A stretch of 64,000 bases of DNA from an uncultured Lachnotalea sp. (lineage in GTDB: Bacteria; Bacillota; Clostridia; Lachnospirales; Lachnospiraceae). Positions 1 through 64,000 of the stretch are shown in pieces. The notes beneath the pieces were generated by a model. That model was given only the letters and a program-made list of their open reading frames with translations. It was not told the origin of the DNA and did not search any database. Made by a program: the position numbers and the translations under genes. The stretch's first letter is position 1, and each line of letters begins with the position of its first letter. Location of the stretch: NCBI GenBank assembly GCA_947066815.1, contig CAMSZT010000011.1, positions 2,567 to 66,566 of the forward strand, given 5' to 3'.

Positions 1-590
1 TCCCTTGTGATATAGACGCCGAAGTCGCCGTCCTCAAAGTCCTCCATGGCCATGAGGAGGGCCATGTTCCCCTCCTGGACCAGATCTGCCATATGGACGC
101 CCCTTCCGGCATACTCCTTCGCCAGCTCCACCACACGGCCGAGGTGTCCCTCCGCCAGACGGTTCCTGGCAGCCCGGTCCCCCCTCTTCACGGCCGCAAG
201 GAGCTCCGGAAGCTCACGCCCGGAAAGCGCCTCGATGGCTTTTATCTCCTCCAGATACATCTTATAACATCTGGAGTCCTCCCCGGTCAGGCGCCTTTCA
301 GAAGATGTCCCCGCTCTGTCCCTCTTCTCCTGCTTCCCAGCTGCTTCTTTACTCCCCGCTTCTTTGTCGCCGCCTCTCAAATAAGAAAGGCTCTCCGCAT
401 GGCTCTCGTGGCCCTCCACCGTGATCTGATTCAGCTCCAGATAGCTGTAGATCAGTCGCCACTGCTCCGCAGTGAGCTCCCATCCCGAAAAACATTCCCG
501 GATCTGGGGCCCCGTTACCCTCAGGCCGGAAGCCTTCGCAAGGAGCAGAAGGTCGCCGAGGGCGGCTTTAAATTCGTTTTGATCGTTCAT
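1..590 (-). CDS. sigma-70 family RNA polymerase sigma factor, N-terminal part (3' end lies beyond the left window edge)
   Basis: Own translation from ATG 590-588 (RBS aagaggag upstream): MNDQNEFKAALGDLL...RLAEGHLGRVVELAKEYAGRGVHMADLVQEGNMALLMAMEDF. This resembles sigma-70 region 1.2/2. The frame is open to the window edge and is missing from the ORF track because it has no in-window stop. Confidence 0.75.
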   Translation of the reverse strand, partial: MNDQNEFKAALGDLLLLAKASGLRVTGPQIRECFSGWELTAEQWRLIYSYLELNQITVEGHESHAESLSYLRGGDKEAGSKEAAGKQEKRDRAGTSSERRLTGEDSRCYKMYLEEIKAIEALSGRELPELLAAVKRGDRAARNRLAEGHLGRVVELAKEYAGRGVHMADLVQEGNMALLMAMEDFEDGDFGVYITR

Positions 591-616
591 ATTGGTACTC
601 CTCTTTGTTCGGGCCC

Positions 617-794
617 GGGCCGTCGGGGCATCCGTTCCTCGCAGACACGTCGATTTTGCGGATTTTGCTGCGCCGCCTATGGCAGGCAATTTCACCTCCA
701 TCAAACCGGGTCGGCTGAAATTGCCTGCGCTAGACGCAGCAAAATCCGCAAAATCTTCCTATCGTCTGCTCCGGAACGGATGCCCCGACGGCCC
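617..794. repeat. Family-1 rod-like palindromic repeat, copy 1 (core orientation A on + strand)
   Basis: Perfect 22-bp outer arms gggccgtcggggcatccgttcc (617-638) / ggaacggatgccccgacggccc (773-794). 21-bp helix GATTTTGCGGATTTTGCTGCG/CGCAGCAAAATCCGCAAAATC. Apical stem GCAGGCAATTTC/GAAATTGCCTGC with loop ACCTCCATCAAACCGGGTCGGCT. The core recurs at four other loci. Confidence 0.9.
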
Positions 795-883
795 TCACTC
801 CGAAAATGTCATGCTCCGTCCCAGGCGGGCGGCCGCCTACCATGCGGTTCTTCCAGCAGATATGCAAAAAACGCAAACTCGTC

Positions 884-2218
884 TTACACATTAAACAGCG
901 CCGTGGCGATGGAAAAATAGATGGTGATGGCCGCCGCGTCCACGAAGGTGGTGATCAGGGGGGCCGCCATCAGGGCAGGGTCCAGCTTGCACCGCTTCGC
1001 CAGCATGGGCAGACTGCAGCCGATCAGTTCCGCCAGGGTTACCGTGCAGATCAGGGTCATCCCGATCAGAGCCGCCAGCTTCAGGTTCTGCTGGTACATG
1101 ATATAGATCCGAACGCCGTTGACCACCGCCAGCGTGCTGCTCACCAGCGCCGCCACCCGGATCTCCTTCCAGATGACCCGCAGCGCATCCTTCAAACGGA
1201 TGTCGTCAATGGCCATGCCCCGGATGATCAGGGCCGAGCTCTGGGAGCCGCAGTTTCCGCTGGTGTCCATCAGCATGGGAATAAAAGAGACCAGCACGGG
1301 GATCGCCTCGAAGGCCATCTCATATTTCGTGATGATCATTCCCGTCAAAGTCGCCGAGAGCATCAGGATCAGCAGCCAGGGGATCCGGTTTCCGGCATGG
1401 CGGAAAACGGAAGTGCTGAAATAAGAATCCTCACTGGGGGCCACCGCCGCCATGAGGGCGATATCCTCCGTCACCTCGTCCTGCATGACCTCCATGGCAT
1501 CGTCCACGGTCACGATCCCGACCATGCAGCCCTCCCGGTCCACCACGGGCAGGGCGATCAGGCCGTACTTACGGACCAGCTTGGCCGCCGTCTCCTGGTC
1601 GTCGTGGGTGTTGATGGTGATGATATTGGACTCCATGATCTCCTGGACGCTCTTCCTCTCGTCTGAGATCAAAAGGGCCTTCGCCGTCACGATCCCCAGA
1701 AGCTTCTTATTCTGGATCACGTAGCAGGTGTAAATGGTCTCGCTATCGATGCCGACCCTGCGGATCTTCTCCAGGGACGCCTTCACCGTCATGTGGGGCT
1801 TTAAGTCCACGTACTCCACCGTCATAATGCTGCCGACGCTGTCCTCCGGATAGCTCAAAAGCTGGTTGAGCTGTCTCCTGGTCTCCAGGTCCGTGTTGGC
1901 CAGGATCCGCTCCACCACGTTGGCCGGCATCTCCTCCAAAAGGTCCGCCGTGTCGTCCAGGAACATATCGTCGAGGACCGCCCGAAGCTCCCGCTCCGTC
2001 AGGGCCTCCACCAAAATCTGTTGTTCCCTGGACTCCATGCAGCTGAAGGTTTCCGCCGCCTCCTCCTTGCCGATCAGCCGGAAGGCCATGATCATCTGTC
2101 TCTCCGGAAGCTCCTCCAAAAGCTCCGCCAGGTCCACCTGGTTCATCTCGGCAAAGGACTCCTTGATCCTTTTATACTGCTTGGTCTCAAGCAGCTCGCA
2201 AACATCTCTCTCTGTCAT
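884..2218 (-). CDS. mgtE: magnesium transporter MgtE
   Basis: 444-aa ORF with the MgtE N-domain (QVDLAELLEELPERQMIMAFRLIGKEEAAETF), tandem CBS region and C-terminal TM domain (PMLMDTSGNCGSQSSALIIRG). Confidence 0.95.
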   Translation of the reverse strand: MTERDVCELLETKQYKRIKESFAEMNQVDLAELLEELPERQMIMAFRLIGKEEAAETFSCMESREQQILVEALTERELRAVLDDMFLDDTADLLEEMPANVVERILANTDLETRRQLNQLLSYPEDSVGSIMTVEYVDLKPHMTVKASLEKIRRVGIDSETIYTCYVIQNKKLLGIVTAKALLISDERKSVQEIMESNIITINTHDDQETAAKLVRKYGLIALPVVDREGCMVGIVTVDDAMEVMQDEVTEDIALMAAVAPSEDSYFSTSVFRHAGNRIPWLLILMLSATLTGMIITKYEMAFEAIPVLVSFIPMLMDTSGNCGSQSSALIIRGMAIDDIRLKDALRVIWKEIRVAALVSSTLAVVNGVRIYIMYQQNLKLAALIGMTLICTVTLAELIGCSLPMLAKRCKLDPALMAAPLITTFVDAAAITIYFSIATALFNV

Positions 2219-2600
2219 GTCCTGCCTCCTTTTTTAATACTGTAAAACTCCTGCCGCCGCCCGGCAGTTCATGGTACGCAAAACATGAAAAGAAAGCTGT
2301 CCCCGCTATGAAAAAGCCTTAAAACAGAATCCCGCTCCGCCGCAAATGCAGCATGTCCCCAGTACTGCCTTGCGCAAATTTCGGTGAAGTCAGCACCTGC
2401 TCTTTGCGCCATTGTTGCGTTGTCATCAGTCAACGATGCCACCGCATCGTCTCCTTCTTCCGCCTTACCCTGACACAAATATCAGGCACTGCTATTCACC
2501 GTTATCTGCGCAAGGCAGTACTAGTGAGTCTGTGAACCGTCTCCATCATGCTTTGCCTGCAACTGTTACTACCGTCCGGATCCATAAACTCACCACCTTT
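2219..2600 (-). promoter_or_regulatory. long structured 5' leader of mgtE (candidate riboswitch, class unresolved)
   Basis: About 380 nt between repeat copy 2 and the mgtE ATG. A perfect 16-bp long-range pairing agtactgccttgcgca (2505-2525 region) / tgcgcaaggcagtact (2353-2372 region) encloses nested helices (ACGGTGAA/TTCACCG, CAGTGCC/GGTGCTG and several hairpins). The leader ends in a terminator-like hairpin just before the RBS. Confidence 0.4.
2245..2267 (-). terminator. terminator-like hairpin of the mgtE leader expression platform
   Basis: Minus-strand RNA CUGCCGGGCGGCGGCAG followed by GAGUUUUAC, about 25 nt upstream of the aaggagg RBS of mgtE. The U-tract is weak. Confidence 0.45.
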
Positions 2601-2605
2601 CCTGT

Positions 2606-2865
2606 AAATATTTCCACCTGTGCGGTTGGAACGCCTTGTTCTGGCTTCGTCAGGGAACAGCTGGTTGCAGCAGACGATAGGCAGATTTTGCAGATTTTGC
2701 AGATTTTGCGAGCCTAGCGTCATCGAACCGGCTGACCCGTTTTGATGGAAGCAGGTTCGGTGACAATAAGCGGCGCAGCAAAATCAAAAAATCAACGTGT
2801 CTGCGAAACCTGCTGCTCTCTGACGGAGACATGAGAAAGCTTCAACCGCACAGGTAGAAATATTT
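2606..2865. repeat. Family-1 rod-like palindromic repeat, copy 2 (core orientation A on - strand; long form)
   Basis: Outermost arms aaatatttccacctgtgcggttg (2606-2628) / caaccgcacaggtagaaatattt (2843-2865). The core is nearly identical to copy 5 in reverse complement. Contains gcagatttt x3. Confidence 0.9.
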
Positions 2866-2964
2866 TTATATAGAAAGGCACGTCCTGACATGGTGACGTG
2901 CCTTTCCGCTTACTTCATTTATACTATATTTCGCTTTTCCCTGTCAACCCGTTTGGGAAACTTT

Positions 2965-5427
2965 TTACGCGTCCAGCTCCACCTTCACCCGGTCCAGATG
3001 CCAGATCTCATCTACGTACTGCCGGATCGTCCGGTCGGAAGAGAACTTGCCGGAGCAGGCCACGTTCATGATGGCCGCCTTCGCCCACCACTTCTCGTCC
3101 CGGTAAGCCGCATCCACCCGCTTCTGGGCTTCGGCGTAGGAACGGAAATCCTTCAGATTGAAGTAGGTGTCCGCCTTGTCGGTGCTCTGGGTGTTGAGCA
3201 GAGAATTGTACAGGTCACGGAACAGCTCCGTGTTGTGGGGCGCATAGAAGCCGTTGATGAGCTGCATCAGCACCCGGCGGATATCCTGGTCGTCGTTGAA
3301 GATATCCATGGGATTGTAGCCGCCGTGGGTCTCATAGTCAATGACCTCGTCGGAGGACATGCCGAAGATGAAGGCGTATTCCTTGCCCACCTCCTCCACG
3401 ATCTCCACGTTGGCGCCGTCCATGGTGCCGAGGGTCAGGGCCCCGTTCAGCATGAACTTCATGTTGCCCGTGCCGGAAGCCTCCTTGCTGGCGGTGGAGA
3501 TCTGTTCGCTGACGTCAGCCGCCGCAAAGATCCACTCCGCATTGGACACCCGGTAGTCCTCGATGAACACCACCTTGATCTTTCCGCCTATGGACTTGTC
3601 GTTGTTGACCACGTCGGCCACGGAATTGATCAGCTTGATGGTCAGCTTGGCGATCTTATAGCCCGCCGCCGCCTTGGCGCCGAAAATAAAGGTCCTGGGA
3701 ACCATGTCCATCTCCGGATTGTCCTTGAGCTGGTTGTACAGGTACATCACATGGAGGATGTTGAGGAGCTGTCTCTTGTACTCGTGGAGCCGCTTCACCT
3801 GCACGTCGAAGATGGACCTGGGATCCACGTCGATGCCGTTGTTCTCCTTGATATATTTCGCCAGACGGAGCTTGTTCTGGTACTTGATGTTCATAAACTC
3901 CTGCTGACACTTTTCGTCATCCGCATAGACGGCCAGCTTCTTGATGTGGGGCAGGTCGGTGATCCACTCGTCGCCGATCTTGTCCGTCACCCACTTAGCC
4001 AGAAGCTCGTTGCCATGGAGCAGGAACCTGCGCTGAGTGATGCCGTTGGTCTTGTTGTTGAATTTCTGAGGCTCCATCTCATAGAAATCTTTCAGGACCT
4101 TGTTCTTTAAGATCTCTGTATGCAGTCTCGCCACGCCGTTGACGGAAAAGCTTCCGGCAATGGCCAGATGGGCCATCTTCACCTGTCCGTCATAGATGAT
4201 GGCCATCCGCCTCACCTTCTCCTCGTCGCCGGGGAATGTCTTCCTGATCTTCTCCACGAAACGACGGTTGATCTCCTCCACGATCTGGTAAATACGGGGA
4301 AGCAGTCTGGAGAACAACTCCAGCGGCCATTTTTCCAGGGCCTCGGCCATGATGGTGTGGTTGGTGTAAGCGCAGGTCTTGGTGGTGATCTCCCACGCCT
4401 CGTCCCAGTCCAGACCTTCCACGTCCAAAAGGACCCTCATCAGCTCCGGAACCGCCACCGTGGGATGGGTGTCGTTCATCTGGAACACCACCTTCTCCGG
4501 CAGCATGTGGATGTCGTCATGGAGCATCTTGAACTTCTGCACCGCCCGCTGTACGCTGGCGGAGATGAAGAAATACTGCTGTTTCAGGCGGAGCTCCTTG
4601 CCCGCATAATGGTTGTCGTTGGGATAGAGGACCTCGACGATGTTCTTCGCCAGGTTCTCCTGCTCCACCGCCTTCCGGTAATCGCCCTTGTCAAAGGAAT
4701 CCAGGCTGAAGGTGTTGATGGGCTCCGCATCCCAGATCCTGAGCGTGTTCACCACGTTATTTCCATAGCCCACGATGGGAAGGTCGTAGGGCACGGCACG
4801 GACTGACTGATAGCCCTCCTGGATGAACTGGTTCCTCCCGTTCTTCCATTCCGTGCGGACATAGCCGCCGAATTTGACCTCGACCGCATACTCGTCCCGG
4901 CGCACCTCGAAGGGATTGCCGTCCTTCAGCCAGTCGTCCGGAACCTCCATCTGATAGCCGTCCCGGATCTCCTGCTTGAACATGCCGTACTTGTAACGGA
5001 TGCCGCAGCCGTAGGCCGCATAGCCCAGGGTGGCCAGCGAATCCAAGAAACAGGCCGCCAGACGGCCCAGGCCGCCGTTTCCGAGGGCGTAATCCCGCTC
5101 CTGGTCCTCGATCACATTGAGGTCAAAGCCCAGCTCGTCGAGAGCCCCTTTGATCTCGTCCCTGGCACAGATATTGATGATGTTGTTTCCAAGTGCACGG
5201 CCCATGAGAAACTCCATGGACATATAGTAGACCATCTTTGCATCCTGTTTGTCATACTGCTTGTGGGTGGCGATCCACTCGTCGACGATGACATCCTTCA
5301 CCGCATAGGCCACGGCCTGGAACACCTGCTTCGGCGTGGCCTCGGAAATGGTCTTCCGATAAAGATTCTTGACGTTGCTTTCCACTTCCCGTTTAAAGTG
5401 TTCCTTATCAAACTGATAACTGGACAT
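2965..5427 (-). CDS. glgP: glycogen/alpha-glucan phosphorylase (GT35)
   Basis: Contains the PLP-site signature EASGTGNMKFMLNGALTLGTMDGANVEI. Start placed at MSSYQF (aggagg RBS) rather than the ORF-track start 5457. Confidence 0.95.
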   Translation of the reverse strand: MSSYQFDKEHFKREVESNVKNLYRKTISEATPKQVFQAVAYAVKDVIVDEWIATHKQYDKQDAKMVYYMSMEFLMGRALGNNIINICARDEIKGALDELGFDLNVIEDQERDYALGNGGLGRLAACFLDSLATLGYAAYGCGIRYKYGMFKQEIRDGYQMEVPDDWLKDGNPFEVRRDEYAVEVKFGGYVRTEWKNGRNQFIQEGYQSVRAVPYDLPIVGYGNNVVNTLRIWDAEPINTFSLDSFDKGDYRKAVEQENLAKNIVEVLYPNDNHYAGKELRLKQQYFFISASVQRAVQKFKMLHDDIHMLPEKVVFQMNDTHPTVAVPELMRVLLDVEGLDWDEAWEITTKTCAYTNHTIMAEALEKWPLELFSRLLPRIYQIVEEINRRFVEKIRKTFPGDEEKVRRMAIIYDGQVKMAHLAIAGSFSVNGVARLHTEILKNKVLKDFYEMEPQKFNNKTNGITQRRFLLHGNELLAKWVTDKIGDEWITDLPHIKKLAVYADDEKCQQEFMNIKYQNKLRLAKYIKENNGIDVDPRSIFDVQVKRLHEYKRQLLNILHVMYLYNQLKDNPEMDMVPRTFIFGAKAAAGYKIAKLTIKLINSVADVVNNDKSIGGKIKVVFIEDYRVSNAEWIFAAADVSEQISTASKEASGTGNMKFMLNGALTLGTMDGANVEIVEEVGKEYAFIFGMSSDEVIDYETHGGYNPMDIFNDDQDIRRVLMQLINGFYAPHNTELFRDLYNSLLNTQSTDKADTYFNLKDFRSYAEAQKRVDAAYRDEKWWAKAAIMNVACSGKFSSDRTIRQYVDEIWHLDRVKVELDA

Positions 5428-5499
5428 AAAAACTCCTCCTGCTGCAATTAATTTCATGATCCTGTTTCATTTGCCGGCCTCCCGCCGGCGTCCGGCGCC

Positions 5500-8400
5500 C
5501 TATACGGTCGCCTTCTCCACACCAAGCATAACACGTTCGCCGTTAATATTCCAGTCTTTTTCGTATCCGGCGACCTTTCCGATATAAATTTCCTCGGCCA
5601 GGACCTCGCCCTTGATCTCTTCCGTGTGGTTTTTCAGGATCTCGGCGATCCTGTCGTTCTCATCCTGGTACAGATGGATGTGGTCCGTGACCTCGAAGCC
5701 GGCCTCCTTGCGCATGGTCTGCACCTTGCTGATGATCTCCCGGACAAAGCCCTCCTCCAGAAGTTCCGGCGTCAGGTTGGTGTCCAGCACCACCGTGACC
5801 TCCCCGGAAACCTCCGTCACATAGCCCTCCTTCTGGACCATGTCGATCAGAAGGTCCTCTTCCGACAGAGTCACCTCCGTCCCGGCCATGGACATGGTGA
5901 GGAAGCCTTTCGCCTTCAGCTCGTCCATGGCGGCATTGCCGTCCAGCTCCGCAAGCTCCTTCTTGATCTGTCCCAGAAGCTTCCCGTACTTGGGCCCCAC
6001 GGTCCGCATCTGCGGCTTGAAGGTGTAGGTGGTAAACTCCCGCACATCGTCGGTGAACACGGCCTTCTTCACATTCAGCTCGTCTTCTACGATCTCGGCA
6101 TAGAACTCCGGCAGGGCGAAGGGCGCCTTCACGAACATCTTTCCGATGGGCTGGCGGTTTTTGATGTTTGCCGTGTTGCGGCAGGCCCGGCCCATGACCA
6201 CCACCTTCAGCACATGCTCCATGTGATCTTCCAGCTCTCTGTCAATGTGGCTCTCGTCCGCTGTGGGGAAGTCACACAGGTGCACGCTCTCCGGAGCGTC
6301 CTTGTCGATGCTGCACACCAGGTTCCGGTAAATGTCCTCCGTCATGAAGGGGATCATCGGCGCCGCCGCCTTGCTGACCGTCACGAGGGCCGTGTACAGG
6401 GTCATGTAGGCATTGACCTTGTCCTGGGGCATTCCCTTCGCCCAGAACCGCTCCCTGCTCCGTCTCACGTACCAGTTGGAAAGATCGTCCACGAACTCCT
6501 GCAGGGCCTTGGCCGCCTCCGGGATCCGGTAGTTCTCCAGGTGGGAATCCACGGCCTTCACCATGGTGTTCATCTTGGACAGAATCCATCTGTCCATGAC
6601 GGAAAGGGCACTGTAGTCCAAACTATATTTTGTCGCGTCGAAATTGTCAATGTTCGCATAGAGCACGAAGAAGGCATAGGTGTTCCAGAGGGTCCCCATG
6701 AACTTCCTCTGCCCCTCCATGACGGCCTTCCCGTGGAACCGGTTGGGCAGCCAGGGTGCGCTGTTGATATAGAAATACCAGCGGATGGCGTCGGCCCCGT
6801 AGGTGGCGAGGGCGTCAAAGGGATCCACCGCATTCCCCTTGGACTTGCTCATCTTCTGGCCGTTCTCGTCCTGCACGTGCCCCAGCACGATCACGTTCTC
6901 GTAGGGCGCTTTGTTGAAGATCAGGGTCGAGATCGCCAGCAGGGAATAGAACCATCCCCTGGTCTGGTCCACCGCCTCGGAGATAAACTGGGCCGGGAAC
7001 TGGGCCTTGAAGAGTTCCTCGTTCTCAAAGGGATAATGATGCTGGGCAAAGGGCATGGCCCCGGAGTCAAACCAGCAGTCGATCACCTCCGGCACCCGCC
7101 GCATCTGCTTCCCGCACTTGGGGCAGGTGATGGTCACGGCGTCGATGAAGGGCCGGTGCAGCTCGATGTCGTCGGGACAGTTGTCGGACATTTCCTTGAG
7201 CTCCGCAATGCTCCCGATGGAATGCTGGTGCCCGCACTCACATTCCCAGATGTTTAAGGGCGTCCCCCAGTAACGGTTCCTGGAAAGGCCCCAGTCCTGG
7301 ATGTTCTCCAACCAGTCGCCGAAGCGGCCCTTGCCGATGCTCTCCGGGATCCAGTTGATGGTGTTGTTGTTGCGGATCAGGTCCTCCTTGACCTCCGTCA
7401 TCTTGATGAACCAGGACTCTCTGGCGTAATAGATGAGCGGCGTGTCGCAGCGCCAGCAGTGGGGATAGCTGTGCTCGAACTTGGGGGCGTCGTAGAGCAG
7501 TCCCCGCTCGTCCAGCCAGACGAGCACCTTCGGGTCGGCCTCCTTCACGAACAGCCCCGCAAAAGGTGTCTCCTCCGTCATGTTCCCCTTGCCGTCCACC
7601 ATCTGCACGAAGGGCATGTTGCCGTATTTGCGGCAGACCCTGGCATCGTCCTCACCGAAGGCCGGAGCAATGTGAACCACGCCGGTGCCGTCGGTCAGGG
7701 TGACGTAACCATCACAGACCACGAAGAACGCTTTCTTGTTCTGCTTATCGGCCACCTGCTTCGCACAGTCGAAGAGCGGCTCATACTCCTTATATTCCAG
7801 GTCTTTTCCTTTATAAGTCTCAAGCACCTCGTAGGCAGGCTTCCCCTCCTCCGCCAGACGTCCGAGCACCGTGTCCAGAAGGGCGGTCGCCATATAGTAG
7901 GTCTTCCCGTCGGCGGCCTTCACCTTCGCATACTCCTCGTCCGGGTTCACGCAGAGGGCGATGTTGGAGGGCAGGGTCCAGGGCGTCGTGGTCCAGGCCA
8001 GGATGTAAGCGTCCTCGCCCTTCACCTTGAAGCGGACCACCGCCGAGCGTTCCTTGATATCTTTATAGCCCTGGGCCACCTCGTGGCTGGAGAGGGGCGT
8101 GCCGCAGCGGGGGCAGTAGGGTACGATCTTGAAGCCCTTGTAGAGAAGGCCCCGGTCCCAGATCTTCTTGAGCGCCCACCATTCCGACTCGATAAAGTCG
8201 TCGTGGTAGGTCACGTAGGGATCGTCCATGTCGGCCCAGAAGCCCACCGTGCCGGAGAAATCCTCCCACATGCCCTTGTACTTCCACACGCTCTCCTTGC
8301 AGTGGGCGATAAAGGGCTCCAGGCCGTACTCCTCGATCTGCTCCTTGCCGTCCAGGCCCAGCATCCGCTCCACTTCCAGCTCCACCGGGAGCCCGTGGGT

Positions 8401-8658
8401 GTCCCATCCGGCCTTCCTGGGCACCATGTAGCCCTTCATGGTCCGGTAGCGGGGGATCATGTCCTTGATGACCCTGGTCAGCACGTGGCCGATGTGGGGC
8501 TTCCCGTTGGCCGTGGGCGGCCCGTCGTAGAAGGTGTAGGTCTCCCCCTCCTTCCGGCTGTCAATGCTCTTCTCAAAGATGTCGTTGTCCTTCCAGAACT
8601 GTTGGATCTTCTTTTCCCGCTCTACAAAATTCAGGTCCGTAGAAACTTTCTCGTACAT
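5500..8658 (-). CDS. ileS: isoleucine--tRNA ligase (long, type-2 form)
   Basis: HIGH motif PTANGKPHIGHV and KMSKSKGN. Start at MYEKVSTDLNF (ATG 8658, RBS aggagg); the ORF-track N-extension runs into the T-box terminator. Confidence 0.95.
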   Translation of the reverse strand: MYEKVSTDLNFVEREKKIQQFWKDNDIFEKSIDSRKEGETYTFYDGPPTANGKPHIGHVLTRVIKDMIPRYRTMKGYMVPRKAGWDTHGLPVELEVERMLGLDGKEQIEEYGLEPFIAHCKESVWKYKGMWEDFSGTVGFWADMDDPYVTYHDDFIESEWWALKKIWDRGLLYKGFKIVPYCPRCGTPLSSHEVAQGYKDIKERSAVVRFKVKGEDAYILAWTTTPWTLPSNIALCVNPDEEYAKVKAADGKTYYMATALLDTVLGRLAEEGKPAYEVLETYKGKDLEYKEYEPLFDCAKQVADKQNKKAFFVVCDGYVTLTDGTGVVHIAPAFGEDDARVCRKYGNMPFVQMVDGKGNMTEETPFAGLFVKEADPKVLVWLDERGLLYDAPKFEHSYPHCWRCDTPLIYYARESWFIKMTEVKEDLIRNNNTINWIPESIGKGRFGDWLENIQDWGLSRNRYWGTPLNIWECECGHQHSIGSIAELKEMSDNCPDDIELHRPFIDAVTITCPKCGKQMRRVPEVIDCWFDSGAMPFAQHHYPFENEELFKAQFPAQFISEAVDQTRGWFYSLLAISTLIFNKAPYENVIVLGHVQDENGQKMSKSKGNAVDPFDALATYGADAIRWYFYINSAPWLPNRFHGKAVMEGQRKFMGTLWNTYAFFVLYANIDNFDATKYSLDYSALSVMDRWILSKMNTMVKAVDSHLENYRIPEAAKALQEFVDDLSNWYVRRSRERFWAKGMPQDKVNAYMTLYTALVTVSKAAAPMIPFMTEDIYRNLVCSIDKDAPESVHLCDFPTADESHIDRELEDHMEHVLKVVVMGRACRNTANIKNRQPIGKMFVKAPFALPEFYAEIVEDELNVKKAVFTDDVREFTTYTFKPQMRTVGPKYGKLLGQIKKELAELDGNAAMDELKAKGFLTMSMAGTEVTLSEEDLLIDMVQKEGYVTEVSGEVTVVLDTNLTPELLEEGFVREIISKVQTMRKEAGFEVTDHIHLYQDENDRIAEILKNHTEEIKGEVLAEEIYIGKVAGYEKDWNINGERVMLGVEKATV

Positions 8659-8664
8659 GTCATT

Positions 8665-8955
8665 CCTCCTGTAAGAATACGGTTTACGAAAAAAGGGCTT
8701 CGTCCAGAAAAGGACGAAGCCCAGAGTCTTCGCTATACCACCCGTTCTGCATACGCCGCCCAAGACGGTCATACACGCTCCCGATAACGGCGGATCCCGG
8801 CACAGCCTACCAAATGCCCGAAGCCCTCTTCGCCCGGCGGCTCCTCCGCCCGGACGGCCACGGCACCCTTCAGCCTGCAGCTTGGGAGTGATCTTCGATG
8901 CGGCCCTACTCGCCCCGGCTTCCCACCGCCGCCGGGTCTCTGCGCCTTTCCTGCC
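8665..8955 (-). promoter_or_regulatory. T-box leader, isoleucine (AUC specifier)
   Basis: Minus strand shows the AGAGA stem-I element. A GAAGAUCAC specifier context places AUC at the complement of 8890-8892. The T-box sequence is GGGTGGTATAGCG (complement of 8731-8743). The terminator GGGCTTCGTCC-TTTCT-GGACGAAGCCC plus T6 lies at 8689-8722. Confidence 0.9.
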
Positions 8956-8995
8956 GCCCTACTGTCTCCTTCACAGCTTTTTTCGTATGGCTAAT

Positions 8996-9024
8996 ATTAT
9001 AAATATGGAAGAAAGAAAAGTCAA
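8996..9024 (-). promoter_or_regulatory. sigma-A type promoter for the ileS leader
   Basis: Minus strand TTGACT (9024-9019), 17 nt spacer, TATAAT (9001-8996), about 35 nt upstream of the T-box stem I. Confidence 0.6.
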
Positions 9025-9054
9025 GCCCCCTTCTGTTTCGGGTTTGAGCGAAAG

Positions 9055-9285
9055 TTTGACAAAACCGTCTATGAGGGGAAAAAAGAGCGGACTGTCACTG
9101 TTGAAAAACTCGGGACCGAAAAGGAACTGCGAGAACGATTAAATGATGCTGACCCTTACGAATGGGCCAGAAAGCATATCGTAGAACTTAACCTGGCTGA
9201 AAAACATCAAAACCGGGAAGTCATTGTAAGATTCAAACAGTCGAAGCGCCTTCCAAGGAGCACCGTCCCAGCTATAGCACCTCAA
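9055..9285 (+). pseudogene. IS1634-like transposase N-terminal fragment
   Basis: Own translation FDKTVYEGKKERTVTVEKLGTEKELRERLNDADPYEWARKHIVELNLAEKHQNREVIVRFKQSKRL. It resembles the N-terminus of Firmicute IS1634-family transposases from memory. There is no start codon and no transposase body, and it abuts the next fragment. Confidence 0.45.
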
Positions 9286-9414
9286 TTTTTTCGTGATATC
9301 CATCATTGCCAGGTACAGCATTTTTAAAAGGCTGTTGTCGGTCGGAAACACGGTTTTCGATTTGGTCACTTTTCGCAGCTGGCGGTTGAATCCTTCAATG
9401 GCATTTGTCGTACT
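9286..9414 (-). pseudogene. IS256-family (Mutator-type) transposase C-terminal fragment
   Basis: Translation STTNAIEGFNRQLRKVTKSKTVFPTDNSLLKMLYLAMMDITKK matches the conserved IS256 C-terminal block. Homology stops abruptly at about 9286. Confidence 0.7.
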
Positions 9415-9430
9415 ATCACGAAATCAGCAT

Positions 9431-9639
9431 AGTACGACAAACATCATAGAGGGTCTGAACCGGCAGTATCGGAAGGTTACAAAGACAAAAAGTATGTTTC
9501 CGAGTGACAGCACACTGGAAAAGATGTTATATCTGGCCAGTGAAAACGTGGTAAAAGGACTCAAAGGTACCGGAACTGGGACCAGGTCCTGAACCAGCTG
9601 ATTGTACTGTACGGAGAACGACTAACGCAGTACCTATAA
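9431..9639 (+). pseudogene. IS256-family transposase C-terminal fragment, frameshifted
   Basis: STTNIIEGLNRQYRKVTKTKSMFPSDSTLEKMLYLASENVVK, then after a frameshift RNWDQVLNQLIVLYGERLTQYL*. It lies head-to-head with the previous fragment across a 13-bp perfect inverted repeat. Confidence 0.7.
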
Positions 9640-9841
9640 AAAGAAAAGCCAGGGCGGCCATAACCAAATCATCTGGCCGCCCCAACCTTATTCCAGAGGC
9701 ATTTACAGGATTGCCAGAAAATCCCAACCTTATTCCGGAGGCCGGGTGTACCCAAAGGGCAGGACCTGGGCAGAGCCCACAAAAAAGCAATCCTAAAAAT
9801 GCCTCATTTTGACTTTCAATTTTACCGATCTCCTTATGTCA

Positions 9842-10156
9842 CTACACATAAAAACCTTGATCCAATATCGTTCTTGCCTCTGTTTCGATCAATGCCCCAC
9901 CCATGATATCGCCTACGCCTTTCTGCATATTTTCATATTTCTGCGCGATTTCTTTTACCACATCGTTAGAAAGCGCTATGATCGTCCTCTTATCAAATGC
10001 TCCGATCACTCCCCAATGTTCCATCTCGTCGAGCCTGTCCAGAATAGTACGCTTTTGAAATATTTTCAAGGCCTTGAATATGCAAATGACAGATTTGGCG
10101 CAAAAACCGCATAGGATTTCCATTACAGCCATAAAACATGTACAGCCGTAAAACAT
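9842..10156 (-). CDS. hypothetical protein, 104 aa (possibly a C-terminal remnant of an Rpn/PD-(D/E)XK transposase-like protein)
   Basis: ORF co-oriented 57 nt downstream of the HNH gene. The tail YENMQKGVGDIMGGALIETEART loosely resembles the Y..KGV..MC.A.EET tail of Rpn-family proteins. Weak. Confidence 0.4.
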   Translation of the reverse strand: MFYGCTCFMAVMEILCGFCAKSVICIFKALKIFQKRTILDRLDEMEHWGVIGAFDKRTIIALSNDVVKEIAQKYENMQKGVGDIMGGALIETEARTILDQGFYV

Positions 10157-10212
10157 GCGATCGGATTTATCGCAAGCTGGAAAAAGCCGGGACCTTTTCT
10201 TATTCCTTGTTC

Positions 10213-11391
10213 TTAATTTCTGTTCCAGACTTCATATCCCTGCCTTTTGGCGGAATCATAAACCGGCCGCATATTTTTCAGCAGGATATGGTAAAATTCT
10301 TCTTTCGTGTTTCCTTTCCGGTAGAGCTCCTGTCCCGCCCACAAAGAATGTAAGTTGTCCCAGTAACAGGCTTCGTATAATTTCCGAATTCCCGCCTTTT
10401 CGTGAATCAGGCCATACATAAGAAACTGATTTTCCGCAAAACGTTTAAAAAACGGCTCCCACCGGGGAAGGCGGTTGCTCTTTGCGGAATTTAGTGCGGA
10501 ATCCATAGGCGCCAGATTCCACAATTCGTCATTCATCACAAAAGACCATGGGACGAAGTGATCCACGTCATACTGCCGGGGCATGACCGGCTGCCCCGTA
10601 AACACGTCCCGCACTTCGCTTATGTCCAGAATTCCTTCCCAGAGTTTCCGGACATTATTCAGTTTCCTCATCTTTTCGTCCATGGGAGCCAACTTATGGA
10701 CAAGCCCCGGCACCTCCGGATTGTTGTTCTGAAGCCATTTTACCTTCTCATATTGAATCCAGCCAAGAATCGCCACGGTATGATCCTGAATCATTTCGAT
10801 CCAGGATTCCTGGAAGTAGATCGTTTTTTGCAGCTTGCTCTCCGTCCCCAGTATATATGGAAGCAGCACGACCTCCCTGTTGATTCGCTCTATGTAGGCA
10901 GTCAGCCTCCTGACGCTCCCCCACTCTGCCGGCTCTTCGCTTTTATTAAAAAAGCCGGCAAGCGCCCGATAAGGAACCATATTGGTAAGCTGCTCTTTGT
11001 ATCCCTTTAATTCCCGGCTATGCCTCTGAATGGCATTCTTGATCTCAACCTTCGACGCATTGGCCGGAAGGCCGCTAAGCTCCGTCAGCCTCATGACTGC
11101 CCGCTCCAGACCGTCCCGCACCTGTCCGTCTGCCTGCATTCCACTTAAATGGATGTGAAACTCTCTGACTGAGTACCAGGCATTGCAGATCATCTCATCA
11201 ATAACCGTATCAAAGGTGGTCTCCCGAAGGCCCTCCGAGATCAGCCGCACGATCGCTTCCAGCCAGTAGAATTTATAGCAGCAGGACGGGTCCTTCATCA
11301 TAAGGGAGAAAGATTCTATGTCCAGCGTATTGTAATATTTTCCGTCAACTGTCAGTGGATATCCGATTTTTGAAGTATCAGATTCAGCCAT
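10213..11391 (-). CDS. HNH endonuclease-domain protein with a large uncharacterised N-terminal domain
   Basis: 392-aa ORF. HNH motif YDVDHFVPWSFVMNDELWNLAPMDSALNSAKSNRLP near the C-terminal third. N-terminal CCYKFYWLEAIV region of unknown family. Confidence 0.8.
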   Translation of the reverse strand: MAESDTSKIGYPLTVDGKYYNTLDIESFSLMMKDPSCCYKFYWLEAIVRLISEGLRETTFDTVIDEMICNAWYSVREFHIHLSGMQADGQVRDGLERAVMRLTELSGLPANASKVEIKNAIQRHSRELKGYKEQLTNMVPYRALAGFFNKSEEPAEWGSVRRLTAYIERINREVVLLPYILGTESKLQKTIYFQESWIEMIQDHTVAILGWIQYEKVKWLQNNNPEVPGLVHKLAPMDEKMRKLNNVRKLWEGILDISEVRDVFTGQPVMPRQYDVDHFVPWSFVMNDELWNLAPMDSALNSAKSNRLPRWEPFFKRFAENQFLMYGLIHEKAGIRKLYEACYWDNLHSLWAGQELYRKGNTKEEFYHILLKNMRPVYDSAKRQGYEVWNRN

Positions 11392-11948
11392 CTCTCCCCA
11401 CCCCTGCCCTGCCGCACGTCACCGGTAGCCCAGCACTCCCTTATGCGGACGCCGTCAAACTCTTCCAGAAACCGCCCAAAGGATTCCTCTGTAAAATCCG
11501 TAAAATATCTGCCCCTGCGAACGCCTTCAAATTCTCCATACTTGAACGATGTATAAATCACGCCATTTTCCCTGAGGGCCTGCAGCATTCTCTCCATAAC
11601 TTCCTTTAATTCCTGCAGCGGCAAATGTAAAATGGAGGAACAGGCCCAGATCCCGTCATATCGATCCTTTTCTGTGAGATCCTGAAACAGCATCTGCCTC
11701 ACGGGAACTTTGGCATACCGGCTTGCAAACTCGCACATTTTTGCTGAACCGTCAACCGCTTCCACCTGATAACCTTTCCTGTGAAAATATGCGGCATCCC
11801 TGCCGGAGCCACAGCCAAAATCCAGAATCCTCGCCTTCTCTGGCAAAAAGGCCAGAAATTTTTCCTGCGTTTTGCGAAAATCCACGGCAACCGTTCCGGC
11901 GATAAATGCTTCTGCGTTTTGATCGTAATAGGCGATTATATCTGTCAT
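11352..11948 (-). CDS. class I SAM-dependent methyltransferase (small-molecule/Methyltransf_11-25 type)
   Basis: Motif I ILDFGCGSGRDAAYF and post-I EAVDGS. 198 aa. No DPPY/NPPY or cytosine-C5 motifs seen. The 3' end overlaps the HNH gene start by 40 nt. Confidence 0.85.
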   Translation of the reverse strand: MTDIIAYYDQNAEAFIAGTVAVDFRKTQEKFLAFLPEKARILDFGCGSGRDAAYFHRKGYQVEAVDGSAKMCEFASRYAKVPVRQMLFQDLTEKDRYDGIWACSSILHLPLQELKEVMERMLQALRENGVIYTSFKYGEFEGVRRGRYFTDFTEESFGRFLEEFDGVRIRECWATGDVRQGRGGERWLNLILQKSDIH

Positions 11949-12212
11949 GTAAGCACCTCATTCCGCTCCCAGAGCTTTATATACCGCATTCTCCTCGCAC
12001 CCGTCCGATTATCCAATTTATACGTCGTTCCCCGCTCAATCTGATTATACCTGTTTTCTAATATATTGTCACGTCAAAGTCCATAGGAACTATAAAGAAT
12101 TTCAGTTTCAAAATCAATATACGCTTTCTATCACAAACAACTTGAGCGGGGAAATTTTCTCCCCGCCCATAAAACATTTTCCTATTTAATCCATCGCTTC
12201 CGCCTGAACCAT

Positions 12213-12704
12213 CTACGCCCAATACACTCCCATCCTGTCCAGCACATAATACAAAATCCCCGCGATCCAGCTTGCAAAGATCCCGTAAAGGATCACCGGC
12301 CCGGCGATGGTGAAGATCTTGCAGCCGATTCCGAAGACCTGGCCCTCCTTCTTGTACTCGATGGCCGGGGCCACCACGGAGTTGGCAAAGCCGGTGATGG
12401 GCACCAGGGCCCCGGCCCCGCCGAAGGTGACGATTTTGGGGAATATATTTAAGCCGGTCAGGATGACCGTGCTCCCGATCAGGATCAGCAGGGTCCATGC
12501 ACCGGCCGCATCCTTCTCCAGGCCGTTGTTCGTGAAGATATTCATGAAAAACTGGCCGATGGTGCAGATGATTCCGCCGGTCAGAAACGCCTTTACCATG
12601 TTGAGGGGCGTATTGTGGACCGGCGTGATCCGCTTCACATATTTTTCATACTCTTCCGGCTTCATGTCCGCGCCGGGACGCGGGATTTCCTTTTTCTCTT
12701 CCAT
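12213..12704 (-). CDS. spoVAC: stage V sporulation protein AC
   Basis: LTGGIICTIGQ...GGAGALVPITGFANS aligns with B. subtilis SpoVAC (GAGTAVPVTGFANS). Confidence 0.9.
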   Translation of the reverse strand: MEEKKEIPRPGADMKPEEYEKYVKRITPVHNTPLNMVKAFLTGGIICTIGQFFMNIFTNNGLEKDAAGAWTLLILIGSTVILTGLNIFPKIVTFGGAGALVPITGFANSVVAPAIEYKKEGQVFGIGCKIFTIAGPVILYGIFASWIAGILYYVLDRMGVYWA

Positions 12705-12779
12705 AAAACTGATCCCTCTCTGTTTTTATAAAATCCTTCTCAATAAGATCGCCCTCTGCAAATCGCCGGCTTTTTAAGC

Positions 12780-12845
12780 CCTGGCTTTCTGAAAGGCCTG
12801 GCTTCTGAAAGACCTGGTTTTTTAAAGACCTGGCTTCGCAAAAAG
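12780..12845. repeat. 16-17 bp tandem repeat x4 in the spoVAB-spoVAC intergenic region
   Basis: cctggctttctgaaagg / cctggcttctgaaaga / cctggttttttaaaga / cctggcttcgcaaaaag, bracketed by gccggctttt (12766) and aaaagccggt (12856). Confidence 0.8.
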
Positions 12846-12883
12846 CCCTTCTCTATAAAAGCCGGTCTTCCCTGCTTTTCGCG

Positions 12884-13300
12884 TCATCCGCCCAGGAAAA
12901 AATAGAGCAGCGCGCCGATGCCTTTTCCGGCCGCCATCGACAGGATCACATACTGGAGTCCGGTTGCCAGCCGGATCCGCCGGCTAAGGACGGGCAGCGC
13001 GTTCAGGGTCTCTGCCAGGGACATGATCAGGCAGCCCACAAAGATCCCGCCCCCCAGCCCCAGAAGGACGAGCAGGGTCACGCCTCCCGGAACGGGGATC
13101 TTGTAGAGATTGACCACGTTTCCGAAGGCGCCCCCGAGGACGATGCAGTCCTCGACGAGCCGGATGTGCTTTGCGGTGTGGGTCTTGCCGATCAGGCGCA
13201 CCACCACGCCGATGGTGACGATGAAGGCGAACACGCCCGCCGCAATCACCCCGCCGGCACAGATCCCGATGGTCCCAAGCAGAATATAGTTAAGAAACAT
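12884..13300 (-). CDS. spoVAB: stage V sporulation protein AB
   Basis: MFLNYILLGTIGICAGGVIAAGVFAFIVTIGVVVRLIGKT aligns with the SpoVAB N-terminus. Start set at the internal Met (13300); the ORF-track start 13327 is possible. Confidence 0.8.
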   Translation of the reverse strand: MFLNYILLGTIGICAGGVIAAGVFAFIVTIGVVVRLIGKTHTAKHIRLVEDCIVLGGAFGNVVNLYKIPVPGGVTLLVLLGLGGGIFVGCLIMSLAETLNALPVLSRRIRLATGLQYVILSMAAGKGIGALLYFFLGG

Positions 13301-13916
13301 CAATGCCCGACTCCTCTCTATCCGCATTCTGGATCAGCGTGGTATTGACGTCCGTCTCGTAAGTGCGCATCTGCACCTCGATGGGGGTCGGATCCTTGGA
13401 GAGGGCCGCTTTAGAAAAATGATTGAAGAACACCAGGATCCCGATGGGAAGGCCGATGGAATAGGTCAGCTCCAGGATCGTCGGCCCCGCCGGGGCCGTT
13501 CCCATGACCTGAGCATAGATCTGGCGGAAGATATTGGTCACGTCGCCGTCGTTATTGAAGGTCATGATGGCAAAGGCCGCTCCGAAAAAAGAAACCAGGC
13601 AGACAAAGGCCGCCTTGATCCAATCCCACACAGGATGCGGCTTCACGTCCGGCTGATAATCGATGATGCAGTCCGTCTCGCCGATGTTGTTGATCTCCAC
13701 CTGCTCGCAGAGCTTTTCCATCTTTTTGATCAGGTCCATGACCGAAACCACGTACCGCTCCTTCTTGTCCGCATGGATGTTCATGACCTTGACAGCCTTG
13801 CATTTACTCTCGATGGCCTTATCCCGGCACCAGATGCTCCCGAGCTGGCTTAAGAATACCTCCTTTTCGTGGACCTCCGTATTCTGGTTCAGCTTCAGGT
13901 ACAAAACCTCGCTCAT
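13290..13916 (-). CDS. spoVAA: stage V sporulation protein AA
   Basis: Start at MSEVLYLKLNQNTEV (ATG 13916, an ATGA overlap with the upstream gene's stop). About 208 aa with C-terminal TM segments. Position upstream of spoVAB fits the operon order. Confidence 0.8.
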   Translation of the reverse strand: MSEVLYLKLNQNTEVHEKEVFLSQLGSIWCRDKAIESKCKAVKVMNIHADKKERYVVSVMDLIKKMEKLCEQVEINNIGETDCIIDYQPDVKPHPVWDWIKAAFVCLVSFFGAAFAIMTFNNDGDVTNIFRQIYAQVMGTAPAGPTILELTYSIGLPIGILVFFNHFSKAALSKDPTPIEVQMRTYETDVNTTLIQNADREESGIDVS

Positions 13917-14248
13917 AAGCGGCCACCGGCCGGCCGCATCGCGCCCCTCACCATCACTCCGGCGCTCTGCATTCCGTTTCCGGCCATCCTGCCCGCTGCC
14001 CGCAGGCTGTCCCCAGCCATCTCTCCAACTGCCCGCAGGCCGTCCCCGGCCATCTTTCCAACTGACCGCAGGCCGTCCCCGGCCATCTTTCCAGCCGCCC
14101 GCAGCCTGTCCGCCGCCTCGTGTACCAGCGTACCCTTGTCCGCCCGCTCCGCAGGCTTTTTCGACATCAGGTAAGCGGCCGCTGCCAAAACGACCGCTGT
14201 CAGGACCACCAGCCCGATGATCCACCGCTTCGTTCCCGAACCACTCAT
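13913..14248 (-). CDS. small N-terminally membrane-anchored protein with four 11-aa tandem repeats
   Basis: aaggagg RBS. TM segment WIIGLVVLTAVVLAAAAYL. Repeats AGKMAGDGLRS/VGKMAGDGLRA/VGEMAGDSLRA/AGRMAGNGMQS are encoded by a 33-bp DNA repeat. Its stop overlaps the spoVAA ATG. Confidence 0.6.
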   Translation of the reverse strand: MSGSGTKRWIIGLVVLTAVVLAAAAYLMSKKPAERADKGTLVHEAADRLRAAGKMAGDGLRSVGKMAGDGLRAVGEMAGDSLRAAGRMAGNGMQSAGVMVRGAMRPAGGRL

Positions 14249-14286
14249 ATGACCAGCTCCTCCTTAAAATGATCTCTTTTAACGGT

Positions 14287-14315
14287 TATTATGGCAGAAG
14301 AAGCTTTTTTTATGC
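14287..14315 (-). promoter_or_regulatory. forespore sigma-F/sigma-G type promoter for the small-protein/spoVA operon
   Basis: Minus strand GCATA (14315-14311), 17 nt spacer, CATAATA (14293-14287). This matches the GHATR-N17/18-CATxxTA consensus, about 40 nt upstream of the ATG at 14248. Confidence 0.5.
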
Positions 14316-14371
14316 ATCTGATATCGTCAAAAACAGAAAACTCCGCACCAAAAGCCGCTCTTCCCGGCGGA

Positions 14372-15085
14372 TCAAAGCCGCCGCCTCATGGTCTGCAGGA
14401 TCTTCTTTTCCAGCCTGGACACCTGTACCTGGGAAATTCCCAGTTCTTTCGCCACCTGAGTCTGGGTCTTGTCCATATAATAGCGCATAACGATGAGGCG
14501 GGCTTCCTGGGGCTTGAGTTCCTTTAAAAGCCTGGCCACCACCAGCTTGTTTAAAACGCCCTCGTCCTCCTCCTTCATATCCTCCAGCTTGTCGATGAGG
14601 TAGATGGCATTTCCGTCCCCGTGATAAATGGTTTTGTAGAGGGATTCCACCTCCGCCCCCGACTCCATGGCCGCCGCCAGCTCCGTCGGCTCCACCTGGA
14701 GGGAACTGGCAAGCTCCGGCAGGGTCGGTTCCCTCCCCAGGGAAGTCCCCAGCCTCTCCCGCTCCGCCCCGGCCTTCGCCGCCATCTCCTTCAAGGAGCG
14801 GCTGATCTTGATCATGCCGTCGTCCCGGAGGAACCGTTTGATCTCCCCGGTGATCATGGGGATCGCATAGGTGGAAAACCTCACGTCATAGCTCACGTCA
14901 AATTTATCAATGGCTTTTAAAAGGCCGATGCTGCCGATCTGGAACAGGTCCTCCGCCTCGTGGCCCCGGCCGAGAAATCGCCGCACCACGCACCAGATGA
15001 GTCCCATATTTTCCGATACCAGCCTGTCCCTCGCCTCTTTATCCCCCGCGTGTGCCGATCGGAGCAGCTCCATCGTCTCGTCCAT
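14372..15085 (-). CDS. sigF: sporulation sigma factor SigF
   Basis: 237 aa, DLFQIGSIGLLKAIDKFDVSYDVRFSTYAIPMITGEIKRFLRD. Follows spoIIAA-spoIIAB. Confidence 0.92.
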   Translation of the reverse strand: MDETMELLRSAHAGDKEARDRLVSENMGLIWCVVRRFLGRGHEAEDLFQIGSIGLLKAIDKFDVSYDVRFSTYAIPMITGEIKRFLRDDGMIKISRSLKEMAAKAGAERERLGTSLGREPTLPELASSLQVEPTELAAAMESGAEVESLYKTIYHGDGNAIYLIDKLEDMKEEDEGVLNKLVVARLLKELKPQEARLIVMRYYMDKTQTQVAKELGISQVQVSRLEKKILQTMRRRL

Positions 15086-15104
15086 ACACGCCTCCTGATC
15101 ACGG

Positions 15105-15629
15105 TCACCGGACCGGCCTTTCCTCCAGCCGTTTTACCATCCGCACCACCGTGCCCCGGCCGGGCGCCGAATCCACCCACACCTCGTCCATAAAAGCCTC
15201 CATAAAGGAAAATCCCATGCCGGACCGCTCCCTGGAGGGCTTCGAGGTGTAAAGAGGCTCCATGGCCTTCTTGACATCCGCGATGCCGACGCCCTCGTCC
15301 CGCACCTCCACGGAAAGCTCCCGGTCCTTGATGGTCAGCTTCATATGTACCATACCCGCTTCCTTCTCATATCCGTGGATGATGGCGTTGGTCACCGCCT
15401 CCGACACGGCGGTCTTTAAGTCCTCCACCTCCTCCACGGTGGGATCCAGCCTGGCGGCGAACACTGCCACCACCACCCTGGCAAACTGCTCATTGTGGGA
15501 GCGGCTCTCAAATTCCAGATATACGCTCTCCCCCTTTTCCTCCGGGCCTGCTCCCGCCTGCCCTGTCCCTGCTGCCGTACTTCTCATCTCTTCCATCTTT
15601 CTTTCCTCCGCCACGATCCCCATACCCAT
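15105..15629 (-). CDS. spoIIAB: anti-sigma F factor (serine kinase) SpoIIAB
   Basis: LEFESRSHNEQFARVVVAVFAARLDPTVEEVEDLKTAVSEAVTNAIIHGY...RSGMGFSFME aligns with B. subtilis SpoIIAB. The N-terminus may start at an internal Met. Confidence 0.9.
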   Translation of the reverse strand: MGMGIVAEERKMEEMRSTAAGTGQAGAGPEEKGESVYLEFESRSHNEQFARVVVAVFAARLDPTVEEVEDLKTAVSEAVTNAIIHGYEKEAGMVHMKLTIKDRELSVEVRDEGVGIADVKKAMEPLYTSKPSRERSGMGFSFMEAFMDEVWVDSAPGRGTVVRMVKRLEERPVR

Positions 15630-15630
15630 C

Positions 15631-15969
15631 TTATCTGCTCCCTTCCTCGTCTTGCCCGTCCCAGTCCCGGATGATCCGGTAGATGCCGGCCATCTCCAGG
15701 ATCCGCTTTACCCTGGGGGATGGGTTCCGCACGAACACCTCTCCCCCCACGGCCGCCATTTCCTTATACCGCCCGAGAAGCATCCCCACTCCGGCGCTGT
15801 CCATGAAATCCGTCTTTGAAAAATCAAACACCAGCCTGGTGACCGGGCAGCTGACCCGGGCTTTCGCGATCCCGTCCTTCATGCGCATGCTGCTGTGATG
15901 GTCCACCTCTCTCGGCATAAACGCGTAAAGCACCGTGCCTCTGACCTTATAGTTTGTCCCGTTTTCCAT
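15631..15969 (-). CDS. spoIIAA: anti-sigma F factor antagonist SpoIIAA (STAS domain)
   Basis: 112 aa with the STAS motif FDFSKTDFMDSAGVGMLLGRYK. First gene of the spoIIA operon. Confidence 0.9.
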   Translation of the reverse strand: MENGTNYKVRGTVLYAFMPREVDHHSSMRMKDGIAKARVSCPVTRLVFDFSKTDFMDSAGVGMLLGRYKEMAAVGGEVFVRNPSPRVKRILEMAGIYRIIRDWDGQDEEGSR

Positions 15970-16083
15970 CCAATCATTCCTCCTGATACAAAAAAATCCT
16001 TATTTTTAAACTGAAAAAGGGATACACACAAATTTATCCTTTGTATGTATCCCGTTATCCTGCGCTTCACTTTCCGGAAGCGG

Positions 16084-17481
16084 TCAATATCCCCTCTGCC
16101 GCTTCGCCTCCTGGCCCCACTGGGTATTGCTGTACACCTCGTTGTCGATCAGCTGATTGTAATAGCTGACCGCCGTCCCCCAGTCGTTCAGGTTCTGATA
16201 GCAGACGCCCATATAGAAAATGACCTCCGGGTAATCCGGCTGCAACTCCAGGCATTTGGCAAAATAGACCCGGGCCGTCTCCCAGTCTTTGCCGTCGTAG
16301 GAGCCCTTTCCCCTGACATACAGGTTCTGGACGCCGCTGTCCGTAAACTCCGAATTGAGCGCTCCGTAAACGCTCTGGAACTTCTCATTGGTCACCAGAG
16401 AGGCGTCGACCAGCGAAATGGCATCCATGGCTCCGATATAGTTCCCGTCCGCCTTCATGGTCAGCACATCGAGCAGCTTGTTATACTCATTGATGATGCC
16501 GCCCTCCCCGGTGTATGCCGCCAGTTCCGTGTTGAGATTTGCCTTCTCCTCCTCAAGTCCCCGGATCTGTTCGTCAAGGCCGGCGATCTTGGTATCCCGC
16601 TCGGCGATCTTTTCATTGTAGGAAAGGGCGTCCTCGTTGAACTCCGACTTGAGCTCCCTCTCCTTCACCGGAAGCACAAGGAAATAGCAGCTCAAAACTC
16701 CCATGATGATCCCGATGGTCAGGAGCAGGATGGCGGTCCAGTTTCCGTTCCCTTCCCGGTAGGTGGGAACGATCGCCTCATCCCTCGCCGCATTCTCCTG
16801 CATCTCCGCCTCGGTAAGCTCCCTGGCCTGTCTGCGGGGCCTCTCCCTCGCCGCCGTCCGCTTATCCTTCGCGAGGCTCTGGATATGATCCAGATAGGCG
16901 AGGGCCGCCGTATTGCCCACGTCAATGGTCAGGGCCGTTTTTAAAGTCTTCTCCGCCTTGGCGTACTCCTCCTTCTTCAGATACAAAAGCCCTAAAAGCT
17001 GATACGCCTTGACAAAGCGGGGATTCATGGCGATCACCTTCTTCGCCTGGAGAAGGGCCAGATCCTGGCTGTCATGGCGGGCATAATAAAGCGCCTGATT
17101 GAATTTCCTGAGAGTCTGGTTCATCTGGTTCAGCCGGGACTGCCTGGACTGCAGCTGCTTCAAATACTCCGCTGCCAGGTTGTCCTCCGGCTGGAGGTTC
17201 TTGCTGATGACCCATTCGGCCAGGGCATCCACCGTCTCTCCCAGCTCATAGTACACCAGCCCCAGCAGATTCCTCGCATCCGTATTCTTCTTATACAGAT
17301 CCAGGCTTTTTTTCAGATATACGGCGGCGCCGCTAAGGTCGCGGACCCTCGCCTTTTCCAGCCCTACATTATAATATGTGTTGGAGGTGCGGATGACCTT
17401 CCGGTACAGCGACACATCCCGGCCGCATGCCTGGCAGTACCTCCGCTCTCCCATCGGATGATGGCAATATAAACATTCCAT
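16084..17481 (-). CDS. TPR-repeat membrane protein with N-terminal zinc-ribbon
   Basis: CLYCHHPMGERRYCQACG zinc ribbon, TPR units, TM segment WTAILLLTIGIIMGVLSCYFLVL, coiled coil, then further TPRs. Confidence 0.8.
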   Translation of the reverse strand: MECLYCHHPMGERRYCQACGRDVSLYRKVIRTSNTYYNVGLEKARVRDLSGAAVYLKKSLDLYKKNTDARNLLGLVYYELGETVDALAEWVISKNLQPEDNLAAEYLKQLQSRQSRLNQMNQTLRKFNQALYYARHDSQDLALLQAKKVIAMNPRFVKAYQLLGLLYLKKEEYAKAEKTLKTALTIDVGNTAALAYLDHIQSLAKDKRTAARERPRRQARELTEAEMQENAARDEAIVPTYREGNGNWTAILLLTIGIIMGVLSCYFLVLPVKERELKSEFNEDALSYNEKIAERDTKIAGLDEQIRGLEEEKANLNTELAAYTGEGGIINEYNKLLDVLTMKADGNYIGAMDAISLVDASLVTNEKFQSVYGALNSEFTDSGVQNLYVRGKGSYDGKDWETARVYFAKCLELQPDYPEVIFYMGVCYQNLNDWGTAVSYYNQLIDNEVYSNTQWGQEAKRQRGY

Positions 17482-17492
17482 ATACGTTCTTC

Positions 17493-17645
17493 CTACTCCC
17501 TGCCGTCCTGATCAAGCTGTTCCTTCAGAAATTCCACCATGATGTCCGTCACATCGGTGATGTCCCGGTTCACAATGGTATCCTCCACCTGATCGATATC
17601 CCGGCTGGGCTTAAACTTTGCCAGTTCTTCCTCAAAATTCAGCAT
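17493..17645 (-). CDS. small acidic hypothetical protein (50 aa)
   Basis: Own translation MLNFEEELAKFKPSRDIDQVEDTIVNRDITDVTDIMVEFLKEQLDQDGRE*. RBS ggagagg. Ends 12 nt before the TPR gene start. Below the ORF-track size cutoff. Confidence 0.4.
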   Translation of the reverse strand: MLNFEEELAKFKPSRDIDQVEDTIVNRDITDVTDIMVEFLKEQLDQDGRE

Positions 17646-17859
17646 CCTGTTTCATCCTCTCCAAACAAACAGTCCCGCGCCCGGGCCTTTCTTTACGTAT
17701 CCCCCAGTATATCATAAAAACCAGATCCGCACACCCACAAAATTTCTTAAAATTTCCAGTATATGCCGGAAAACGGTCTTTCATGCCGGCTGATGGTATT
17801 CTACTACAAATTCCCATATTTTACAATGAAAAAAGGACGACAAAAACTGCCATCCTTCT

Positions 17860-17916
17860 CCGTCGGGGCGGCCTATCATCTGCCTATCGTCTGCTGCAAG
17901 CCGTTGCCCCCGACGG
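17860..17916. repeat. solo-end remnant of the Family-1 repeat, forming a hairpin over the folC stop
   Basis: Contains atctgcctatcgtctgc, identical to the right-end box of copies 2 and 5, flanked by ccgtcggggcggc / gccgttgcccccgacgg. Confidence 0.7.
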
Positions 17917-19240
17917 AAACATTTGTGTGCATGAGAAGCTCCTTAATACTCCCCGCCAGGTAAAGGGAGCCTGCGATAAACAGAAGATCGTCCTCTCCCT
18001 TCTTCTCCCTGGCAAACGCAAAGGCCTCCCCAATCTCCCCGAAACACCAGACCGGCCTGTCGGTCCTCCTCTCAAACGCACCCCGGATGTCTGCGAGGGG
18101 CAGGGCCCGGTAGCTGTCAAGTTCCGTCAAAATAAAACCGTCAAAGCCCGCCGGGCGGCAGATCTCGTCGATCATGGTCTCATAGTCCTTCTCCACTACC
18201 GCCGAGAACAGCAGGTATTTTTTCCCCGCACAGGGAAGCCTTGTCACCGTCTCGAGAAAGACCCGGATCCCGTCGTCGTTGTGGGCGCCGTCCATGTAGA
18301 TCCCCGGAAGCACCGGCTCCATCCGCCCCGGCCAGGAGGTGCGGAGGAGGGCCTGCCGCACTCCGGCCGCCCATGCCGTCCCCGGCTGCAAACGATCCGT
18401 CCGGGGAAGGGGGAGCTTCTGCCGCAGGATCCCGGCCGCCGTCACCGCCAGGGACGCATTCATGGCCTGGTAATCCGCCACAAAGGGCACCCGGAGTTCC
18501 TCCCCGGCAAGCGCCCCCTCCCTCACCCGGAAGCAGATCCCCGACCGGCCCCTCTCTGCGATCTCAAAATCCGCGGGGTTCACCGGCCATGCAGGCGCTC
18601 CCAGCGCCGCCGCCTGCGCCCGGATCACCGCCGATGCCTCCGGCACGCTGTCGTCGTAAACCACCGGGCATCCTTCTTTGATGATCCCCGCCTTCTCCCC
18701 CGCGATCTCCGGGATCGTCTCCCCCAAAATTTCCGTGTGGTCTAGGCTGATGGAAGCGATCACGCAGACCAGAGGGTCCTCGATCACGTTGGTGGCGTCC
18801 AGCCGCCCGCCGAGCCCCACCTCCAGCACCGTCACATCCACCTGCCGCTCCTTAAAGATCAGCATTCCGATCAGGAACAAAAATTCAAAATAGGAGGGAT
18901 GGACGATCTCCTCCCGCTCCCGGCACAAGTCGTACACCCGGCGGAAGGCCGCCAGAAATTCCTCCTCCGACGCCTGCTCCCCGTCGATCAGGAACCGCTC
19001 CGTGATATCCACCAGATGAGGGGAGACAAAAGTCCCCACATGATGTCCCTGTTCCAAAAGAATACGGCTGAGAAAGGCGCACACCGATCCCTTCCCGTTG
19101 GTCCCCGCCACATGAACGAACCGCTGTCCCTCCTCCGGATGTCCCAGAAGAGCAAGGATCCTCCGCTCATTGTCCATGGTGGTCTTCTTGGAAAATTTCG
19201 GGATCCCGTTGAGATACTCTTCCGCTTCTTTTATATCCAT
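17876..19240 (-). CDS. folC: bifunctional folylpolyglutamate synthase/dihydrofolate synthase
   Basis: Start at MDIKEAEEYLNGIPKF (ATG 19240). P-loop HVAGTNGKGSV. Mur-ligase architecture. Confidence 0.9.
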   Translation of the reverse strand: MDIKEAEEYLNGIPKFSKKTTMDNERRILALLGHPEEGQRFVHVAGTNGKGSVCAFLSRILLEQGHHVGTFVSPHLVDITERFLIDGEQASEEEFLAAFRRVYDLCREREEIVHPSYFEFLFLIGMLIFKERQVDVTVLEVGLGGRLDATNVIEDPLVCVIASISLDHTEILGETIPEIAGEKAGIIKEGCPVVYDDSVPEASAVIRAQAAALGAPAWPVNPADFEIAERGRSGICFRVREGALAGEELRVPFVADYQAMNASLAVTAAGILRQKLPLPRTDRLQPGTAWAAGVRQALLRTSWPGRMEPVLPGIYMDGAHNDDGIRVFLETVTRLPCAGKKYLLFSAVVEKDYETMIDEICRPAGFDGFILTELDSYRALPLADIRGAFERRTDRPVWCFGEIGEAFAFAREKKGEDDLLFIAGSLYLAGSIKELLMHTNVSVGGNGLQQTIGR

Positions 19241-19555
19241 TCTGTTTTCGCCCTCTCTGCTTTTGTTCACCCTGCTTCTCCCATCCTCGTTTCGTTCTTC
19301 CCCGGAGTTTTTCTTCCCCGGAACGTATACCCAAAGGGCACTCGTGAACGCATACGCTTCGCGCAGGTAACTAAAGTATAGCACAGATCCGGCACATTTT
19401 GTATCTTCAATTTTCATCCGCACCCGTGCTATAATGGGGATATGACACGAAAAAATCAACCGGCAATCGCAAAATGTGAAATTGCGAGAATATCCAACAA
19501 ATTTTTGAATTTTGCAATCACCTGACTTTTGTATGTTCACGAAAGGATCCAGACC

Positions 19556-20803
19556 ATGAAATTCCTCCATTTAGCGGACCTCCACTTGGGAAAATCGATC
19601 CACGGCGTATCGCTGCTGGAGAGCGGCGACCAGAGAGCCTGGGTGGACGGCTTCCTGGAGCTTGCGGGAGAGCTCCGGCCGGACGCCGTTCTGATTGCGG
19701 GCGATATTTATGACAGGAGCGCCCCTCCCGGCGATGCGGTGGCGCTGCTTGACAGCATGCTGACCGCCCTGGCCGAGATGGGCGTTCCGGTCCTGATGGC
19801 TGCGGGAAACCATGATTCCGGCCAGCGCCTGGCCTTCGGGGGAAACCTCCTGGCAAAACAAAAGGTACATATTTCCGGCGTGCTTTCCAGGGAGCTTGCA
19901 CACGTCACCCTCGAAGATCCGGACGGGCCGGTCACCTTCTGGCTGATGCCCTACGTGTTTCCGGCCCTCGTGGCCCAGAAGCTTGAGGACGGCGACATCC
20001 ACGACTACGATACGGCCGTCCGGAAGCTTCTGGCCCGCCAGGACATTGACTTTTCCCGGAGGAACGTCCTGATCGCCCACCAGAATGTCACGGCAGACGG
20101 GAAGGAGGTCCTCCGAGGCGGCTCCGAATCCATGGTGGGCGGCGTGGGACAGGTGGATTATCGCACCTTCGACGGGTTTGATTACGTGGCGTTGGGACAC
20201 ATCCATTCCTCCTATCCGGTGGGCCGGGAAAACGTCCGCTATGCCGGCTCCCCCCTGTGCTACCACTTCGAGGAGACCAGGCAGCCCGCCAAGGGGCCGC
20301 TCTTCGTAGAGCTCGGCCCAAAGGGAAGCGCCCCGCAAGTAAGCGTCCGGACCATTCCCCCTCTCCACCCGCTCCGGAAAATCACGGGAACCTACGAGGA
20401 GGTCCGGGAGGCGGAACTAAAAAACACCGCCCGGGGCGAATACTTGAGCATCCTGCTGACGGACACACGGATCACCCCGGAAATCTCCGCCTTTTTCCGG
20501 AGCCTCACCGAAAGCCGAGGCAGCGTTTTGATGGAACTGCTCTCCGAATACCGGCCCTTCGGGGAGGCGCAGACCGTCCCGGCCGCCGGTGCGGCGGCTG
20601 AAAAGGCCGTGGAAGAGCTGTTTGTGGACTTCTACGCCGACCGATGCGGCGGCCAGATGCCGGGCCGGGAGGAACAGGCGCTTTTGCAATTCGCAGGCGA
20701 GCAGGTGCGAAACGGCGACCCGGAGACCGACAAAAATTCACCGACCCGGAAAGAGATCGAAGCCCTGTTAAACTTCGCACTGGGACAGGAGGGAGCAGAA
20801 TGA
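19556..20803 (+). CDS. sbcD: exonuclease SbcCD, nuclease subunit D
   Basis: MKFLHLADLHLG, GDIYD and GNHD calcineurin-like phosphoesterase motifs. Its stop overlaps the sbcC ATG. Confidence 0.9.
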   Translation: MKFLHLADLHLGKSIHGVSLLESGDQRAWVDGFLELAGELRPDAVLIAGDIYDRSAPPGDAVALLDSMLTALAEMGVPVLMAAGNHDSGQRLAFGGNLLAKQKVHISGVLSRELAHVTLEDPDGPVTFWLMPYVFPALVAQKLEDGDIHDYDTAVRKLLARQDIDFSRRNVLIAHQNVTADGKEVLRGGSESMVGGVGQVDYRTFDGFDYVALGHIHSSYPVGRENVRYAGSPLCYHFEETRQPAKGPLFVELGPKGSAPQVSVRTIPPLHPLRKITGTYEEVREAELKNTARGEYLSILLTDTRITPEISAFFRSLTESRGSVLMELLSEYRPFGEAQTVPAAGAAAEKAVEELFVDFYADRCGGQMPGREEQALLQFAGEQVRNGDPETDKNSPTRKEIEALLNFALGQEGAE

Positions 20804-23800
20804 AACCAATCTCACTGGAAATGACCGCCTTCGGCTCTTATGCGGAAAAGACCACCATCGCCTTTGACCGGTTCTCCCACGGCCTCTACCTGATCACCGG
20901 CGACACCGGGGCCGGGAAAACCACCATCTTTGACGCCATCATGTTCGCCCTCTACGGCGTGGCCAGCGGGCCGGACCGCAAACCGGAAATGATGCACTGC
21001 GACTTTGTGGACAAGTCCGTCGACACGGAGGTCCTGCTAAAATTCCGGCAGAGGGACAGAGAATACACGGTCCGGCGGACCATCCATTACCGCAAAAAGC
21101 GGGGAAGCGCCGACCAGTTCGGAGACGCCGTGGTGGGCGCCGTCCTCCATGAGCCGGACCGGGATCCCGTCGAAATTGCGACAAGGGTCACGGAACGCTG
21201 CACGGAGCTTCTCGGCCTGAATGCGGAGCAGTTCCGCAAGATCGTCATGCTGGCCCAGGGAGAATTCAAGGAATTCCTGAAGGCCGACAGCGACAAGAAA
21301 AACGAAATTCTCGGGAAGCTTTTTGACAATTCCTCCTATGTCCGCTACCAGACGCTTTTAAAAAGCGCCCGGGATGAGCTGAGAGAAAAACGGGAAGCCG
21401 TCAAGAAGACCATTGCGGACACCATGGAGACGCTTTTTCTGCCGCCGGAGGTGTCGGAGGGCGTCAGTCCGGAATTGTACCTTCCTGGACATCCCGGGCT
21501 GACGGAAAATCTGAGGGCGCTGACCGCCGAAGAGGAGCAGAGGCAAAAGGGCCTTGACGAGGAGAGGGAGCTGTTTGGGGCCCGGGAAAAAGCCCTCGCA
21601 GAGCGGAAGGGTTCTGCCGCCGGACAAAACCGGCTTCTGGACGAGCTTGCCGAAAGGCGGAAACATCTGGCAGAGCTTGCGGGACAGGCGGCGGCCATGG
21701 AGGAGCGGCGCACCGCCCATGAAGCTGCGAAAAAGGCCCTGCGGCAGGTTCTTCCCAAACAAACGGCGAGCGAGGAAGCCCAAACTGCACTGCAAGAGGC
21801 AAAAGAGGCGATCGCCGCACTGGAACAGGAGCTTTCCGAGCAGGAGCGGACGGTTGCAAAGGCCCGCTCTGCCGTCGAGTCGGATGATGACAAAAAAAGA
21901 CAGATCGTCCGCTTAAATTCCGAGATCGACCGCCTGAAAGAATCCCTGCGCCTATATGAAGAGGTCGACGGCAAAAAGACAGAGCTCGCCAAGGTAAAAG
22001 AAAAAGCAGCGGAAGCAGAAAAGCGAAGAGCCGGGGCAGAAGATCTGGAAGTGTCAGAGGGCAGGAAGCTGGCGGACATCGGCAGCGAGTTGGAAACACT
22101 TGCAGATATCGACGCACAGGCCGTTTCCCTGAAACATGAGTATCAAAAGTCAAGGGACGATATGGCCGCACTGACCGGGGAAGCGGGAATCCGGGAGCAG
22201 GTCGGTTCCATTCTCCTGGATGAAAAGGAGCTTGCCCTGCTGCGGGAGCAGCTCCGGACATTGGCCGCCGATTCCGCAGAGGCGGAACGGCTCCACCATG
22301 ACCGATACCAGGCATTTATCTGCGGACAGGCGGGAATTCTGGCGGACGGGCTGGAAAAGGAGCTTGAAGAGCGTGGCAGCGCTGTCTGCCCGGTCTGCCG
22401 TACCAGATTTTCCGCCGAAAAGGAGCACGCCTTTGCCCTGCCGCAGGAGGAAACGCCGACGCAGTCCCAGGTGGAACAGGCAAAAGCGGATTTTGACGCA
22501 AAAGAGCGGCAGCGAAATCAAAAGGCGGCAGCGGTCACAAAAGCAGAGGAAGCCCTGAAAAATAGAAAGACCGCCGTCCTGCGGGATGCGGGAGCGCTTT
22601 TCACCGATTGCAGGAACTGGGAGACGCTGGTCTCGCCCGGCTATCTGTCCGCACAGGAGGAACGGCTTTCGCAGATTGAGACAGAGCGGAAAAAGAATCT
22701 GGAGACGGCCGTCAAAAAACAGAAGCGAAAGAAAAAACTGGAGAAAGAAAAAGGGGAAAAAGAACAGGAGCTTAAAACTTTAAGGGAAGACATTGCCCGG
22801 TGGAAGGAGTCGTCGCAGAAGCAGGAGGGGGAGGCAAAGGCCCTGAGCGCCGCCATTGCAGAGCTGCAAAAGCAGCTGCAATATCCGGACAAGGCCGCTG
22901 CCGACGAAAGGATCTTTGGCAGGCAGAATCTGCGGGACAATCTGCAGGAACAGGTCGAGACAGATCAAAAGCGGTTGGACGATGCCAGGCAGAAGATGGA
23001 CATCCTCCGGGGCGACCTGACGGGCAAAAAGGAGAAGCTCCCGGAGCTTGAAAACCGCAGGGCAGACGCAGAAACAGCCCTGGGGGAAGCCCTGGCCCGA
23101 AGCGGTCTTAAGACCCTGGAAAACGTGGCGGCCGCACTCCTTCCGGTCGGGGACATGGGCGGCGAGGCATGGCTGGAACAGGAGGCGGCCGCACTGACGG
23201 AATACGCCAATGACTGTAAAAACACGGAGAAACGGATCGAAGAGCTGACAGGCCAGACAAAGGAGCTTTCGTATACGGACCTGGGTGACCTGCAGACGCA
23301 GATCGATGAGGCCGCCGCTTCCTACAAACGGGCGAACGAGGCCTGCGCCGGTCTGGAAAAACTGCTGGATAACCACCGGAAGGTGACAGAGAAGGTCATT
23401 CGGTCCAAGGAAAAACTGGCAAACACGGAGCCAGCCTGGAGGCGGCTTGACCGGCTGGCGGATCTGGCCGTGGGCACAAGCAATGAAGGCGGAAAGTTCA
23501 GCTTCGACCGCTACGTGATGGGAGCCGCCTTCCGTGAAATTTTAGAAATGGCAAACCGGCGGCTGCTCATCATGAGCGGCGGAAAATACGAGCTGATCCA
23601 TCGCCTCGGCACGGACCGCAGGAATGCAAAGTCCGGCCTGGAGATCGAGGTCCTGGACATGGCGACCGGAAAACAGCGCAGCCCCGCCTCCCTGTCCGGC
23701 GGCGAGTCCTTCCTGGTGTCCCTCTCCCTAGCCCTGGGCCTCTCCGACGTGGTACAGGGCCATGCCGGCGGCAGGAACCTGGATGCCCTCTTCATCGACG

Positions 23801-23979
23801 AGGGCTTCGGTTCCCTGGACGACGGCACGCTGGAAATCGCCCTGGAAGTGTTGAACCAGCTGACGGAGGGCAACCGCCTGGTAGGGATCATCTCCCACGT
23901 GGGCAGGCTGGAGGAAAGCATCCCGCAGAAAATATCCGTGAAAAATGGCGGGCGGGGCAGCTTGGTGACGGTGGAGTAA
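20800..23979 (+). CDS. sbcC: exonuclease SbcCD, ATPase subunit C (Rad50-like SMC)
   Basis: Walker A GDTGAGKTTIFDAI, a long coiled coil with CPVC zinc hook, signature LSGGESFLVSLSLALG, Walker B LFIDEGFGSLD. Start at ATG 20800 (MKPISLEM). Confidence 0.9.
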   Translation: MKPISLEMTAFGSYAEKTTIAFDRFSHGLYLITGDTGAGKTTIFDAIMFALYGVASGPDRKPEMMHCDFVDKSVDTEVLLKFRQRDREYTVRRTIHYRKKRGSADQFGDAVVGAVLHEPDRDPVEIATRVTERCTELLGLNAEQFRKIVMLAQGEFKEFLKADSDKKNEILGKLFDNSSYVRYQTLLKSARDELREKREAVKKTIADTMETLFLPPEVSEGVSPELYLPGHPGLTENLRALTAEEEQRQKGLDEERELFGAREKALAERKGSAAGQNRLLDELAERRKHLAELAGQAAAMEERRTAHEAAKKALRQVLPKQTASEEAQTALQEAKEAIAALEQELSEQERTVAKARSAVESDDDKKRQIVRLNSEIDRLKESLRLYEEVDGKKTELAKVKEKAAEAEKRRAGAEDLEVSEGRKLADIGSELETLADIDAQAVSLKHEYQKSRDDMAALTGEAGIREQVGSILLDEKELALLREQLRTLAADSAEAERLHHDRYQAFICGQAGILADGLEKELEERGSAVCPVCRTRFSAEKEHAFALPQEETPTQSQVEQAKADFDAKERQRNQKAAAVTKAEEALKNRKTAVLRDAGALFTDCRNWETLVSPGYLSAQEERLSQIETERKKNLETAVKKQKRKKKLEKEKGEKEQELKTLREDIARWKESSQKQEGEAKALSAAIAELQKQLQYPDKAAADERIFGRQNLRDNLQEQVETDQKRLDDARQKMDILRGDLTGKKEKLPELENRRADAETALGEALARSGLKTLENVAAALLPVGDMGGEAWLEQEAAALTEYANDCKNTEKRIEELTGQTKELSYTDLGDLQTQIDEAAASYKRANEACAGLEKLLDNHRKVTEKVIRSKEKLANTEPAWRRLDRLADLAVGTSNEGGKFSFDRYVMGAAFREILEMANRRLLIMSGGKYELIHRLGTDRRNAKSGLEIEVLDMATGKQRSPASLSGGESFLVSLSLALGLSDVVQGHAGGRNLDALFIDEGFGSLDDGTLEIALEVLNQLTEGNRLVGIISHVGRLEESIPQKISVKNGGRGSLVTVE

Positions 23980-24023
23980 ATTGTTTCATGCCAAAATTGG
24001 TAAAACAGCCTATGGCGGGCGGC

Positions 24024-24055
24024 GGCGTGGCCTCTTCATCGAACCGGGCCACGCC
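24024..24055. terminator. hairpin between convergent sbcC and asparaginase genes
   Basis: ggcgtggcc (24024-24032) / ggccacgcc (24047-24055). The loop tcttcatcgaaccg resembles the catcgaaccgg segment of Family-1 copies 2 and 5. Confidence 0.5.
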
Positions 24056-24067
24056 TCATTGCGGTAT

Positions 24068-25066
24068 TTACGAAAAACTAACTTCTTGTACGATGTTCTG
24101 CCAGAAGAGCTGCCGGATCGCTTCCCGTTTTTTCGTCTGTCCCAGGCCCCACATCAGTTTTGTCACGACGGCTTCGCAGGTCATATCGTGGACGGGGATT
24201 CCGCCGCACTCCAATATCTTCCGGCCCGTTTCATATACGTTCAGACTGCTGCCCTCATAGCGGCATTGGGACCCGACCAAAACCGGCAGGCCAGATTGCG
24301 ATGCCCGGCGAATTTCCGCAGTAAAATCATTTTTTAAGAATGGAACTCCGCCTAAACCAAATCCTTCAATATAGATACCTTCACAGCCACGTTCCTGTAA
24401 ACAGCGAATCATATCCGGATTCATACCAGGAAATAATTTCAAGACGGCAATCCGATCGGAATACTTTACCTGCACCTGAAACGGAAGTCCTGTCGGGGGC
24501 TGCTTGAGCCGCAGTTGTAGACCAAACGCATTTACTTCGCCAATGCAAGGGTAATTGATGCTTTCAAAAGCATTGAAGCTGACAGTCCGAACTTTGGACG
24601 TCCTGCATCCCAGCATAATTTTTCGATCAAAAGCAACAAATACACCGCCATAGCCGCTGGCCGCCATCTGCAATGCACAGCGAAGATTATCGGCGGCATC
24701 CGACATGGGAACGCCGAGCGGCACTTGGCTGCCCGTCACGACAACCGGAATCGGAATATTCCTTAGCATAAACGACAGCATGGAGGACGTATAGGCCATT
24801 GTATCTGTTCCGTGAATTAACACCACGCCATCAAAGCTGTCAGCCTTTTCACCAATCCGCAAAGCCAGTCTGCACCAATCATCAGGAGTAATATTAGAGC
24901 TGTCCAGAGAACAGTAGTCCTCCGCTTCAATCGACAGAGCAGAATCAACGCCACCCAGCAAAGCACATATATCGCCGCTTGTCAGTTCCGGAGATAACCC
25001 GCATTCTCTGGGACGGGATGAGAAGGTCCCTCCAGTGTTGATCAGTAAAATCTTTTTCATAGTCAT
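24068..25066 (-). CDS. ansA: L-asparaginase, type I
   Basis: INTGGTFSS and HGTDTMAYT catalytic-threonine motifs. 332 aa. Confidence 0.9.
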   Translation of the reverse strand: MTMKKILLINTGGTFSSRPRECGLSPELTSGDICALLGGVDSALSIEAEDYCSLDSSNITPDDWCRLALRIGEKADSFDGVVLIHGTDTMAYTSSMLSFMLRNIPIPVVVTGSQVPLGVPMSDAADNLRCALQMAASGYGGVFVAFDRKIMLGCRTSKVRTVSFNAFESINYPCIGEVNAFGLQLRLKQPPTGLPFQVQVKYSDRIAVLKLFPGMNPDMIRCLQERGCEGIYIEGFGLGGVPFLKNDFTAEIRRASQSGLPVLVGSQCRYEGSSLNVYETGRKILECGGIPVHDMTCEAVVTKLMWGLGQTKKREAIRQLFWQNIVQEVSFS

Positions 25067-26002
25067 CTATTTCCAGCAATCAGTGTCTGTCAGTCCAATA
25101 TCTGCCGCCCGGAACACCGGTTCATCTGTCGTTTTCCTGGCCTTATCGTAGTTTTTCAAGGCCGCAATGACCGGTCTCCGCATAGCGAAAACCGCCAAAA
25201 TATTGACAATCGCCACCAATGCCATCAGGATGTCCGTTATATTCCATGCCATCTCAAATCCAACATGGGTTCCGATAAAAATGATAACCAAGGCGACAAT
25301 TCTAAAAACAAAAAGAGCTTTACTGTTTTCCGTAATAAACTTCAGGTTTTGCTCCGCATAAAAATAATTCCCCAAAAGTGTTGTAAAGGCAAAAAGCATC
25401 AACGCAACCGTAACGATATGAATACCCGTCTCGCCAAACATGTGGAATACGGCCTGCTGCATATAGGGGGATCCGGCGTTGGCCGCATTTCCCTCCACAC
25501 CGGAAACCAGCAGGATCATTGCCGTAGATGAGCAGATGATCAACAACACTGCATACAGTACGCCAAGACCTTTTTTGCCCAATCCCCGCTGTATGTAATA
25601 AGCCGGGCCTCCTAAAAATTTATCGCCGGATTTGATCTTATAGATTTGCGCCAGCGTACTCTCACAGAAGGCGGAGGCCGCCCCCAGCAGTGCCATGAGC
25701 CACATCCAAAAGACTGCGCCGGGACCGCCTACGGCAATTGCGGTCGAAACGCCTATGATATTTCCTGTACCCACACGGGAAGCAGTAGAAATCATTAAAG
25801 CCTGGAAGGAACTGATTCCTCTGTCGGAAGCCTTCTTTTCGGTTAATGTCCGCAGCCCCTCCTTCAGCAGCCGAAACTGGACACCTTTCGTAACAACAGT
25901 AAAGTAAATACCGGCAGCCGTCAGAAGTGCAACGAGAATATAAATATAAAGAAAGTCATTTAACCACGTCAATATTGCGTTCATACATGTCTCCCCCTTC
26001 AC
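25067..26002 (-). CDS. alanine/glycine:cation symporter (AGCS) family protein, internally shortened (possible pseudogene)
   Basis: N-terminal block SFQALMISTASRVGTGNIIGVSTAIAVGGPGAVFWMW and C-terminal block FAFTTLLGNYFYAEQ are present. At 311 aa the central region, including the SNEAG-type segment, appears absent. Confidence 0.7.
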   Translation of the reverse strand: MKGETCMNAILTWLNDFLYIYILVALLTAAGIYFTVVTKGVQFRLLKEGLRTLTEKKASDRGISSFQALMISTASRVGTGNIIGVSTAIAVGGPGAVFWMWLMALLGAASAFCESTLAQIYKIKSGDKFLGGPAYYIQRGLGKKGLGVLYAVLLIICSSTAMILLVSGVEGNAANAGSPYMQQAVFHMFGETGIHIVTVALMLFAFTTLLGNYFYAEQNLKFITENSKALFVFRIVALVIIFIGTHVGFEMAWNITDILMALVAIVNILAVFAMRRPVIAALKNYDKARKTTDEPVFRAADIGLTDTDCWK

Positions 26003-26064
26003 AAAATGGTTAATTTCACTGTGCCGGATTCCGAATCGCTCAAACCCGTTTTATATATAAACCG

Positions 26065-26991
26065 TCAGTTGTCCTGAACCGACAGTTTCAACACATCGGG
26101 ACGGGAATAATGTCCCACGCCGTCAAATTCCATACGGCTCATAGGCACGGCATTCATATCCAGATCCGCATAGATAATGGCTTCTCTGTTCCATACAGGT
26201 TCATCTACATAGTGGCCGTAAGGGTCTACAACACAGCTGCCTCCGATGCACACCTCGTCCCTTAGGGCAGCTATTTCTTGCGGGCATTGCAGATCACCGG
26301 GATACATCTGTTTTGTGATGTACTGATCAACATTGACGACATAACAGTGACCCTCAATGGCGATATGCTTGATCGTGTCCTGCCACTCCGGATTGTCGTT
26401 GGTATTAGGGGCCAGGTAAATGGAAGTGCCCTTCGCATACAGCGCTGCCCGTGCCAGCGGCATATAATTTTCCCAACAAATCAAACTTCCCATCACGCCC
26501 CACGGCGTTTCTACAACCGGAAAGCTTCCCTCATAGCCATCGCCCCAGATCATGCGTTCTGCACCAGTCGGCTTCAATTTCCGATGCTTCGCCGCCAGGA
26601 TTCCGTCCGGTGTAAAAATTAAGTTCGTGCAGTAAAGCGTGGCATTAACCTCGTCACGCTCCGTAATGCCAATGCTGACATAGGCATGAGCCTTTTTGGC
26701 TGCCTCGCCAAGCAGTTCCGTTTCCGATCCGGGAACAACAACAGAATTGTCATAATACCTCTTCCAGTCTTCTCGCCCTGCCTGGGTACGCGCCCCGACA
26801 GTAAAGCCAAATGTCATACCGTAGGGATAGCAGGGAATATAGGATTCGGGGAATACAATCAGCTCTGCGCCGTTTCCGGCAGCTTCCTCAACGGCACGGA
26901 TGGCATTGGCCGTGGTGGCCGCTTTGTCAAACATGACTGGGCCGGCCTGTACCAGCGCGATACGGCAGATGTCCTTTTCAATATCTTTCAT
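26065..26991 (-). CDS. nitrilase (carbon-nitrogen hydrolase superfamily, branch 1 type)
   Basis: Glu-Lys-Cys triad contexts LIVFPES, HRKLKPT and LICWENYMP. 308 aa. Confidence 0.88.
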   Translation of the reverse strand: MKDIEKDICRIALVQAGPVMFDKAATTANAIRAVEEAAGNGAELIVFPESYIPCYPYGMTFGFTVGARTQAGREDWKRYYDNSVVVPGSETELLGEAAKKAHAYVSIGITERDEVNATLYCTNLIFTPDGILAAKHRKLKPTGAERMIWGDGYEGSFPVVETPWGVMGSLICWENYMPLARAALYAKGTSIYLAPNTNDNPEWQDTIKHIAIEGHCYVVNVDQYITKQMYPGDLQCPQEIAALRDEVCIGGSCVVDPYGHYVDEPVWNREAIIYADLDMNAVPMSRMEFDGVGHYSRPDVLKLSVQDN

Positions 26992-27105
26992 GGCAAAACC
27001 CTCCTGTTTCTCATTTACAAACAGGATATCACAAAGTATAATGACAAGGAAATTGAATTATTTGATTAGTTTTATCAGTTTTTATGATAAGGAGGACACG
27101 ATGCT

Positions 27106-27984
27106 ATGGAATTGCGCAATCTCCTGACCTACAGCAAGGTATGTGAGTCAATGAGTTTTTCAAAAGCGGCGGATCAATTGGGATACGCACAGTCTACGGT
27201 TACGATGCAAATTGCGCAGTTGGAGGATGAACTGGGTGTCAGATTGTTTGACCGCAACGGAAAACGCTTTCGGCTGAACGCAAAAGGCGAGGAACTATTG
27301 ACCTATGCAAACCGACTAATTGCACTGTCGGAGGAAGCAAAGACCGCCGTGTCTGATACGCAAACACCTCGAGGTCTGCTTCGGATCGGAGTAATCGAAT
27401 CTGTCGGGGCCTTTTTCTTACCGCCTATTCTACAGGAATATCTCATCAGTTTTCCGGATGTCCGTGTGCAGGTTTTGACCGCAACCACACGGGAAATTAT
27501 GGGAATGTTACGACAAAACAAAATTGATCTGATGCTGACATTGGATGACCGGGTATATGACCCGGATTGGACTTGTATCTGGAGCCGGGAAGAAGATATC
27601 GTCTTTCTCTGCGCGCCCGAACATGCTTTTGCCGGACGTACAGACATCACGTTAGCAGAACTGCTGCAAGAAAACCTGCTGTTAACGGAACGCTGCTGTA
27701 ACTATCGGTACCGTTTTGAACACATCTGCGATAGGTATCAAATGCAACTCCGTTCCTCTCTTGAAATTGGATGTACCAATACGATCCTTCAGTTTACAGA
27801 ACATAATCTTGGAGTCACATTTTTGCCACGGCTTACCGCTCAGGCGAGTTTGCATACAAAACGGCTATCCGCTTTCTCAGTAAAGGAGGTGTCCATACGG
27901 ATGTTGATCCAACTGGTTTACCGGAAAAGTATGTGGTGTACTCCGGCAATGAAAGCATTCGTCGAAAAAGTAGCCGGGTATTAA
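27106..27984 (+). CDS. LysR family transcriptional regulator
   Basis: N-terminal HTH MELRNLLTYSKVCESMSFSKAADQLGYAQSTVTMQIAQLEDELGVRLFDR. Divergent from the nitrilase operon. Confidence 0.9.
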   Translation: MELRNLLTYSKVCESMSFSKAADQLGYAQSTVTMQIAQLEDELGVRLFDRNGKRFRLNAKGEELLTYANRLIALSEEAKTAVSDTQTPRGLLRIGVIESVGAFFLPPILQEYLISFPDVRVQVLTATTREIMGMLRQNKIDLMLTLDDRVYDPDWTCIWSREEDIVFLCAPEHAFAGRTDITLAELLQENLLLTERCCNYRYRFEHICDRYQMQLRSSLEIGCTNTILQFTEHNLGVTFLPRLTAQASLHTKRLSAFSVKEVSIRMLIQLVYRKSMWCTPAMKAFVEKVAGY

Positions 27985-27989
27985 GTGAT

Positions 27990-29357
27990 TCACACCCTCC
28001 CCCGTATCCATTTCCCGCTCTTATAGAACACGCAGGAGACCACCGTCGCCGTGGTCCAGCCCACCGGCCAGGACAGCCAGATCCCGGTGGAACCCAGGGC
28101 CGGGACCGCCGAAAAGGCAAAGGCCAGGACCACCCGCAGCACCAAATCCGTGAAGGTCGCCGTCATGAACTGCCGCATGGCCCCGGCCCCCCGAAGGACT
28201 CCGTCCGCCATCAGCTTCACGGACACCACAAAATAGAAAGGGGACACGATCCGAAGAAACTTCGCCCCGGTGGAAAGAGCCGCTCCTGCGCCGGCATCCT
28301 CCGGAAGGAACAGGCGGATCATGGCGCTCCCAAAGAAGAAAAAAGTGACGGCAAAGGGCACGGCGATCAGGAAGGCCAGCCGGATCCCCGCCCGAAGCCC
28401 CTCCTTCACCCGGCCGCACTTCCCCGCCCCCACGTTCTGGGCCGTAAAGCTGGAGAGACCGTTGGCCAGGGTCGTAAAGGACGTGATCGTGAAGGTATTC
28501 AGCTTGACGGCCGCCGAGTATCCGGCGATGACGGATGAGCCGAAGCCGTTGACCCGCCACTGGATAAAAATATTCCCGACGGAGATAAAGCTCTGCTGCA
28601 GGATGCTGGGCACGGCGATGCGGCCCACCCGTTTTAACATCAGGCCGGAAAACAGGGGCGGCCTCCCCTCCGTTTTGATCTTCCCCAGCCGGTACAAAAG
28701 AGTGAGAAACGCTAAGACACAGGCCACGCCCTGGGCCAGGAAGGTCGCCCAGGCCACGCCCGCCACACCCATATGGAAGGCGGTCACAAACCAGTAGTCC
28801 AGAAGGATATTGCTCAGGGAGGAACCGATCAGGAAATAGAGCGGCGTCCTGGAATCCCCCAGGGAAGTGAAGATTCCCGTACATATATTATATAGGAAGA
28901 GAAACAAAAATCCCCCGATGTAGATCCTCAGGTAAAGGGCCCCGTCCGCAAACACGTCCCGGGGCGTATTGAGGAGCAAAAGAAGTCCATCCGTCCCCAG
29001 AAGTCCGGCCGCCGTCAGCACGGCCGCCAGGACCGCCGAAGAAAACAGCGTCGTGGAGACGGCGGTCTTCATCTCCGTGTACCGTTTGGCCCCGAAAAGC
29101 TGGGAGATCACCACCGAGCAGCCGATGTTGCTCCCCACGGCCACTGCCATGAAGATCATGGTGATGGGATAAGAAGCCCCCACCGCCGCCAGGGCCGACT
29201 CCCCGGCGAACTTCCCGGCAATGGCGCTGTCGGCGATGTTATACAATTGCTGGAAGATCACGCTCACGAACATGGGAATGGAAAACCGCCAGAGCACCGA
29301 GGACGCCTTCCCCTCCGTCAGATCCTTCATCATCTCAGATTCCTCATCTCTCATCAT
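27990..29357 (-). CDS. MATE family efflux transporter
   Basis: 12-TM profile with the typical N-terminus LWRFSIPMFVSVIFQQLYNIADSAIAGKF. The start may be the internal MMKDL (29333). Confidence 0.88.
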   Translation of the reverse strand: MMRDEESEMMKDLTEGKASSVLWRFSIPMFVSVIFQQLYNIADSAIAGKFAGESALAAVGASYPITMIFMAVAVGSNIGCSVVISQLFGAKRYTEMKTAVSTTLFSSAVLAAVLTAAGLLGTDGLLLLLNTPRDVFADGALYLRIYIGGFLFLFLYNICTGIFTSLGDSRTPLYFLIGSSLSNILLDYWFVTAFHMGVAGVAWATFLAQGVACVLAFLTLLYRLGKIKTEGRPPLFSGLMLKRVGRIAVPSILQQSFISVGNIFIQWRVNGFGSSVIAGYSAAVKLNTFTITSFTTLANGLSSFTAQNVGAGKCGRVKEGLRAGIRLAFLIAVPFAVTFFFFGSAMIRLFLPEDAGAGAALSTGAKFLRIVSPFYFVVSVKLMADGVLRGAGAMRQFMTATFTDLVLRVVLAFAFSAVPALGSTGIWLSWPVGWTTATVVSCVFYKSGKWIRGRV

Positions 29358-29514
29358 AGAAGTTCCGGTTGCAATTTCATCTGTACGGAATTATACTACA
29401 ATTATATCCATTTGAAAACTTGCATTTTTCACGCTCATCCATAGAAAATATAAATGAATCATAGATGTCTGCGGTCCTGGCAAGCCGCTTTCCGAGAAAA
29501 GGAGGACCGCCCCC

Positions 29515-30408
29515 ATGTCCGTCAGCCTGGAATATTACAAAATCTTCTATTACGTCGCCAGATACAAAAACATTACCGCCGCCGCCAAGGCCCTGTTCCT
29601 GTCCCAGCCCACCGTCAGCCATTACATCCGGGGACTGGAGGAGGAACTGGGAGTCCCCCTGTTCGTCCGCGGCAAAAACGGCGTCGTCCTCACCCCGGAA
29701 GCAGAACTCCTCTTTCCCCATGCGAAACGGGCCTGCGAGGAGATCCGGGCCGCCGAGGAGCTTCTGGAATCCGCAAAATCCCTGACAGCCGGAAAACTGC
29801 AGATCGGCGCCAGCGAAATGACCCTCCACAATTTCCTCCTGCCCTACCTGGAACAGTTCAAAAACAAATACCCGGCCCTAAAGCTTAAAATATCCAGCAG
29901 CACCACGCCGGGAATCCTGAACGTCCTGCGGGAGGGCGCCGTGGAATTCGCCATCGTCATCTCCCCCCTGCCCGATACGGAGGGTTTTTCCGTCACGCCC
30001 CTGGCCGCCTTCCAGGACGTCGTCATCGCCGGAAGCCGTTTCCGGGAACTCCAGGGGCGCAGCATGAGCCTGCGAGAGCTGGCGGCTTACCCTCTGATCT
30101 GCCTGAGCCCCGGAACGGCCACCCGGTCTTTCCTGGAACAGCAGTTCCTGGACGAAGGCATTCCCCTGACGCCGGACGTGGAGCCCGCCACCACCGACCT
30201 GGTGACCCCCCTCGCCGCCCACAACCTGGGGCTCGGCTTCGTGCCCGAAGATTTCGCCGCCGAAGCCATAAAAAACGGCCGCGTGTTCCGCATTCCCCTG
30301 AAAAAAGAACTGCCGCCCCGCCACGTCTGCGTGGTGAGCGACAGTTCCCATCCCATCTCCCTGGCCGGGAAGCAGTTCATGGAGCTGCTCCCCACCTATA
30401 CTGGTTAA
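29515..30408 (+). CDS. LysR family transcriptional regulator
   Basis: HTH LEYYKIFYYVARYKNITAAAKALFLSQPTVSHYIRGLEEELGVPLFVR. Divergent from the MATE gene. Confidence 0.9.
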   Translation: MSVSLEYYKIFYYVARYKNITAAAKALFLSQPTVSHYIRGLEEELGVPLFVRGKNGVVLTPEAELLFPHAKRACEEIRAAEELLESAKSLTAGKLQIGASEMTLHNFLLPYLEQFKNKYPALKLKISSSTTPGILNVLREGAVEFAIVISPLPDTEGFSVTPLAAFQDVVIAGSRFRELQGRSMSLRELAAYPLICLSPGTATRSFLEQQFLDEGIPLTPDVEPATTDLVTPLAAHNLGLGFVPEDFAAEAIKNGRVFRIPLKKELPPRHVCVVSDSSHPISLAGKQFMELLPTYTG

Positions 30409-30413
30409 ATGTT

Positions 30414-33059
30414 CTATTTCCCGAGCTGCGCCAGCCGCTCCTTCACCTGGGCCATCATCTGCTCATACTTCTCAAGCTTCTCCCGCTCCGCCTGGATCTT
30501 GGCCTGGGGTGCGCGGCTCACGAACTTCTCATTGTCCAGCATTCCCCGAGAACGGGCCAGTTCCTTGTTTAACCGCTCCTCTTCTTTCTGGAGGCGTTCG
30601 ATCTCCTTGGCCGTATCCACCAGTTCTGCGAGCGGCATGTAGACCACGGCCTTCGCCGTCACGGCGGAGACGGCGTCCTTTGGGATCCCCGCCTTGTCCG
30701 CCTGCACCGTCACCTCGCCGGCAGAGCCCAAGGTGGCAAAGAACACCTTGCCGTTCTCAAAGATTTCCCGGACCGCCCCGTCCCCGGAAACCACAAACAC
30801 GCTGGCCTTCCGGCTGGGCGGCACGTTCATGGAGGTGCGCACGCCCCGGATGGCCCGGACCGCTTCCTTGATGGTCTCCACCGCCGTCTCGTCCTCCGCA
30901 AACTCCCACTCGGCCTTAAATTCCGGCCAGGAGGAGATCATGATGGATTCCTCCTCGTCCTGCAGGTTGCAGAAGATTTCCTCCGTGATGAAAGGCATGT
31001 ACGGGTGCAGAAGCTTCAGAGACTGGATGAGCACCGTTTTCAAAGTCCAGAGGGCCGCCGCCTTCGTCTCGTCGTCGTCATTGTACAGGCGGGGCTTCAC
31101 CATCTCGATGTACCAGTCGCAGAATTCCTCCCAGATAAAGTCGTAGACCTTCTGGAGGGCGATCCCCATCTCGTACTTGTCCAGGTTCTCCGTCACGTCC
31201 TTCGTCAGGGTGTTGACCTTGGAGAGAATCCACTTGTCAGCCCCGGTCAGGCTGTCCACGCCCACCTCGTGGACGGAGGCACGGGACATGTTCATCAGGA
31301 TGAAGCGGGATGCGTTCCAGACCTTGTTGGCAAAATTCCGGCTGGCCTCCACCCGCTCCCAGTAGAACCGCATGTCGTTGCCGGGTGCGTTTCCGGTGAT
31401 CAGAGTCATGCGCAGGGCGTCGGCACCGTACTTGTCCACCACCTCCAGGGGATCGATGCCGTTTCCGAGGGACTTGCTCATCTTCCTGCCCAGGGAATCC
31501 CGCACCAGGCCGTGGATCAGCACCGTGTGGAAAGGCTCCTTCCCGGTCTGCTCAAGGCCCGAGAACACCATGCGGATGACCCAGAAGAAAATGATGTCGT
31601 AGCCGGTCACCAGCACGTCGGTGGGATAGAAATAATCCAGCTCCGGCGTCTTCTCCGGCCAGCCAAGGGTCGAGAAGGGCCAGAGGGCCGAGGAGAACCA
31701 GGTATCCAGCGTGTCCTCGTCCTGGACCATGTGGGCGCAGCCGCATTTCGGGCAGACCTTGGGCGCTTCCTTTGCAACCACCATCTCGCCGCACTTCTCG
31801 CAGTAATAAGCCGGAATCCGGTGTCCCCACCAGATCTGCCTGGAAATGCACCAGTCCCGGATGTTCTCCAGCCAGTGGAGATAGGTCTTTCCGAAACTCT
31901 CCGGCACGAACTTCAGTCTCCCGGACTTTAACGCCTCGATGGCCGGCTTCGCCATCTCGTCCATCTTCACGAACCACTGCTGCTTCACCATGGGCTCGAT
32001 GGTGGTCTTGCACCGGTCATGAGTTCCCACGTTGTGGGAGTGGTCGGCCACCTTCACCAGAAGGCCCAGCCCCGAGAGCTCCTCCACGATGGCCTTCCTG
32101 GCCGCATAGCGCTCCATGCCCTGGTACTTGCCGCCGTTCTCATTGATAGTGGCGTCGTCATTCAGGATGTTGATCTCCGGAAGGTTATGCCGCTTCCCCA
32201 CCTCGAAGTCGTTCGGGTCATGGGCGGGCGTGATCTTCACACAGCCGGTCCCGAACTCCCTGTCCACGTATTCGTCGGCCACCACGGGGATCTCCCGGTT
32301 CACGATGGGCAGGATCAGCATCTTCCCCACCAGGTCCTTGTAGCGCTCGTCATCCGGGTGGACGGCCACCGCCGTGTCGCCCAGCATGGTTTCCGGCCTG
32401 GTGGTGGCGATCTCCACGAACCGCCCCGGCTCCCCCTTCACCGGATAATTGATATGCCAGAAATGGCCCGCCTGCTCCTCGTGGACCACCTCCGCATCGG
32501 AGATCGACGTCTGGCACTCCGGGCACCAGTTGATGATGCGGGAGCCCTTGTAAATATAGCCCTTCTCATAAAGGCGGATGAACACCTCCAAAACCGCATC
32601 GGAACAGCCCTTGTCCATGGTGAACCGCTCCCGCTCCCAGTCCGCCGAAGAGCCCAGCTTCTTGAGCTGCCGCACGATCCTTCCGCCGTACTCCTCCTTC
32701 CAGGCCCAGACATGCTCCAGAAATTCCTCTCTGGTCAGGTCGTCCTTGTTGATGCCTTCGCTGCGGAGCTTGTCGATGACCTTCACCTCCGTGGAAATGG
32801 CCGCATGGTCCGTTCCCGGCTGCCACAGGGCCGAATAGCCCTGCATCCGTTTGTAGCGGATCAGAATGTCCTGCATGGTATTGTCCAGGGCGTGGCCCAT
32901 GTGAAGCTGGCCCGTGATGTTGGGCGGCGGCATCACGATGGTGAAGGGCTTCTTGTCCCGGTCCACCTCGGCGTGAAAATAATTCTTCTCCATCCACCGC
33001 TCATACAGCCTGTCCTCGATGGCCTGTGGATTGTAGGTCTTTTCCAGTTCTCTGCTCAT
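30414..33059 (-). CDS. valS: valine--tRNA ligase
   Basis: [14 protein letters not shown] and KMSKSLGN motifs with a C-terminal coiled coil. Start at [15 protein letters not shown] (ATG 33059, RBS gaaaggaaagg). The ORF-track extension runs through upstream tandem repeats. Confidence 0.95.
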
Positions 33060-33084
33060 AAATTCCTTTCCTTTCTCCGATATG

Positions 33085-33290
33085 TGCCGCTGGCTAATTT
33101 CCTCTTGCGCCCCCACGCTGTTCGAGCAGGGAAGAGGGGGTTTTCCCTGCTCGCCGTGCGGGGCGCACGCCGCATAGCGGCTAATTTCCTCTTGCGCCCC
33201 ACGCTGTTCGAGCAGGGAAGAGGGGTTTTTCCCTGCTCGCCGTGCGGGGCGCACGCCGCATAGCGGCTAATTTCCTCTTGCGCCCCTGCA
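33085..33290 (-). repeat. 86-87 bp tandem repeat, about 2.3 copies, inside the valS 5' UTR
   Basis: Unit starts (ggctaatttcctcttgcgcc) at 33092, 33179 and 33265. Each unit can fold as GCGCCCCGCACG..GAGCAGGGAA-loop-TTCCCTGCTC..CGTGGGGCGC on the minus strand. Confidence 0.9.
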
Positions 33291-33628
33291 CATAAAACGC
33301 CCTTCTCCGTCTTTTGACGAAAAAGGGCGAATGCATCGCGGTACCACCTTATTTCAACCACGGCCGCAGACATCCTGCCGCCGCAGTCCTCTCATGCCCT
33401 ATAACGGGGGCAGGTCCGGGACCTCCTACTTGCTCTCCCGACGCAGACAGGACAGGCGTCCCGCAAGACCGCTCCTTTGTCCATCCCAGTCAAGTTTCAG
33501 AAATCCGGCTCAGAAGCTACCTTCCGCCGATGCGTCCATGGACGGCCTCTCAGCCGGTGGACCGTCCTCTCTGCATGTGCCCTTCGGCGTACTCCTCTTC
33601 CTCACAGCCTGTAGCTATTTGCAAATCT
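33291..33628 (-). promoter_or_regulatory. T-box leader, valine (GUA specifier)
   Basis: Minus strand shows AGAGA, the distal GGcTGaGA element, the specifier context GGAAGGUAGC, and the T-box GGTGGTACCGCG (complement of 33337-33348). The terminator CGCCCTTTTTCGTC..GACGGAGAAGGGCG plus TTTTAT lies at 33294-33329. Confidence 0.9.
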
Positions 33629-33634
33629 GCAAGG

Positions 33635-33663
33635 ATTATACTATAGAAGGCGAAGTTTGTAAA
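33635..33663 (-). promoter_or_regulatory. sigma-A type promoter of the valS leader
   Basis: Minus strand TTTACA (33663-33658), 17 nt spacer, TATAAT (33640-33635). Confidence 0.6.
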
Positions 33664-33669
33664 GGGGAT

Positions 33670-34047
33670 TTATTTCGCAGCGGAAAACTCCGCCGCCTCC
33701 TTCACCCAGGCCATCAGCTCGCCGTCCACCGCCTCCGGTTCGCCGATCAGGACGTGATGCGTCCAGCGGCCGGGATAAGGCTCCGTCGCCACGTCGATGC
33801 GGGGCGATTCCACTTTATGTCCCAGCCCGAAAGTCACCACGATGTACGCCTTTGGACAATTCTTCTTCTTCCTCACCCTCGCAAAGGAAACACAGGCAAA
33901 TAAATGCCGGTTGCAAAACGAGATCTGGCTTTTCTGCACTTTGATCCGCACGTCTGCGATCTCGCCCGTGACCCGGCCCTCGAAGGCCTCATATAACGGA
34001 AGCGCCTCCATATGTCCGTCAAAGAATCGCAGTCTGTCGCCATCCAT
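33670..34047 (-). CDS. small conserved protein (DUF4287/DUF5655-like, assignment uncertain)
   Basis: 125-aa ORF with compact, non-low-complexity sequence, flanked by the valS promoter and the divergent surface-protein gene. Confidence 0.6.
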   Translation of the reverse strand: MDGDRLRFFDGHMEALPLYEAFEGRVTGEIADVRIKVQKSQISFCNRHLFACVSFARVRKKKNCPKAYIVVTFGLGHKVESPRIDVATEPYPGRWTHHVLIGEPEAVDGELMAWVKEAAEFSAAK

Positions 34048-34256
34048 ACATTTCCTCCCAAATGCGAATACGATAACTTCTCTATTACAGAGATTACCAC
34101 ATCAGGCACACAAGTCAAGAAAATTTTTATAAAGCCCTCTGTTCGTGCCGGAAAGCCGCCGTTCGTGCCGTCCCCCCGCCCCTCCGCACAAAAGCTGATA
34201 TAATGTTGCCATTGAAAAAATTCACAAAAAATCACCTTATTACGGGAGGAAGACTC

Positions 34257-36917
34257 ATGAACGCCCTGAAAAACAGGAAACGATCAATCGCATCCATAAA
34301 CCCATCCATGCCATCCAGGAACCCGTCAGCAAAGAGACACCTCGTATTCATCCTGGCCCTGCTGCTGGCACTGTGCCTGCTTCCGCTCCCTTCCCGGGCG
34401 GCAGACGGAAACTGGACCGACGGGCTGGCCACGGCTCCTGACGGATATGCCGACGACGGCAGCGGCACCATCACCGTCACCACCGCCGAGGGCCTGGCCT
34501 GGCTGGCCGTCCAGACCGACGGCCTGAACGGCGCGGCGCCGGACGACTTCTCGGGAAAAATCGTCGTCCTCGGGGCCGACATCGACTTGAGCGGGAAAAA
34601 CTGGACCCCCATCGGAACGGAAAACGCTCCCTTCCGGGGAAGCTTTGACGGCCAGGGCCACACCATATCCGGAATGACCCTCCAAGCGGACGGCACGGAA
34701 AAGACCGCCGGCCTTTTCGGCCGTGTCTTTTTCAACGGCTCTGCCGACGCCCCCGCCTATATCCGTGACCTCGCCCTGACCGACATCCGGATGACCATCG
34801 GGGCCATTCCCAGCTTTTCCTACGCCGGCGGCCTGGCCGGTGAGGCGATGGCCGGCTGCGGACTGATCTCCGGCTGCACCGTGAGCGGCCAGATCCAGTG
34901 CACCGCCCCCGTCAGCTCCCTCTACACAGGCGGCCTGATCGGCATGGTCAATCCCACAAGCAACGTCGAACGTGCCATCCGGCTGGAAAACTGCCATGCG
35001 GACGTGGAAATTTCCGGTTCCCTCTCCAAGGCGGGCGGCTTCGTGGGCGGAGTCGGGGACAACGCCGATATCGCCGGCTGCGGCGCCTCCGGGAACATCA
35101 CCTGCCCCGCTTCCGCTGCCGACGTCCAGTCCGGCGGCTTTGCGGGCGAGATCGCCCCCGTCAACGGCTCCGTCTCCATCCGAAACTGCTACGCCACCGG
35201 AGATTCGGACGTTGCGTCCGCCGGGCCCTCCTACGCAGGCGGGTTCGCAGGCTACGTGGGGGGCACCGGCATCCTTCTGAAAAACTGCATGTCCTCCGGC
35301 AGCGTCTCCCTCTCCTCCGCCTCCCCGAATCCCCTGCTGTTCGCCGGAGGCTTTGGCGGCGTCCTGATGGACGGAACCACCTCTGCGGACTGCTATGCCA
35401 CCGGAAGCATCTCCGTGAGCGGCGGAGCTGCCGCCATCGGCGGCGGTTTTTCCGGCACCTCCCAGAATAGCGCCGCCGTGAACTGCTATGCGGCGGGAAA
35501 CGTCACCGCATCCGGGGACGGACAGAACCGGGCCTACGGCTTCACCGGAAATGCCTCCGCCGGCAGTGACTTTGAAAACTGCTACGCCCTGGGGAAGGAG
35601 ATGTCGGCCTCCGGCGGAACCCCCACCGTCAGCCCCTTCCTGTCCACAAACGCTTCCGTCACCGTGACAGACTGCGGCTGGCATGCCGACATGGACTTCG
35701 GCTCCCTGACTCCCATATCCAACGGCGGAACAAACAACGGTACTTTTGACGCACTCCGTCCGGAAGAGATCGTCGAAAGGCTTTCCGCCCTCCCGGACAG
35801 CAGCTGGACGGCGGGAGAGGACGGACGGCCCATCTTAAAAGACGTACCCGCATCCGTTCAGACGACCGGCAAGCTGGATTACGTCTATCCGGTCGTCACC
35901 TTCGACACCATGGGGGGAAGCCCCGTGACCTCCCGGTCCGTCGCCTACGGCAAGACGGTGGCGCCTCCCGAACCCCCGGTCCGGGACGGATACCGGTTCG
36001 ACGGCTGGTACGAAAGCAATGACGGCGGCACGACCCTGTCCGACGCCCCCTTCGACTTTGGCACCGCCGTCACCCGTACCATGACCCTCTACGCCAAATG
36101 GATCCCCCTCCACGCCATCCGTCTCCAGGCAGACCCGGCCGAGGGCGGCACGGTCGCCGGGGCAGGAACTTATCCGGCAGGAGAGACCGTCACCGTCACG
36201 GCCGTCACGGCCGAAGGCTGGCAATTCCTCCGGTGGACCGAAGACGGACAGGAAGTCAGCACGGAGGCAGACTATTCCTTCCCGGCAGAGGCAGACCGCA
36301 CCCTCACCGCAGAGTTTAAGGCCCTTCCGGAAATCACGGTCACCCTGCTTGCGTCTCCCTCCCGGGGCGGCACGGTCTCTGGCGGCGGCACCTTCCGTGA
36401 GGGCCAGCCCGTCGCCGTCACGGCCGTCCCCGAAAAGGGCTACCGCTTTGTCCGGTGGAGCGAGAACGGAAGAACCGTGAGCGAAAGCCAGACCTTCCGC
36501 TTTACGGCATCCACGAACCGCGCCCTCACCGCAGAATTCGAATCCTCCGAAACGCAGACAGCGCCCGGCAATGACGAAAACCAGACAGATCCCGGCAATG
36601 GCGGTGGCCAGGCGGGCTCTGGCAATGGCGGCGGCCAGACAAGGCCCGGTAACGGCGGCAGTCAGGCGGGCTCCGGTAATAGTGGAGGTCAGACAGGCTC
36701 CGGCAGCAGCGGAATCCAGGCGGGCTCCGGTAATAGCGGAGGTCAGACAGGCTCCGGCAGCAGCGGAATCCAGGCGGCCCCCGGCAATAGCGGAGGCCAG
36801 ACAGGCTCCGGCACCGGCGACACCCGCCCCTTAAGCCTCCTGTGGTTCCTGTTCCTCACTTCCTTCGGGACCCTCTCCGCCCTGTCCTTCCGGGCAGAAC
36901 GGGCCAAAAAGCGCTGA
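34257..36917 (+). CDS. large secreted surface protein with GLUG-type repeats, Listeria-Bacteroides/InlB-B-type repeat domains and a C-terminal TM anchor
   Basis: Signal peptide HLVFILALLLALCLLPLPSRAADG. Repeated GGLAG/GGLIG/GGFVG/GGFAG motifs. VTFDTMGGSPV...DGYRFDGWY...LYAKW domain and two further Ig-like repeats (GWQFLRWTEDG, GYRFVRWSENG). A G/S/Q-rich repeat tract, then a hydrophobic tail plus RAERAKKR. Start at MNALKNRK (34257). Confidence 0.85.
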   Translation: MNALKNRKRSIASINPSMPSRNPSAKRHLVFILALLLALCLLPLPSRAADGNWTDGLATAPDGYADDGSGTITVTTAEGLAWLAVQTDGLNGAAPDDFSGKIVVLGADIDLSGKNWTPIGTENAPFRGSFDGQGHTISGMTLQADGTEKTAGLFGRVFFNGSADAPAYIRDLALTDIRMTIGAIPSFSYAGGLAGEAMAGCGLISGCTVSGQIQCTAPVSSLYTGGLIGMVNPTSNVERAIRLENCHADVEISGSLSKAGGFVGGVGDNADIAGCGASGNITCPASAADVQSGGFAGEIAPVNGSVSIRNCYATGDSDVASAGPSYAGGFAGYVGGTGILLKNCMSSGSVSLSSASPNPLLFAGGFGGVLMDGTTSADCYATGSISVSGGAAAIGGGFSGTSQNSAAVNCYAAGNVTASGDGQNRAYGFTGNASAGSDFENCYALGKEMSASGGTPTVSPFLSTNASVTVTDCGWHADMDFGSLTPISNGGTNNGTFDALRPEEIVERLSALPDSSWTAGEDGRPILKDVPASVQTTGKLDYVYPVVTFDTMGGSPVTSRSVAYGKTVAPPEPPVRDGYRFDGWYESNDGGTTLSDAPFDFGTAVTRTMTLYAKWIPLHAIRLQADPAEGGTVAGAGTYPAGETVTVTAVTAEGWQFLRWTEDGQEVSTEADYSFPAEADRTLTAEFKALPEITVTLLASPSRGGTVSGGGTFREGQPVAVTAVPEKGYRFVRWSENGRTVSESQTFRFTASTNRALTAEFESSETQTAPGNDENQTDPGNGGGQAGSGNGGGQTRPGNGGSQAGSGNSGGQTGSGSSGIQAGSGNSGGQTGSGSSGIQAAPGNSGGQTGSGTGDTRPLSLLWFLFLTSFGTLSALSFRAERAKKR

Positions 36918-36935
36918 ATGGCCCGCCACGACAAA

Positions 36936-36975
36936 AGCCAGGATGCAGAACCTTCCGCATTCTGGCTTTCTGTTT
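36936..36975 (+). terminator. intrinsic terminator after the surface-protein gene
   Basis: AGCCAGGATGCAGAA-cc-TTCCGCATTCTGGCT followed by TTCTGTTT. Confidence 0.6.
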
Positions 36976-37088
36976 CGAAATCTACTGGAAATCACCCGCT
37001 TTTTATGCTATACTTTCCGTAGAAAACAATCTATCAAACACCGCAATTCTATAAATGGATCAATCTGAAGCAAAGGAGAGAAAACGGC

Positions 37089-38144
37089 GTGAGACAGTTT
37101 TTTGGCATGAGCCAGAGCGGAAAGCTGGAGGAAGCGGTCCGCGGGCTTAGAAATCCCCAATTCATTATGTTATTGTCAAATGACAATCAGTTTGAGACAC
37201 ATGTGAAATCTCTGGAAACACTTTTCCCGGGAATTCCCAGCATCGGGTGCGTCGGGATGGGCTACGACACCAGGGTCGTCGAGCACGGCGTCTGCGTGAT
37301 CGCTTTTTGGGACGGTGTCTCGGCTTCGGCGGGCGTGCTGGAACAGGTTTCCACCATGCCCGCCAAATACATCGAGCGTTTACAGGAGGACGTGGCAAAA
37401 GTAAACGGGAACGGCCGCGATACCGTGTGCATCGACTTCTGTTCCGGCAACGATGCCTGCGTGCTCACCACCCTCTACACGGTCCTGAAGCCGAAGGGCA
37501 TCTCCCTGGTGGGCGGGACCGGGGATGCGGGAAAAGTGTCCGCCAACGGAGTCATCTATCCGGACGCGGTGGCTTACGGGATCGTCCGCAACCTGAAGGG
37601 CCGGGTGAAGACCTACAAAGAAAACATCTACCACCAGCTTGGAAATTACCGCTTCATCGCTTCCAATACAGACAAGGCCAATTACGTTCTCGGAAGTCTC
37701 AACGGCAAGCCGGCCAAGCAAGTCTACCAGGAAATCCTTCACGTGACGGACCAGGAAATCCTCACCAGGACCTTCCAGAACCCCTTCGGCAAGGTCAACG
37801 GGGACGACACCTGCATCATTTCCATCAAGGAAGTAAAGGGCAACGCCCTGGCCTGTTTCCGCCAGGTCAACGATTCCGACGTGCTGAACCTGCTGGAGCT
37901 GGGCGATTACGAGGCCATCACCAGGGATACCATCCGCCAGATCTGCCAGGACTTCCCCAAACGCTCCGCCGTATTTTCCGTAAACTGCCTGTTCCGCTAC
38001 AAGCTGTTCTCGGAGCGGGGCTACATGCAGAAATATCTGCAGGAAATGTCCGCCCTGGGGAGCCATGCCGGTCTGGTCGGCTACGGAGAGCATTACAACA
38101 ACCGGTTCGTCAACCAGTCCATGACCTGCGTGGTATTTGAATAA
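37089..38144 (+). CDS. FIST-domain sensory protein
   Basis: 351 aa with layout and motifs typical of FIST_N/FIST_C (IGCVGMGY..., GLVGYGEH). GTG start at 37089, or ATG at 37107. Confidence 0.75.
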
Positions 38145-38157
38145 AGGAGGATGCAGC

Positions 38158-39102
38158 ATGCTTTTCAAGAAAAAACAGCACAGATCGGAACCGGTGGACA
38201 GAAAAAAACTGCTTAACCCGGTTTTACATATCGTAAACAGTCTGAAAGGCTATCAGAAAGAGCTGGTCCAGAAGGAAGTGGATTCCCTCTGGGAACTGAG
38301 CATGATCGGCCGCTCTTTTGAGGGCATTCTGAAAGGCGCAGAGCAGTTCCAGGACCGCCTGCAGGAATTCGGCCAGTCCTTTGAAGGGATCAACCAGACT
38401 GCGGAACAGTTTTCCCAGGTCAGGGACAAAGTCGGCCAGACCGTGGACCGAGCCAGAAATGAGATGGAAGATCTGAAAAACATTTCCGCACAGGTGCTTG
38501 GCTCCTTCGGCGACATGGAACGCATCTTTACGCAGCTCCAGGACTCCATCCAGGGCATCCAGGACTGTATGGGCAAGATCGTCTCCATTGCGGATCAGAC
38601 CAACATCCTTGCGGTCAACGCCTCCATCGAGGCCGCCAGGGCCGGCACCGAGGGCAGAAGCTTCGCCATCGTTGCGGCACAGGTCAAAGACCTGGCCAGG
38701 GAGATTAAGCTTCTGGCCAACGAGGTGGATACCGGCATCCACGAAGTAAAAAATCATTCCACCGAGCTGAGCGGAAGCATCTCCAACGCCCAGGAGACCT
38801 TGGGAAAAGGGGCCTCCATCGTCGAAAATACAGACGCGGGCTTCCAGCAGATCACCACGGCCGCAGAGAGCGCCACCTCCGTGCAGACGGAGATCGCAGA
38901 GGTGATCGACAATTCCCAGAACGACCTGCAGACTGTCTGCCAGTTTTTTGACCAGATCAAGGACCAATACCAGGAGGTCATGGGCCATATCCAGAAGGCC
39001 AGCAGTCTCGGCACCACCAAGAGCAGCATGTTCGAGGACGTGGACAACATGCTGTCCCAGGTCCCGGTCATTATCCAGGACGCCAATACCCAGGAGGGCT
39101 GA
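38158..39102 (+). CDS. soluble methyl-accepting chemotaxis protein (signalling domain only, no TM/HAMP)
   Basis: Highly conserved hairpin tip [33 protein letters not shown]. aaggagg RBS before ATG 38158. Overlaps or abuts the FIST gene end. Confidence 0.88.
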
Positions 39103-39120
39103 AAACCTATAAGACAACTT

Positions 39121-39148
39121 TCGGAGGCACTACTTTCAGTGCCTCCGA
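39121..39148. terminator. bidirectional hairpin between convergent MCP and amidohydrolase genes
   Basis: tcggaggcac-tactttca-gtgcctccga. Overlaps the amidohydrolase stop codon (39136-39138). Confidence 0.6.
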
Positions 39149-40008
39149 AACCTTTCCTTTATGATCCGCTCCGTATGTTCCAGAACCCCGTCAAGCCGCT
39201 CCTTGTCGCCGCCCGCCGCCCGCAAAAGCCAAGCATATTCGTCGTAAAGACCCGCCACATGGGGCACCGTGACGGCCCCGGCGTCGCTCCCCAGGGCCAC
39301 GTGGACCCCCAGGGCAAGAGCCCTTCTCACATTCACAAGCTGGCTCTCCGTGATAGCCCTCACCGCCGCCTCGTCAAAGAGCCCCCCTCCGGCCAGGTTC
39401 CCCACCGGGGAAACGGTGGGCGTCCAGACGGTCCCCTTCTCCGCCAGCAGGGAGAGCTCCTCCTCCGTCATGTAAAAGCCGTGCTCAATGCTGTCCGCAC
39501 CGCTCTCGATGGCCCCGTGTACCGTCTCCCGGCCATTCACATGGACCATGACGGCAAATCCCTCCTCGTGGCAGATATGTACCAGCTCCTTCATTTCCCG
39601 GAAGGCAAGCTTTCCCCCGGTGATGGCCCCATACTCGTTAAAATCCAGGATCCCGGAAAACATGATCTTGATAAAGTCCGCGCCTCTTCGGCCCGCATCC
39701 CCCACCAGGTGTGCAAATCCTCTCATATTTTCGTATGCAAGCCCCACTATGCCGCCATAATATCCCTTTTTATGGATCGCAAACACCGGAGAGCGGTAGT
39801 CGATCCCATAATCCGGCGCAATTTCCGCCGCAAAGGAGGACACTCCCAGATAGTCTCCCCCCTCCCGGAAAAAGGTGATCCCCGCCTCCTGATAGGCCCG
39901 CAGGCAGCTTTTCACCGCCTCCCGGTCCACCCCGTTCTTATGGCGGGCCACGGCCGCCCTATAATTGACCCCGTCCATGAACACGTGCCCGTGGCACTCT
40001 CCGAACAT
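39136..40008 (-). CDS. amidohydrolase-family metal-dependent hydrolase
   Basis: N-terminal HGH metal motif (FGECHGHVFMDG) and later HVNG...SIEHG histidines. 290 aa. Confidence 0.8.
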   Translation of the reverse strand: MFGECHGHVFMDGVNYRAAVARHKNGVDREAVKSCLRAYQEAGITFFREGGDYLGVSSFAAEIAPDYGIDYRSPVFAIHKKGYYGGIVGLAYENMRGFAHLVGDAGRRGADFIKIMFSGILDFNEYGAITGGKLAFREMKELVHICHEEGFAVMVHVNGRETVHGAIESGADSIEHGFYMTEEELSLLAEKGTVWTPTVSPVGNLAGGGLFDEAAVRAITESQLVNVRRALALGVHVALGSDAGAVTVPHVAGLYDEYAWLLRAAGGDKERLDGVLEHTERIIKERFRRH

Positions 40009-40034
40009 CCTGTCCTCCCTCTTTCCCTGACGTC

Positions 40035-40697
40035 CTACTTCGTTCCGAAAATCCGATCGCCCGCATCCCCCAGTCCGGGACAGATGTAAGCATGCTCGTT
40101 GAGCTCCCGGTCCACGTGGCCGCAGTAAACCTCCACGTCCGGGTGAGCCTCCCGGAGCCGTCTGATCCCCTCGGGGGCCGCGATGATACAGAGGAATTTG
40201 ATCTGTTTCCCACCACGCTCTTTGATATAATCAATGGCAGACACGGCAGAGCCCCCCGTGGCCAGCATCGGATCCACCACGGTGATCAGCCGCTGGCCGA
40301 TCTCCTCCGGCAGCTTGCAGTAATATTCCCTCGGCTCGTGGGTCTCCGGATCCCGGTACAGGCCAATGTGGCCCACCTTCGCCGACGGCACCAGGGTCAA
40401 GATCCCGTTCACCATTCCAAGACCCGCCCGAAGGATCGGCACCACCGCCAGCTTCTTGCCGGAAATCATCGGCGTCCTACAGGTCTCGATGGGCGTCGTC
40501 ACCTCCACGTCCCCCAGGGGAAGATCCCGGAACGCCTCGTAGCCCATCAGCACCGCAATCTCCTCCACCAGTTTGCGAAACTCGTTGGTTCCCGTCCGCT
40601 CGTCCCGCAGCATGGAAATCTTGTGCTGGATCAGCGGATGCCCCATGACAAATACCTTCTCTCCCCACGTCTGCTCTCCCAATACCTTCTCTTCCAT
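40035..40697 (-). CDS. upp: uracil phosphoribosyltransferase
   Basis: [21 protein letters not shown] and [14 protein letters not shown]-binding motifs. Confidence 0.93.
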
Positions 40698-40725
40698 ATG
40701 TACCCCTTTCTGGCCTTGTTATTTT

Positions 40726-40890
40726 ACAGGTAATTGCGAAACTTAAAATTGCCGAGTAGATTCTGACGATTGCGTCCATCCAAAGCCTGCTACGCCAAAC
40801 ATTCCAACTGAGCCCATAAGCGCAGAGGGCTTTTTCTGGAAGCAATCGCCAGAATCTTTCCCATATTTTTCAAATTCCGCAACTACCTGT
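40726..40890. repeat. Family-2 hairpin repeat (about 165 bp)
   Basis: Arms acaggtaattgcgaaactt (40726-40744) / aaattccgcaactacctgt (40872-40890), and agattctgacgattgc (40758-40773) / gcaatcgccagaatct (40842-40856). Arm-like copies at 19462-19528 and 56283-56312. Confidence 0.7.
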
Positions 40891-40905
40891 TTGTGGTTTT
40901 TGATC

Positions 40906-41088
40906 TCACATCTGCTTCTTCACGATTCCGTACTCGTCGTCCAATCGGAAATACGGGCAGTCCGAGAATCCGCCGGAGAGAAACCTCCCCAGCTCGTCCT
41001 CGTCCAGGTCCGCCTCGCAGACATAATATTCGTAGTCCTCGTCATACACGTAATTAACACAGCAGTCACAATTTCCCATCTGTCTCAC
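40906..41088 (-). CDS. small acidic Cys-rich protein (60 aa), function unknown
   Basis: MRQMGNCDCCVNYVYDEDYEYYVCEADLDEDELGRF...CPYF. Co-oriented between nadE and upp. Confidence 0.55.
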   Translation of the reverse strand: MRQMGNCDCCVNYVYDEDYEYYVCEADLDEDELGRFLSGGFSDCPYFRLDDEYGIVKKQM

Positions 41089-41131
41089 TGCGCTGTCCTC
41101 CCGAAACCGCCCCGATGCTTCCCCGGCAGCT

Positions 41132-43066
41132 CTATTTCCCTGACAGCTTCCTCACTTCCTCCAGCCACAGGCGGCCGCAGGCGTCGCTGGGCATCCTGAG
41201 ATCCCCCCTGGGGGAAACGGCCACGCTCCCTACTTTGGGCCCGTCCGGCAGGCAGGAACGCTTGAACTGCTGGGAGAAGAACCGGCGGTAAAAGGTCTCC
41301 TGCCATTTTAAAATGGTTCCTGCGTCGTACACGCCCTCAAATGCTTTCTTCGCCAGCCGGAAAATCTTCGCCGGGCGGTAGCCGAACCGCAGGATATAAT
41401 ATAAGAAGAAATCGTGGAGCTCGTAGGGGCCGACGATATCCTCCGTCCTCTGGGAGATCTTCCCCTCCTTCGGCGGCAGAAGCTCCGGGCTTACCGGCGT
41501 ATCCAAAATGTCAAACAAGATCCCGGCAAGCTTTTCATCCCCGCAGGTCTCCGCATAATAGCGGACCAGATGGCGCACCAGCGTCTTCGGCACGGAGGCA
41601 TTGACCCCGTACATGGACATATGGTCCCCGTTGTAGGTGGCCCAGCCGAGGGCCAGCTCCGACATGTCCCCGGTCCCGATCACCATGCCGCCGCTCCTGT
41701 TTGCGATATCCATGAGCACCTGGGTCCGCTCCCTGGCCTGACTGTTCTCATAAGTCACGGAATGATCCTCCGGATCGTGGCCGATGTCTTTAAAATGCAG
41801 GGACACCGCCTCCCGGATGTCCACCTCCCGAAGCTCTGCCCCCAGAATCTCCGTGAGGGAGCAGGCGTTGGCATAAGTCCGGTCCGTGGTCCCGAAGCAG
41901 GGCATGGTCACCGCAGTGATGCATTCCCGCCCCAGCTTCAAAAGGTCGAAAGCCCTGGCGGTCACCAGAAGGGCCAGTGTGGAATCCAGGCCGCCGGAGA
42001 TTCCCACCACCGCATTCTTGCAGCCGGCATGGGCCAGCCGCTTTTTGAGGCCCATGGCCTGGATAGACAAAATCTCCTCGCACCGCTTGTCCCGCTCCGC
42101 CTTATTGTCCGGCACAAAGGGGGCCGCATCCACAAACCGCTCCAGATCCAGGGGCGTTTTGTCCAGAGTAAAGGACACTTTCATGTAACTGGTACTGTCA
42201 ATGGGACCGAAGGTGGTCAGCCTCCTTCTCTCATTCCGGAGACGCTCCAGGTCCAGATCCGCATAGATCAGCCCGCCGGAAAAACGCTCTGCCTCCCTGA
42301 GGAGCGTCCCGTTCTCACAGATCAGGTTATGGCCCGCAAACACCAGGTCCGTGGAGGATTCCCCCTCCCCCGCATCCGCATAGACGTAGCCGCACACCAG
42401 CCTGGCCGACTGACTCCCGATGAGCTCCCTCCGGTAGACATCCTTTCCCGTGGTCTCGTCGCTGGCGGAGCAGTTGACGATGACCGTGGCCCCCGCCAGC
42501 GCATGGCGGTTTCCCGGCGGATTCGGCACCCACACGTCCTCGCAGATTTCGGCCCCGATCACCAAATCCTCCATATTCATGCAGGAGAACAGGAGGTTCG
42601 TCCCCATGGGGACAAAGTCGGTCATCCCGCCCGAAAGCTCCACCTTCTCCATGACCGGAACCCGGTTCCCGCTCACAAAATGCCTGGCCTCGTAAAATTC
42701 CGAATAATTGGGAATGGCCGTCTTGGGAACCAGCCCCAAAATCTGGCCGTCCTTCAGCGCCGCCGCCACGTTGTAGAGCTTCCCCTCCCGCATCCAGGGA
42801 AGCCCCACGAAGATCAGCAGGTCAAGGTTCTTCGTGTGGTCCGCAAGCAGGGAAAGCTCCCGCCTGGCGCTCTCCAAAAGCGCATCCTGCAAAAACAGAT
42901 CGCCGCAGGTGTATCCGGTCAGGCAAAGCTCCGGAAACACCAGCACCTTCACCTGCCTTGCGGCCGCCTCCCTGCACAGCTCCTCGATCTGGTTCCTGTT
43001 GTGGGCCGGATCGGCCACGCTTACGGACGGCGTGGCGGCTCCCACCCGGATAAATCCCTGTTCCAT
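41132..43066 (-). CDS. nadE: glutamine-dependent NAD+ synthase
   Basis: N-terminal CN-hydrolase domain (VLVFPELCLTGY) plus PP-loop VVGISGGLDSTLAL. Start at MEQGFIRVGAA (ATG 43066). Confidence 0.93.
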   Translation of the reverse strand: MEQGFIRVGAATPSVSVADPAHNRNQIEELCREAAARQVKVLVFPELCLTGYTCGDLFLQDALLESARRELSLLADHTKNLDLLIFVGLPWMREGKLYNVAAALKDGQILGLVPKTAIPNYSEFYEARHFVSGNRVPVMEKVELSGGMTDFVPMGTNLLFSCMNMEDLVIGAEICEDVWVPNPPGNRHALAGATVIVNCSASDETTGKDVYRRELIGSQSARLVCGYVYADAGEGESSTDLVFAGHNLICENGTLLREAERFSGGLIYADLDLERLRNERRRLTTFGPIDSTSYMKVSFTLDKTPLDLERFVDAAPFVPDNKAERDKRCEEILSIQAMGLKKRLAHAGCKNAVVGISGGLDSTLALLVTARAFDLLKLGRECITAVTMPCFGTTDRTYANACSLTEILGAELREVDIREAVSLHFKDIGHDPEDHSVTYENSQARERTQVLMDIANRSGGMVIGTGDMSELALGWATYNGDHMSMYGVNASVPKTLVRHLVRYYAETCGDEKLAGILFDILDTPVSPELLPPKEGKISQRTEDIVGPYELHDFFLYYILRFGYRPAKIFRLAKKAFEGVYDAGTILKWQETFYRRFFSQQFKRSCLPDGPKVGSVAVSPRGDLRMPSDACGRLWLEEVRKLSGK

Positions 43067-43170
43067 AGTCCTTCTCTCCCTCGCAGATTCACTCACTGTT
43101 CGCCGTTTGGTTTTCCTCTGTCCTATTATAAAATACCGGGGGGCAAAAATCAAACGGAAATGTGACGAAC

Positions 43171-43421
43171 AAAAACCGACCGCCCTTTGTTTCGAGGTAT
43201 CGCACGCCAAAAGGTTTCTCCGTTGCCGATTTCAGACACGTCGGTTTTGTCGATTTCACTGCGCCGCCTATTGCAGGCAATTTCACCTCCATCAAACCGG
43301 GTCGGTTAAAATTGCCTGCGCTATGCTCGTGAAATCACCAAACCCTTCCTATCGTCTGCGCATCGGAAACGGAGAAACCTTCCGGCGCCTCGCAGCTTTC
43401 CACAAAGGGCGTCCGGTTTTT
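43171..43421. repeat. Family-1 rod-like palindromic repeat, copy 3 (orientation A on + strand)
   Basis: Outer arms aaaaaccgaccgccctttgt (43171-43190) / acaaagggcgtccggttttt (43402-43421). Inner arms aaggtttctccgttgccgat (43211-43230) / atcggaaacggagaaacctt (43362-43381). Conserved core and loop CACCTCCATCAAACCGGGTCGG. Confidence 0.9.
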
Positions 43422-43569
43422 GTTCTGACAGCGGGGGCCGCCACGGCGGGTTCCTATCCGGGAGGCGGAGGAGGCGCCTGTGACTGCCTGTAGATTTTCA
43501 ACAAAGCCGTCCGCCTTCGTTCTGGTGAGCGGAACCACTCCATAACGATGCTCGTGAAATCGCCGTTCT

Positions 43570-44178
43570 CTATTTACAGAGGCAGGTTCCTCTCGTGAAG
43601 GGGGCCATGTCGATGCGGATAAAATAGCCCCTGTCGTGTTTGCAGACGGGGCAGGTCTCCGGCACCTTCTTTCCGGTGTAAATGTGCCCGCAGTTTAAGC
43701 ACATGTAGATTTCGTCCGCTTCTGTCTGAAACAGCTCGTTCTTCTCCATCAGCTCTGCGATCTGCCCGAAGCGGTCCCCGTGGACCTTTTCGATCTGGGC
43801 GATCTGGCGGAAGCTGGCCGCCACCGCCAGGAAGCCCTCCTCCTGGGCCGTCTTCGCGAAGGCCGGGTACACGTTCTCATATTCCTCATATTCGTTATGC
43901 CTGGCGGCCCGAAGGAGCGTCAGCGCATCGTCGTACACCTCGATGGGGTAGGTTCCGTCGATCTCCAGATTTTCGCCGTTCAGCTCCTTCAAATGTTTGT
44001 AAAAGATTTCCGCATGCTCCTTCTCCTGATCTGCCGTAAACAAAAAAATCTGCTGGATAGCCTGCAGTTTCAGCTCTTTCGCCTTCCCCGCCGCCATGGT
44101 GTAGCGGTTCCTGGCCTGGCTCTCCCCTGCAAACGCCCGAAGCAGATTTTTCCTCGTCTCGCTTTCCCTCAAATTCAT
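43570..44178 (-). CDS. rbr: rubrerythrin
   Basis: Di-iron ferritin-like domain (ESQARNRY...EKEHAE) plus C-terminal rubredoxin CLNCG...CPVC. Confidence 0.92.
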   Translation of the reverse strand: MNLRESETRKNLLRAFAGESQARNRYTMAAGKAKELKLQAIQQIFLFTADQEKEHAEIFYKHLKELNGENLEIDGTYPIEVYDDALTLLRAARHNEYEEYENVYPAFAKTAQEEGFLAVAASFRQIAQIEKVHGDRFGQIAELMEKNELFQTEADEIYMCLNCGHIYTGKKVPETCPVCKHDRGYFIRIDMAPFTRGTCLCK

Positions 44179-44298
44179 CTCGCAAACCTCCTGGGATTCA
44201 AAATAATTGGATTCCCTCCCAGTATGCGCCAGTTGTGGAAAAATTATTCCCCGGTTGCAGCGCCGGCGATCGTCCCATTGTACTAGAGCGTGTCTGAA

Positions 44299-44718
44299 CT
44301 AACAATCCAATTTCCCGAACATTTTAGAGATATCGCTGAGGCTTCCCCTCACATACTGCATGACAGCGTCCCGAAGAGCCGTCATCGCGTCTTCCTCCAT
44401 CCCTTCCAGAAACGCTTCGTTCTCCGCTCGCTGCTCCTGTTCCTCCTTGAATGCCCGCCGCACTTCCGCGATCTGACTCTCCGGGTCTGCATAAAAAGTC
44501 CCCGGGTCATAGCGGATCTGCCTGCAGCGGACCTGCTTTTTCACGCTTTCCTTCCCCTCTTTGGAGAGCTCCAGCTTCACCACAGGTATATCCGAACAAA
44601 GCTCCCTGGAAGATTTCTCCGCCGCGGGCTTTCGAACTTTATCCGCCGTGGACGCCTGTGCCTGAAGCAGCTTCGCCGTCTCGGTTGTCCGGCCATGATC
44701 ACCAATCCTAACGCTCAT
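44299..44718 (-). CDS. hypothetical protein (139 aa)
   Basis: gaggaggg RBS, co-oriented, charged helical sequence. No recognisable motif. Confidence 0.55.
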   Translation of the reverse strand: MSVRIGDHGRTTETAKLLQAQASTADKVRKPAAEKSSRELCSDIPVVKLELSKEGKESVKKQVRCRQIRYDPGTFYADPESQIAEVRRAFKEEQEQRAENEAFLEGMEEDAMTALRDAVMQYVRGSLSDISKMFGKLDC

Positions 44719-44855
44719 GATAGATCCCTCCTCTCAGAATTGTCTGCATAGAAATTTATTTAATAGAAATTATTTAACAGTAATTGTTTCCCCCGGAATC
44801 GCTCATCCCCGGTCTGCCCATTGATCCGTGCCAAAAGCAGCATCGGGCCGGCCGG

Positions 44856-45614
44856 TCAGCAGATACTTAAGCCGCCGTCTACCACCAAGTTGTGCCCGTT
44901 GATCATCTGGGCGCCGTCGCTGGCGAGGAATGCGGCTGCGGCGGCTATCTCGTCCATCTCCCCGAACCGGCCCACCGGCATCTGGGCCAGGCGCTTTTCG
45001 GCCCGCTCTCCCACCCAGTAGGCCCTGGACATGGGCGTCATCACGACCGTCGGCGAGATCGCATTGGCGGTGATACCGTACTTTCCCCATTCCAGCGCCA
45101 GGGTCCTCGTCACGGACAAAAGTCCCGCCTTGCTGGCAGAATAGGCCAGATGATTTTCCACGGCACTGATCCCCGCGTCGGAGGCGATGTTGATGATCCG
45201 CCCGCCGTTCCCCGATGCGATCATGACCTTGCCCGCCTCCTGGGCCAGAAAGAATGCGGATTCCAAATTGACGTTGAGCACGTTGCGCACTTCTTCCTCC
45301 GAGATCTCCGCCGCCGGAACGCCGGAACCGATCCCCGCGCAGTTAACCAGGATGTCAATGGTCCCATACTCCTGCGCAATCTCTTTCACAACCTGTCTCA
45401 TGGCCGACCGGTCCGTGAGCTCCAGGACCTTCCCCGCCACGCCCAGCTCCTTCGCCGTCTCGTCCACCCGCTTTCTTCCCAGGATCACGACCTTCGCCCC
45501 CCGGTAGGCCATCACTTGGGCGATGGACTTTCCGATCCCGCTGGTCCCTCCGCTGACCACCGCCACCTTGTCCGTCAAGAGCAGATCATAACTGAATTTC
45601 TTATATTCGCTCAT
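44856..45614 (-). CDS. SDR-family oxidoreductase (FabG/gluconate-5-dehydrogenase-like)
   Basis: VSGGTSGIGKS cofactor motif, NCAG, and YSASKAG catalytic motif. Confidence 0.9.
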   Translation of the reverse strand: MSEYKKFSYDLLLTDKVAVVSGGTSGIGKSIAQVMAYRGAKVVILGRKRVDETAKELGVAGKVLELTDRSAMRQVVKEIAQEYGTIDILVNCAGIGSGVPAAEISEEEVRNVLNVNLESAFFLAQEAGKVMIASGNGGRIINIASDAGISAVENHLAYSASKAGLLSVTRTLALEWGKYGITANAISPTVVMTPMSRAYWVGERAEKRLAQMPVGRFGEMDEIAAAAAFLASDGAQMINGHNLVVDGGLSIC

Positions 45615-45721
45615 AGCTTCCTCCGATCAAAACCTTTCCTCCATTGTACCACAAACACAAATCAGAGACAAACGTTATTCACAGACAATCGAACAGGGAA
45701 GCGCTTTTCTCCTCCGCCCCG

Positions 45722-47500
45722 TCAATCTTCCCGGTCCATCTGCCGTTTCAAATACATCCCCACCACGTTGGAAAAGTTGGCGATATCCCGGATGTAGGCA
45801 AAGTCCTTGCCGAATATTTTCTTTTCCGCCGCCAGGTCCGTCTCCCTTCCGGCAAACACGCCGAGGACGGAGACGCCCAGGCTTCTGGCGTGACGGACCT
45901 CCCTGGCCGTGTCCATGACCGCGTATTCCCCGCCGTAGGAACGGGGATTCTTGCTGTTTGGCCGGTTGACGATGATGTCATTGGGGCGGCCGTCGCTAAG
46001 GACGATCAAAATTTTGTTCTCCTCCTCCCTGGAGAGGAGCCCGTCCACGGCGGCCCGGATGGCCAGGCCGTCCCGGTTGTTGGAGGAAGTCATGTAATCC
46101 ATGATGTTCTTGTCCGCCTCCCGGTCCTCGTCATAGTCCCGAAACCGGTGGAGAATGGTGTAGTCCCAAAAGCTGCAGAAGCTCATGACCCGGTGGGGAA
46201 GCCCGGCGTTGCTTAGGGCCCGGCTGATGATGCAGCCCTGCAGGGCCACCTTGGGCTGGCGCACCCGCTGGGAACCGCTGGCGTCGACCAGCACGTCCAC
46301 CACGAAATCCGAAGCGTTCCGGCCCAAATCCCTGGTAAACAGCCGCCGGTCCCTGGTCCTTCCCACCTTCCACAGAAGGTTTGGCACCACCTGACCGTAA
46401 TCATCCCGCACCTGTTCCCGCTCGCTCCTGCGGACGAGGGCCTGTTTTAACACGTCCGTCAGGATGGAAATGTTCTTTCTCGCCAGATTGTGGTGCTGGG
46501 CGTAGACCCGCCGGTTCTGCTCCGCCTGCCTGAGGGCATACTGGTACTGATAATTATTCTTCACCGGGTTCTTTAAAATCCCCTCCGTAAAATACAGGCT
46601 GCAGTCCCCGTGGGCTCCCCGGCACAGCTTATGGTCCAGCCGCCTTCCCTCCAGCCGCCCCATGAAGGATTTCCCAAAATTCAGCTCCACGTAGGAATAA
46701 ACCTTTTTCAGATCCTCCTCGGTGATCCGCACCACGTGGGTCTTCCCCGCTTCCGACTCCCCCTGTTTTTTCTCCTCCTTCTCCTCCGAGTCGGTCCGCA
46801 TCATGCTCCTGGAAACCCGCCGCATGTATTCCTCGAAGCTCTCCTCCGTGGCGTCCTCCTTCAGAAAGTCCTTCCAGCCGTACTCCGCAAGCTCTTCCAA
46901 AGTGACGGAAAGAACCTCCTCCAGATTCCCCTGTTTCTCCTCAAAGGTATTGTCCAGAAGGCTGTTGTAGAGCCCGTCCACCACCCGGATCAGATCCATG
47001 GTCTCCCCGGCCTCCTCCAGACTCTCCACTTTCTCTGCCGCCTCCGAGAGTTTCCTCGTGGTCCGGTAGGAGGGATCAAGCGCCCGCTTCATCACTGTGA
47101 GCTTCAACATTCCCGTCAGAGATTCCGTCAGCCGCCGGTACTCCAGGTCCAGCGTGTCGGCAAAGGCCCGCCGTCTGAGGGCCGCCACCCCGCTCCGCTC
47201 CTCCTCCGCCCGCCGGTGGCAGGCCGCATCCACGCAGACCTGGGCCAGATTCATCAGATTCATTTCGTCGGCCCCCAGGAACACCTTCTTCACCACGTAG
47301 AGGGCCAGGGCGTCCTTGTCAAAATATTTGGCGAAGGCCCCCTGCTTCACGGCATCGTATAAGGAAATATACCGGGACTTTTGAAAGGACTCCACGTCCA
47401 GCTTCACGTCCAGGGAATAATCCCCGCTGACCGTCCACATCAGGTTCCGGACCCGGTTGGCCGTCTCCATCTCCAACTCGTTTTCCATGTATTCCTTCAT
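45722..47500 (-). CDS. vWA-domain protein of the NorD/CobT type
   Basis: C-terminal vWA domain with an intact MIDAS VLVDASGSQ ... SDGRPND. Long helical N-terminal region. Directly downstream of a CbbQ/NorQ-type AAA+ gene. Confidence 0.8.
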   Translation of the reverse strand: MKEYMENELEMETANRVRNLMWTVSGDYSLDVKLDVESFQKSRYISLYDAVKQGAFAKYFDKDALALYVVKKVFLGADEMNLMNLAQVCVDAACHRRAEEERSGVAALRRRAFADTLDLEYRRLTESLTGMLKLTVMKRALDPSYRTTRKLSEAAEKVESLEEAGETMDLIRVVDGLYNSLLDNTFEEKQGNLEEVLSVTLEELAEYGWKDFLKEDATEESFEEYMRRVSRSMMRTDSEEKEEKKQGESEAGKTHVVRITEEDLKKVYSYVELNFGKSFMGRLEGRRLDHKLCRGAHGDCSLYFTEGILKNPVKNNYQYQYALRQAEQNRRVYAQHHNLARKNISILTDVLKQALVRRSEREQVRDDYGQVVPNLLWKVGRTRDRRLFTRDLGRNASDFVVDVLVDASGSQRVRQPKVALQGCIISRALSNAGLPHRVMSFCSFWDYTILHRFRDYDEDREADKNIMDYMTSSNNRDGLAIRAAVDGLLSREEENKILIVLSDGRPNDIIVNRPNSKNPRSYGGEYAVMDTAREVRHARSLGVSVLGVFAGRETDLAAEKKIFGKDFAYIRDIANFSNVVGMYLKRQMDRED

Positions 47501-47583
47501 CGCTCACCCCACCGCCATTTCCACATTTCTCCGCAAACGCAGTGCCGCCCATCCTTTATTTTTATGAGGACAACGCGCATGCA

Positions 47584-48525
47584 TTAAGAAGCACCCTTTG
47601 GATATGCGTCAAACACATCCCCGGCCGTCCAGTCGTCCGGGATCCTGGTCATGACCACGTCCCCGATGATCTCCTTCTCAAAGATGTCAAAGGTCTTGTT
47701 GGTAATGCCCATCTTCACCGCCAGAGCGGGTCGGAGGCCGCTGCGGATGGTCTTCATGGCGGCCAAAAGCCCCCGCAGGTCCAGGGGCCTGGTGGTGATC
47801 TCCCCGTTGAACGCCTTTAATTGAAGGTCCAGGAACAGGCCGGCAAACTGTCCCATGGCCGACTCCCGTCCGTCCGGGAATGTCACCCGGAAAATCTTGA
47901 GCAGGGTCTCTTCGTCCACCGGGGGCATGTCAATGACAAGAAACCGGGAGACCAGCGCCTCGTTCAGCTCCCTGGTCCCCGCATAGCCATAGTTCATGGT
48001 AGCGATGAAGCGGGCCGCCGGATGGAGGTCCAGCTTTCCATAGCCGGGCACCTCGATGACCCGTCTGAAATCCAGCGTGGCGTGGAGGACCGACACCGCG
48101 TCGTTCTTCGCCATGTTGATCTCGTCCAGCACGCCGAAGCCGCCGTATTTGGCACACCGGTAGACCGGCCCCTCTCTCAGCCTCACCTCATTGTCCACAA
48201 AAGTATCCGTCCCGATCAGGGAATTACTGTCCGTATTGACGTGGAAAGAAATATTGTAGGCCGGCCTTCCAAAAATCCAGGCCAGGTTTTCCGCCAGCAC
48301 ATTTTTCCCCGTGGCCTTGGAGCCGGAAAGCAGAAGATTCTCCCCCTGCAAAAGCCCCGCAACGGCCTGCTCCAGGATCTCCTTTCCATAAAAAGGGATC
48401 GAAGGCGGCGCGACCCGTCCCCGCTCGCCCTCCTCCACCGGATACTGTCCCCGAAAGGCCTCCACGTCCGCGATCAGCCCCTCGTCCACTCCCTGCTCCC
48501 TGAGCATCTCCATTCCCTCAAACAT
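47584..48525 (-). CDS. MoxR-class AAA+ ATPase of the CbbQ/NirQ/NorQ type
   Basis: AAA_5-like core. Walker A variant LLLSGSKATGKNV and Walker B GFGVLDEINMA. 313 aa. Confidence 0.8.
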   Translation of the reverse strand: MFEGMEMLREQGVDEGLIADVEAFRGQYPVEEGERGRVAPPSIPFYGKEILEQAVAGLLQGENLLLSGSKATGKNVLAENLAWIFGRPAYNISFHVNTDSNSLIGTDTFVDNEVRLREGPVYRCAKYGGFGVLDEINMAKNDAVSVLHATLDFRRVIEVPGYGKLDLHPAARFIATMNYGYAGTRELNEALVSRFLVIDMPPVDEETLLKIFRVTFPDGRESAMGQFAGLFLDLQLKAFNGEITTRPLDLRGLLAAMKTIRSGLRPALAVKMGITNKTFDIFEKEIIGDVVMTRIPDDWTAGDVFDAYPKGAS

Positions 48526-48896
48526 CTCCCCGTGCCTCCAATCTTACAAAAGATAATAAGCGAAAGTCATGATATACCTATGCCTGTTTTGTCTTCTTTT
48601 TAAAACCTCTCTCCGGATGATCCCACAGTCACGCATTTCATTTTAATTTCTATACAGTATCAGCCGTTTATATCTTATATGTACACACATAAGATATTTC
48701 TTCCTCCTTCAAAACACCCTTTTTCCTGCCGTAATCAATGATCCACTGTTCGATTGTTGGTTCTTCCGAAATGATCTCATCGCCCAGATCAGCATTGCAG
48801 ATACCACCATGAATGAAAGTGGTTTATTTGAATATAAACATATATAGCATCTTCATCTGCCAAAGTGCCACTTTCCCTTCAGCCCCCCGACCGTCA

Positions 48897-49147
48897 GGAA
48901 GAGGACCGGCCGCTTTTTCAGCCGACTTTTCCCGGGGCCGTCCGCCGGCTTCTCCTAAGCAGACAATAGGAGGTTTGGACGAATTTCCCGAGCATAGCGC
49001 AGGCAATTTTCGCCGACCCGGTTTGATGGAGGCAAAATTGCCTGCGATCGGCGGCGCAGGGAAATCGTTCAAACCGAACGTGTCTGCGTGGAGAAGCCGG
49101 CGGACGGCCCCGAAAACAGCCTCCTAAAAAGCGGCCGGTCCTCTTCC
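48897..49147. repeat. Family-1 rod-like palindromic repeat, copy 4 (orientation A on - strand)
   Basis: Perfect 22-bp outer arms ggaagaggaccggccgcttttt (48897-48918) / aaaaagcggccggtcctcttcc (49126-49147). Perfect 22-bp middle arms ggggccgtccgccggcttctcc (48934-48955) / ggagaagccggcggacggcccc (49090-49111). Conserved core. Confidence 0.9.
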
Positions 49148-49148
49148 G

Positions 49149-49898
49149 TCACTCCCTCCCACACACCAACCTGTTGATCTGCGCCCCCATGTACCCGCCG
49201 CCGAACCCATTGTCGATGTTGACCACGGCCATCCCCTCAGCGCAGGAATTGAGCATGCACAGAAGGGGCGCGATCCCGTTAAGCCCGGCCCCATAACCCA
49301 CAGAAGTCGGAACGGCGATGACCGGCTTGTCCACCAGCCCCGTGATGACGCCGCCCAGGGCGCCCTCCATCCCCGCCACCGCCACGATACAGTTGGCCTT
49401 CCGGATCTCCTCAATTTTGGAGAAGAGCCGGTGGATCCCGGCCACCCCCACGTCAAATACCCGGAGCACCCGGCTCCCGTGGAACTCCGCCGTCTGGGCT
49501 GCCTCCTCCGCCACGGGAATATCCGCCGTCCCTCCGGTACAGACCGCCACCAGCCCCTTCCGCTCCGCCGGGTGCGGCTCATATTTAAGCACACCGGAAA
49601 CCTCGTCGTAGCCCACCTCCGGCACCGCAAGACGCACCGCCTCATACTGCTCCGCCGAAGCCCTGGTGCCCATGACGTTCACGCCCCGGTCCCGGAAGCT
49701 CTCGTAAATGCGGACCAGGTGGTCCAGCTTCTTCCCCTGGCAGAAGATCACCTCACCGAATCCCCGGCGCGCACTCCGGTGAAAATCAATCTTGGCACAG
49801 CCGATGTCCTCATACTCCTGTGCCCCCATCATGATCTCCGCCTCCTCCACAGAGAGTTCCCCCGCCTTCACCTGTTCCAAAAGTTCCCTGACCTCCAT
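49149..49898 (-). CDS. larB: nickel-pincer cofactor biosynthesis protein LarB (NaAD carboxylase/hydrolase, PurE-like)
   Basis: N-terminal helical extension plus PurE-like core VAVCTGGTADIPVAEEA...VAGMEGALGGVI...VIAVPTSVGYG. Confidence 0.85.
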   Translation of the reverse strand: MEVRELLEQVKAGELSVEEAEIMMGAQEYEDIGCAKIDFHRSARRGFGEVIFCQGKKLDHLVRIYESFRDRGVNVMGTRASAEQYEAVRLAVPEVGYDEVSGVLKYEPHPAERKGLVAVCTGGTADIPVAEEAAQTAEFHGSRVLRVFDVGVAGIHRLFSKIEEIRKANCIVAVAGMEGALGGVITGLVDKPVIAVPTSVGYGAGLNGIAPLLCMLNSCAEGMAVVNIDNGFGGGYMGAQINRLVCGRE

Positions 49899-49948
49899 AT
49901 CCGATCTTCACCTCTCCGTCCCTAAGTCCATATTTCCCGACTTCACAA

Positions 49949-50764
49949 TTACCTTCCCAAGTCCATGCTGCCGGAGCGGAAGCCCTCCACGTCCAGCGTA
50001 ATGTAAAGAAATCCAAGCTCCTTAAGTCTCGCCACAATGTCCTCCCTCAAATTTAAGAAGAGGGAAAACTGCTCCGGCAAAATCTCAATCCTGGCCACCG
50101 GCCCGTGAAGCCTGATCCGCACCGTCCCGAAGCCCAGTTCCGAAAGGTACTCCTCCCCTGCGGCGATCTGCCTTAATACCTTTGCATCCAGCCGTTCCCC
50201 GTAGGGAAGCCTGGTGGCAAGGCAGGAGTTGGAGGGCTTTCCCGCCGCCGAGATCCCGAATTCCTCCGCCATGCGCCGCACGTCCCCCTTGGTAAAACCG
50301 GCCTCCTTTAAAGGACTTAAAATTCCCAGCTCCGAGAGGGCCTTAAGTCCCGGTCGGTACGCCTTCGGATCGTCCGCATTGGTGCCGTCCATGACCACGG
50401 CGCACTCATGCTTTTCGGCGAATTCCTTTAGCCGGGCAAACAGATATTTTTTACACTGATAGCAACGGTCCGCCGGGTTATCCAGGATCGCCGGATTATC
50501 CAGCTCGTTGACCGGAAGCACCGCAAAATCGGCACCGCATTCCATGGAGACCTTCCTGGCCGCCTCCTCGTCCCCCTTCGTGTGGAGAAACGTGTCAAAC
50601 ATGACCCCGAACACCGTTCCCCCGGACCGTCTCTGCTCCCTGCAGGCCGCCGCCAGGAGAAGGCTGCTGTCCACGCCTCCGGAAAAGGCAATGCAAACCC
50701 CTTTTTTCACCGCATCCCGCAAAAGCTCCTCAAGCTTCTCTTTTTTGTCCATAAAATCGTACAT
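49949..50764 (-). CDS. larE: ATP-dependent sacrificial sulfur transferase LarE
   Basis: PP-loop AFSGGVDSSLL and the conserved Cys context PSNSCLATRLPYG. Start at ATG 50764, 1 nt after the larC stop. Confidence 0.85.
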   Translation of the reverse strand: MYDFMDKKEKLEELLRDAVKKGVCIAFSGGVDSSLLLAAACREQRRSGGTVFGVMFDTFLHTKGDEEAARKVSMECGADFAVLPVNELDNPAILDNPADRCYQCKKYLFARLKEFAEKHECAVVMDGTNADDPKAYRPGLKALSELGILSPLKEAGFTKGDVRRMAEEFGISAAGKPSNSCLATRLPYGERLDAKVLRQIAAGEEYLSELGFGTVRIRLHGPVARIEILPEQFSLFLNLREDIVARLKELGFLYITLDVEGFRSGSMDLGR

Positions 50765-50765
50765 A

Positions 50766-52301
50766 TCAAAACGCCTCCGCCTGCCGTCTGATCTCTTCAT
50801 AAATGTCCTGAAAAGGCTTTCCCGAACTGTCCGCATACCGGGCCACATCTTCATATTCCGGATAGCAGAAGGCAAGCTCCCCCCGCCGCACCTCCTTGAC
50901 CCTGGCCGGCCCGTAGGAGGTTTCCACCGTGCGGATCTTCCTGGGAAGGACCGTCCTGAGGATCGGATATCGCCGGATGCCGATGGTGGTGGTATGCCGG
51001 AAAATGATATCCTCCAACGCTTCCCGCTTTCCTTCGTCGCAGACCACCTTCATCAGCCAGGCCGGCCGGTTCTTCTTCATAAACGCCGGGAGATAGCACA
51101 CGTCCCTGGCCCCCGCCGCAAAGAGCCGCTCCATCACATAGCCCAGCGCCTCCCCGGTGGCGTCGTCAATATTGGTCTCCAGCATCCAGAGCCCGTCCTC
51201 GGCTCCCGGGCAGACACCCGCCTCCCGGCCATCCCCGGCTCCCGGGCCGTCTCCCGGCCTCCGGCCACTCCCGCTTTCCGGGCGCTCCTCGATCAGACAG
51301 GCCCGCAGGATGTTGGCCTTCGGGAAATCCTTTTTCCCGGCCCCTATTCCCGTTTTAAGGATACGGAACGATTCCGGCAGACGCTCCCTGGTCCGGACGC
51401 CCGCCGCAATGGCCGCCCCGGTGGGCGTCACCATCTCCCCCCTGGTGTCCGTCATTCTCAGGAAAAGCCCGCGGGCCTCGGCGACGGCCATGACCGCCGG
51501 AACCGGGACCGGGAGAATGCCGTGCTGGCAGTGGACATGGCCGCTCCCCTCGCAGATCTCCGAGACCACCGCCTCCGTAATGTCCAGATCATCCAGACAG
51601 ATAGCCGCGGCCGCAATGTCCACGATGGAGTCCACCGCCCCCACCTCGTGGAAATGCACCTCCGAAATATCCTTCCCGTGGACCTTGGCCTCCGCCTCCG
51701 CCACGATCCCGAAAATCCGGAGCGCCGTCTCCTTCGCCCGCTCCGTCATGCCCGAACGGCGGATGATCTCAGTGATATCCCCCAGATTCCGGTGGACATG
51801 CCCGTGCTCATGGCCATGGCCATCTCCGTATTCATGCATATGGCTGTGCCCGTGTTCATGGCTGTATCCCTGCCCGTTTGTATGCTCATGGCCGTCCTCA
51901 TGCTCATGTGCATGCAGGTGCCCATGCGTATGCTCATGGCCGTCCTCATGCTCATGCGCATGCAGGTGCCCATGTGTATGCTCATGACCGTCCTCATGCT
52001 CATGCGCATGCAGATGCCCACGGCTTTCCCCATGCCCATGCTGGTGCTCATGGCCGTTCCCCTGCCTATGCTCATATTCCACATAATCATGGCTGCCGCC
52101 GTCCTCGTCCCCGGCAAGCTCCACGTCAAAGCTGCAGGCTTCCACGCCGCATTTCACCCTCCGGCCGATCTTCACCTCATAGCCGGAGAGTCCCAGACTG
52201 GCAAGCCCCTCCAGAAGCTTTTCCCGGTCGGCCCCCAGATCCAGGAGCGCCGCCACCGTCATGTCCCCGCTGATTCCCGAATAGCATTCCAAATAAAGCA
52301 T
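50766..52301 (-). CDS. larC: nickel insertion protein LarC (pyridinium-3,5-bisthiocarboxylate mononucleotide nickel chelatase) with an expanded His-rich insert
   Basis: N-terminus MLYLECYSGISGDMTVAALLDLGAD (DUF111/LarC family). A His-rich tract of about 100 aa. C-terminal domain present. Confidence 0.88.
   Translation of the reverse strand: MLYLECYSGISGDMTVAALLDLGADREKLLEGLASLGLSGYEVKIGRRVKCGVEACSFDVELAGDEDGGSHDYVEYEHRQGNGHEHQHGHGESRGHLHAHEHEDGHEHTHGHLHAHEHEDGHEHTHGHLHAHEHEDGHEHTNGQGYSHEHGHSHMHEYGDGHGHEHGHVHRNLGDITEIIRRSGMTERAKETALRIFGIVAEAEAKVHGKDISEVHFHEVGAVDSIVDIAAAAICLDDLDITEAVVSEICEGSGHVHCQHGILPVPVPAVMAVAEARGLFLRMTDTRGEMVTPTGAAIAAGVRTRERLPESFRILKTGIGAGKKDFPKANILRACLIEERPESGSGRRPGDGPGAGDGREAGVCPGAEDGLWMLETNIDDATGEALGYVMERLFAAGARDVCYLPAFMKKNRPAWLMKVVCDEGKREALEDIIFRHTTTIGIRRYPILRTVLPRKIRTVETSYGPARVKEVRRGELAFCYPEYEDVARYADSSGKPFQDIYEEIRRQAEAF
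51881..52024 (-). repeat. 48-bp tandem repeat x3 inside larC (encodes HLHAHEHEDGHEHTHG x3)
   Basis: Units begin at 51881, 51929 and 51977 (tatgctcatggccgtcctcatgctcatg.gcatgcaggtgcccatg.g). Confidence 0.85.
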
Positions 52302-52315
52302 CGTTCCACCTTTCC

Positions 52316-53848
52316 TTATCTAAGCCCCGCTCCCGTCATCTCGTCCTTCGCCGCCTCGATCTTCTCATGGATCGCCTTATGCCGCTCGGCGAACAGAAGC
52401 CCGCGGTTATATTTGTAATACCGGTCACATCCATTCTCCCGGATGAACCAGGCGCTGAAGAATCCCGCCGTGAGCTCCGTGACGAACAGGATCAGCTCCT
52501 GGCCCTCCCCGAAGGCCGCCTCCAGAAAATCAAAGGCACACTCCAGCTTTCCGGCGGTCTCTTCCACGAGCCGCTCCCTGAGATCCGCCTCCTTTGTGAA
52601 AGAAGCCCGCACCTCCTCAAAATCGGAAGCCCCTTCCATCTTCCCCAGCCAGGAAATGAGCCTGCGGGCCGTCTGCTCCGCCTCCCGGTCAAGCCGCCCC
52701 GCCTCCCGGTCCCGCTCAAACCGTTCCTCCATGAGGAGCCGTTCCTCCCGGACCACGCCGGCCACAGAAGCAGAAGCCTCCCCCGCTTCTCCACATCCCA
52801 TTTCTCCGGAAAGCTTCTGCTTAAGTGCCTTCAGCCGCCCGAACAGCTCCGTCACAAAGGCTTCCTCCAGATAACAGCATTTAAAATCCTCCGAAAGCCT
52901 GGAAAGAAGCAGTCCCATGACCGCAAACCGCTCGTCAAACTCCGCAAAATGCAGTTTGGAAACCGCCTGGGGAGAAGGGTTCCCCGCCAGCACCTCATCC
53001 ACCCGGTAATCTCGGTGATACTTGTAATACAGCTCCAGATAATTGGCAAAATCCCTGGCGATCTTCGGGAACTGGATATACTGCCCCACCACCTGGGCAT
53101 CCACCGGCTTTTCGAGCCGTTCATAGACATACAAGATCTGGGACAGATCCTCCCAGCCCCTGGCCGTGGCAAAGAGAACCCCGTCCACCGTCGTCTCCAC
53201 CCGGTAAAAATGTTCCCGCCGGATGTCCAGATAGGAGATGACCGCGCCGTGAAGCTTCTCCCGGTAGGCGTATTCCTTCCAGACCGGATAGTCCGCCTCC
53301 ACGTCCAGACGCTTTACCCGGTCAAGCGTCACCACGTCAAAATCCCGCACCGACTTATTATACTCCGGCGGATTCCCCGCCGCCACGATGACCCAGCCCT
53401 CCGGCACCCTCTGATTCCCAAAAGTCTTGCACTGCAAAAACTGGAGCATCATGGGCGCCATGGTCTCCGACACACAGTTGATCTCGTCGATAAAGAGGAT
53501 CCCCTCCCGGATACCCGTCCGCTCCATCCGCTCATAGACAGAAGCGATGATCTCGCTCATGGTGTACTCCGTCACCGAATACCTGCTCCCGCCGTAATCC
53601 TTTTCCCGGATAAAAGGCAGCCCCACGGCGCTCTGCCTGGTATGGTGAGTGATGGTGTAGGACACCAGGCCGATCCCGCATTCCCTGGCGACCTGCTCCA
53701 TGATCTGCGTCTTCCCCACCCCCGGAGGCCCCATGAGGAGCACCGGCCTCTGGCGGACGGCGGGGATCACGTATTCCCCGAAATCATCCTTTAACAGGTA
53801 CGCCTCAATGGTATTTTTGATCTCTTCCTTAGCCCGTTTGATATTCAC
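52316..53848 (-). CDS. MoxR-class AAA+ ATPase (AAA_5) with a long C-terminal helical extension
   Basis: Walker A LLMGPPGVGKTQ, Walker B ILFIDEINC, sensor region VIVAAGNPPEYN. GTG start at 53848 with RBS ggaaggaag. Its stop lies 14 nt before the larC ATG. Confidence 0.85.
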   Translation of the reverse strand: MNIKRAKEEIKNTIEAYLLKDDFGEYVIPAVRQRPVLLMGPPGVGKTQIMEQVARECGIGLVSYTITHHTRQSAVGLPFIREKDYGGSRYSVTEYTMSEIIASVYERMERTGIREGILFIDEINCVSETMAPMMLQFLQCKTFGNQRVPEGWVIVAAGNPPEYNKSVRDFDVVTLDRVKRLDVEADYPVWKEYAYREKLHGAVISYLDIRREHFYRVETTVDGVLFATARGWEDLSQILYVYERLEKPVDAQVVGQYIQFPKIARDFANYLELYYKYHRDYRVDEVLAGNPSPQAVSKLHFAEFDERFAVMGLLLSRLSEDFKCCYLEEAFVTELFGRLKALKQKLSGEMGCGEAGEASASVAGVVREERLLMEERFERDREAGRLDREAEQTARRLISWLGKMEGASDFEEVRASFTKEADLRERLVEETAGKLECAFDFLEAAFGEGQELILFVTELTAGFFSAWFIRENGCDRYYKYNRGLLFAERHKAIHEKIEAAKDEMTGAGLR

Positions 53849-53865
53849 CGAATGACTTCCTTCCC

Positions 53866-54119
53866 AAAATTATTCCACCTGTGCGGTGAAAGGTTTTCCA
53901 TGTCTCCGTCAGGGAACAGCCCATTTCGCAGACACGTTGATTTTTTGATTTTGCTGCGCCGCCTATTGTCATCAAACCTGCTTCCATCAAAACGGGTCAG
54001 CCGGTTCGATGACGCTATGCTCGCAAAATCTGCAAAATCTGCCTATCGTCTGCTTCAAATGGGCTGTTCCCTGACGAAGACGGAATCCAATATTCCGACC
54101 GCACAGGTAGAAATTATTT
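53866..54119. repeat. Family-1 rod-like palindromic repeat, copy 5 (orientation A on + strand; long form)
   Basis: Outermost arms aaaattattccacctgtgcggt (53866-53887) / accgcacaggtagaaattattt (54098-54119). Inner arms gggaacagcccattt / aaatgggctgttccc. Apical stem GTCATCAAACC/GGTTCGATGAC with loop TGCTTCCATCAAAACGGGTCAGCC. Confidence 0.9.
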
Positions 54120-55461
54120 ATACAAAACGGATATCCGCATCCAGCCGCTTCTCCTCCCCGGCGAGGTCCGGCTCCGTGAGGACCAGCCGCATGGCCCAGG
54201 CCGGGACGGACACGTCCGTATAGTCCTCTTTCATGAACAAAAAGGCCACGTCATAATCCGGCCGCTTCGCCGGGTAGACCCCCTTCCCGTCGGTAAAATA
54301 CAAAAGCCCCTTGAGCCGCTTAAGCTCCCCCCGCTCCCGCAGGGCTTCCACATGGGCGAAGACCGGCCGGAAATCCGTGCCCCCTCCGCCCTTCACCTCG
54401 AACCGCTCCATAAAATCCGAAAGCCCGTCCGTGTCGGTGATCACTGCGTCTTCCTGCACCTGATCGTCACACTGGATCACGTGGATCCGCACCTTCTTAA
54501 AAAAGCTTTCTGTCTGGAATAAAATACCGCAGGTCTCCGAGAGAAAGGCTCTCACCAGCTCTCCGGAGCAGGACATGGAGGTGTCGACGGCAATGACGAA
54601 CTCCTGTATCTTTTTCGTCTCCTTAAACTCCTGCGGCTCGATCAGGGGCAGGTTCCCGTAAAGGCGCAGTCCGTAGCTGTAAAAGCCCTGGTCGAAAGAA
54701 TCCTCGTCGATGCGCATCTCCTCCCGCCACACCGAAAACTTCCGGAGAAATGCCCGGTAATCCTGCCGTCTTTTATTCCGGAGCTTCACCTGCTCCAAAA
54801 GTCCGCCTGGATCCTCGCCCCTCTCCCGCCCGAAGGTCTCCGCCTCCGTCTCCATCTTATCGGCAATGTCCTGCCAGCGTCTGTCAAGCTCCGAGACCGC
54901 CTCCGGCGGCCTCTCCCCGTCCTCCTTCGGCCAGAATCCATGGTCGTCCACCAAAAACAGCTCCGAGAGCCGTTCCTTCTGCTCCCCGGAAAGCTCCCAC
55001 TCATGGAGGACGTGGTAGACTCCCTCCGCCGTGAGCACCGAAAGCCGCCCCGAAAGCTCCTTATAAACCAGGGCCCGTTCCGGCGGCACGGCCTTTCGGA
55101 CACTCCGTTTCCCCAGATAGTCGATCATGGACTCCGCCGCAATATCACAGGCCAGGTGCCAGAGGTCCTCCCTCCTGGCCCCCCGCCTCGTCAGATGCCG
55201 GAACAGGCAGTGGAGCACCATGTGGAGATACAACCGGTTAAGGCCCGTCCTGTCCCTCTCAAACAACTCCGAAAGCCCGTAGGGCTCAAAATAGATCACA
55301 TAGCCGTCGGTGCCCGCCGTCCGCGCCTCCGTGTCCATCTGATACCGCAGACTGCTAAGGGCCAGGTCCAGAAACCGCATATTCAGATACAATTCATTGC
55401 GGGCGGTCCCCAGGATCTCTTTCCCGATCCCGTCCCACGTCTCAGACAATCTCCGCGACAT
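54118..55461 (-). CDS. vWA-like protein with N-terminal DUF2201-type putative metallopeptidase domain
   Basis: LYLHMVLHCLFRHL (HExxH-like position) in the N-domain. vWA MIDAS VIAVDTSMSCSG. Start set at MSRRLSETW (55461, preceded by ggagggagggg); the ORF-track start 55482 is possible. Confidence 0.8.
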   Translation of the reverse strand: MSRRLSETWDGIGKEILGTARNELYLNMRFLDLALSSLRYQMDTEARTAGTDGYVIYFEPYGLSELFERDRTGLNRLYLHMVLHCLFRHLTRRGARREDLWHLACDIAAESMIDYLGKRSVRKAVPPERALVYKELSGRLSVLTAEGVYHVLHEWELSGEQKERLSELFLVDDHGFWPKEDGERPPEAVSELDRRWQDIADKMETEAETFGRERGEDPGGLLEQVKLRNKRRQDYRAFLRKFSVWREEMRIDEDSFDQGFYSYGLRLYGNLPLIEPQEFKETKKIQEFVIAVDTSMSCSGELVRAFLSETCGILFQTESFFKKVRIHVIQCDDQVQEDAVITDTDGLSDFMERFEVKGGGGTDFRPVFAHVEALRERGELKRLKGLLYFTDGKGVYPAKRPDYDVAFLFMKEDYTDVSVPAWAMRLVLTEPDLAGEEKRLDADIRFV

Positions 55462-55539
55462 CGCCGAGTCCCCTCCCTCCATCTGACAGGTTTCCGCATT
55501 TTTCGCTTTCCCGAATATCCGGGAAGAAACTCTGTTTTC

Positions 55540-56253
55540 TTACTTCCTCTTCAAACGGTTCAGCGCTTCCTTCTCCTCCGGGGAGACCCTCCTGGACTCC
55601 CGGATCTTCTGGATGGCCTTGTTGTGGGTCCAGTCCGGGAGGCCCCCGGCTTCCTCGCTCTCCCTTTCCAAAAGCACCCTGGTCTTTTCCGGGAACTTCA
55701 CGTAGCAGACCGACACGGCCCAGGCCACGGCCATTTTCACATAATAGCCCTCATGGCAGACCTTCCGGTAAATCTCCAGCAGCCGGTCAATAAAATCCTC
55801 CGTGACGAAATGCTCCATCAGGGTCACCGCCGCAAAGCGGACCTCGTACTCCCTCTCGCTCTCCAGATATTTACAGACGTAGGCAAAGCATTCCTCCGGA
55901 TACTTTTTCATGAACTTCAGGGTGCTGTTGCCGCAGTCGCAGACCGCCCAGCTGTTGATCCGGGGCACCCAGGCGTCCAGCCGCCGAAACCGTTCCGCAA
56001 GGGACAGCTTCGCATAACCGATCACCATCCCCTGGAGCATCCGCTCCTCCTGATAAAAGCTGTCCCCGTCCGCCGCCTCCATCTCATTTAAAAACCCCTC
56101 CGCGTCCTCCTTCGCCAGCTCCCTCGCCAGTTCCCGCACCTTCGGGACCCGCACGCCGATGGTCTCGCCCGTCCCGGGCACCAATTTCTCGTTAAAAGCC
56201 TTAAAATCCTCATCCGTCAAGGCAAACAATTTCTTCCGCACGTCCTCGATCAT
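55540..56253 (-). CDS. DNA alkylation repair protein (HEAT-like repeat, AlkC/AlkD family)
   Basis: Typical N-terminus ...DFKAFNEKLVPGTGETIGVRVPKVRELARELAKED and WAVCD motif. Confidence 0.8.
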   Translation of the reverse strand: MIEDVRKKLFALTDEDFKAFNEKLVPGTGETIGVRVPKVRELARELAKEDAEGFLNEMEAADGDSFYQEERMLQGMVIGYAKLSLAERFRRLDAWVPRINSWAVCDCGNSTLKFMKKYPEECFAYVCKYLESEREYEVRFAAVTLMEHFVTEDFIDRLLEIYRKVCHEGYYVKMAVAWAVSVCYVKFPEKTRVLLERESEEAGGLPDWTHNKAIQKIRESRRVSPEEKEALNRLKRK

Positions 56254-56423
56254 CTTCCGTCCCTCCACACCACTTCCCAGGCAATTTTAAATTTCGCAAT
56301 TACCTGACGCTATTTCCTATTATGCCCTATTTGCGGCGGACTTGCAAGAAAATCCTGCCGGCATCTATGGAAGCGACGGAAAGAATGTGGTATACTTTCT
56401 CTAAATAACCGCCAGGAGGAGGC

Positions 56424-58037
56424 ATGCATATGGGAATGTTTTTAAACAGCAGCGCTCCGTTTCAAAATTACAAAAGCACGGCGGGTTCCGCCTTCTTCGT
56501 GGACAAGTCCCCGATGATCGGCGAGCTGATCCCTTTTCTCGGAACAGAACAGCGGTATTTCTGCATCACCAGGCCCAGACGTTTCGGCAAGAGCGTCATG
56601 GCCAACATGCTCGCCGCCTTTTTCCAGAAAACACCGGACGGAGCGGCCCTCTTCGGCCGCCTCGCCATTGCGAAAAACCGCCATTATCCGGAGCATTTAA
56701 ACCGCCACGACGTGATCTACATCGATTTCAGCCGCCTGCCAAGAGATTGTGACAGCTACGACCAGTACATCCACCGCATCCAGAACGGCATCAATCAAGA
56801 TCTGGCCGAGGCCTTCCCTGCGTCAAGGGTCGACGTGGATGGCTCCGTCTGGGACAACCTGCAGGCCGCATGCGACTACAAAAAGTCCCCCTTTCTCTTC
56901 GTCATGGACGAATGGGACGCCATCTTCCACAAAGACTTCATCACGGAAAAGGATCAGAAACGTTACTTGCAATTCCTGCGGGACCTGTTGAAAGGACAGC
57001 CTTACGTGGAGCTGGCCTACATGACCGGCGTCCTGCCCATCGCCAAATATTCCAGCGGCTCCGAATTAAACATGTTCGTGGAGTACGACATGGCCACCAA
57101 AGTGAAATTCAGCGAATACTTCGGCTTCTCTGACGCAGAAGTGGACCGCCTGTTCGAGACCTATCTGGAACAGACCCCAAATTCCAGGATCACCAGGGAA
57201 GAACTGGCCCTCTGGTACGACGGCTACCACACGGCGGCCGGTGAGCGGGTGTACAATCCCCGTTCCGTCGCCTGCGCCCTCACGGACAACCAGATCAGCA
57301 ATTACTGGACCAGCTCCGGCCCCTACGACGAGATCTTCTACTATGTCCGCAACAACGTCGAGGACGTCCGGGAAGACCTGGCCCTGATGGTAACCGGGGA
57401 GCCCGTGGAGATCAAGCTGCAGGGATACGCCGCCACCGCCCCGGAGCTTGAGACCAAAAACCAGATCTTCTCCGCCATGGTGGTTTACGGCCTCCTCACC
57501 TACGAGGACGGGGCCGTGTCCATTCCCAACCGGGAGCTGATGGACCGGTTCGACGAGCTGCTCCTGTCAAACAAAAGCCTCGGCTACGTTCATGCCCTGG
57601 CGAAGGAATCCGAGCGGATGCTTAAGGCGACCCTCTCCGGCGACACGGAAACCATGTGCCGGATCCTAAAATTTGCCCACGACACCGAATCGCCCATCCT
57701 CTCCTACAACAGCGAGGCCGAGCTGTCGGCCCTGGTCAATCTGGTCTACCTGGCCGCCAGAGACAAATACCGGGTGGAGCGGGAGGACAAGGCCGGGGAA
57801 GGCTACGTGGACTTTATCTTTTATCCGGAGCGAAAAGGTACAGACGCCCTGATCCTGGAACTGAAGGTCAACAGCACGCCGGATGAGGCCATCCGCCAGA
57901 TCAAAGAAAAAAATTATGCCCTGCGCTTAAAAGGGAAGCTGGGAGAAGCTCCCAAATATACCGGAAAGATCCTGGCAGTCGGCATCAGCTATGACAAAAA
58001 GACGAAGGAGCATGCCTGTAAAATAGAGGCGCTGTGA
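56424..58037 (+). CDS. AAA-ATPase-like protein with C-terminal PD-(D/E)XK nuclease-like domain (DUF1703/PDDEXK_9 architecture)
   Basis: FFVDKSPMIGEL...YFCITRPRRFGKSVMANMLAAFF N-domain. C-terminal EGYVDFIFYPE...LILELKV nuclease-like motif. Confidence 0.8.
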   Translation: MHMGMFLNSSAPFQNYKSTAGSAFFVDKSPMIGELIPFLGTEQRYFCITRPRRFGKSVMANMLAAFFQKTPDGAALFGRLAIAKNRHYPEHLNRHDVIYIDFSRLPRDCDSYDQYIHRIQNGINQDLAEAFPASRVDVDGSVWDNLQAACDYKKSPFLFVMDEWDAIFHKDFITEKDQKRYLQFLRDLLKGQPYVELAYMTGVLPIAKYSSGSELNMFVEYDMATKVKFSEYFGFSDAEVDRLFETYLEQTPNSRITREELALWYDGYHTAAGERVYNPRSVACALTDNQISNYWTSSGPYDEIFYYVRNNVEDVREDLALMVTGEPVEIKLQGYAATAPELETKNQIFSAMVVYGLLTYEDGAVSIPNRELMDRFDELLLSNKSLGYVHALAKESERMLKATLSGDTETMCRILKFAHDTESPILSYNSEAELSALVNLVYLAARDKYRVEREDKAGEGYVDFIFYPERKGTDALILELKVNSTPDEAIRQIKEKNYALRLKGKLGEAPKYTGKILAVGISYDKKTKEHACKIEAL

Positions 58038-58046
58038 AAACACTGG

Positions 58047-58075
58047 TTGACAAGCATACTTGGCAGATTTACAAT
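58047..58075 (+). promoter_or_regulatory. sigma-A promoter with overlapping direct-repeat operator
   Basis: TTGACA (58047-58052), 17 nt spacer, TACAAT (58070-58075). atacttggca occurs at 58056-58065 and again at 58089-58098. Confidence 0.6.
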
Positions 58076-58149
58076 GGAAACACCAAGTATACTTGGCAAT
58101 TTTGCAAGAAGGATTTTAGGGGCGGTCCCCTCTCTGGAAGGAGAAAACT

Positions 58150-58455
58150 ATGGAAAAGGAAGAAATCTTAAGAAGAAGCAGAAATGAAAAGAACGACGAA
58201 CTGGAAAAACAGGTCTGGAACATGTCCATGCGGTGGACTTATCTGGCAATGGTGGTGAGCGCCGCCGTCTTCTCCTACATCCGGGACATGAACGGCCAGC
58301 CCATGATGGATCTGTGCGCCACCGTGTGCATCTCCGTGTGCGCCGGGAGAGCCTACTGCTATGCAAAAACAAAAGAAAGCTTCCATCTGATCATGGCGCT
58401 TGTCACCTTCGCCATCGCCATTTTCGCCGCCGTCCGGTTCTTTATGGGGCACTGA
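58150..58455 (+). CDS. small 3-TM membrane protein paired with an XRE regulator
   Basis: 101 aa with an N-terminal charged region and three hydrophobic segments. Followed by an HTH gene. Confidence 0.65.
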   Translation: MEKEEILRRSRNEKNDELEKQVWNMSMRWTYLAMVVSAAVFSYIRDMNGQPMMDLCATVCISVCAGRAYCYAKTKESFHLIMALVTFAIAIFAAVRFFMGH

Positions 58456-58542
58456 CCGAAGCCATGCAAAAAATATAGCAGACGACATAAATTTTTTGTC
58501 GTTTACTATAGAACCTGGACAATCAGATAAGGCGGTGACAGC

Positions 58543-58749
58543 GTGGACGACAAATTAGTATTAAAAAACAACCTGAAAAAAGCCCGGACAGAGAAGAAAC
58601 TCTCCCAGGCCCAGTTGGCCGAGCTGGTGGGCGTGTCCAGAAACACCATCAGCTCCATTGAGACCGGCCAGTTCAACCCGACGGCAAAACTGGCCCTGAT
58701 CCTCTGCATTGCCCTGGACAAAAAATTCGAAGAATTGTTTTATTTTTAA
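58543..58749 (+). CDS. XRE-family helix-turn-helix transcriptional regulator (68 aa)
   Basis: LSQAQLAELVGVSRNTISSIETGQFNPT. GTG start. Confidence 0.88.
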   Translation: MDDKLVLKNNLKKARTEKKLSQAQLAELVGVSRNTISSIETGQFNPTAKLALILCIALDKKFEELFYF

Positions 58750-58789
58750 CCGATTTTCGTCCACTTGAGAGGCAATTTCCGCTTGTTTT

Positions 58790-59263
58790 CTAATCGTTCC
58801 TGGAGCATTTCTCGGCGTCGACAGCCAGCACGAACATCAGAGCGCAAAGTGCGTCCTGGGGCCGGGCCACGTCGATCACATAGGTATCCGTCCAGTTAAA
58901 TACCTGTTTGGAAATTTCCGCCACTAAAAAACCATCCGGACCGACGATGGAATAATCCCACTCCAGAAAATTTCCCTCGATCTGCCAGCCATTACAGTCA
59001 ATGTGATATCTCGGTCGAAACAGAGCGAACTCCTTGCTGATACATCCCACGTAATCATCCCCAAGATACAGTTCAAATTTCGGCAGAAACGTGAGAACCC
59101 TCTCCTTTACCGTCCCGACCTCATATCCTTTTTCATCGTAGATTTTCAGACAATGCCCCCAGGACAACTGCCCCTTCACCACATAGAGGACATTCCCCTC
59201 CTCGCTATAGATATCATAGCTGTCAAACCAGGAAAAAAACCGTTGTTTAAACAATAACCTCAT
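58790..59263 (-). CDS. LURP-one-related (tubby C-terminal-like, DUF567) family protein
   Basis: MRLLFKQRFFSWFDSYDIYSEEGNVLYVVKGQLSW... typical of the family. Start at the internal Met (59263). Confidence 0.8.
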   Translation of the reverse strand: MRLLFKQRFFSWFDSYDIYSEEGNVLYVVKGQLSWGHCLKIYDEKGYEVGTVKERVLTFLPKFELYLGDDYVGCISKEFALFRPRYHIDCNGWQIEGNFLEWDYSIVGPDGFLVAEISKQVFNWTDTYVIDVARPQDALCALMFVLAVDAEKCSRND

Positions 59264-59520
59264 CCCAAATCCCCTTTCTTCTAAATTTCCGGTTGACACT
59301 CTGCCGGAAAACGGATATATTGATTGTAACAAAGGGAGTAGCTTGCACAGACGCTCTGTGTTTGCCTGGCCGTCAGTACGATTCCTCAAGAATCCGGCTT
59401 CGTGATGAAATAGCGAGACTTTGCTGTTATGAATAACGGCAGGATCTCGCTCTTTTTACGCTTTACCACAGCGGAGATTTTGCCAAAACAGGCATCTGCC
59501 GGAAAAAGGAGGAACTCATT

Positions 59521-60522
59521 ATGGAAATCGGATTACAGACATTATTATTGGCGGCGGGCTTCGCCCTGCTGGTAAAAGGCGCAGACTGGTTTGTGGACGG
59601 TGCCGCCGGGCTGGCAGAAAAATTCAGGATTCCGCAGCTCATCATCGGTCTCACCATTGTTGCCATGGGGACCAGTGCGCCGGAAGCCGCAGTCAGCATC
59701 TCGGCGGCATTGAAAGGAAATGCGGATATCACCATCGGAAATGTCATGGGAAGCAATATTTTAAACATCCTGATCATCCTGGGACTCTCCGCCGTAGTCA
59801 CTCCCCTGGCAGTTGAAGCTTCCACCATCAGGCGGGATCTTCCCTTCCTGCTCCTTGCAACCGCCCTGCTTTTTGCCCAGGGCTTAGACCAGACAATCGG
59901 CACTGCCGACGGGGCCTTGCTGATCCTCCTGTTCGCCGCATATCTTATCTGCCTTTTGGTTATGACAAAGCTCCGGCAAAACGCCGACATAGTGCGTCTC
60001 GCAGAATCCCGGCCAAAATCGCAACCCCCGCTGCCTATGGCAGGAAAGACAAGCAGAAATACCTCCCGTTCCCGGATTCAGAAATCATGGTCGTTTCTTC
60101 TCCTTCTCACCGCTGCCGGACTTTTCATGATCGTGGCCGGAAGCAGCGTGACCGTGGAAGCCGCCTCCTCTCTGGCCCGGATCTTCGGGATCAGCGAACG
60201 GTTCATCGGCCTCACCGTCGTGGCTCTGGGAACCTCCCTGCCGGAACTCTTCACCTCCGTGACGGCCGCCAGGAAAGGAAATGCGGACATCGCCATCGGA
60301 AATATCGTGGGCAGCAACATTTTCAATCTTCTCTTCGTCATCGGCGCCTCCGCCCTGGTGACCCCGGTGCCCTATGGAACGGACTTCCTGTCCGACAATC
60401 TGATTTCCGGGGCGGCGGCCCTTCTGCTTCTCGCCTGTTCTTTAAGAGAACGGAAGCTCCTGCGCCGCCATGGGCTCCTCATGCTATGCGGATACACTCT
60501 CTACTTCCTGACACTCCTTTAA
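59521..60522 (+). CDS. calcium/cation antiporter (CaCA, YrbG-like)
   Basis: Two alpha-repeats GTSAPEAAVSI...GNVMGSNILNIL and GTSLPELFTSV...GNIVGSNIFNLL. Confidence 0.9.
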   Translation: MEIGLQTLLLAAGFALLVKGADWFVDGAAGLAEKFRIPQLIIGLTIVAMGTSAPEAAVSISAALKGNADITIGNVMGSNILNILIILGLSAVVTPLAVEASTIRRDLPFLLLATALLFAQGLDQTIGTADGALLILLFAAYLICLLVMTKLRQNADIVRLAESRPKSQPPLPMAGKTSRNTSRSRIQKSWSFLLLLTAAGLFMIVAGSSVTVEAASSLARIFGISERFIGLTVVALGTSLPELFTSVTAARKGNADIAIGNIVGSNIFNLLFVIGASALVTPVPYGTDFLSDNLISGAAALLLLACSLRERKLLRRHGLLMLCGYTLYFLTLL

Positions 60523-60549
60523 AAACAGCTGCATTGCCCGGCCCGGGAC

Positions 60550-61800
60550 CTACAGCTCAAACACCTTCCGCCGACCGCTCCCCTGCTTCCTGTGACGGTA
60601 ATCCATCAAATAGCTTACAATTTCTGCCCGTCCCATGCGGCCTGCCATTTCCAGCAGCACATCCAGCGAGGCTTCGGAACCTGCCCCGGATCCGAAGCCT
60701 TTCCCATATTCGATGCCTTCCCCACATCCGGAGCCTTCTCCCGTCTCGCCGCCCTGTTCTGATTCCATTTCCCCAAGAACATGTTCCCCCATGGACGCCA
60801 TATAGAAATCTCCCGCCCCGTCAGCCACTATCCTCCGGCCCTCGTCATTGCCTCCCTTTTTACACCTTCTTTTCGCCTTGCCCTCAAAACCCCCCGCCTC
60901 GCAGACCAGGGAAATCGCCGGAAGGTCGTCCCTTTTCAGAAAATATTCCCCGGCCTCCTGGACATTGGCACTAAACCACTCCAGATACACTTTCCTCGCC
61001 TCACCGGAAAGCCCCTCTGGATACCGAAGCCGGTCGTAAGCCAGCCTCGCCAGCACCTCCGGCGGCTCCTGGCTCTCCGCCAGGCCAAACAAATCGTCAT
61101 AGGACCGGTAATCCAGGGATCCGTCCCGGAAACACTGGCGGTAACGGTAGCCCGTCCCCTGATAATGAAGCTCCAGAATCCGGGCGGGAATATTCTCCAC
61201 CGAGGATTCATAATACTCCGGCACCATGAGCGCCACCTCGTCCTCCCGGCGCCGGATGACGACCTCCATGGCATAGCGAAGCTCGGAGAGCATCTGGTAC
61301 AGCCCACGGCCCCCGGCGCCCGCCTCCAAACACTCCAGCCTGTCCACCCCGGAGCATCCCATAAAGGCGCCGCTCCCGATCCGTTCCAGCGAATCAGCAA
61401 ATGCAATCCCCTTTAGTTCCCTGCATCCGTAAAACGCATAATCCCCGATCACCCGCAGCGAGGCGGGCAGACGAACGGCCCGAAGACGGCTTCCCGCCAG
61501 AGCCCCCGCTCCCAGACTGCCCCCGTCAGGAACGCCTTCGTGAAAAACGCCGCTCCGAACTTCCCATTCTCCCGTCTGGGTTCGCCGTTTCTTCTCCTCA
61601 CCCACCCAAAATCTGCGGGGAAGCTCTGCCGACGAAAAGGCATAGGGGCCAATCTCCGTCACGGGAAGTCCCCCGATCTCCTCCGGAACCTCCAGGCATT
61701 CCGCCTCCCCCAAAGCCCGCAAAATGCGGACGCCTCCGGAAAGCTCCATATATTCCCATTCGATTCTCACTCCGCCAACCTCCCATCGCCTGGAATGCAC
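60550..61800 (-). CDS. BspA-type leucine-rich-repeat (LRR_5) protein
   Basis: IGPYAFSS..., IGDYAFYGCRELKGIAFADSLERIGSGAFMGCSGV. The true start may be the internal MELSGG. Confidence 0.7.
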   Translation of the reverse strand: MHSRRWEVGGVRIEWEYMELSGGVRILRALGEAECLEVPEEIGGLPVTEIGPYAFSSAELPRRFWVGEEKKRRTQTGEWEVRSGVFHEGVPDGGSLGAGALAGSRLRAVRLPASLRVIGDYAFYGCRELKGIAFADSLERIGSGAFMGCSGVDRLECLEAGAGGRGLYQMLSELRYAMEVVIRRREDEVALMVPEYYESSVENIPARILELHYQGTGYRYRQCFRDGSLDYRSYDDLFGLAESQEPPEVLARLAYDRLRYPEGLSGEARKVYLEWFSANVQEAGEYFLKRDDLPAISLVCEAGGFEGKAKRRCKKGGNDEGRRIVADGAGDFYMASMGEHVLGEMESEQGGETGEGSGCGEGIEYGKGFGSGAGSEASLDVLLEMAGRMGRAEIVSYLMDYRHRKQGSGRRKVFEL

Positions 61801-61804
61801 AGTC

Positions 61805-62368
61805 TTAAAACACGCCCAAGTGCTCCAGCAGGATTTTCGTTCCCATAAAAATCAAAATCACTCCCCCCGCAAGCTCCGCCTTCGACTTGTACCTGCTGCC
61901 AAACACGTTTCCCACCCGCACGCCCGCCGCCGACAGCACGAACGTCGTGGCCCCGATCAGCGCCACAGCCGGAAGAATATCCACCCGCAAGAACGCAAAA
62001 GTCACCCCCACCGCCAGGGCGTCGATGCTGGTGGCCACTGCCAGCAGGAGCATGGTCTTCACGTCAAAGGAGCAGTCCCCCTCCGCCTCGCCCGAAAAGG
62101 ATTCCTTAATCATGTTGACCCCGATGGCCCCCAGAAGGATGAAGGCGATCCAATGGTCAATGCTGGTGATCTTATCCTGAAAGCCGGTGCCCAGCAGATA
62201 CCCCGCCAGAGGCATGAGCATCTGAAAGCCCCCGAAATAAACTCCCGCCAGCCACGCATTTTTCCAGCACATCTTCTGCATGGACAATCCCTTGCAGACG
62301 GATACCGCAAATGCGTCCATGGAAAGCCCCACCGCAATGAAAAACAATTCCCAAACCGCCATAAGCAT
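61805..62368 (-). CDS. mntP: manganese efflux pump MntP
   Basis: [13 protein letters not shown] and [11 protein letters not shown] duplicated motifs. 187 aa. Confidence 0.92.
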
Positions 62369-62467
62369 TCTCCTTTAGTCTCTCAAAACCTCTCTGCTTT
62401 ATCCTATGTCTCTCACGGAGAATAAAGACGCCCCTGTCTTTAGTCGTAAAAATAGAATCCTAATATG

Positions 62468-62600
62468 ATAAAAAAGACCTATCTGCACAAAAAACGTACA
62501 GATAAGTCTCATTATTTAAAACAAAGCCAGATAACCGCATCCCTGCGCATCAGCATGTTGACTTCGCTACGCCGAAAGGCGCCAACTACTCCCCTATCTG
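62468..62600 (-). promoter_or_regulatory. yybP-ykoY manganese riboswitch with terminator
   Basis: Minus strand GGGGAGTAG (complement of 62586-62594), TCAACATGC, GGCTTTGTT and GAGAC boxes. Terminator AGACTTATCTG..CAGATAGGTCT plus T6 at 62470-62510. Confidence 0.88.
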
Positions 62601-62605
62601 TGGGT

Positions 62606-62635
62606 ATTATAAGCGACCTCCCAGCGGTTTGTCAA
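62606..62635 (-). promoter_or_regulatory. sigma-A promoter of the Mn riboswitch/mntP
   Basis: TTGACA (62635-62630), 18 nt spacer, TATAAT (62611-62606) on the minus strand. Confidence 0.65.
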
Positions 62636-62730
62636 TCATAACCCGCCTGGGGATCCAATAACATCTTTACACCATGTCCAAATACCTGCTATAATAAATA
62701 AAATGTAACCAAACAGCGAGGTAATGACCT

Positions 62731-63492
62731 ATGGAATACGGCCTGATCGGAGAGAAGCTGGGACACAGCTACTCCAAACAGATACACGAAAAACTTGCAG
62801 ACTACACCTATGACCTCTGCCCCCTCACAAGAGAGGAGTTCCCTGTCTTTATGGAGCAGAAGGCGTTTAAGGCCGTCAACGTGACGATCCCCTACAAAAA
62901 AGACGTGATCCCTTACCTGGACGAGATGGACGAAAACGCCGCTGCCATCGGGGCCGTCAACACCATCGTCAACAAAGACGGACGCCTCGTGGGGCACAAC
63001 ACCGACTTTTCCGGCTTCGCCTACATGATGAAGGAGGCGGGGATAAGCGCCTCCGGGAAAAAAGTCCTGGTCCTCGGCACGGGTGGCGCCTCCGCCGCCA
63101 TCCTGGCGGTCCTCAAAAGACAGGGAGCGGCCAAGGTGATCTCCATCAGCCGCACCGGAAAGGGAGATGCCGTCACCTATGAGGAATGCATTTCCCTCCA
63201 CAGGGACGCCGCACTGATCGTCAACACCACCCCCGTGGGCATGTATCCCGCCGTGGACGCCTCCCCCCTGGACCTGGCGCCCTTCTCAGGCTGCGAGGCC
63301 GTACTGGACGTGATCTACAATCCCGGAGAGACCAGGCTGACCGCCCAGGCAAAGGCCCTCGGCATGAAAGGCGTCACCGGCCTCTCCATGCTGGTGGCCC
63401 AGGCGAAATACGCCTGCGAGTTTTTCCTGGACACTGCGCTGCCCGACGACCTGATCCCCAGGATCACAGAAGAGATCCGGGCCTCCCTCTGA
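62731..63492 (+). CDS. aroE: shikimate dehydrogenase
   Basis: YGLIGEKLGHSYSKQIH, NVTIPYKK, GAVNT, GHNTD and GTGGAS motifs. Confidence 0.88.
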   Translation: MEYGLIGEKLGHSYSKQIHEKLADYTYDLCPLTREEFPVFMEQKAFKAVNVTIPYKKDVIPYLDEMDENAAAIGAVNTIVNKDGRLVGHNTDFSGFAYMMKEAGISASGKKVLVLGTGGASAAILAVLKRQGAAKVISISRTGKGDAVTYEECISLHRDAALIVNTTPVGMYPAVDASPLDLAPFSGCEAVLDVIYNPGETRLTAQAKALGMKGVTGLSMLVAQAKYACEFFLDTALPDDLIPRITEEIRASL

Positions 63493-63519
63493 CCTTTGAA
63501 GTGCCAAAAGGAGAACACC

Positions 63520-64000
63520 ATGAACCCTCTCACCATAAAACATACGACTTTTGGGGACGGAGTCCCGAAGATCTGCATCCCCATCACCGGCCGGACCGAA
63601 AACGAGATCCTAAAGGCGGCAGAGAAGATTTCCCGTCTGCCGGCGGACGTGGCCGAATGGCGGGCCGACTATTACGAGGCCGTCACCGAACCCGGGGCCG
63701 TCCTCCCTGTCCTGGCCGCGCTGAGGAAACGGCTCCCGGACACCCTCCTCCTCTTCACCTTCCGCACAAAAAAAGAAGGCGGCGACCGCGCCCTCTCCGA
63801 CGAAGCTTATCTGGAGCTTTGCCGGACGGCGGCCGGAAGCGGCCTCGCAGACCTTCTGGACCTGGAGCTTTTCACTGGGGCAGAGCCGGCACAAACAAAA
63901 ACTGACGGGCAGACAGGAACAGACAGGCAGACAGAGCTTTCCGCACAGACAAAAACAGGCGTGCAGGCGGAGCCGGCTCCGGACCGCCGCCTTCTTGAGC
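63520..64000 (+). CDS. aroD: 3-dehydroquinate dehydratase type I, N-terminal part (continues past the window end)
   Basis: Own translation MNPLTIKHTTFGDGVPKICIPITGRTENEILKAAEKISRLPADVAEWRADYY...LLLFTFRTKKEGGDRALSDEAY. RBS aaaggag. Not in the ORF track because there is no stop in the window. Confidence 0.8.
   Translation, partial: MNPLTIKHTTFGDGVPKICIPITGRTENEILKAAEKISRLPADVAEWRADYYEAVTEPGAVLPVLAALRKRLPDTLLLFTFRTKKEGGDRALSDEAYLELCRTAAGSGLADLLDLELFTGAEPAQTKTDGQTGTDRQTELSAQTKTGVQAEPAPDRRLLE

Follow-up and report, generated by a model that had tools for sequence, protein, structure and literature searches.

The stretch of DNA analysed here, a window of 64,000 nucleotides from an uncultured Lachnotalea sp., carries five full copies and one remnant of a palindromic repeat, dispersed among housekeeping genes (Table 1). 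All are present where the original prediction had placed its five full copies and one solo end; its loci stand, but not the exact ends, some of which lie further out, as in copies 3 and 4. Three of the full copies are on the plus strand and two on the minus strand. Copy 1 has orthologous copies at three related loci (L032, L045, L015). Copy 2 is flanked by a perfect 4-bp direct repeat, ATAT (2608-2611 and 2860-2863), and bears an additional GCAAAATCT unit in one arm; its ortholog in L015 contains an additional 42-nt module. The remnant, which overlaps the 3' end of a Mur-ligase-like ORF (17876-19570), is an internal deletion derivative. Copy 3, with L020 as its ortholog, has TGAC at both flanks (43163-43166, 43426-43429). 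The first bases of copy 4 overlap the TGA stop of larB (ORF 49149-49898), and the same locus in relatives is either empty or otherwise filled. Copy 5 adjoins the TAA stop of a VWA-like gene (54118-55482), between 4-bp direct repeats, ATTA (53869-53872 and 54113-54116). The apical motif TCCATCAAAMCGGGTC occurs five times in the window, against 0.21 expected, and CCTATCGTCTGC seven times, against 0.24.

Table 1. Copies of the repeat in the window, with their limits and composition.
Feature	Position	Strand	Composition	Details
Copy 1	617..794	+	Bare core unit, without shell	Hypervariable stem (layer 2) 617-638 and 773-794; core 641-769; between the mgtE stop and the ribosome-binding site of the next minus-strand gene
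Copy 2	2612..2859	-	Shell B enclosing core unit	TIRs TTCCACCTGTGCGG 2612-2625 and CCGCACAGGTAGAA 2846-2859
Remnant	17860..17916	+	Both layer-2 arms; of the core, only the 3' end	CCTATCATCTGCCTATCGTCTGC
Copy 3	43165..43427	+	Core unit in shell-A variant	ACGAACAAAAACCG...CGGTTTTTGTTCTG
Copy 4	48895..49149	-	Complete shell-A element, 255 bp	ACGGAAGAGGACC...GGTCCTCTTCCTG
Copy 5	53873..54112	+	Shell B enclosing core unit	TIRs 53873-53886 and 54099-54112

Core, closing stem and shells

The family is laid out as a layered "onion": a core, a hypervariable stem around it and, often, an outer MITE-like shell of one of two kinds. The shared core, first put at about 130 bp, is a 128-nt sequence (GCAGACACG...CCTATCGTCTGC) common to the five copies and the remnant. 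It keeps conserved apical and internal loops and, closed by a GC-rich stem of 20-24 bp, forms an inner unit of about 178 bp, found either bare or placed in the loop of shell A or shell B, for a total element size of 178-264 bp. The closing stem is hypervariable in sequence and always self-complementary, with at least 21 outer pairs in all 43 full copies. Within one genome, core identity has a median of 0.72-0.79 and a maximum of 0.96, that of the stems being 0.20-0.39; core and stem are decoupled from one another. The outer arms had been described as unrelated between copies, which does not hold for copies 2 and 5, whose arms are shared at about 90%; over more copies, the arms form loose subfamilies with a consensus next to the core. 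The inner unit has neither conserved ends nor a target-site duplication (TSD). Its ends read GCAGAC/GTCTGC, ACGGAAG/CTTCCTG or TTCCACC/GGTGGAA, and CGTC lies inside both core ends, in direct orientation and not as a terminal tag.

The termini of shell A are conserved, reading ACGGAAGA...TCTTCCTG in at least 14 copies (general form ACGGAAGAAAAnCGGTTCTTTTT...AAAAAGAACCGnTTTTCTTCCTG); the shell is present in 14-17 copies, always with one polarity and never reversed. Flipping of the core within the shell, via recombination between the arms, was rejected on a count of 14 forward and 0 reversed. Core-less forms of shell A exist at L009 (71 nt) and L143, and L028 has both a truncated form (77 nt) and one with a different inner palindrome (155 nt). 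In shell B the terminal inverted repeat (TIR) is 14 bp long and reads TTCCACCTGTGCGG (copies 2 and 5, L014, L015 and L033); its TSD, of 4 bp and AT-rich, is perfect in both window copies. Optional hairpin modules sit at fixed positions of some cores, 92 nt long in L004, L014 and L036 and 42 nt long in L015 and L021, with covarying stems of their own. That these modules are independent repeats was considered and rejected: they are found inside cores only.

Pairing and its upkeep at orthologous loci

Each copy forms, as proposed at the outset, one long imperfect hairpin, with RNA minimum free energies of -111 to -172 kcal/mol and z-scores of -9.4 to -15 (200 shuffles per copy, 0/200 as good). 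For copy 1 as DNA, one strand folds as well as the other (-76 and -80 kcal/mol). The paired substitutions seen among the window copies are upheld in an alignment, A3, of 42 copies from the window and eight Lachnospiraceae MAGs, where 42 of the 53 consensus pairs display double-sided changes. In the helix that the original prediction had singled out, pair 54-140 is UA in 22 copies and CG in 17, and pair 55-138 is AU in 19, GC in 14 and CG in 4. Paired cells make up 89.0% of A3, against 72.6% when shuffled, a level reached by 0/500 shuffles, and controls with a slid register give 32-49%; cells with a double change number 382, against 123.5 in the shuffled data. G-U intermediates are rare.

Arm complementarity is kept even at orthologous loci. 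Among 1566 pair comparisons between orthologs, which are not independent as several pairs belong to each ortholog group, there are 85 compensated doubles, 31 uncompensated doubles and 237 singles; by a rough estimate, about 10 compensated doubles would be expected under site independence. Covarying stems had been taken as an argument for selection on a folded nucleic acid. In a DNA palindrome, however, covariation alone is insufficient for that conclusion, because template switching from arm to arm and gene conversion yield the same compensated pattern (PMC8794818; PMC7202029). There are precedents for hairpins maintained through template switching (PMC8794818), as well as for hairpin repeats with compensatory changes, the REPINs (PMC3116915).

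Patches and core swaps between orthologous copies look like gene conversion. As an illustration, L026 and L040 have the same stem and flanks that are 97.7% identical, but the two arms of helix 4 have been exchanged, and so has the variant of the 3' loop; copy 1 and its three orthologs likewise differ in a patch of clustered changes (TAGACGCAGC against TATGCTCAC). Conservation in orthologous cores (0.90-0.96) often exceeds that of the DNA around them, which is mostly coding (0.81-0.92), and this could stem from purifying selection for a host function instead of conversion. The closest pair within a genome is about 90-96% identical in the core, and no sign of very recent bursts was seen among within-genome copy pairs.

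Distribution and insertion sites

A 20-mer pattern of the apex retrieved 46 loci, 43 of them in eight Lachnospiraceae MAGs (CATJIW, CATNAD, CAJUQY, JAAWRC, JAAWBT, JAFOFP, JAFTXG and JAIKYU), the other three being chance matches without the core. About 50 copies lie in the 46 loci, with up to about 17 in one MAG; the relatives are all MAGs or metagenome contigs, where repeat assembly could distort some copies. Logan unitigs end at the element apex. An exact-protein look-up of LarB returned only contigs of the same strain, in which the element is identical. The element is absent from the viral contigs, plasmids and phages searched, and from 80 distant mgtE loci collected by a metagenome scan with MgtE (identity at most 55%). 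The family is limited to a small clade of gut Lachnospiraceae.

A presence/absence comparison between related species found the larB and VWA intergenic sites empty in relatives. The larB-AAA spacer measures 623 nt in the window, against 0-74 nt in four relatives, and at L044 it houses a unit that is placed elsewhere in the spacer and points the other way. The VWA-AAA spacer exists in four states: empty (L145, L146), with copy 5 (the window), with a deletion derivative (L144) and with shell A only (L143). Relatives thus display independent insertions into the same intergenic region, plus deletion derivatives, and comparison with the empty VWA-AAA site supports a TAAT/ATTA duplication at copy 5. 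Among the tabulated copies, the left flank of shell A is WGAC in 16 of 24, while beyond TG the right flank is variable; AC and TG themselves are the same throughout, and TGAC stands at both sides in only 3 of about 24. A stop codon lies within 4 nt in 11 of the 14 full-length shell-A copies, and five of these stops end a real ORF; the stop on which shell A lies is often TGA. The elements show an insertion preference for intergenic DNA at or adjoining stop codons. That copies occur in both orientations relative to transcription, as the original prediction had it, is borne out by 8 sense and 12 antisense copies, without bias. Inspection by eye of the apex-proximal frames in copies 1, 3, 4 and 5 revealed no conserved coding pattern, and a small ORF starting from the GGAGG of the bottom-strand apex was dropped, the ATAGGCGGCGCAG variants not being synonymous-biased (again by eye).

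Probable modes of spread and resemblance to known repeats

With a probability of about 0.6, we view the family as non-autonomous palindromic mobile DNA repeats, like MITEs and REPINs. It is an undescribed family, but of a known bacterial repeat kind, unusual in detail for an arm complementarity that is kept under drift. Searches of Rfam, of plasmid and phage collections and of the literature (as strings) gave no match, in line with the original prediction, where the motif was not recognised as a named RNA or repeat family. The initial exclusion of a MITE was, by contrast, premature: the outermost layers resemble MITEs, their termini being conserved from copy to copy, and shell B combines a 14-bp TIR with a perfect 4-bp TSD and with a site that is empty in a related species. 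The shells would be moved in trans by a putative transposase, shell B in what looks like the cut-and-paste manner of a DDE (Asp-Asp-Glu) enzyme, and shell A in a manner that more resembles insertion on the 3' side of the tetranucleotide WGAC, with no duplication. Composites of shell and inner unit would then spread as units with fixed polarity. At replication, a change in one arm may be copied to the other by intrastrand template switching, gene conversion may exchange whole cores between copies, and selection for lineages that fold as hairpins, as mobilisation would demand, may add to the pairing. The conserved unpaired loops CGCCGCCTAT, GCGCTAT/G and TCCATCAAACCGGGTC are most likely protein recognition sites, a putative role.

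In about 410 kb of DNA around existing copies, searches brought up neither a transposase nor an autonomous element, nor any TIR pair enclosing an ORF. A search for solo core ends and TIR pairs met only the window remnant, rearrangements at L044 and the pair that copies 1 and 2 form around mgtE. Tblastn with approximate sequences of IS200 TnpA and E. coli RAYT gave nothing credible in the window and the first 46 loci; the only hits below E=0.2, in purH of the L001, L008 and L037 orthologs, are spurious.

Imperfect palindromes of about 127 bp, the ERIC/IRU elements of enterobacteria, occupy transcribed intergenic regions in both orientations, with variants that have modules at fixed internal sites or internal deletions. 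They are not known to have a transposase. They were reportedly treated by Sharp and Leach in 1996 and by Wilson and Sharp in 2006. The present family resembles them in being an imperfect palindrome found in both orientations in transcribed DNA between genes, with module variants, internal deletions and no known transposase, but it shares no sequence similarity with them, lives in another host clade, and adds a hypervariable closing stem and outer TIR shells. The attC sites of integrons offer another parallel: they are recombination substrates folded from a single strand, in which unpaired bases are conserved and the stem varies with compensating changes. Both traits recur here, whereas R''/R' core sites (RYYYAAC/GTTRRRY) and an integrase context are missing, and the copies, rather than standing in cassette arrays, are dispersed in both orientations.

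The classical bacterial MITEs (Correia/NEMIS, RUP, Nezha; reviewed in PMC10969869, PMC3184786) are matched by small, non-coding, multicopy elements (n=5 in the window), by the TIR, TSD, empty site and internal deletion derivatives of shell B, and by the conserved termini of shell A, which also exists as a 70-nt mini-element. Unlike in MITEs, complementarity spans the whole element and not only its termini, the inner 178-bp unit is without conserved ends or TSD, and no cognate autonomous IS with matching ends was found in the 410 kb. As for REPINs, the doublets of REP sequences mobilised by RAYT (Bertels and Rainey, 2011; PMC3116915), they too are non-coding, lie between genes and number in the tens per genome, each being a single long hairpin with a variable part between conserved parts and common compensatory changes; they too seem long-lived and vertically persistent without recent bursts, leaving singlet remnants and tandem clusters. 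Here, however, the apical core is most conserved and not only the ends, there is no repeated inverted short REP unit (20-40 nt, with a GTAG or CGTC terminal tag), no RAYT was found around the copies, the host is a Firmicute, and elements of 180-260 bp are nested in MITE shells.

We hold it to be unlikely that the element is REPIN-like or IS200/IS605-like and moves as a folded single strand, through an HUH Y1 transposase or a RAYT-like domesticated enzyme that would recognise conserved loops or bulges and cleave beside a tetranucleotide. A requirement for a hairpin would then explain the compensatory evolution. As in IS200/IS605 elements and PATEs with their Y1 transposases (PMC3333891), shell A has a preferred tetranucleotide, WGAC, on its 5' side and an invariant CCTG end, followed by variable sequence without consistent duplication; on single strands, the hairpins and their conserved bulges could be recognised. 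Asymmetric loops are conserved in an otherwise variable rod. The direct CGTC of both core ends recalls the CGTC-tagged REPs (PMC3733652), REPINs share the pattern of conserved ends and compensated spacer (PMC3116915), and the elements nest in hairpin loops as some ISs do in REPs (PMC1525189). Yet there are no separate subterminal hairpins at the left and right ends, no short terminally tagged REP unit and no bias in strand or orientation; the TIR and TSD of shell B are of the ordinary kind, and no TnpA, TnpB, Y1 or RAYT gene was found in the 410 kb, a weak test. We give little credence to the further proposal of an undescribed, structure-guided mobilisation system in Firmicutes or, alternatively, of a core taken over by the host for protein binding or RNA processing and kept by purifying selection locus by locus. 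An enzyme of HUH or other type could read unpaired loops on a folded single strand, not terminal sequences, and could deliver elements preferentially into the apices of other hairpins; this would explain the Russian-doll nesting, the variable ends, the stems paired in situ and the exchange of whole cores. If true, a structure-reading mobilisation enzyme would be new enzymology for Firmicutes.

It is also doubtful, to our mind, that these hairpins have been domesticated and serve the host at each locus (as an mRNA 3'-end stabiliser, an RNase III processing site, a bidirectional attenuator, or a binding site for a nucleoid protein or topoisomerase), with pairing and core loops under purifying selection in situ. 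To be sure, pairing is kept at orthologous loci across species, the cores there frequently surpass neighbouring coding DNA in conservation, the copies lie between co-directional housekeeping genes, beside stops or just upstream of a ribosome-binding site, and the family persists without near-identical copies, as REP and ERIC repeats do. Nevertheless, related species lack the element at corresponding sites, the L015 ortholog of copy 1 has a decayed apex, deletion derivatives exist, there is no T-tract terminator signature, G.U is not favoured on the mRNA strand, and conversion from other copies can mimic conservation. Very improbable is a 128-nt core transposon sitting in the loop of resident hairpins, such as terminators, the arms differing as their targets do. 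Arms diverge far more than cores within a genome, many have the look of a GC-rich stem between an A-tract and a T-tract, and shell loops do hold cargo; but empty sites and empty shells lack a matching pre-existing stem, on which ground an origin of the arms from targets or resident terminators was rejected. No empty orthologous site with exactly two arms and a short loop was found, independent insertions (L044 and copy 4) bear related arms, arms form subfamilies with a consensus beside the core, copies 2 and 5 have theirs in common, and a T-run terminator tail is present in no copy. Hardly credible, lastly, is a structured non-coding RNA gene or cis-regulatory RNA with selection on the RNA fold of one strand, despite strong covariation, conserved loops and optional 92-nt and 42-nt modules with covarying stems. 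An RNA-specific signal is absent: G-U intermediates are rare and there is no wobble or orientation bias. Mismatches on the mRNA strand number 47 G.T and 34 A.C, a difference that is not significant, and a wobble asymmetry on the top strand (79 G.T, 115 A.C; p=0.012, non-independent) was rejected as an RNA signature, there being no bias on the mRNA strand. The covariance models of Rfam 15 gave 0 hits at the gathering threshold over the whole window and none on the elements at E<=10 over 560-2900. Neither promoter nor terminator signals turned up; copies 1 and 2 have no terminator-like site, and the flanks of the copies, when read, show TTT(C) at most. Both strands fold equally well, copies stand in both orientations relative to transcription, presence differs between species, and shell B has its TIR and TSD.

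To our knowledge, descriptions of interspersed palindromic repeats are ample for proteobacteria (REP/REPIN, ERIC, Correia) and scant for gut Clostridia. Short-read assemblies are broken at repeat apices, and repeats that land on stop codons alter the 3' ends of genes. Ortholog comparisons further provide a natural test case of whether the pairing of long hairpins is kept via templated correction or selection, a question that applies likewise to the origin of RNA hairpins. A second rod-like repeat family is present in the same genomes; the two families together make for a hairpin-repeat population in uncultured Lachnospiraceae that is both dense and layered.

Architecture and distribution of the repeats

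All five copies of the repeat and its solo end lie where the original prediction had placed them (table). In the window, the apical motif TCCATCAAAMCGGGTC is found five times (0.21 expected) and CCTATCGTCTGC seven times (0.24 expected). Every copy folds into the single long imperfect hairpin that had been proposed (z from -9.4 to -15 against dinucleotide shuffles), and both orientations are present. With DNA parameters, copy 1 folds as well on one strand as on the other (-76 and -80 kcal/mol). The architecture is nevertheless that of an onion, for which a simple rod is an inadequate description. At its centre is a core of 128 nt, running from GCAGACACG to CCTATCGTCTGC, with a closing helix of 6 bp (GCAGAC/GTCTGC), a long A/T-rich helix of units like GATTTTGC, an internal loop that is asymmetric and conserved (CTGCGCCGCCTAT facing GCGCTAG.CGCAG or GCGCTATGCTCG) and an apical helix with its loop, TCCATCAAACCGGGTC. 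An additional GC-rich stem of 20-24 bp, always paired and different among copies, closes 43 of 43 full copies and completes an inner unit of about 178 bp. Around this unit two alternative outer layers are found. Shell A, beyond two unpaired stretches (5'-ACGGAAGAAAAnCGGTTCTTTTT...AAAAAGAACCGnTTTTCTTCCTG-3'), occurs in 14-17 copies and makes elements of 251-264 bp, copy 4 being one and copy 3 a variant; core polarity within it is constant (14 forward, 0 reversed). It also occurs without a core, as a 70-nt mini-hairpin in L009 and L143 (L numbers denote loci from other genomes or metagenome contigs), while L028 carries both a truncated 77-nt form and a shell A with the same loop sequences around an entirely different 155-nt inner palindrome. 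Shell B is a different layer with a perfect 14-bp terminal inverted repeat (TIR; TTCCACCTGTGCGG / CCGCACAGGTGGAA), and its subfamily comprises copies 2 and 5, L014, L015 and L033. Two optional hairpin modules, both at fixed core positions, complete the picture, one of 92 nt after GCGCTAT, the other of 42 nt within the A/T-rich helix of the core; L015, the ortholog of copy 2, has the latter and copy 2 does not. In both modules loops are conserved and stems covary, and neither was found when sought outside cores. That outer arms are unrelated between copies holds only locally, because those of copies 2 and 5 are 90% identical and arms form loose subfamilies with conserved core-adjacent bases.

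Positions of the repeats, their modules and sites, and other features
Feature	Sequence	Position	Remarks
Copy 1	window	617-794 (+)	lone inner unit
Copy 2	window	2612-2859 (-)	shell B
Copy 3	window	43165-43427 (+)	shell A variant
Copy 4	window	48895-49149 (-)	shell A
Copy 5	window	53873-54112 (+)	shell B
Solo end	window	17860-17916	
92-nt module	L004	~4770-4865	
92-nt module	L014	~2890-2985	
92-nt module	L036	~3505-3600	
42-nt module	L015	~7380-7421	
42-nt module	L021	~1345-1385	
VWA-AAA site	L145, L146	2545-2567 (L145)	empty, 18-23 nt spacer
VWA-AAA site	window	53849-54117	copy 5, shell-B element with core
VWA-AAA site	L144	2545-2663	same element as copy 5, centre deleted
VWA-AAA site	L143	2548-2681	shell-A-only element in place of copy 5
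Gene end in arm	window	17876-17916	Mur-ligase-like ORF
Gene end in arm	L044	~7730-7770	larB
Inverted pair around mgtE	window	641-2804	copies 1 and 2
Inverted pair around mgtE	L015	5364-7455	MAG iMGMC-385
Second family	window	40727-40889	shortened copy
Second family	window	56280-56306	solo end
Second family	L018	1011-1223	
Second family	L037	2896-3085, 4342-4555, 5590-5792	
Second family	L012, L038		
mgtE upstream region	window	2219-2600	33-nt inverted repeat, 2356-2388 and 2495-2527
Large paralogous ORFs	window	5500-8772, 30414-33254	second on minus strand
86-nt tandem units	window	33111-33282	5' end of ORF 30414-33254
27-nt tandem units	window	36567-36809	in plus-strand ORF 34203-36917
CATG-rich repeats	window	51823-52080	in larC (Ni_insertion), 50766-52301

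Searching one genome per species, in a single scan, for the 20-mer CYTCCATCAAAMCGGGTCRG gave 46 loci, of which 43 belong to eight MAGs of uncultured Lachnospiraceae from the gut of mouse, ruminants and deer, with up to ~17 matches in a single MAG. The other three are chance matches that have no core (a Comamonadaceae MAG, a Sphaerochaetaceae MAG and L029, from the Lachnospiraceae MAG RUI489). At several loci the DNA is orthologous to portions of the window (80-92% identity), all relatives compared being MAGs or metagenome contigs, and an nhmmer model of the core recovers about 50 copies in the window and the first 46 loci. The element is absent from the plasmid and phage collections and viral contigs searched and from 80 distant mgtE loci, and a full-text literature search for its sequences found no relevant context. 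Rfam bears out the view that the motif belongs to no named RNA family, neither the gathering threshold (zero matches in the whole 64-kb window) nor permissive E-values giving a match. Same-strain Logan unitigs (L050-L053, L055, L056) all end at the identical base just beyond the element apex, where the palindrome probably collapses the k-mer graph; such repeats will fragment short-read assemblies.

Insertion sites and mobility

The genes adjoining the copies are ordinary chromosomal ones (mgtE, glycogen phosphorylase, NAD synthetase, rubrerythrin, larB/C/E, MoxR-type AAA ATPases, a VWA-like protein and a Mur-ligase-like protein), with no transposase among them. Two sites differ in their content between related genomes. 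Downstream of larB, whose TGA stop codon is overlapped by the start of copy 4, the spacer before the AAA ATPase gene measures 623 nt in the window against 0-74 nt in four relatives (LarB 85-89% identical); in MAG iMGMC-385 it holds two tandem inner units at another position and in the opposite orientation. The clearest insertion series is the spacer between the VWA-like and AAA ATPase genes, a hotspot for these repeats with four states in related species. There, comparison of the window with the empty site reveals that the shell-B TIRs are flanked by a 4-bp duplication, TAAT (plus-strand ATTA), and a perfect ATAT duplication flanks copy 2. With conserved TIR, target-site duplication and empty site, shell B is therefore a MITE in the structural sense, and the contrast with an ordinary MITE in the original prediction was drawn too early.

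The termini of shell A are invariant, with AC at the left and TG at the right. As read from printed sequences, 16 of 24 cases have TG or AG immediately before AC, the bases following the terminal TG are variable, and TGAC stands on both flanks in three copies only. A stop codon lies at most 4 nt from the 5' end in 11 of the 14 full-length shell-A copies, five of these stops ending a real ORF; such proximity is what insertion beside WGAC would produce, with a gene's TGA stop as the first site tolerated. The lone 178-bp inner unit (copy 1, L009, L016, L018, L030, L044) displays neither conserved ends nor a duplication. Two genes run into an element arm at their 3' ends and take their final codons and stop from the repeat. 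Around mgtE with its long 5' region, copies 1 and 2 stand as an inverted pair, 5' ends outward, and iMGMC-385 keeps this layout. It has the look of a composite transposon; mgtE being a housekeeping gene, this is probably a coincidence.

Covariation, change in place and competing readings

For covariation, RNAalifold was run on an alignment of 42 copies that spans the core and 26 nt per side; it gave 53 pairs, 42 of them with double-sided changes. The counts are taken over related copies and hence not independent: 89.0% of cells are paired against 72.6% in shuffles, double-change cells number 382 against 123.5, and 0 of 500 shuffles reach either value. Pairing falls to 32-49% when the register is slid. 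The covarying stems noticed at the outset are thus real. Orthologous copies, identified by flank similarity and then aligned, yielded 85 compensated doubles, 31 uncompensated doubles and 237 singles in 1566 pair comparisons, several of which come from each ortholog group and are not independent. Under independent change at ~15% per-site divergence we estimate ~35 doubles, roughly 10 of them compensated; complementarity is therefore restored in place, beyond mere inheritance from a master copy. An instance is the arm pair of copy 1, GGGCCGTCGGGGCATCC/GGATGCCCCGACGGCCC in the window and GGGTCCGGGGCGCTTCC/GGAAGCGCCCCGGACCC in L015. Within genomes, paralogs have a median core identity of 72-79%, up to 94-96%, and only 20-39% in the closing stem, so that the two evolve decoupled. 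The flanks of L026 and L040 are 97.7% identical and the closing stem is shared, but matched differences separate the two in both long-helix arms and in the 3' loop variant; a patch of clustered differences (TAGACGCAGC in the window against TATGCTCAC) sets copy 1 apart from three orthologs. Both look like conversion of the core from other copies.

The best supported reading makes these repeats a non-autonomous, palindromic and mobile family whose modules are nested. MITE-like shells of small size would bear the inner hairpin unit in their loops and, since loop insertions alone keep a shell mobile, loop composites would be those that spread. Pairing would be kept mainly by DNA-level processes, conversion between copies and templated correction of arm from arm, the latter a known process in quasi-palindromes (PMC7202029, PMC8794818). 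A selective filter may contribute if mobilisation requires a folded single strand, as proposed for REPINs, where compensatory hairpin changes are also common (PMC3116915), and the conserved unpaired loops would be natural candidates for protein contacts. In DNA around existing copies, where a mobilising enzyme was sought, no TIR pair encloses an ORF, and two HUH transposases as tblastn queries gave only a spurious purH match. In its workings the family resembles REPINs, ERIC elements and MITEs, and by sequence it is a member of none; it has no REP unit, and DNA around the copies showed no RAYT and no cognate IS. Unusual in it are the conserved apex with a variable closing stem, the two alternative shells, the optional modules at fixed sites, compensation in situ and core swapping. 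Single-strand mobilisation of the REPIN or IS200 kind, as a reading of its own, is unlikely.

A domesticated host hairpin, its pairing kept by selection in situ, is equally unlikely; core identity between orthologs often exceeds that of flanking DNA (0.90-0.96 against 0.81-0.92), which could be explained by purifying selection or by conversion toward the family consensus. That the arms were terminators already in place, which a core transposon then targeted, is quite improbable, and the copies have no terminator-like T-run. A strand-specific structured RNA would account for folding and covariation, and is very improbable: one-sided (G-U) states are rare, three fixed positions excepted, and mismatches show no G.T bias (G.T 79 against A.C 115 on the element strand, 47 against 34 on the local mRNA strand), which is unlike typical functional RNAs. 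The copies are intergenic and unbiased in orientation (8 sense, 12 antisense in co-directional contexts, by crude ORF calls).

Other repeats in the window

The window also contains rod-like palindromic repeats of a second family, unrelated to the first, which measure ~160-210 bp and have the TIR CAGGTAATTGCGAAAC; their pattern occurs five times against 0.34 expected, and the folding energy of full copies is about -94 to -111 kcal/mol. Rfam reports neither a Mg riboswitch upstream of mgtE, a region that holds an inverted repeat, nor a T-box in the vicinity of two large ORFs, paralogs with conserved segments in common. At the 5' end of one of these lie two tandem 86-nt units, 99% identical, each with a GC-rich hairpin (CCCCACG...CGTGCGGGG). 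Within larC, overlapping, periodic CATG-rich repeats of 12, 18 and 30 nt probably encode a histidine-rich stretch, and eight tandem 27-nt units in another ORF indicate a low-complexity repeat of a large protein.

Follow-up and report, generated by a model that had tools for sequence, protein, structure and literature searches.

A hairpin-forming intergenic repeat family of gut Lachnospiraceae, probably mobile, in which complementarity is kept while stem sequence varies

Positions 2606–2865 of the window, by which we mean the whole 64,000-nucleotide stretch of DNA analysed here, probably hold one copy of a structured, palindromic mobile repeat that is dispersed, does not code for protein and is of the REPIN/MITE-like kind. 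The family to which this copy belongs, a 180–340-bp hairpin-forming intergenic repeat restricted to one clade of gut Lachnospiraceae, is previously undescribed: its diagnostic loop and IL2 strings (see below) occur in no paper of the searchable literature, where we also found none describing Lachnospiraceae MITEs. Under the reading that we favour, the stems would accept any sequence as long as it is paired while the unpaired motifs would be held fixed, and a trans-acting protein, either a mobilizing enzyme or a host factor, would read these motifs on the hairpin or cruciform. Parallels for such motif reading may be seen in the recognition of REP/REPIN sequences by RAYT and in the bcr1 repeats.

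Reading of the sequence yielded five full copies in the 64-kb window (c1–c5; Table 1), which we orient such that the core begins with CAGACACG. A loop-free pattern, avoiding both the apical stem and the loop (CAGACACGT-N8-30-CTGCGCCGC-N44-70-CGCTA), hits exactly these five copies in the window, with zero hits expected in shuffles. Both strands of positions 2600–2870 fold as a rod (z = −10.6 and −10.8), c5 as ssDNA has a folding energy of −63.8 kcal/mol (z = −11.5), and the rods of c1, c3 and c4 measure 178–270 bp, within a family-wide span of 178–340 bp. As is characteristic of MITEs, the copies are small, many and dispersed, and they have no coding capacity, the open reading frames (ORFs) that run across them being spurious only.

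Table 1. Repeat copies, their parts and one remnant in the window (positions counted from its first nucleotide; TIR, terminal inverted repeat)
Feature	Position	Strand	Remarks
c1, type-1	617–794 (core 639–771)	+	between MgtE gene and sigma-70 gene
c2, type-2, TIR to TIR, 244 bp	2614–2857	−	TIRs CCACCTGTGCGG (2614–2625, + strand) and CTACCTGTGCGG (reverse complement of 2846–2857)
c2 conserved core (P0, IL1, P1/P2, IL2, P3, P4, apical loop)	2668–2806	−	cmsearch 118.3 bits, E = 7e-31, model R1
c2 left target-site duplication AAATATTT	2606–2613		same 8-mer on other flank
c2 right target-site duplication AAATATTT	2858–2865		same 8-mer on other flank
c2 swapped apical stem P3	2719–2764 (arms 2754–2764 and 2719–2729, + strand numbering)	−	GTCACCGAACC / GGTTCGATGAC; based on sequence, loop match and P3 column covariation
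c2 triplet CAGATTTTG x3 (= CAAAATCTG x3 on − strand)	2682–2708	+	x2 in c5 and in L022 orthologue
c3, type-1	43162–43431 (core 43230–43361)	+	between rubrerythrin and NAD synthase genes
c4, type-1	48897–49150 (core 48957–49089)	−	begins at stop codon of LarB/AIRC-like gene
c5, type-2, TIR to TIR, 236 bp	53875–54110 (core 53926–54055)	+	core 137 bits, model R1
c5 apical stem	arms 53968–53978 and 54003–54013	+	GTCATCAAACC / GGTTCGATGAC
c5 left target-site duplication AAATTATT	53867–53874		8/8 direct match to 54111–54118; inverted only 4 nt
c5 right target-site duplication AAATTATT	54111–54118		overlaps TAA stop codon (54118–54120) of DUF2201 gene
Core-less remnant, sixth piece	17860–17916	+	c1-like outer stem plus CCTATCATCTG-CCTATCGTCTGC

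Applied to one genome per species, the same pattern returned 67 loci (given here as L and a number where they need to be told apart), about 55 of them genuine and the remainder chance matches in unrelated phyla. All genuine loci lie in MAGs of Lachnospiraceae or Eubacteriales, namely mouse-gut bins of the MGBC and iMGMC sets together with Ca. Limivivens, Coprococcus and Marvinbryantia. With R1, a 132-position covariance model built on the core, 71 forward copies are recovered, 68 of which are distinct, in about 0.49 Mb of sequence, and these approximately 68 distinct copies are spread over at least eight Lachnospiraceae genomes. The metagenome collection contributed only three further copies, and wider diversity or autonomous forms did not emerge there: a pattern restricted to the 5′ half matched six metagenomic loci, three of them real and all of these complete L028-like copies. 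No copy was found in viral contigs, PLSDB plasmids or INPHARED phages, and a single viral TIR match was due to chance, lying inside a coding region. Rfam release 15 returned zero matches for the whole window at the gathering threshold; at E ≤ 10, c1, c2 and c4 gave noise or generic long-hairpin miRNA-precursor matches far below threshold.

Every copy carries a core of approximately 125 nt that is predicted to form an imperfect hairpin on either strand, as ssDNA or as RNA. From the base upwards it comprises stem P0 (CAGA/TCTG), the asymmetric internal loop IL1 (CACGT opposite TTCCTATCG), stem P1–P2 built on two GATTTnnn units, IL2 with its invariant GCG/CGC clamp, 10-nt 5′ bulge CCGCCTATTG and 8-nt 3′ bulge TATGCTCG, the hypervariable apical stem P3, the short stem P4, closed by either a C-G or a U-A pair, and an 8-nt apical loop, ATCAAAnC (AUCAAAnC), plus a GTC bulge. 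Outer arms, which are lineage-specific and complementary, lengthen the rod to 180–340 bp. Across the 68 copies, which come from several genera, IL1, P0 and IL2 are near-invariant, and the most conserved parts are the two internal loops (CAGACACGT/CCTATCGTCTG and CTGCGCCGCCTAT/CGCTATGCTCG) rather than the apical loop.

The stems, in contrast, vary in a concerted fashion. In the alignment fitted to model R1, 94.5% of cells are paired, 28 of the 35 core pairs show changes on both sides, doubly changed cells number 346 (87 ± 8 in shuffles), and the covariation score is 0.43, whereas shuffles score 0.16 and partners displaced by one to three columns no more than 0.08; an independent analysis with MAFFT and RNAalifold agrees for 24 of the 35 pairs. 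Replacement of helices with retention of pairing, first noticed in c2 and c5, is real and lies far above chance. For example, within the window the arms of c1 (GATTTTGC/GCAAAATC), c3 (GATTTCAC/GTGAAATC) and c4 (GATTTCCC/GGGAAATT) each show compensation within the copy. As such variation is compensated inside each copy of a single genome, the constraint is one of intramolecular pairing and not of co-evolution with the binding specificity of a protein. The arrangement is that of a REPIN, with inverted conserved units that form a hairpin around a compensating spacer.

The apical-stem swap that first drew attention to this region fits into this general behaviour. As described in the first-pass annotation, c2 and c5 have a common apical stem, GTCAyCrAACC/GGTTCGATGAC, that replaces the GCAGGCAATTT/AAATTGCCTGC of c1, c3 and c4, and they are oppositely oriented (c2 on the − strand, c5 on the + strand). 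The swapped stems are indeed complementary at 10 of 11 positions each, the full complementarity that had been implied being interrupted in each by one C·A or A·C mismatch (G·T on the opposite strand). The loop block TCCATCAAAnCGGGTC is kept despite the swap; in c2, P3 encloses P4 and this loop block (2734–2749), and the 16-nt block TCCATCAAA(A/C)CGGGTC is alike in all five copies save for one base. The two copies are also, as reported, one 9-bp unit apart, with CAAAATCTG present three times in c2 and twice in c5; the third unit is a window-specific slippage product, and unpaired, since the c2 orthologue in L022 has two.

Two features attributed to c2 and c5 read differently once all copies are compared. 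Their supposedly extra outer arm exists, as the terminal inverted repeat CCACCTGTGCGG, yet it does not set them apart, as each of c1, c3 and c4 also has complementary outer arms, no two copies alike in these, and the outermost 'aaat.tt' is not an arm at all but part of an 8-bp flanking direct repeat (AAATATTT in c2, AAATTATT in c5). Similarly, the division of the repeat into two subfamilies gives way to a continuum, the 68 copies showing 35 different apical-stem pairs and 46 different apical domains. Other P3 pairs include ACGGGGATTT/AAATCCCCGT (in Limivivens), GCAGCAATTT/AAATTGCTGC and CCGCCAGCC/GGCTGGCG-like variants, the loop motif has the alternative forms ATAGAAGC and AACAAAAC, and in three Coprococcus-type copies the whole apical domain is replaced with IL1 and IL2 kept. 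The helix swap is therefore the extreme of a general family rule and nothing special within the family. Conservation of the loop did survive the alignment of more copies, its motif being present in 65 of the 68 although the loop was not used as bait, and the shared segment is no chance loop, the whole core of about 125 nt being common to the copies.

Several copies occupy the same site in different species, between flanking genes that are 75–97% identical, and so allow change to be followed in place. Arms at one site remain perfect across 4–5 species by compensated change: orthologues of c1 at four loci (L043, L066, L022, L061) have perfectly complementary outer arms that differ by compensated changes (e.g. 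CATCCG/CGGATG vs CTTTTG/CAAAAG, and GTCGGGG/CCCCGAC vs GTCAGGG/CCCTGAC). Copy c2 is present in L022 and missing from an otherwise conserved syntenic spacer in L061, the c3 site holds a copy in L030 and L060 and a remnant only in L014, and c4 has orthologues in L014 and L063. Among 20 orthologous pairs of copies, base pairs changed on both sides were still Watson–Crick in 135 cases and broken in 43, compared with about one-third paired as expected by chance. Orthologous change per site is 0.037 in P0, 0.074 in IL1, 0.083 in P3, 0.113 in IL2, 0.154 in the apical domain and 0.19 in P1–P2, which places the strongest constraint on P0 and the internal loops and not, as had been supposed, on the apical loop, where change exceeds even that of the apical stem beneath it. 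Dispersed paralogues inside one genome are at most about 91% identical, so recent activity is not evident, yet isolated mismatches affect only about 4% of paired positions, and complementarity has therefore been kept up after insertion. Many copies are old and have stayed at orthologous sites across species, which would suit an element useful to the host no less than a selfish element.

Signatures of mobility are clearest in the ten type-2 copies (c2, c5, L004, L018, L020, L040, L044, L050, L053 and L022b). Inverted repeats of the form CCACCTGTGCGGTTGAAGG terminate these at both ends in 9–10 copies, as TIRs do in MITEs, and AT-rich direct repeats of 7–9 bp flank six to seven of the ten. Judged from their sequence, the 8-mers flanking c2 and c5 are target-site duplications, a signature of transposition, with the qualification that the c2 8-mer is its own reverse complement and so reads equally as a direct or an inverted repeat. 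That the repeat is direct is shown by c5, L020 and L018 and by an empty site in L023; several other such 8-mers are likewise AT-rich and near-palindromic. Specifically, L023, 97% identical to L020, has no copy at the corresponding site, which reads GAGAAAAAAACGAGAGG and matches the duplicated A-run of L020. Copies c2 and c5 form a single lineage that carries TIRs and 8-bp target duplications of its own, and they may have been inserted by a transposase acting in trans with staggered cuts. The first-pass annotation had argued that neutral decay of a transposon could hardly explain the replacement of a whole helix; neutral decay alone indeed cannot explain it, with 28 of the 35 core pairs covarying, but the contrast with a transposon fails, given these TIRs and duplications.

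The type-1 copies end differently. Their ends are conserved and not strictly inverted (ACGGAAGA...TCTTCCTG, or GGAAGA...TCTTCC bordered by (TG)AC on the left and TG on the right), and some carry a further outer module, GTTTCCGCATTTTT. Among the syntenic sites compared, type-1 copies showed no convincing target-site duplication and no clean empty site; those in L014, L053 and L059 carry remnants or unrelated extra sequence, such that boundaries and duplications cannot be defined there. We considered a 4-bp TGAC duplication for these copies but dismissed it, as conservation of the AC and TG dinucleotides does not depend on the flank and the two flanks often differ. Deletion remnants are common in the family and include positions 17860–17916 of the window, a solo 3′ half in L033 and the c3 site in L014, and TIR-only mini elements of about 65–70 bp occur in L008 (5404–5480) and L061 (7100–7165).

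These mini elements bear on the origin of c2 and c5, which could be composite: an unrelated TIR miniature transposon, with CCACCTGTGCGG ends and an 8-bp target-site duplication, would have gained the core by nested insertion or recombination, so that two vehicles came to carry one module. We regard this as a serious possibility, although we lean against it. It would account for type-2 outer arms without detectable similarity to those of type-1, for the occurrence of the same TIRs without a core in the mini elements, and for a type-2 P1/P2 (TTGATTTTTTGATTTTG) that is closer to copies from other genera than to the type-1 copies of the window, and further nested insertions into the core are known in the family. 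However, the mini elements are equally explicable as internal-deletion derivatives of type-2 copies, the type-2 inner unit was not seen without TIRs among the copies, and the intermediate P3 variants in other lineages, among the 35 pairs, mean that gradual compensatory turnover suffices. This alternative concerns origin only and is compatible with our main explanation of why the core is constrained.

The protein that would mobilize or bind the repeat was sought near the copies. Neither the window nor about 0.5 Mb of flanking sequence yielded an autonomous partner or a transposase, and the 8-kb flanks hold neither a transposase nor a recurrent partner gene; there, the ORF clusters of 57 loci are housekeeping families only (aminotransferases, ABC ATPases, phosphoglucomutase, two-component systems and a P-type ATPase). 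A tblastn search of the window and all loci (about 0.5 Mb) with an IS200-type TnpA/RAYT probe gave nothing below E = 0.06, and a cognate autonomous IS sharing the ends of the repeat turned up neither in the window or the loci nor in the viral, plasmid and phage collections. Of the IHF, DnaA-box, kink-turn and CsrA-type readings considered for the conserved motifs, none seemed a good fit. One may ask whether the core has become a domesticated or mutualistic ligand of a probably single-copy Lachnospiraceae protein, kept at orthologous intergenic positions in different species by selection on the three unpaired motifs and spread by different transposon vehicles, the type-2 TIR element among them. 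We consider this unlikely; if it were true, the family would be a Firmicute counterpart of the REPIN–RAYT system, or else DNA or RNA signals of a new class that act as hairpins or cruciforms.

The window copies are flanked exclusively by housekeeping genes on the − strand, whose products are a sigma-70 factor, MgtE, glycogen phosphorylase, NAD synthase, rubrerythrin, MoxR-type AAA proteins, a LarB/AIRC-like protein and a DUF2201 protein. Negative GC skew throughout the window indicates a single replichore. Copies occur in both orientations, three against two in the window and 22 against 13 relative to neighbouring genes across loci, the latter from crude ORF-based strand calls with known errors in the window. 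Because the copies lie between co-directional genes in either orientation, they should give rise to long hairpins in mRNAs too, and, if REP, ERIC and Correia elements are a guide, such hairpins may alter transcript processing.

Could the repeat then be a functional structured RNA, whether encoded as a multi-copy small RNA gene or acting in cis within mRNAs (for instance as a hairpin for processing or stability, or as a platform for protein binding), with its fold selected and its transposon-like ends incidental? Strong covariation with conserved unpaired motifs, long retention at orthologous intergenic sites with compensation in situ, an unpaired IL1 and IL2 that change more slowly than the stems, and copies in probable operons, where they would be transcribed, all accord with such an RNA, but a strand-specific signature did not appear. 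Isolated mismatches in element orientation are G·T in 47 cases and A·C in 68, the corresponding G·U and A·C counts are 68 and 77 among orthologous pairs, and relative to flanking transcription they are 36 and 37, with gene strands again taken from crude ORF-based calls with known window errors; the counts are symmetric, and G·U is not preferred over A·C. Neither c2 nor c5 has a promoter-like site or terminator of its own. As the repeat matches no Rfam family, lacks a promoter-like site, keeps no fixed orientation and shows no excess of G·U over A·C, it is unlikely to be a dedicated strand-specific RNA, and the type-2 TIRs and target-site duplications, the high copy number, the remnants and the nested insertions add to the case against an RNA function, which we judge quite improbable overall. 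The strand symmetry points to a hairpin or cruciform at the DNA level, or to an equivalence of both strands. Least probable of all is neutral arm-to-arm repair of an extruded hairpin or cruciform (intra-palindrome gene conversion) in a decaying, functionless palindromic transposon, which would explain the compensation in situ at vertically inherited copies, the frequent palindrome-typical deletions and the mismatch types without strand bias, as a strand-symmetric DNA process predicts, but would leave the unpaired regions unprotected, when IL1, P0 and IL2 are in fact the slowest (0.04–0.11 vs 0.19 per site), and would tend towards loss of the conserved asymmetric bulges.

If the reading as a mobile repeat holds, a well-resolved example from gut Clostridia joins the few bacterial miniature repeats in which the hairpin, and not the sequence, is maintained. 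It brings a usable structural model and candidate protein-read motifs (CAGACACGT/CCTATCGTCTG, CTGCGCCGCCTAT/CGCTATGCTCG and the AUCAAAnC loop), its compensation in place and without strand bias speaks for a hairpin or cruciform of DNA rather than for RNA, and both the identity of its mobilizer or binder and the question of whether it is selfish or useful become directly testable in mouse-gut Lachnospiraceae. A hairpin that is kept while its sequence is free is a pattern already known from REPINs and bcr1, and on present evidence the family is not a new kind of system.

Described REPIN–RAYT systems come mostly from Proteobacteria, whereas the host here belongs to the Bacillota, and no RAYT/IS200-like gene was detected in the roughly 0.5 Mb searched. 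The present family resembles REPINs in having tens of intergenic copies per genome, each forming a long hairpin in which conserved motifs accompany a compensating variable region, and also in its long vertical persistence, its singlet or half remnants, its occasional tandem clusters (here in L063) and the lack of an adjoining partner gene at most copies. It differs in being two to four times as long (180–340 bp vs about 70–110 bp), in the absence of a GTAG-type REP motif, and in the TIRs of type-2 copies and their 8-bp target duplications, which HUH/Y1 enzymes are not known to produce; the type-1 copies, without a target-site duplication, are compatible with such enzymes. In REPIN hairpins, compensatory changes are common in the variable region (PMC3116915).

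A Firmicute parallel is bcr1 of the Bacillus cereus group, which a review based on Klevan et al. (2007) presents as a MITE-like repeat of about 155 bp with 5-bp direct repeats that is transcribed, is distributed in a non-conserved manner between strains and keeps a cruciform-like structure through compensatory changes (PMC3184786). On that account the two share a Firmicute host, MITE-like form, short flanking direct repeats and compensatory changes, and they differ in the length of the direct repeats (8 bp here vs 5 bp), in the conserved core that is here combined with several types of outer arm and terminus, and in the many copies that here occupy orthologous sites across species; a sequence relationship is not apparent. 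A mechanistic analogy, and only that, might be drawn with integron attC sites, in which structure-based recognition, conserved extrahelical bases and free stem sequence are similarly combined; attC sites, however, are strand-specific, 57–141 bp long and arranged in cassette arrays beside the integrase gene intI, none of which applies to the present copies, which are solitary and lie among housekeeping genes.

With the classical MITEs (Correia/CREE, ERIC and RUP), the family has in common its small size, lack of coding capacity, TIRs and, for type-2 copies, target-site duplications, long hairpins, intergenic placement and probable co-transcription. Some classical bacterial MITEs are RNase III substrates or modulators of mRNA stability. 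Typical MITEs have conserved TIRs derived from a known IS, whereas here the internal unpaired motifs are best conserved and the termini vary by lineage.

Two of the five repeat copies in the window form the ends of genes: c4, of type-1, that of a LarB/AIRC-like gene, and c5, of type-2 (the type with terminal inverted repeats), that of a DUF2201 gene. The conserved c4 terminus GGGAGTGACGGAAGA contains the TGA stop codon of the former (49141-49160). The TAA stop codon of the latter overlaps with the right target duplication of c5, one of the two 8-bp direct repeats flanking that copy (54111-54120). Predicted transcription signals lie beside two further copies. The predicted NAD synthase promoter directly adjoins the left end of c3 (type-1) on its outer side, and is also kept at L014, a related Lachnospiraceae locus without the ~125-nt hairpin-forming core, so that it belongs to the host and not to the element. 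c2 (type-2) is inserted just downstream of a terminator-like hairpin that is kept at two related loci, L061 and L022.

Features in the window and at related Lachnospiraceae loci (L-numbers)
Feature	Locus	Coordinates (strand)	Details
Predicted sigma-70-type promoter, good match	window	43118-43146 (-)	TTGATT-17-TATAAT; NAD synthase gene
Terminator-like hairpin	window	2869-2910 (-)	AAAGGCACGTC...GACGTGCCTTTC; 3' of glycogen phosphorylase gene
Type-1 remnant without core	window	17860-17916	outer stem CCGTCGGGGC...GCCCCCGACGG enclosing CCTATCATCTG-CCTATCGTCTGC
Mini elements, ~65-70 bp	L008; L061	5404-5480; 7100-7165	type-2 terminal inverted repeats, without core
Paired copies	L063	7356-7487 + 7604-7735	tandem, 97.7% identical
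Paired copies	L011	5124-5256 + 5743-5875	
Paired copies	L006	3-134 + 427-559	
~80-nt insert	L046; L060	7300-7390 (-); about 4495-4618	two small hairpins; inside core
33-nt inverted repeat	window	2356-2388 / 2495-2527	85% complementary; MgtE gene leader
86-bp unit, tandem duplication	window	33111-33282	99% identity
Coding repeat, CATG-rich	window	51823-52080	12-, 18- and 30-nt periodicity; within overlapping long ORFs
Nine 27-nt repeats	window	36567-36809	GGCAATGGCGGCGGCCAGACAGGCTCC-like; within ORF 34203-36917

Partial forms of both types occur. At L033 a type-2 copy is represented by its 3' half alone, analogous to the type-1 remnant of the window and beginning at the same motif as found there, and the mini elements represent either deletion derivatives or else an ancestral vehicle. 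Copies are also paired at three related loci, in tandem or as inverted pairs with close spacing, recalling REPIN/BIME clusters. The ~80-nt insert, present at unrelated loci of two genomes, has an identical entry point in the 3' bulge of the core (GCTATG^CTCAT), and is either an optional module or a further nested repeat of small size.

Other repeats in the window were also noted. M-box riboswitches are often present at Firmicutes mgtE genes; Rfam detected none here in the MgtE leader that carries the 33-nt inverted repeat (gene start at 2218, - strand). The 86-bp tandem duplication, which had no match to an Rfam leader, is located at, or slightly upstream of, the 5'-end of a long ORF (30414-33254, - strand) predicted, from its likeness to 6781-6861, to be class-I aminoacyl-tRNA-synthetase-like. 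The CATG-rich repeat, in which CATG corresponds to histidine codons on the opposite strand, is probably a His-rich repetitive protein segment, and the 27-nt repeats would encode a predicted nonapeptide repeat rich in Gly/Asn/Gln/Ser.
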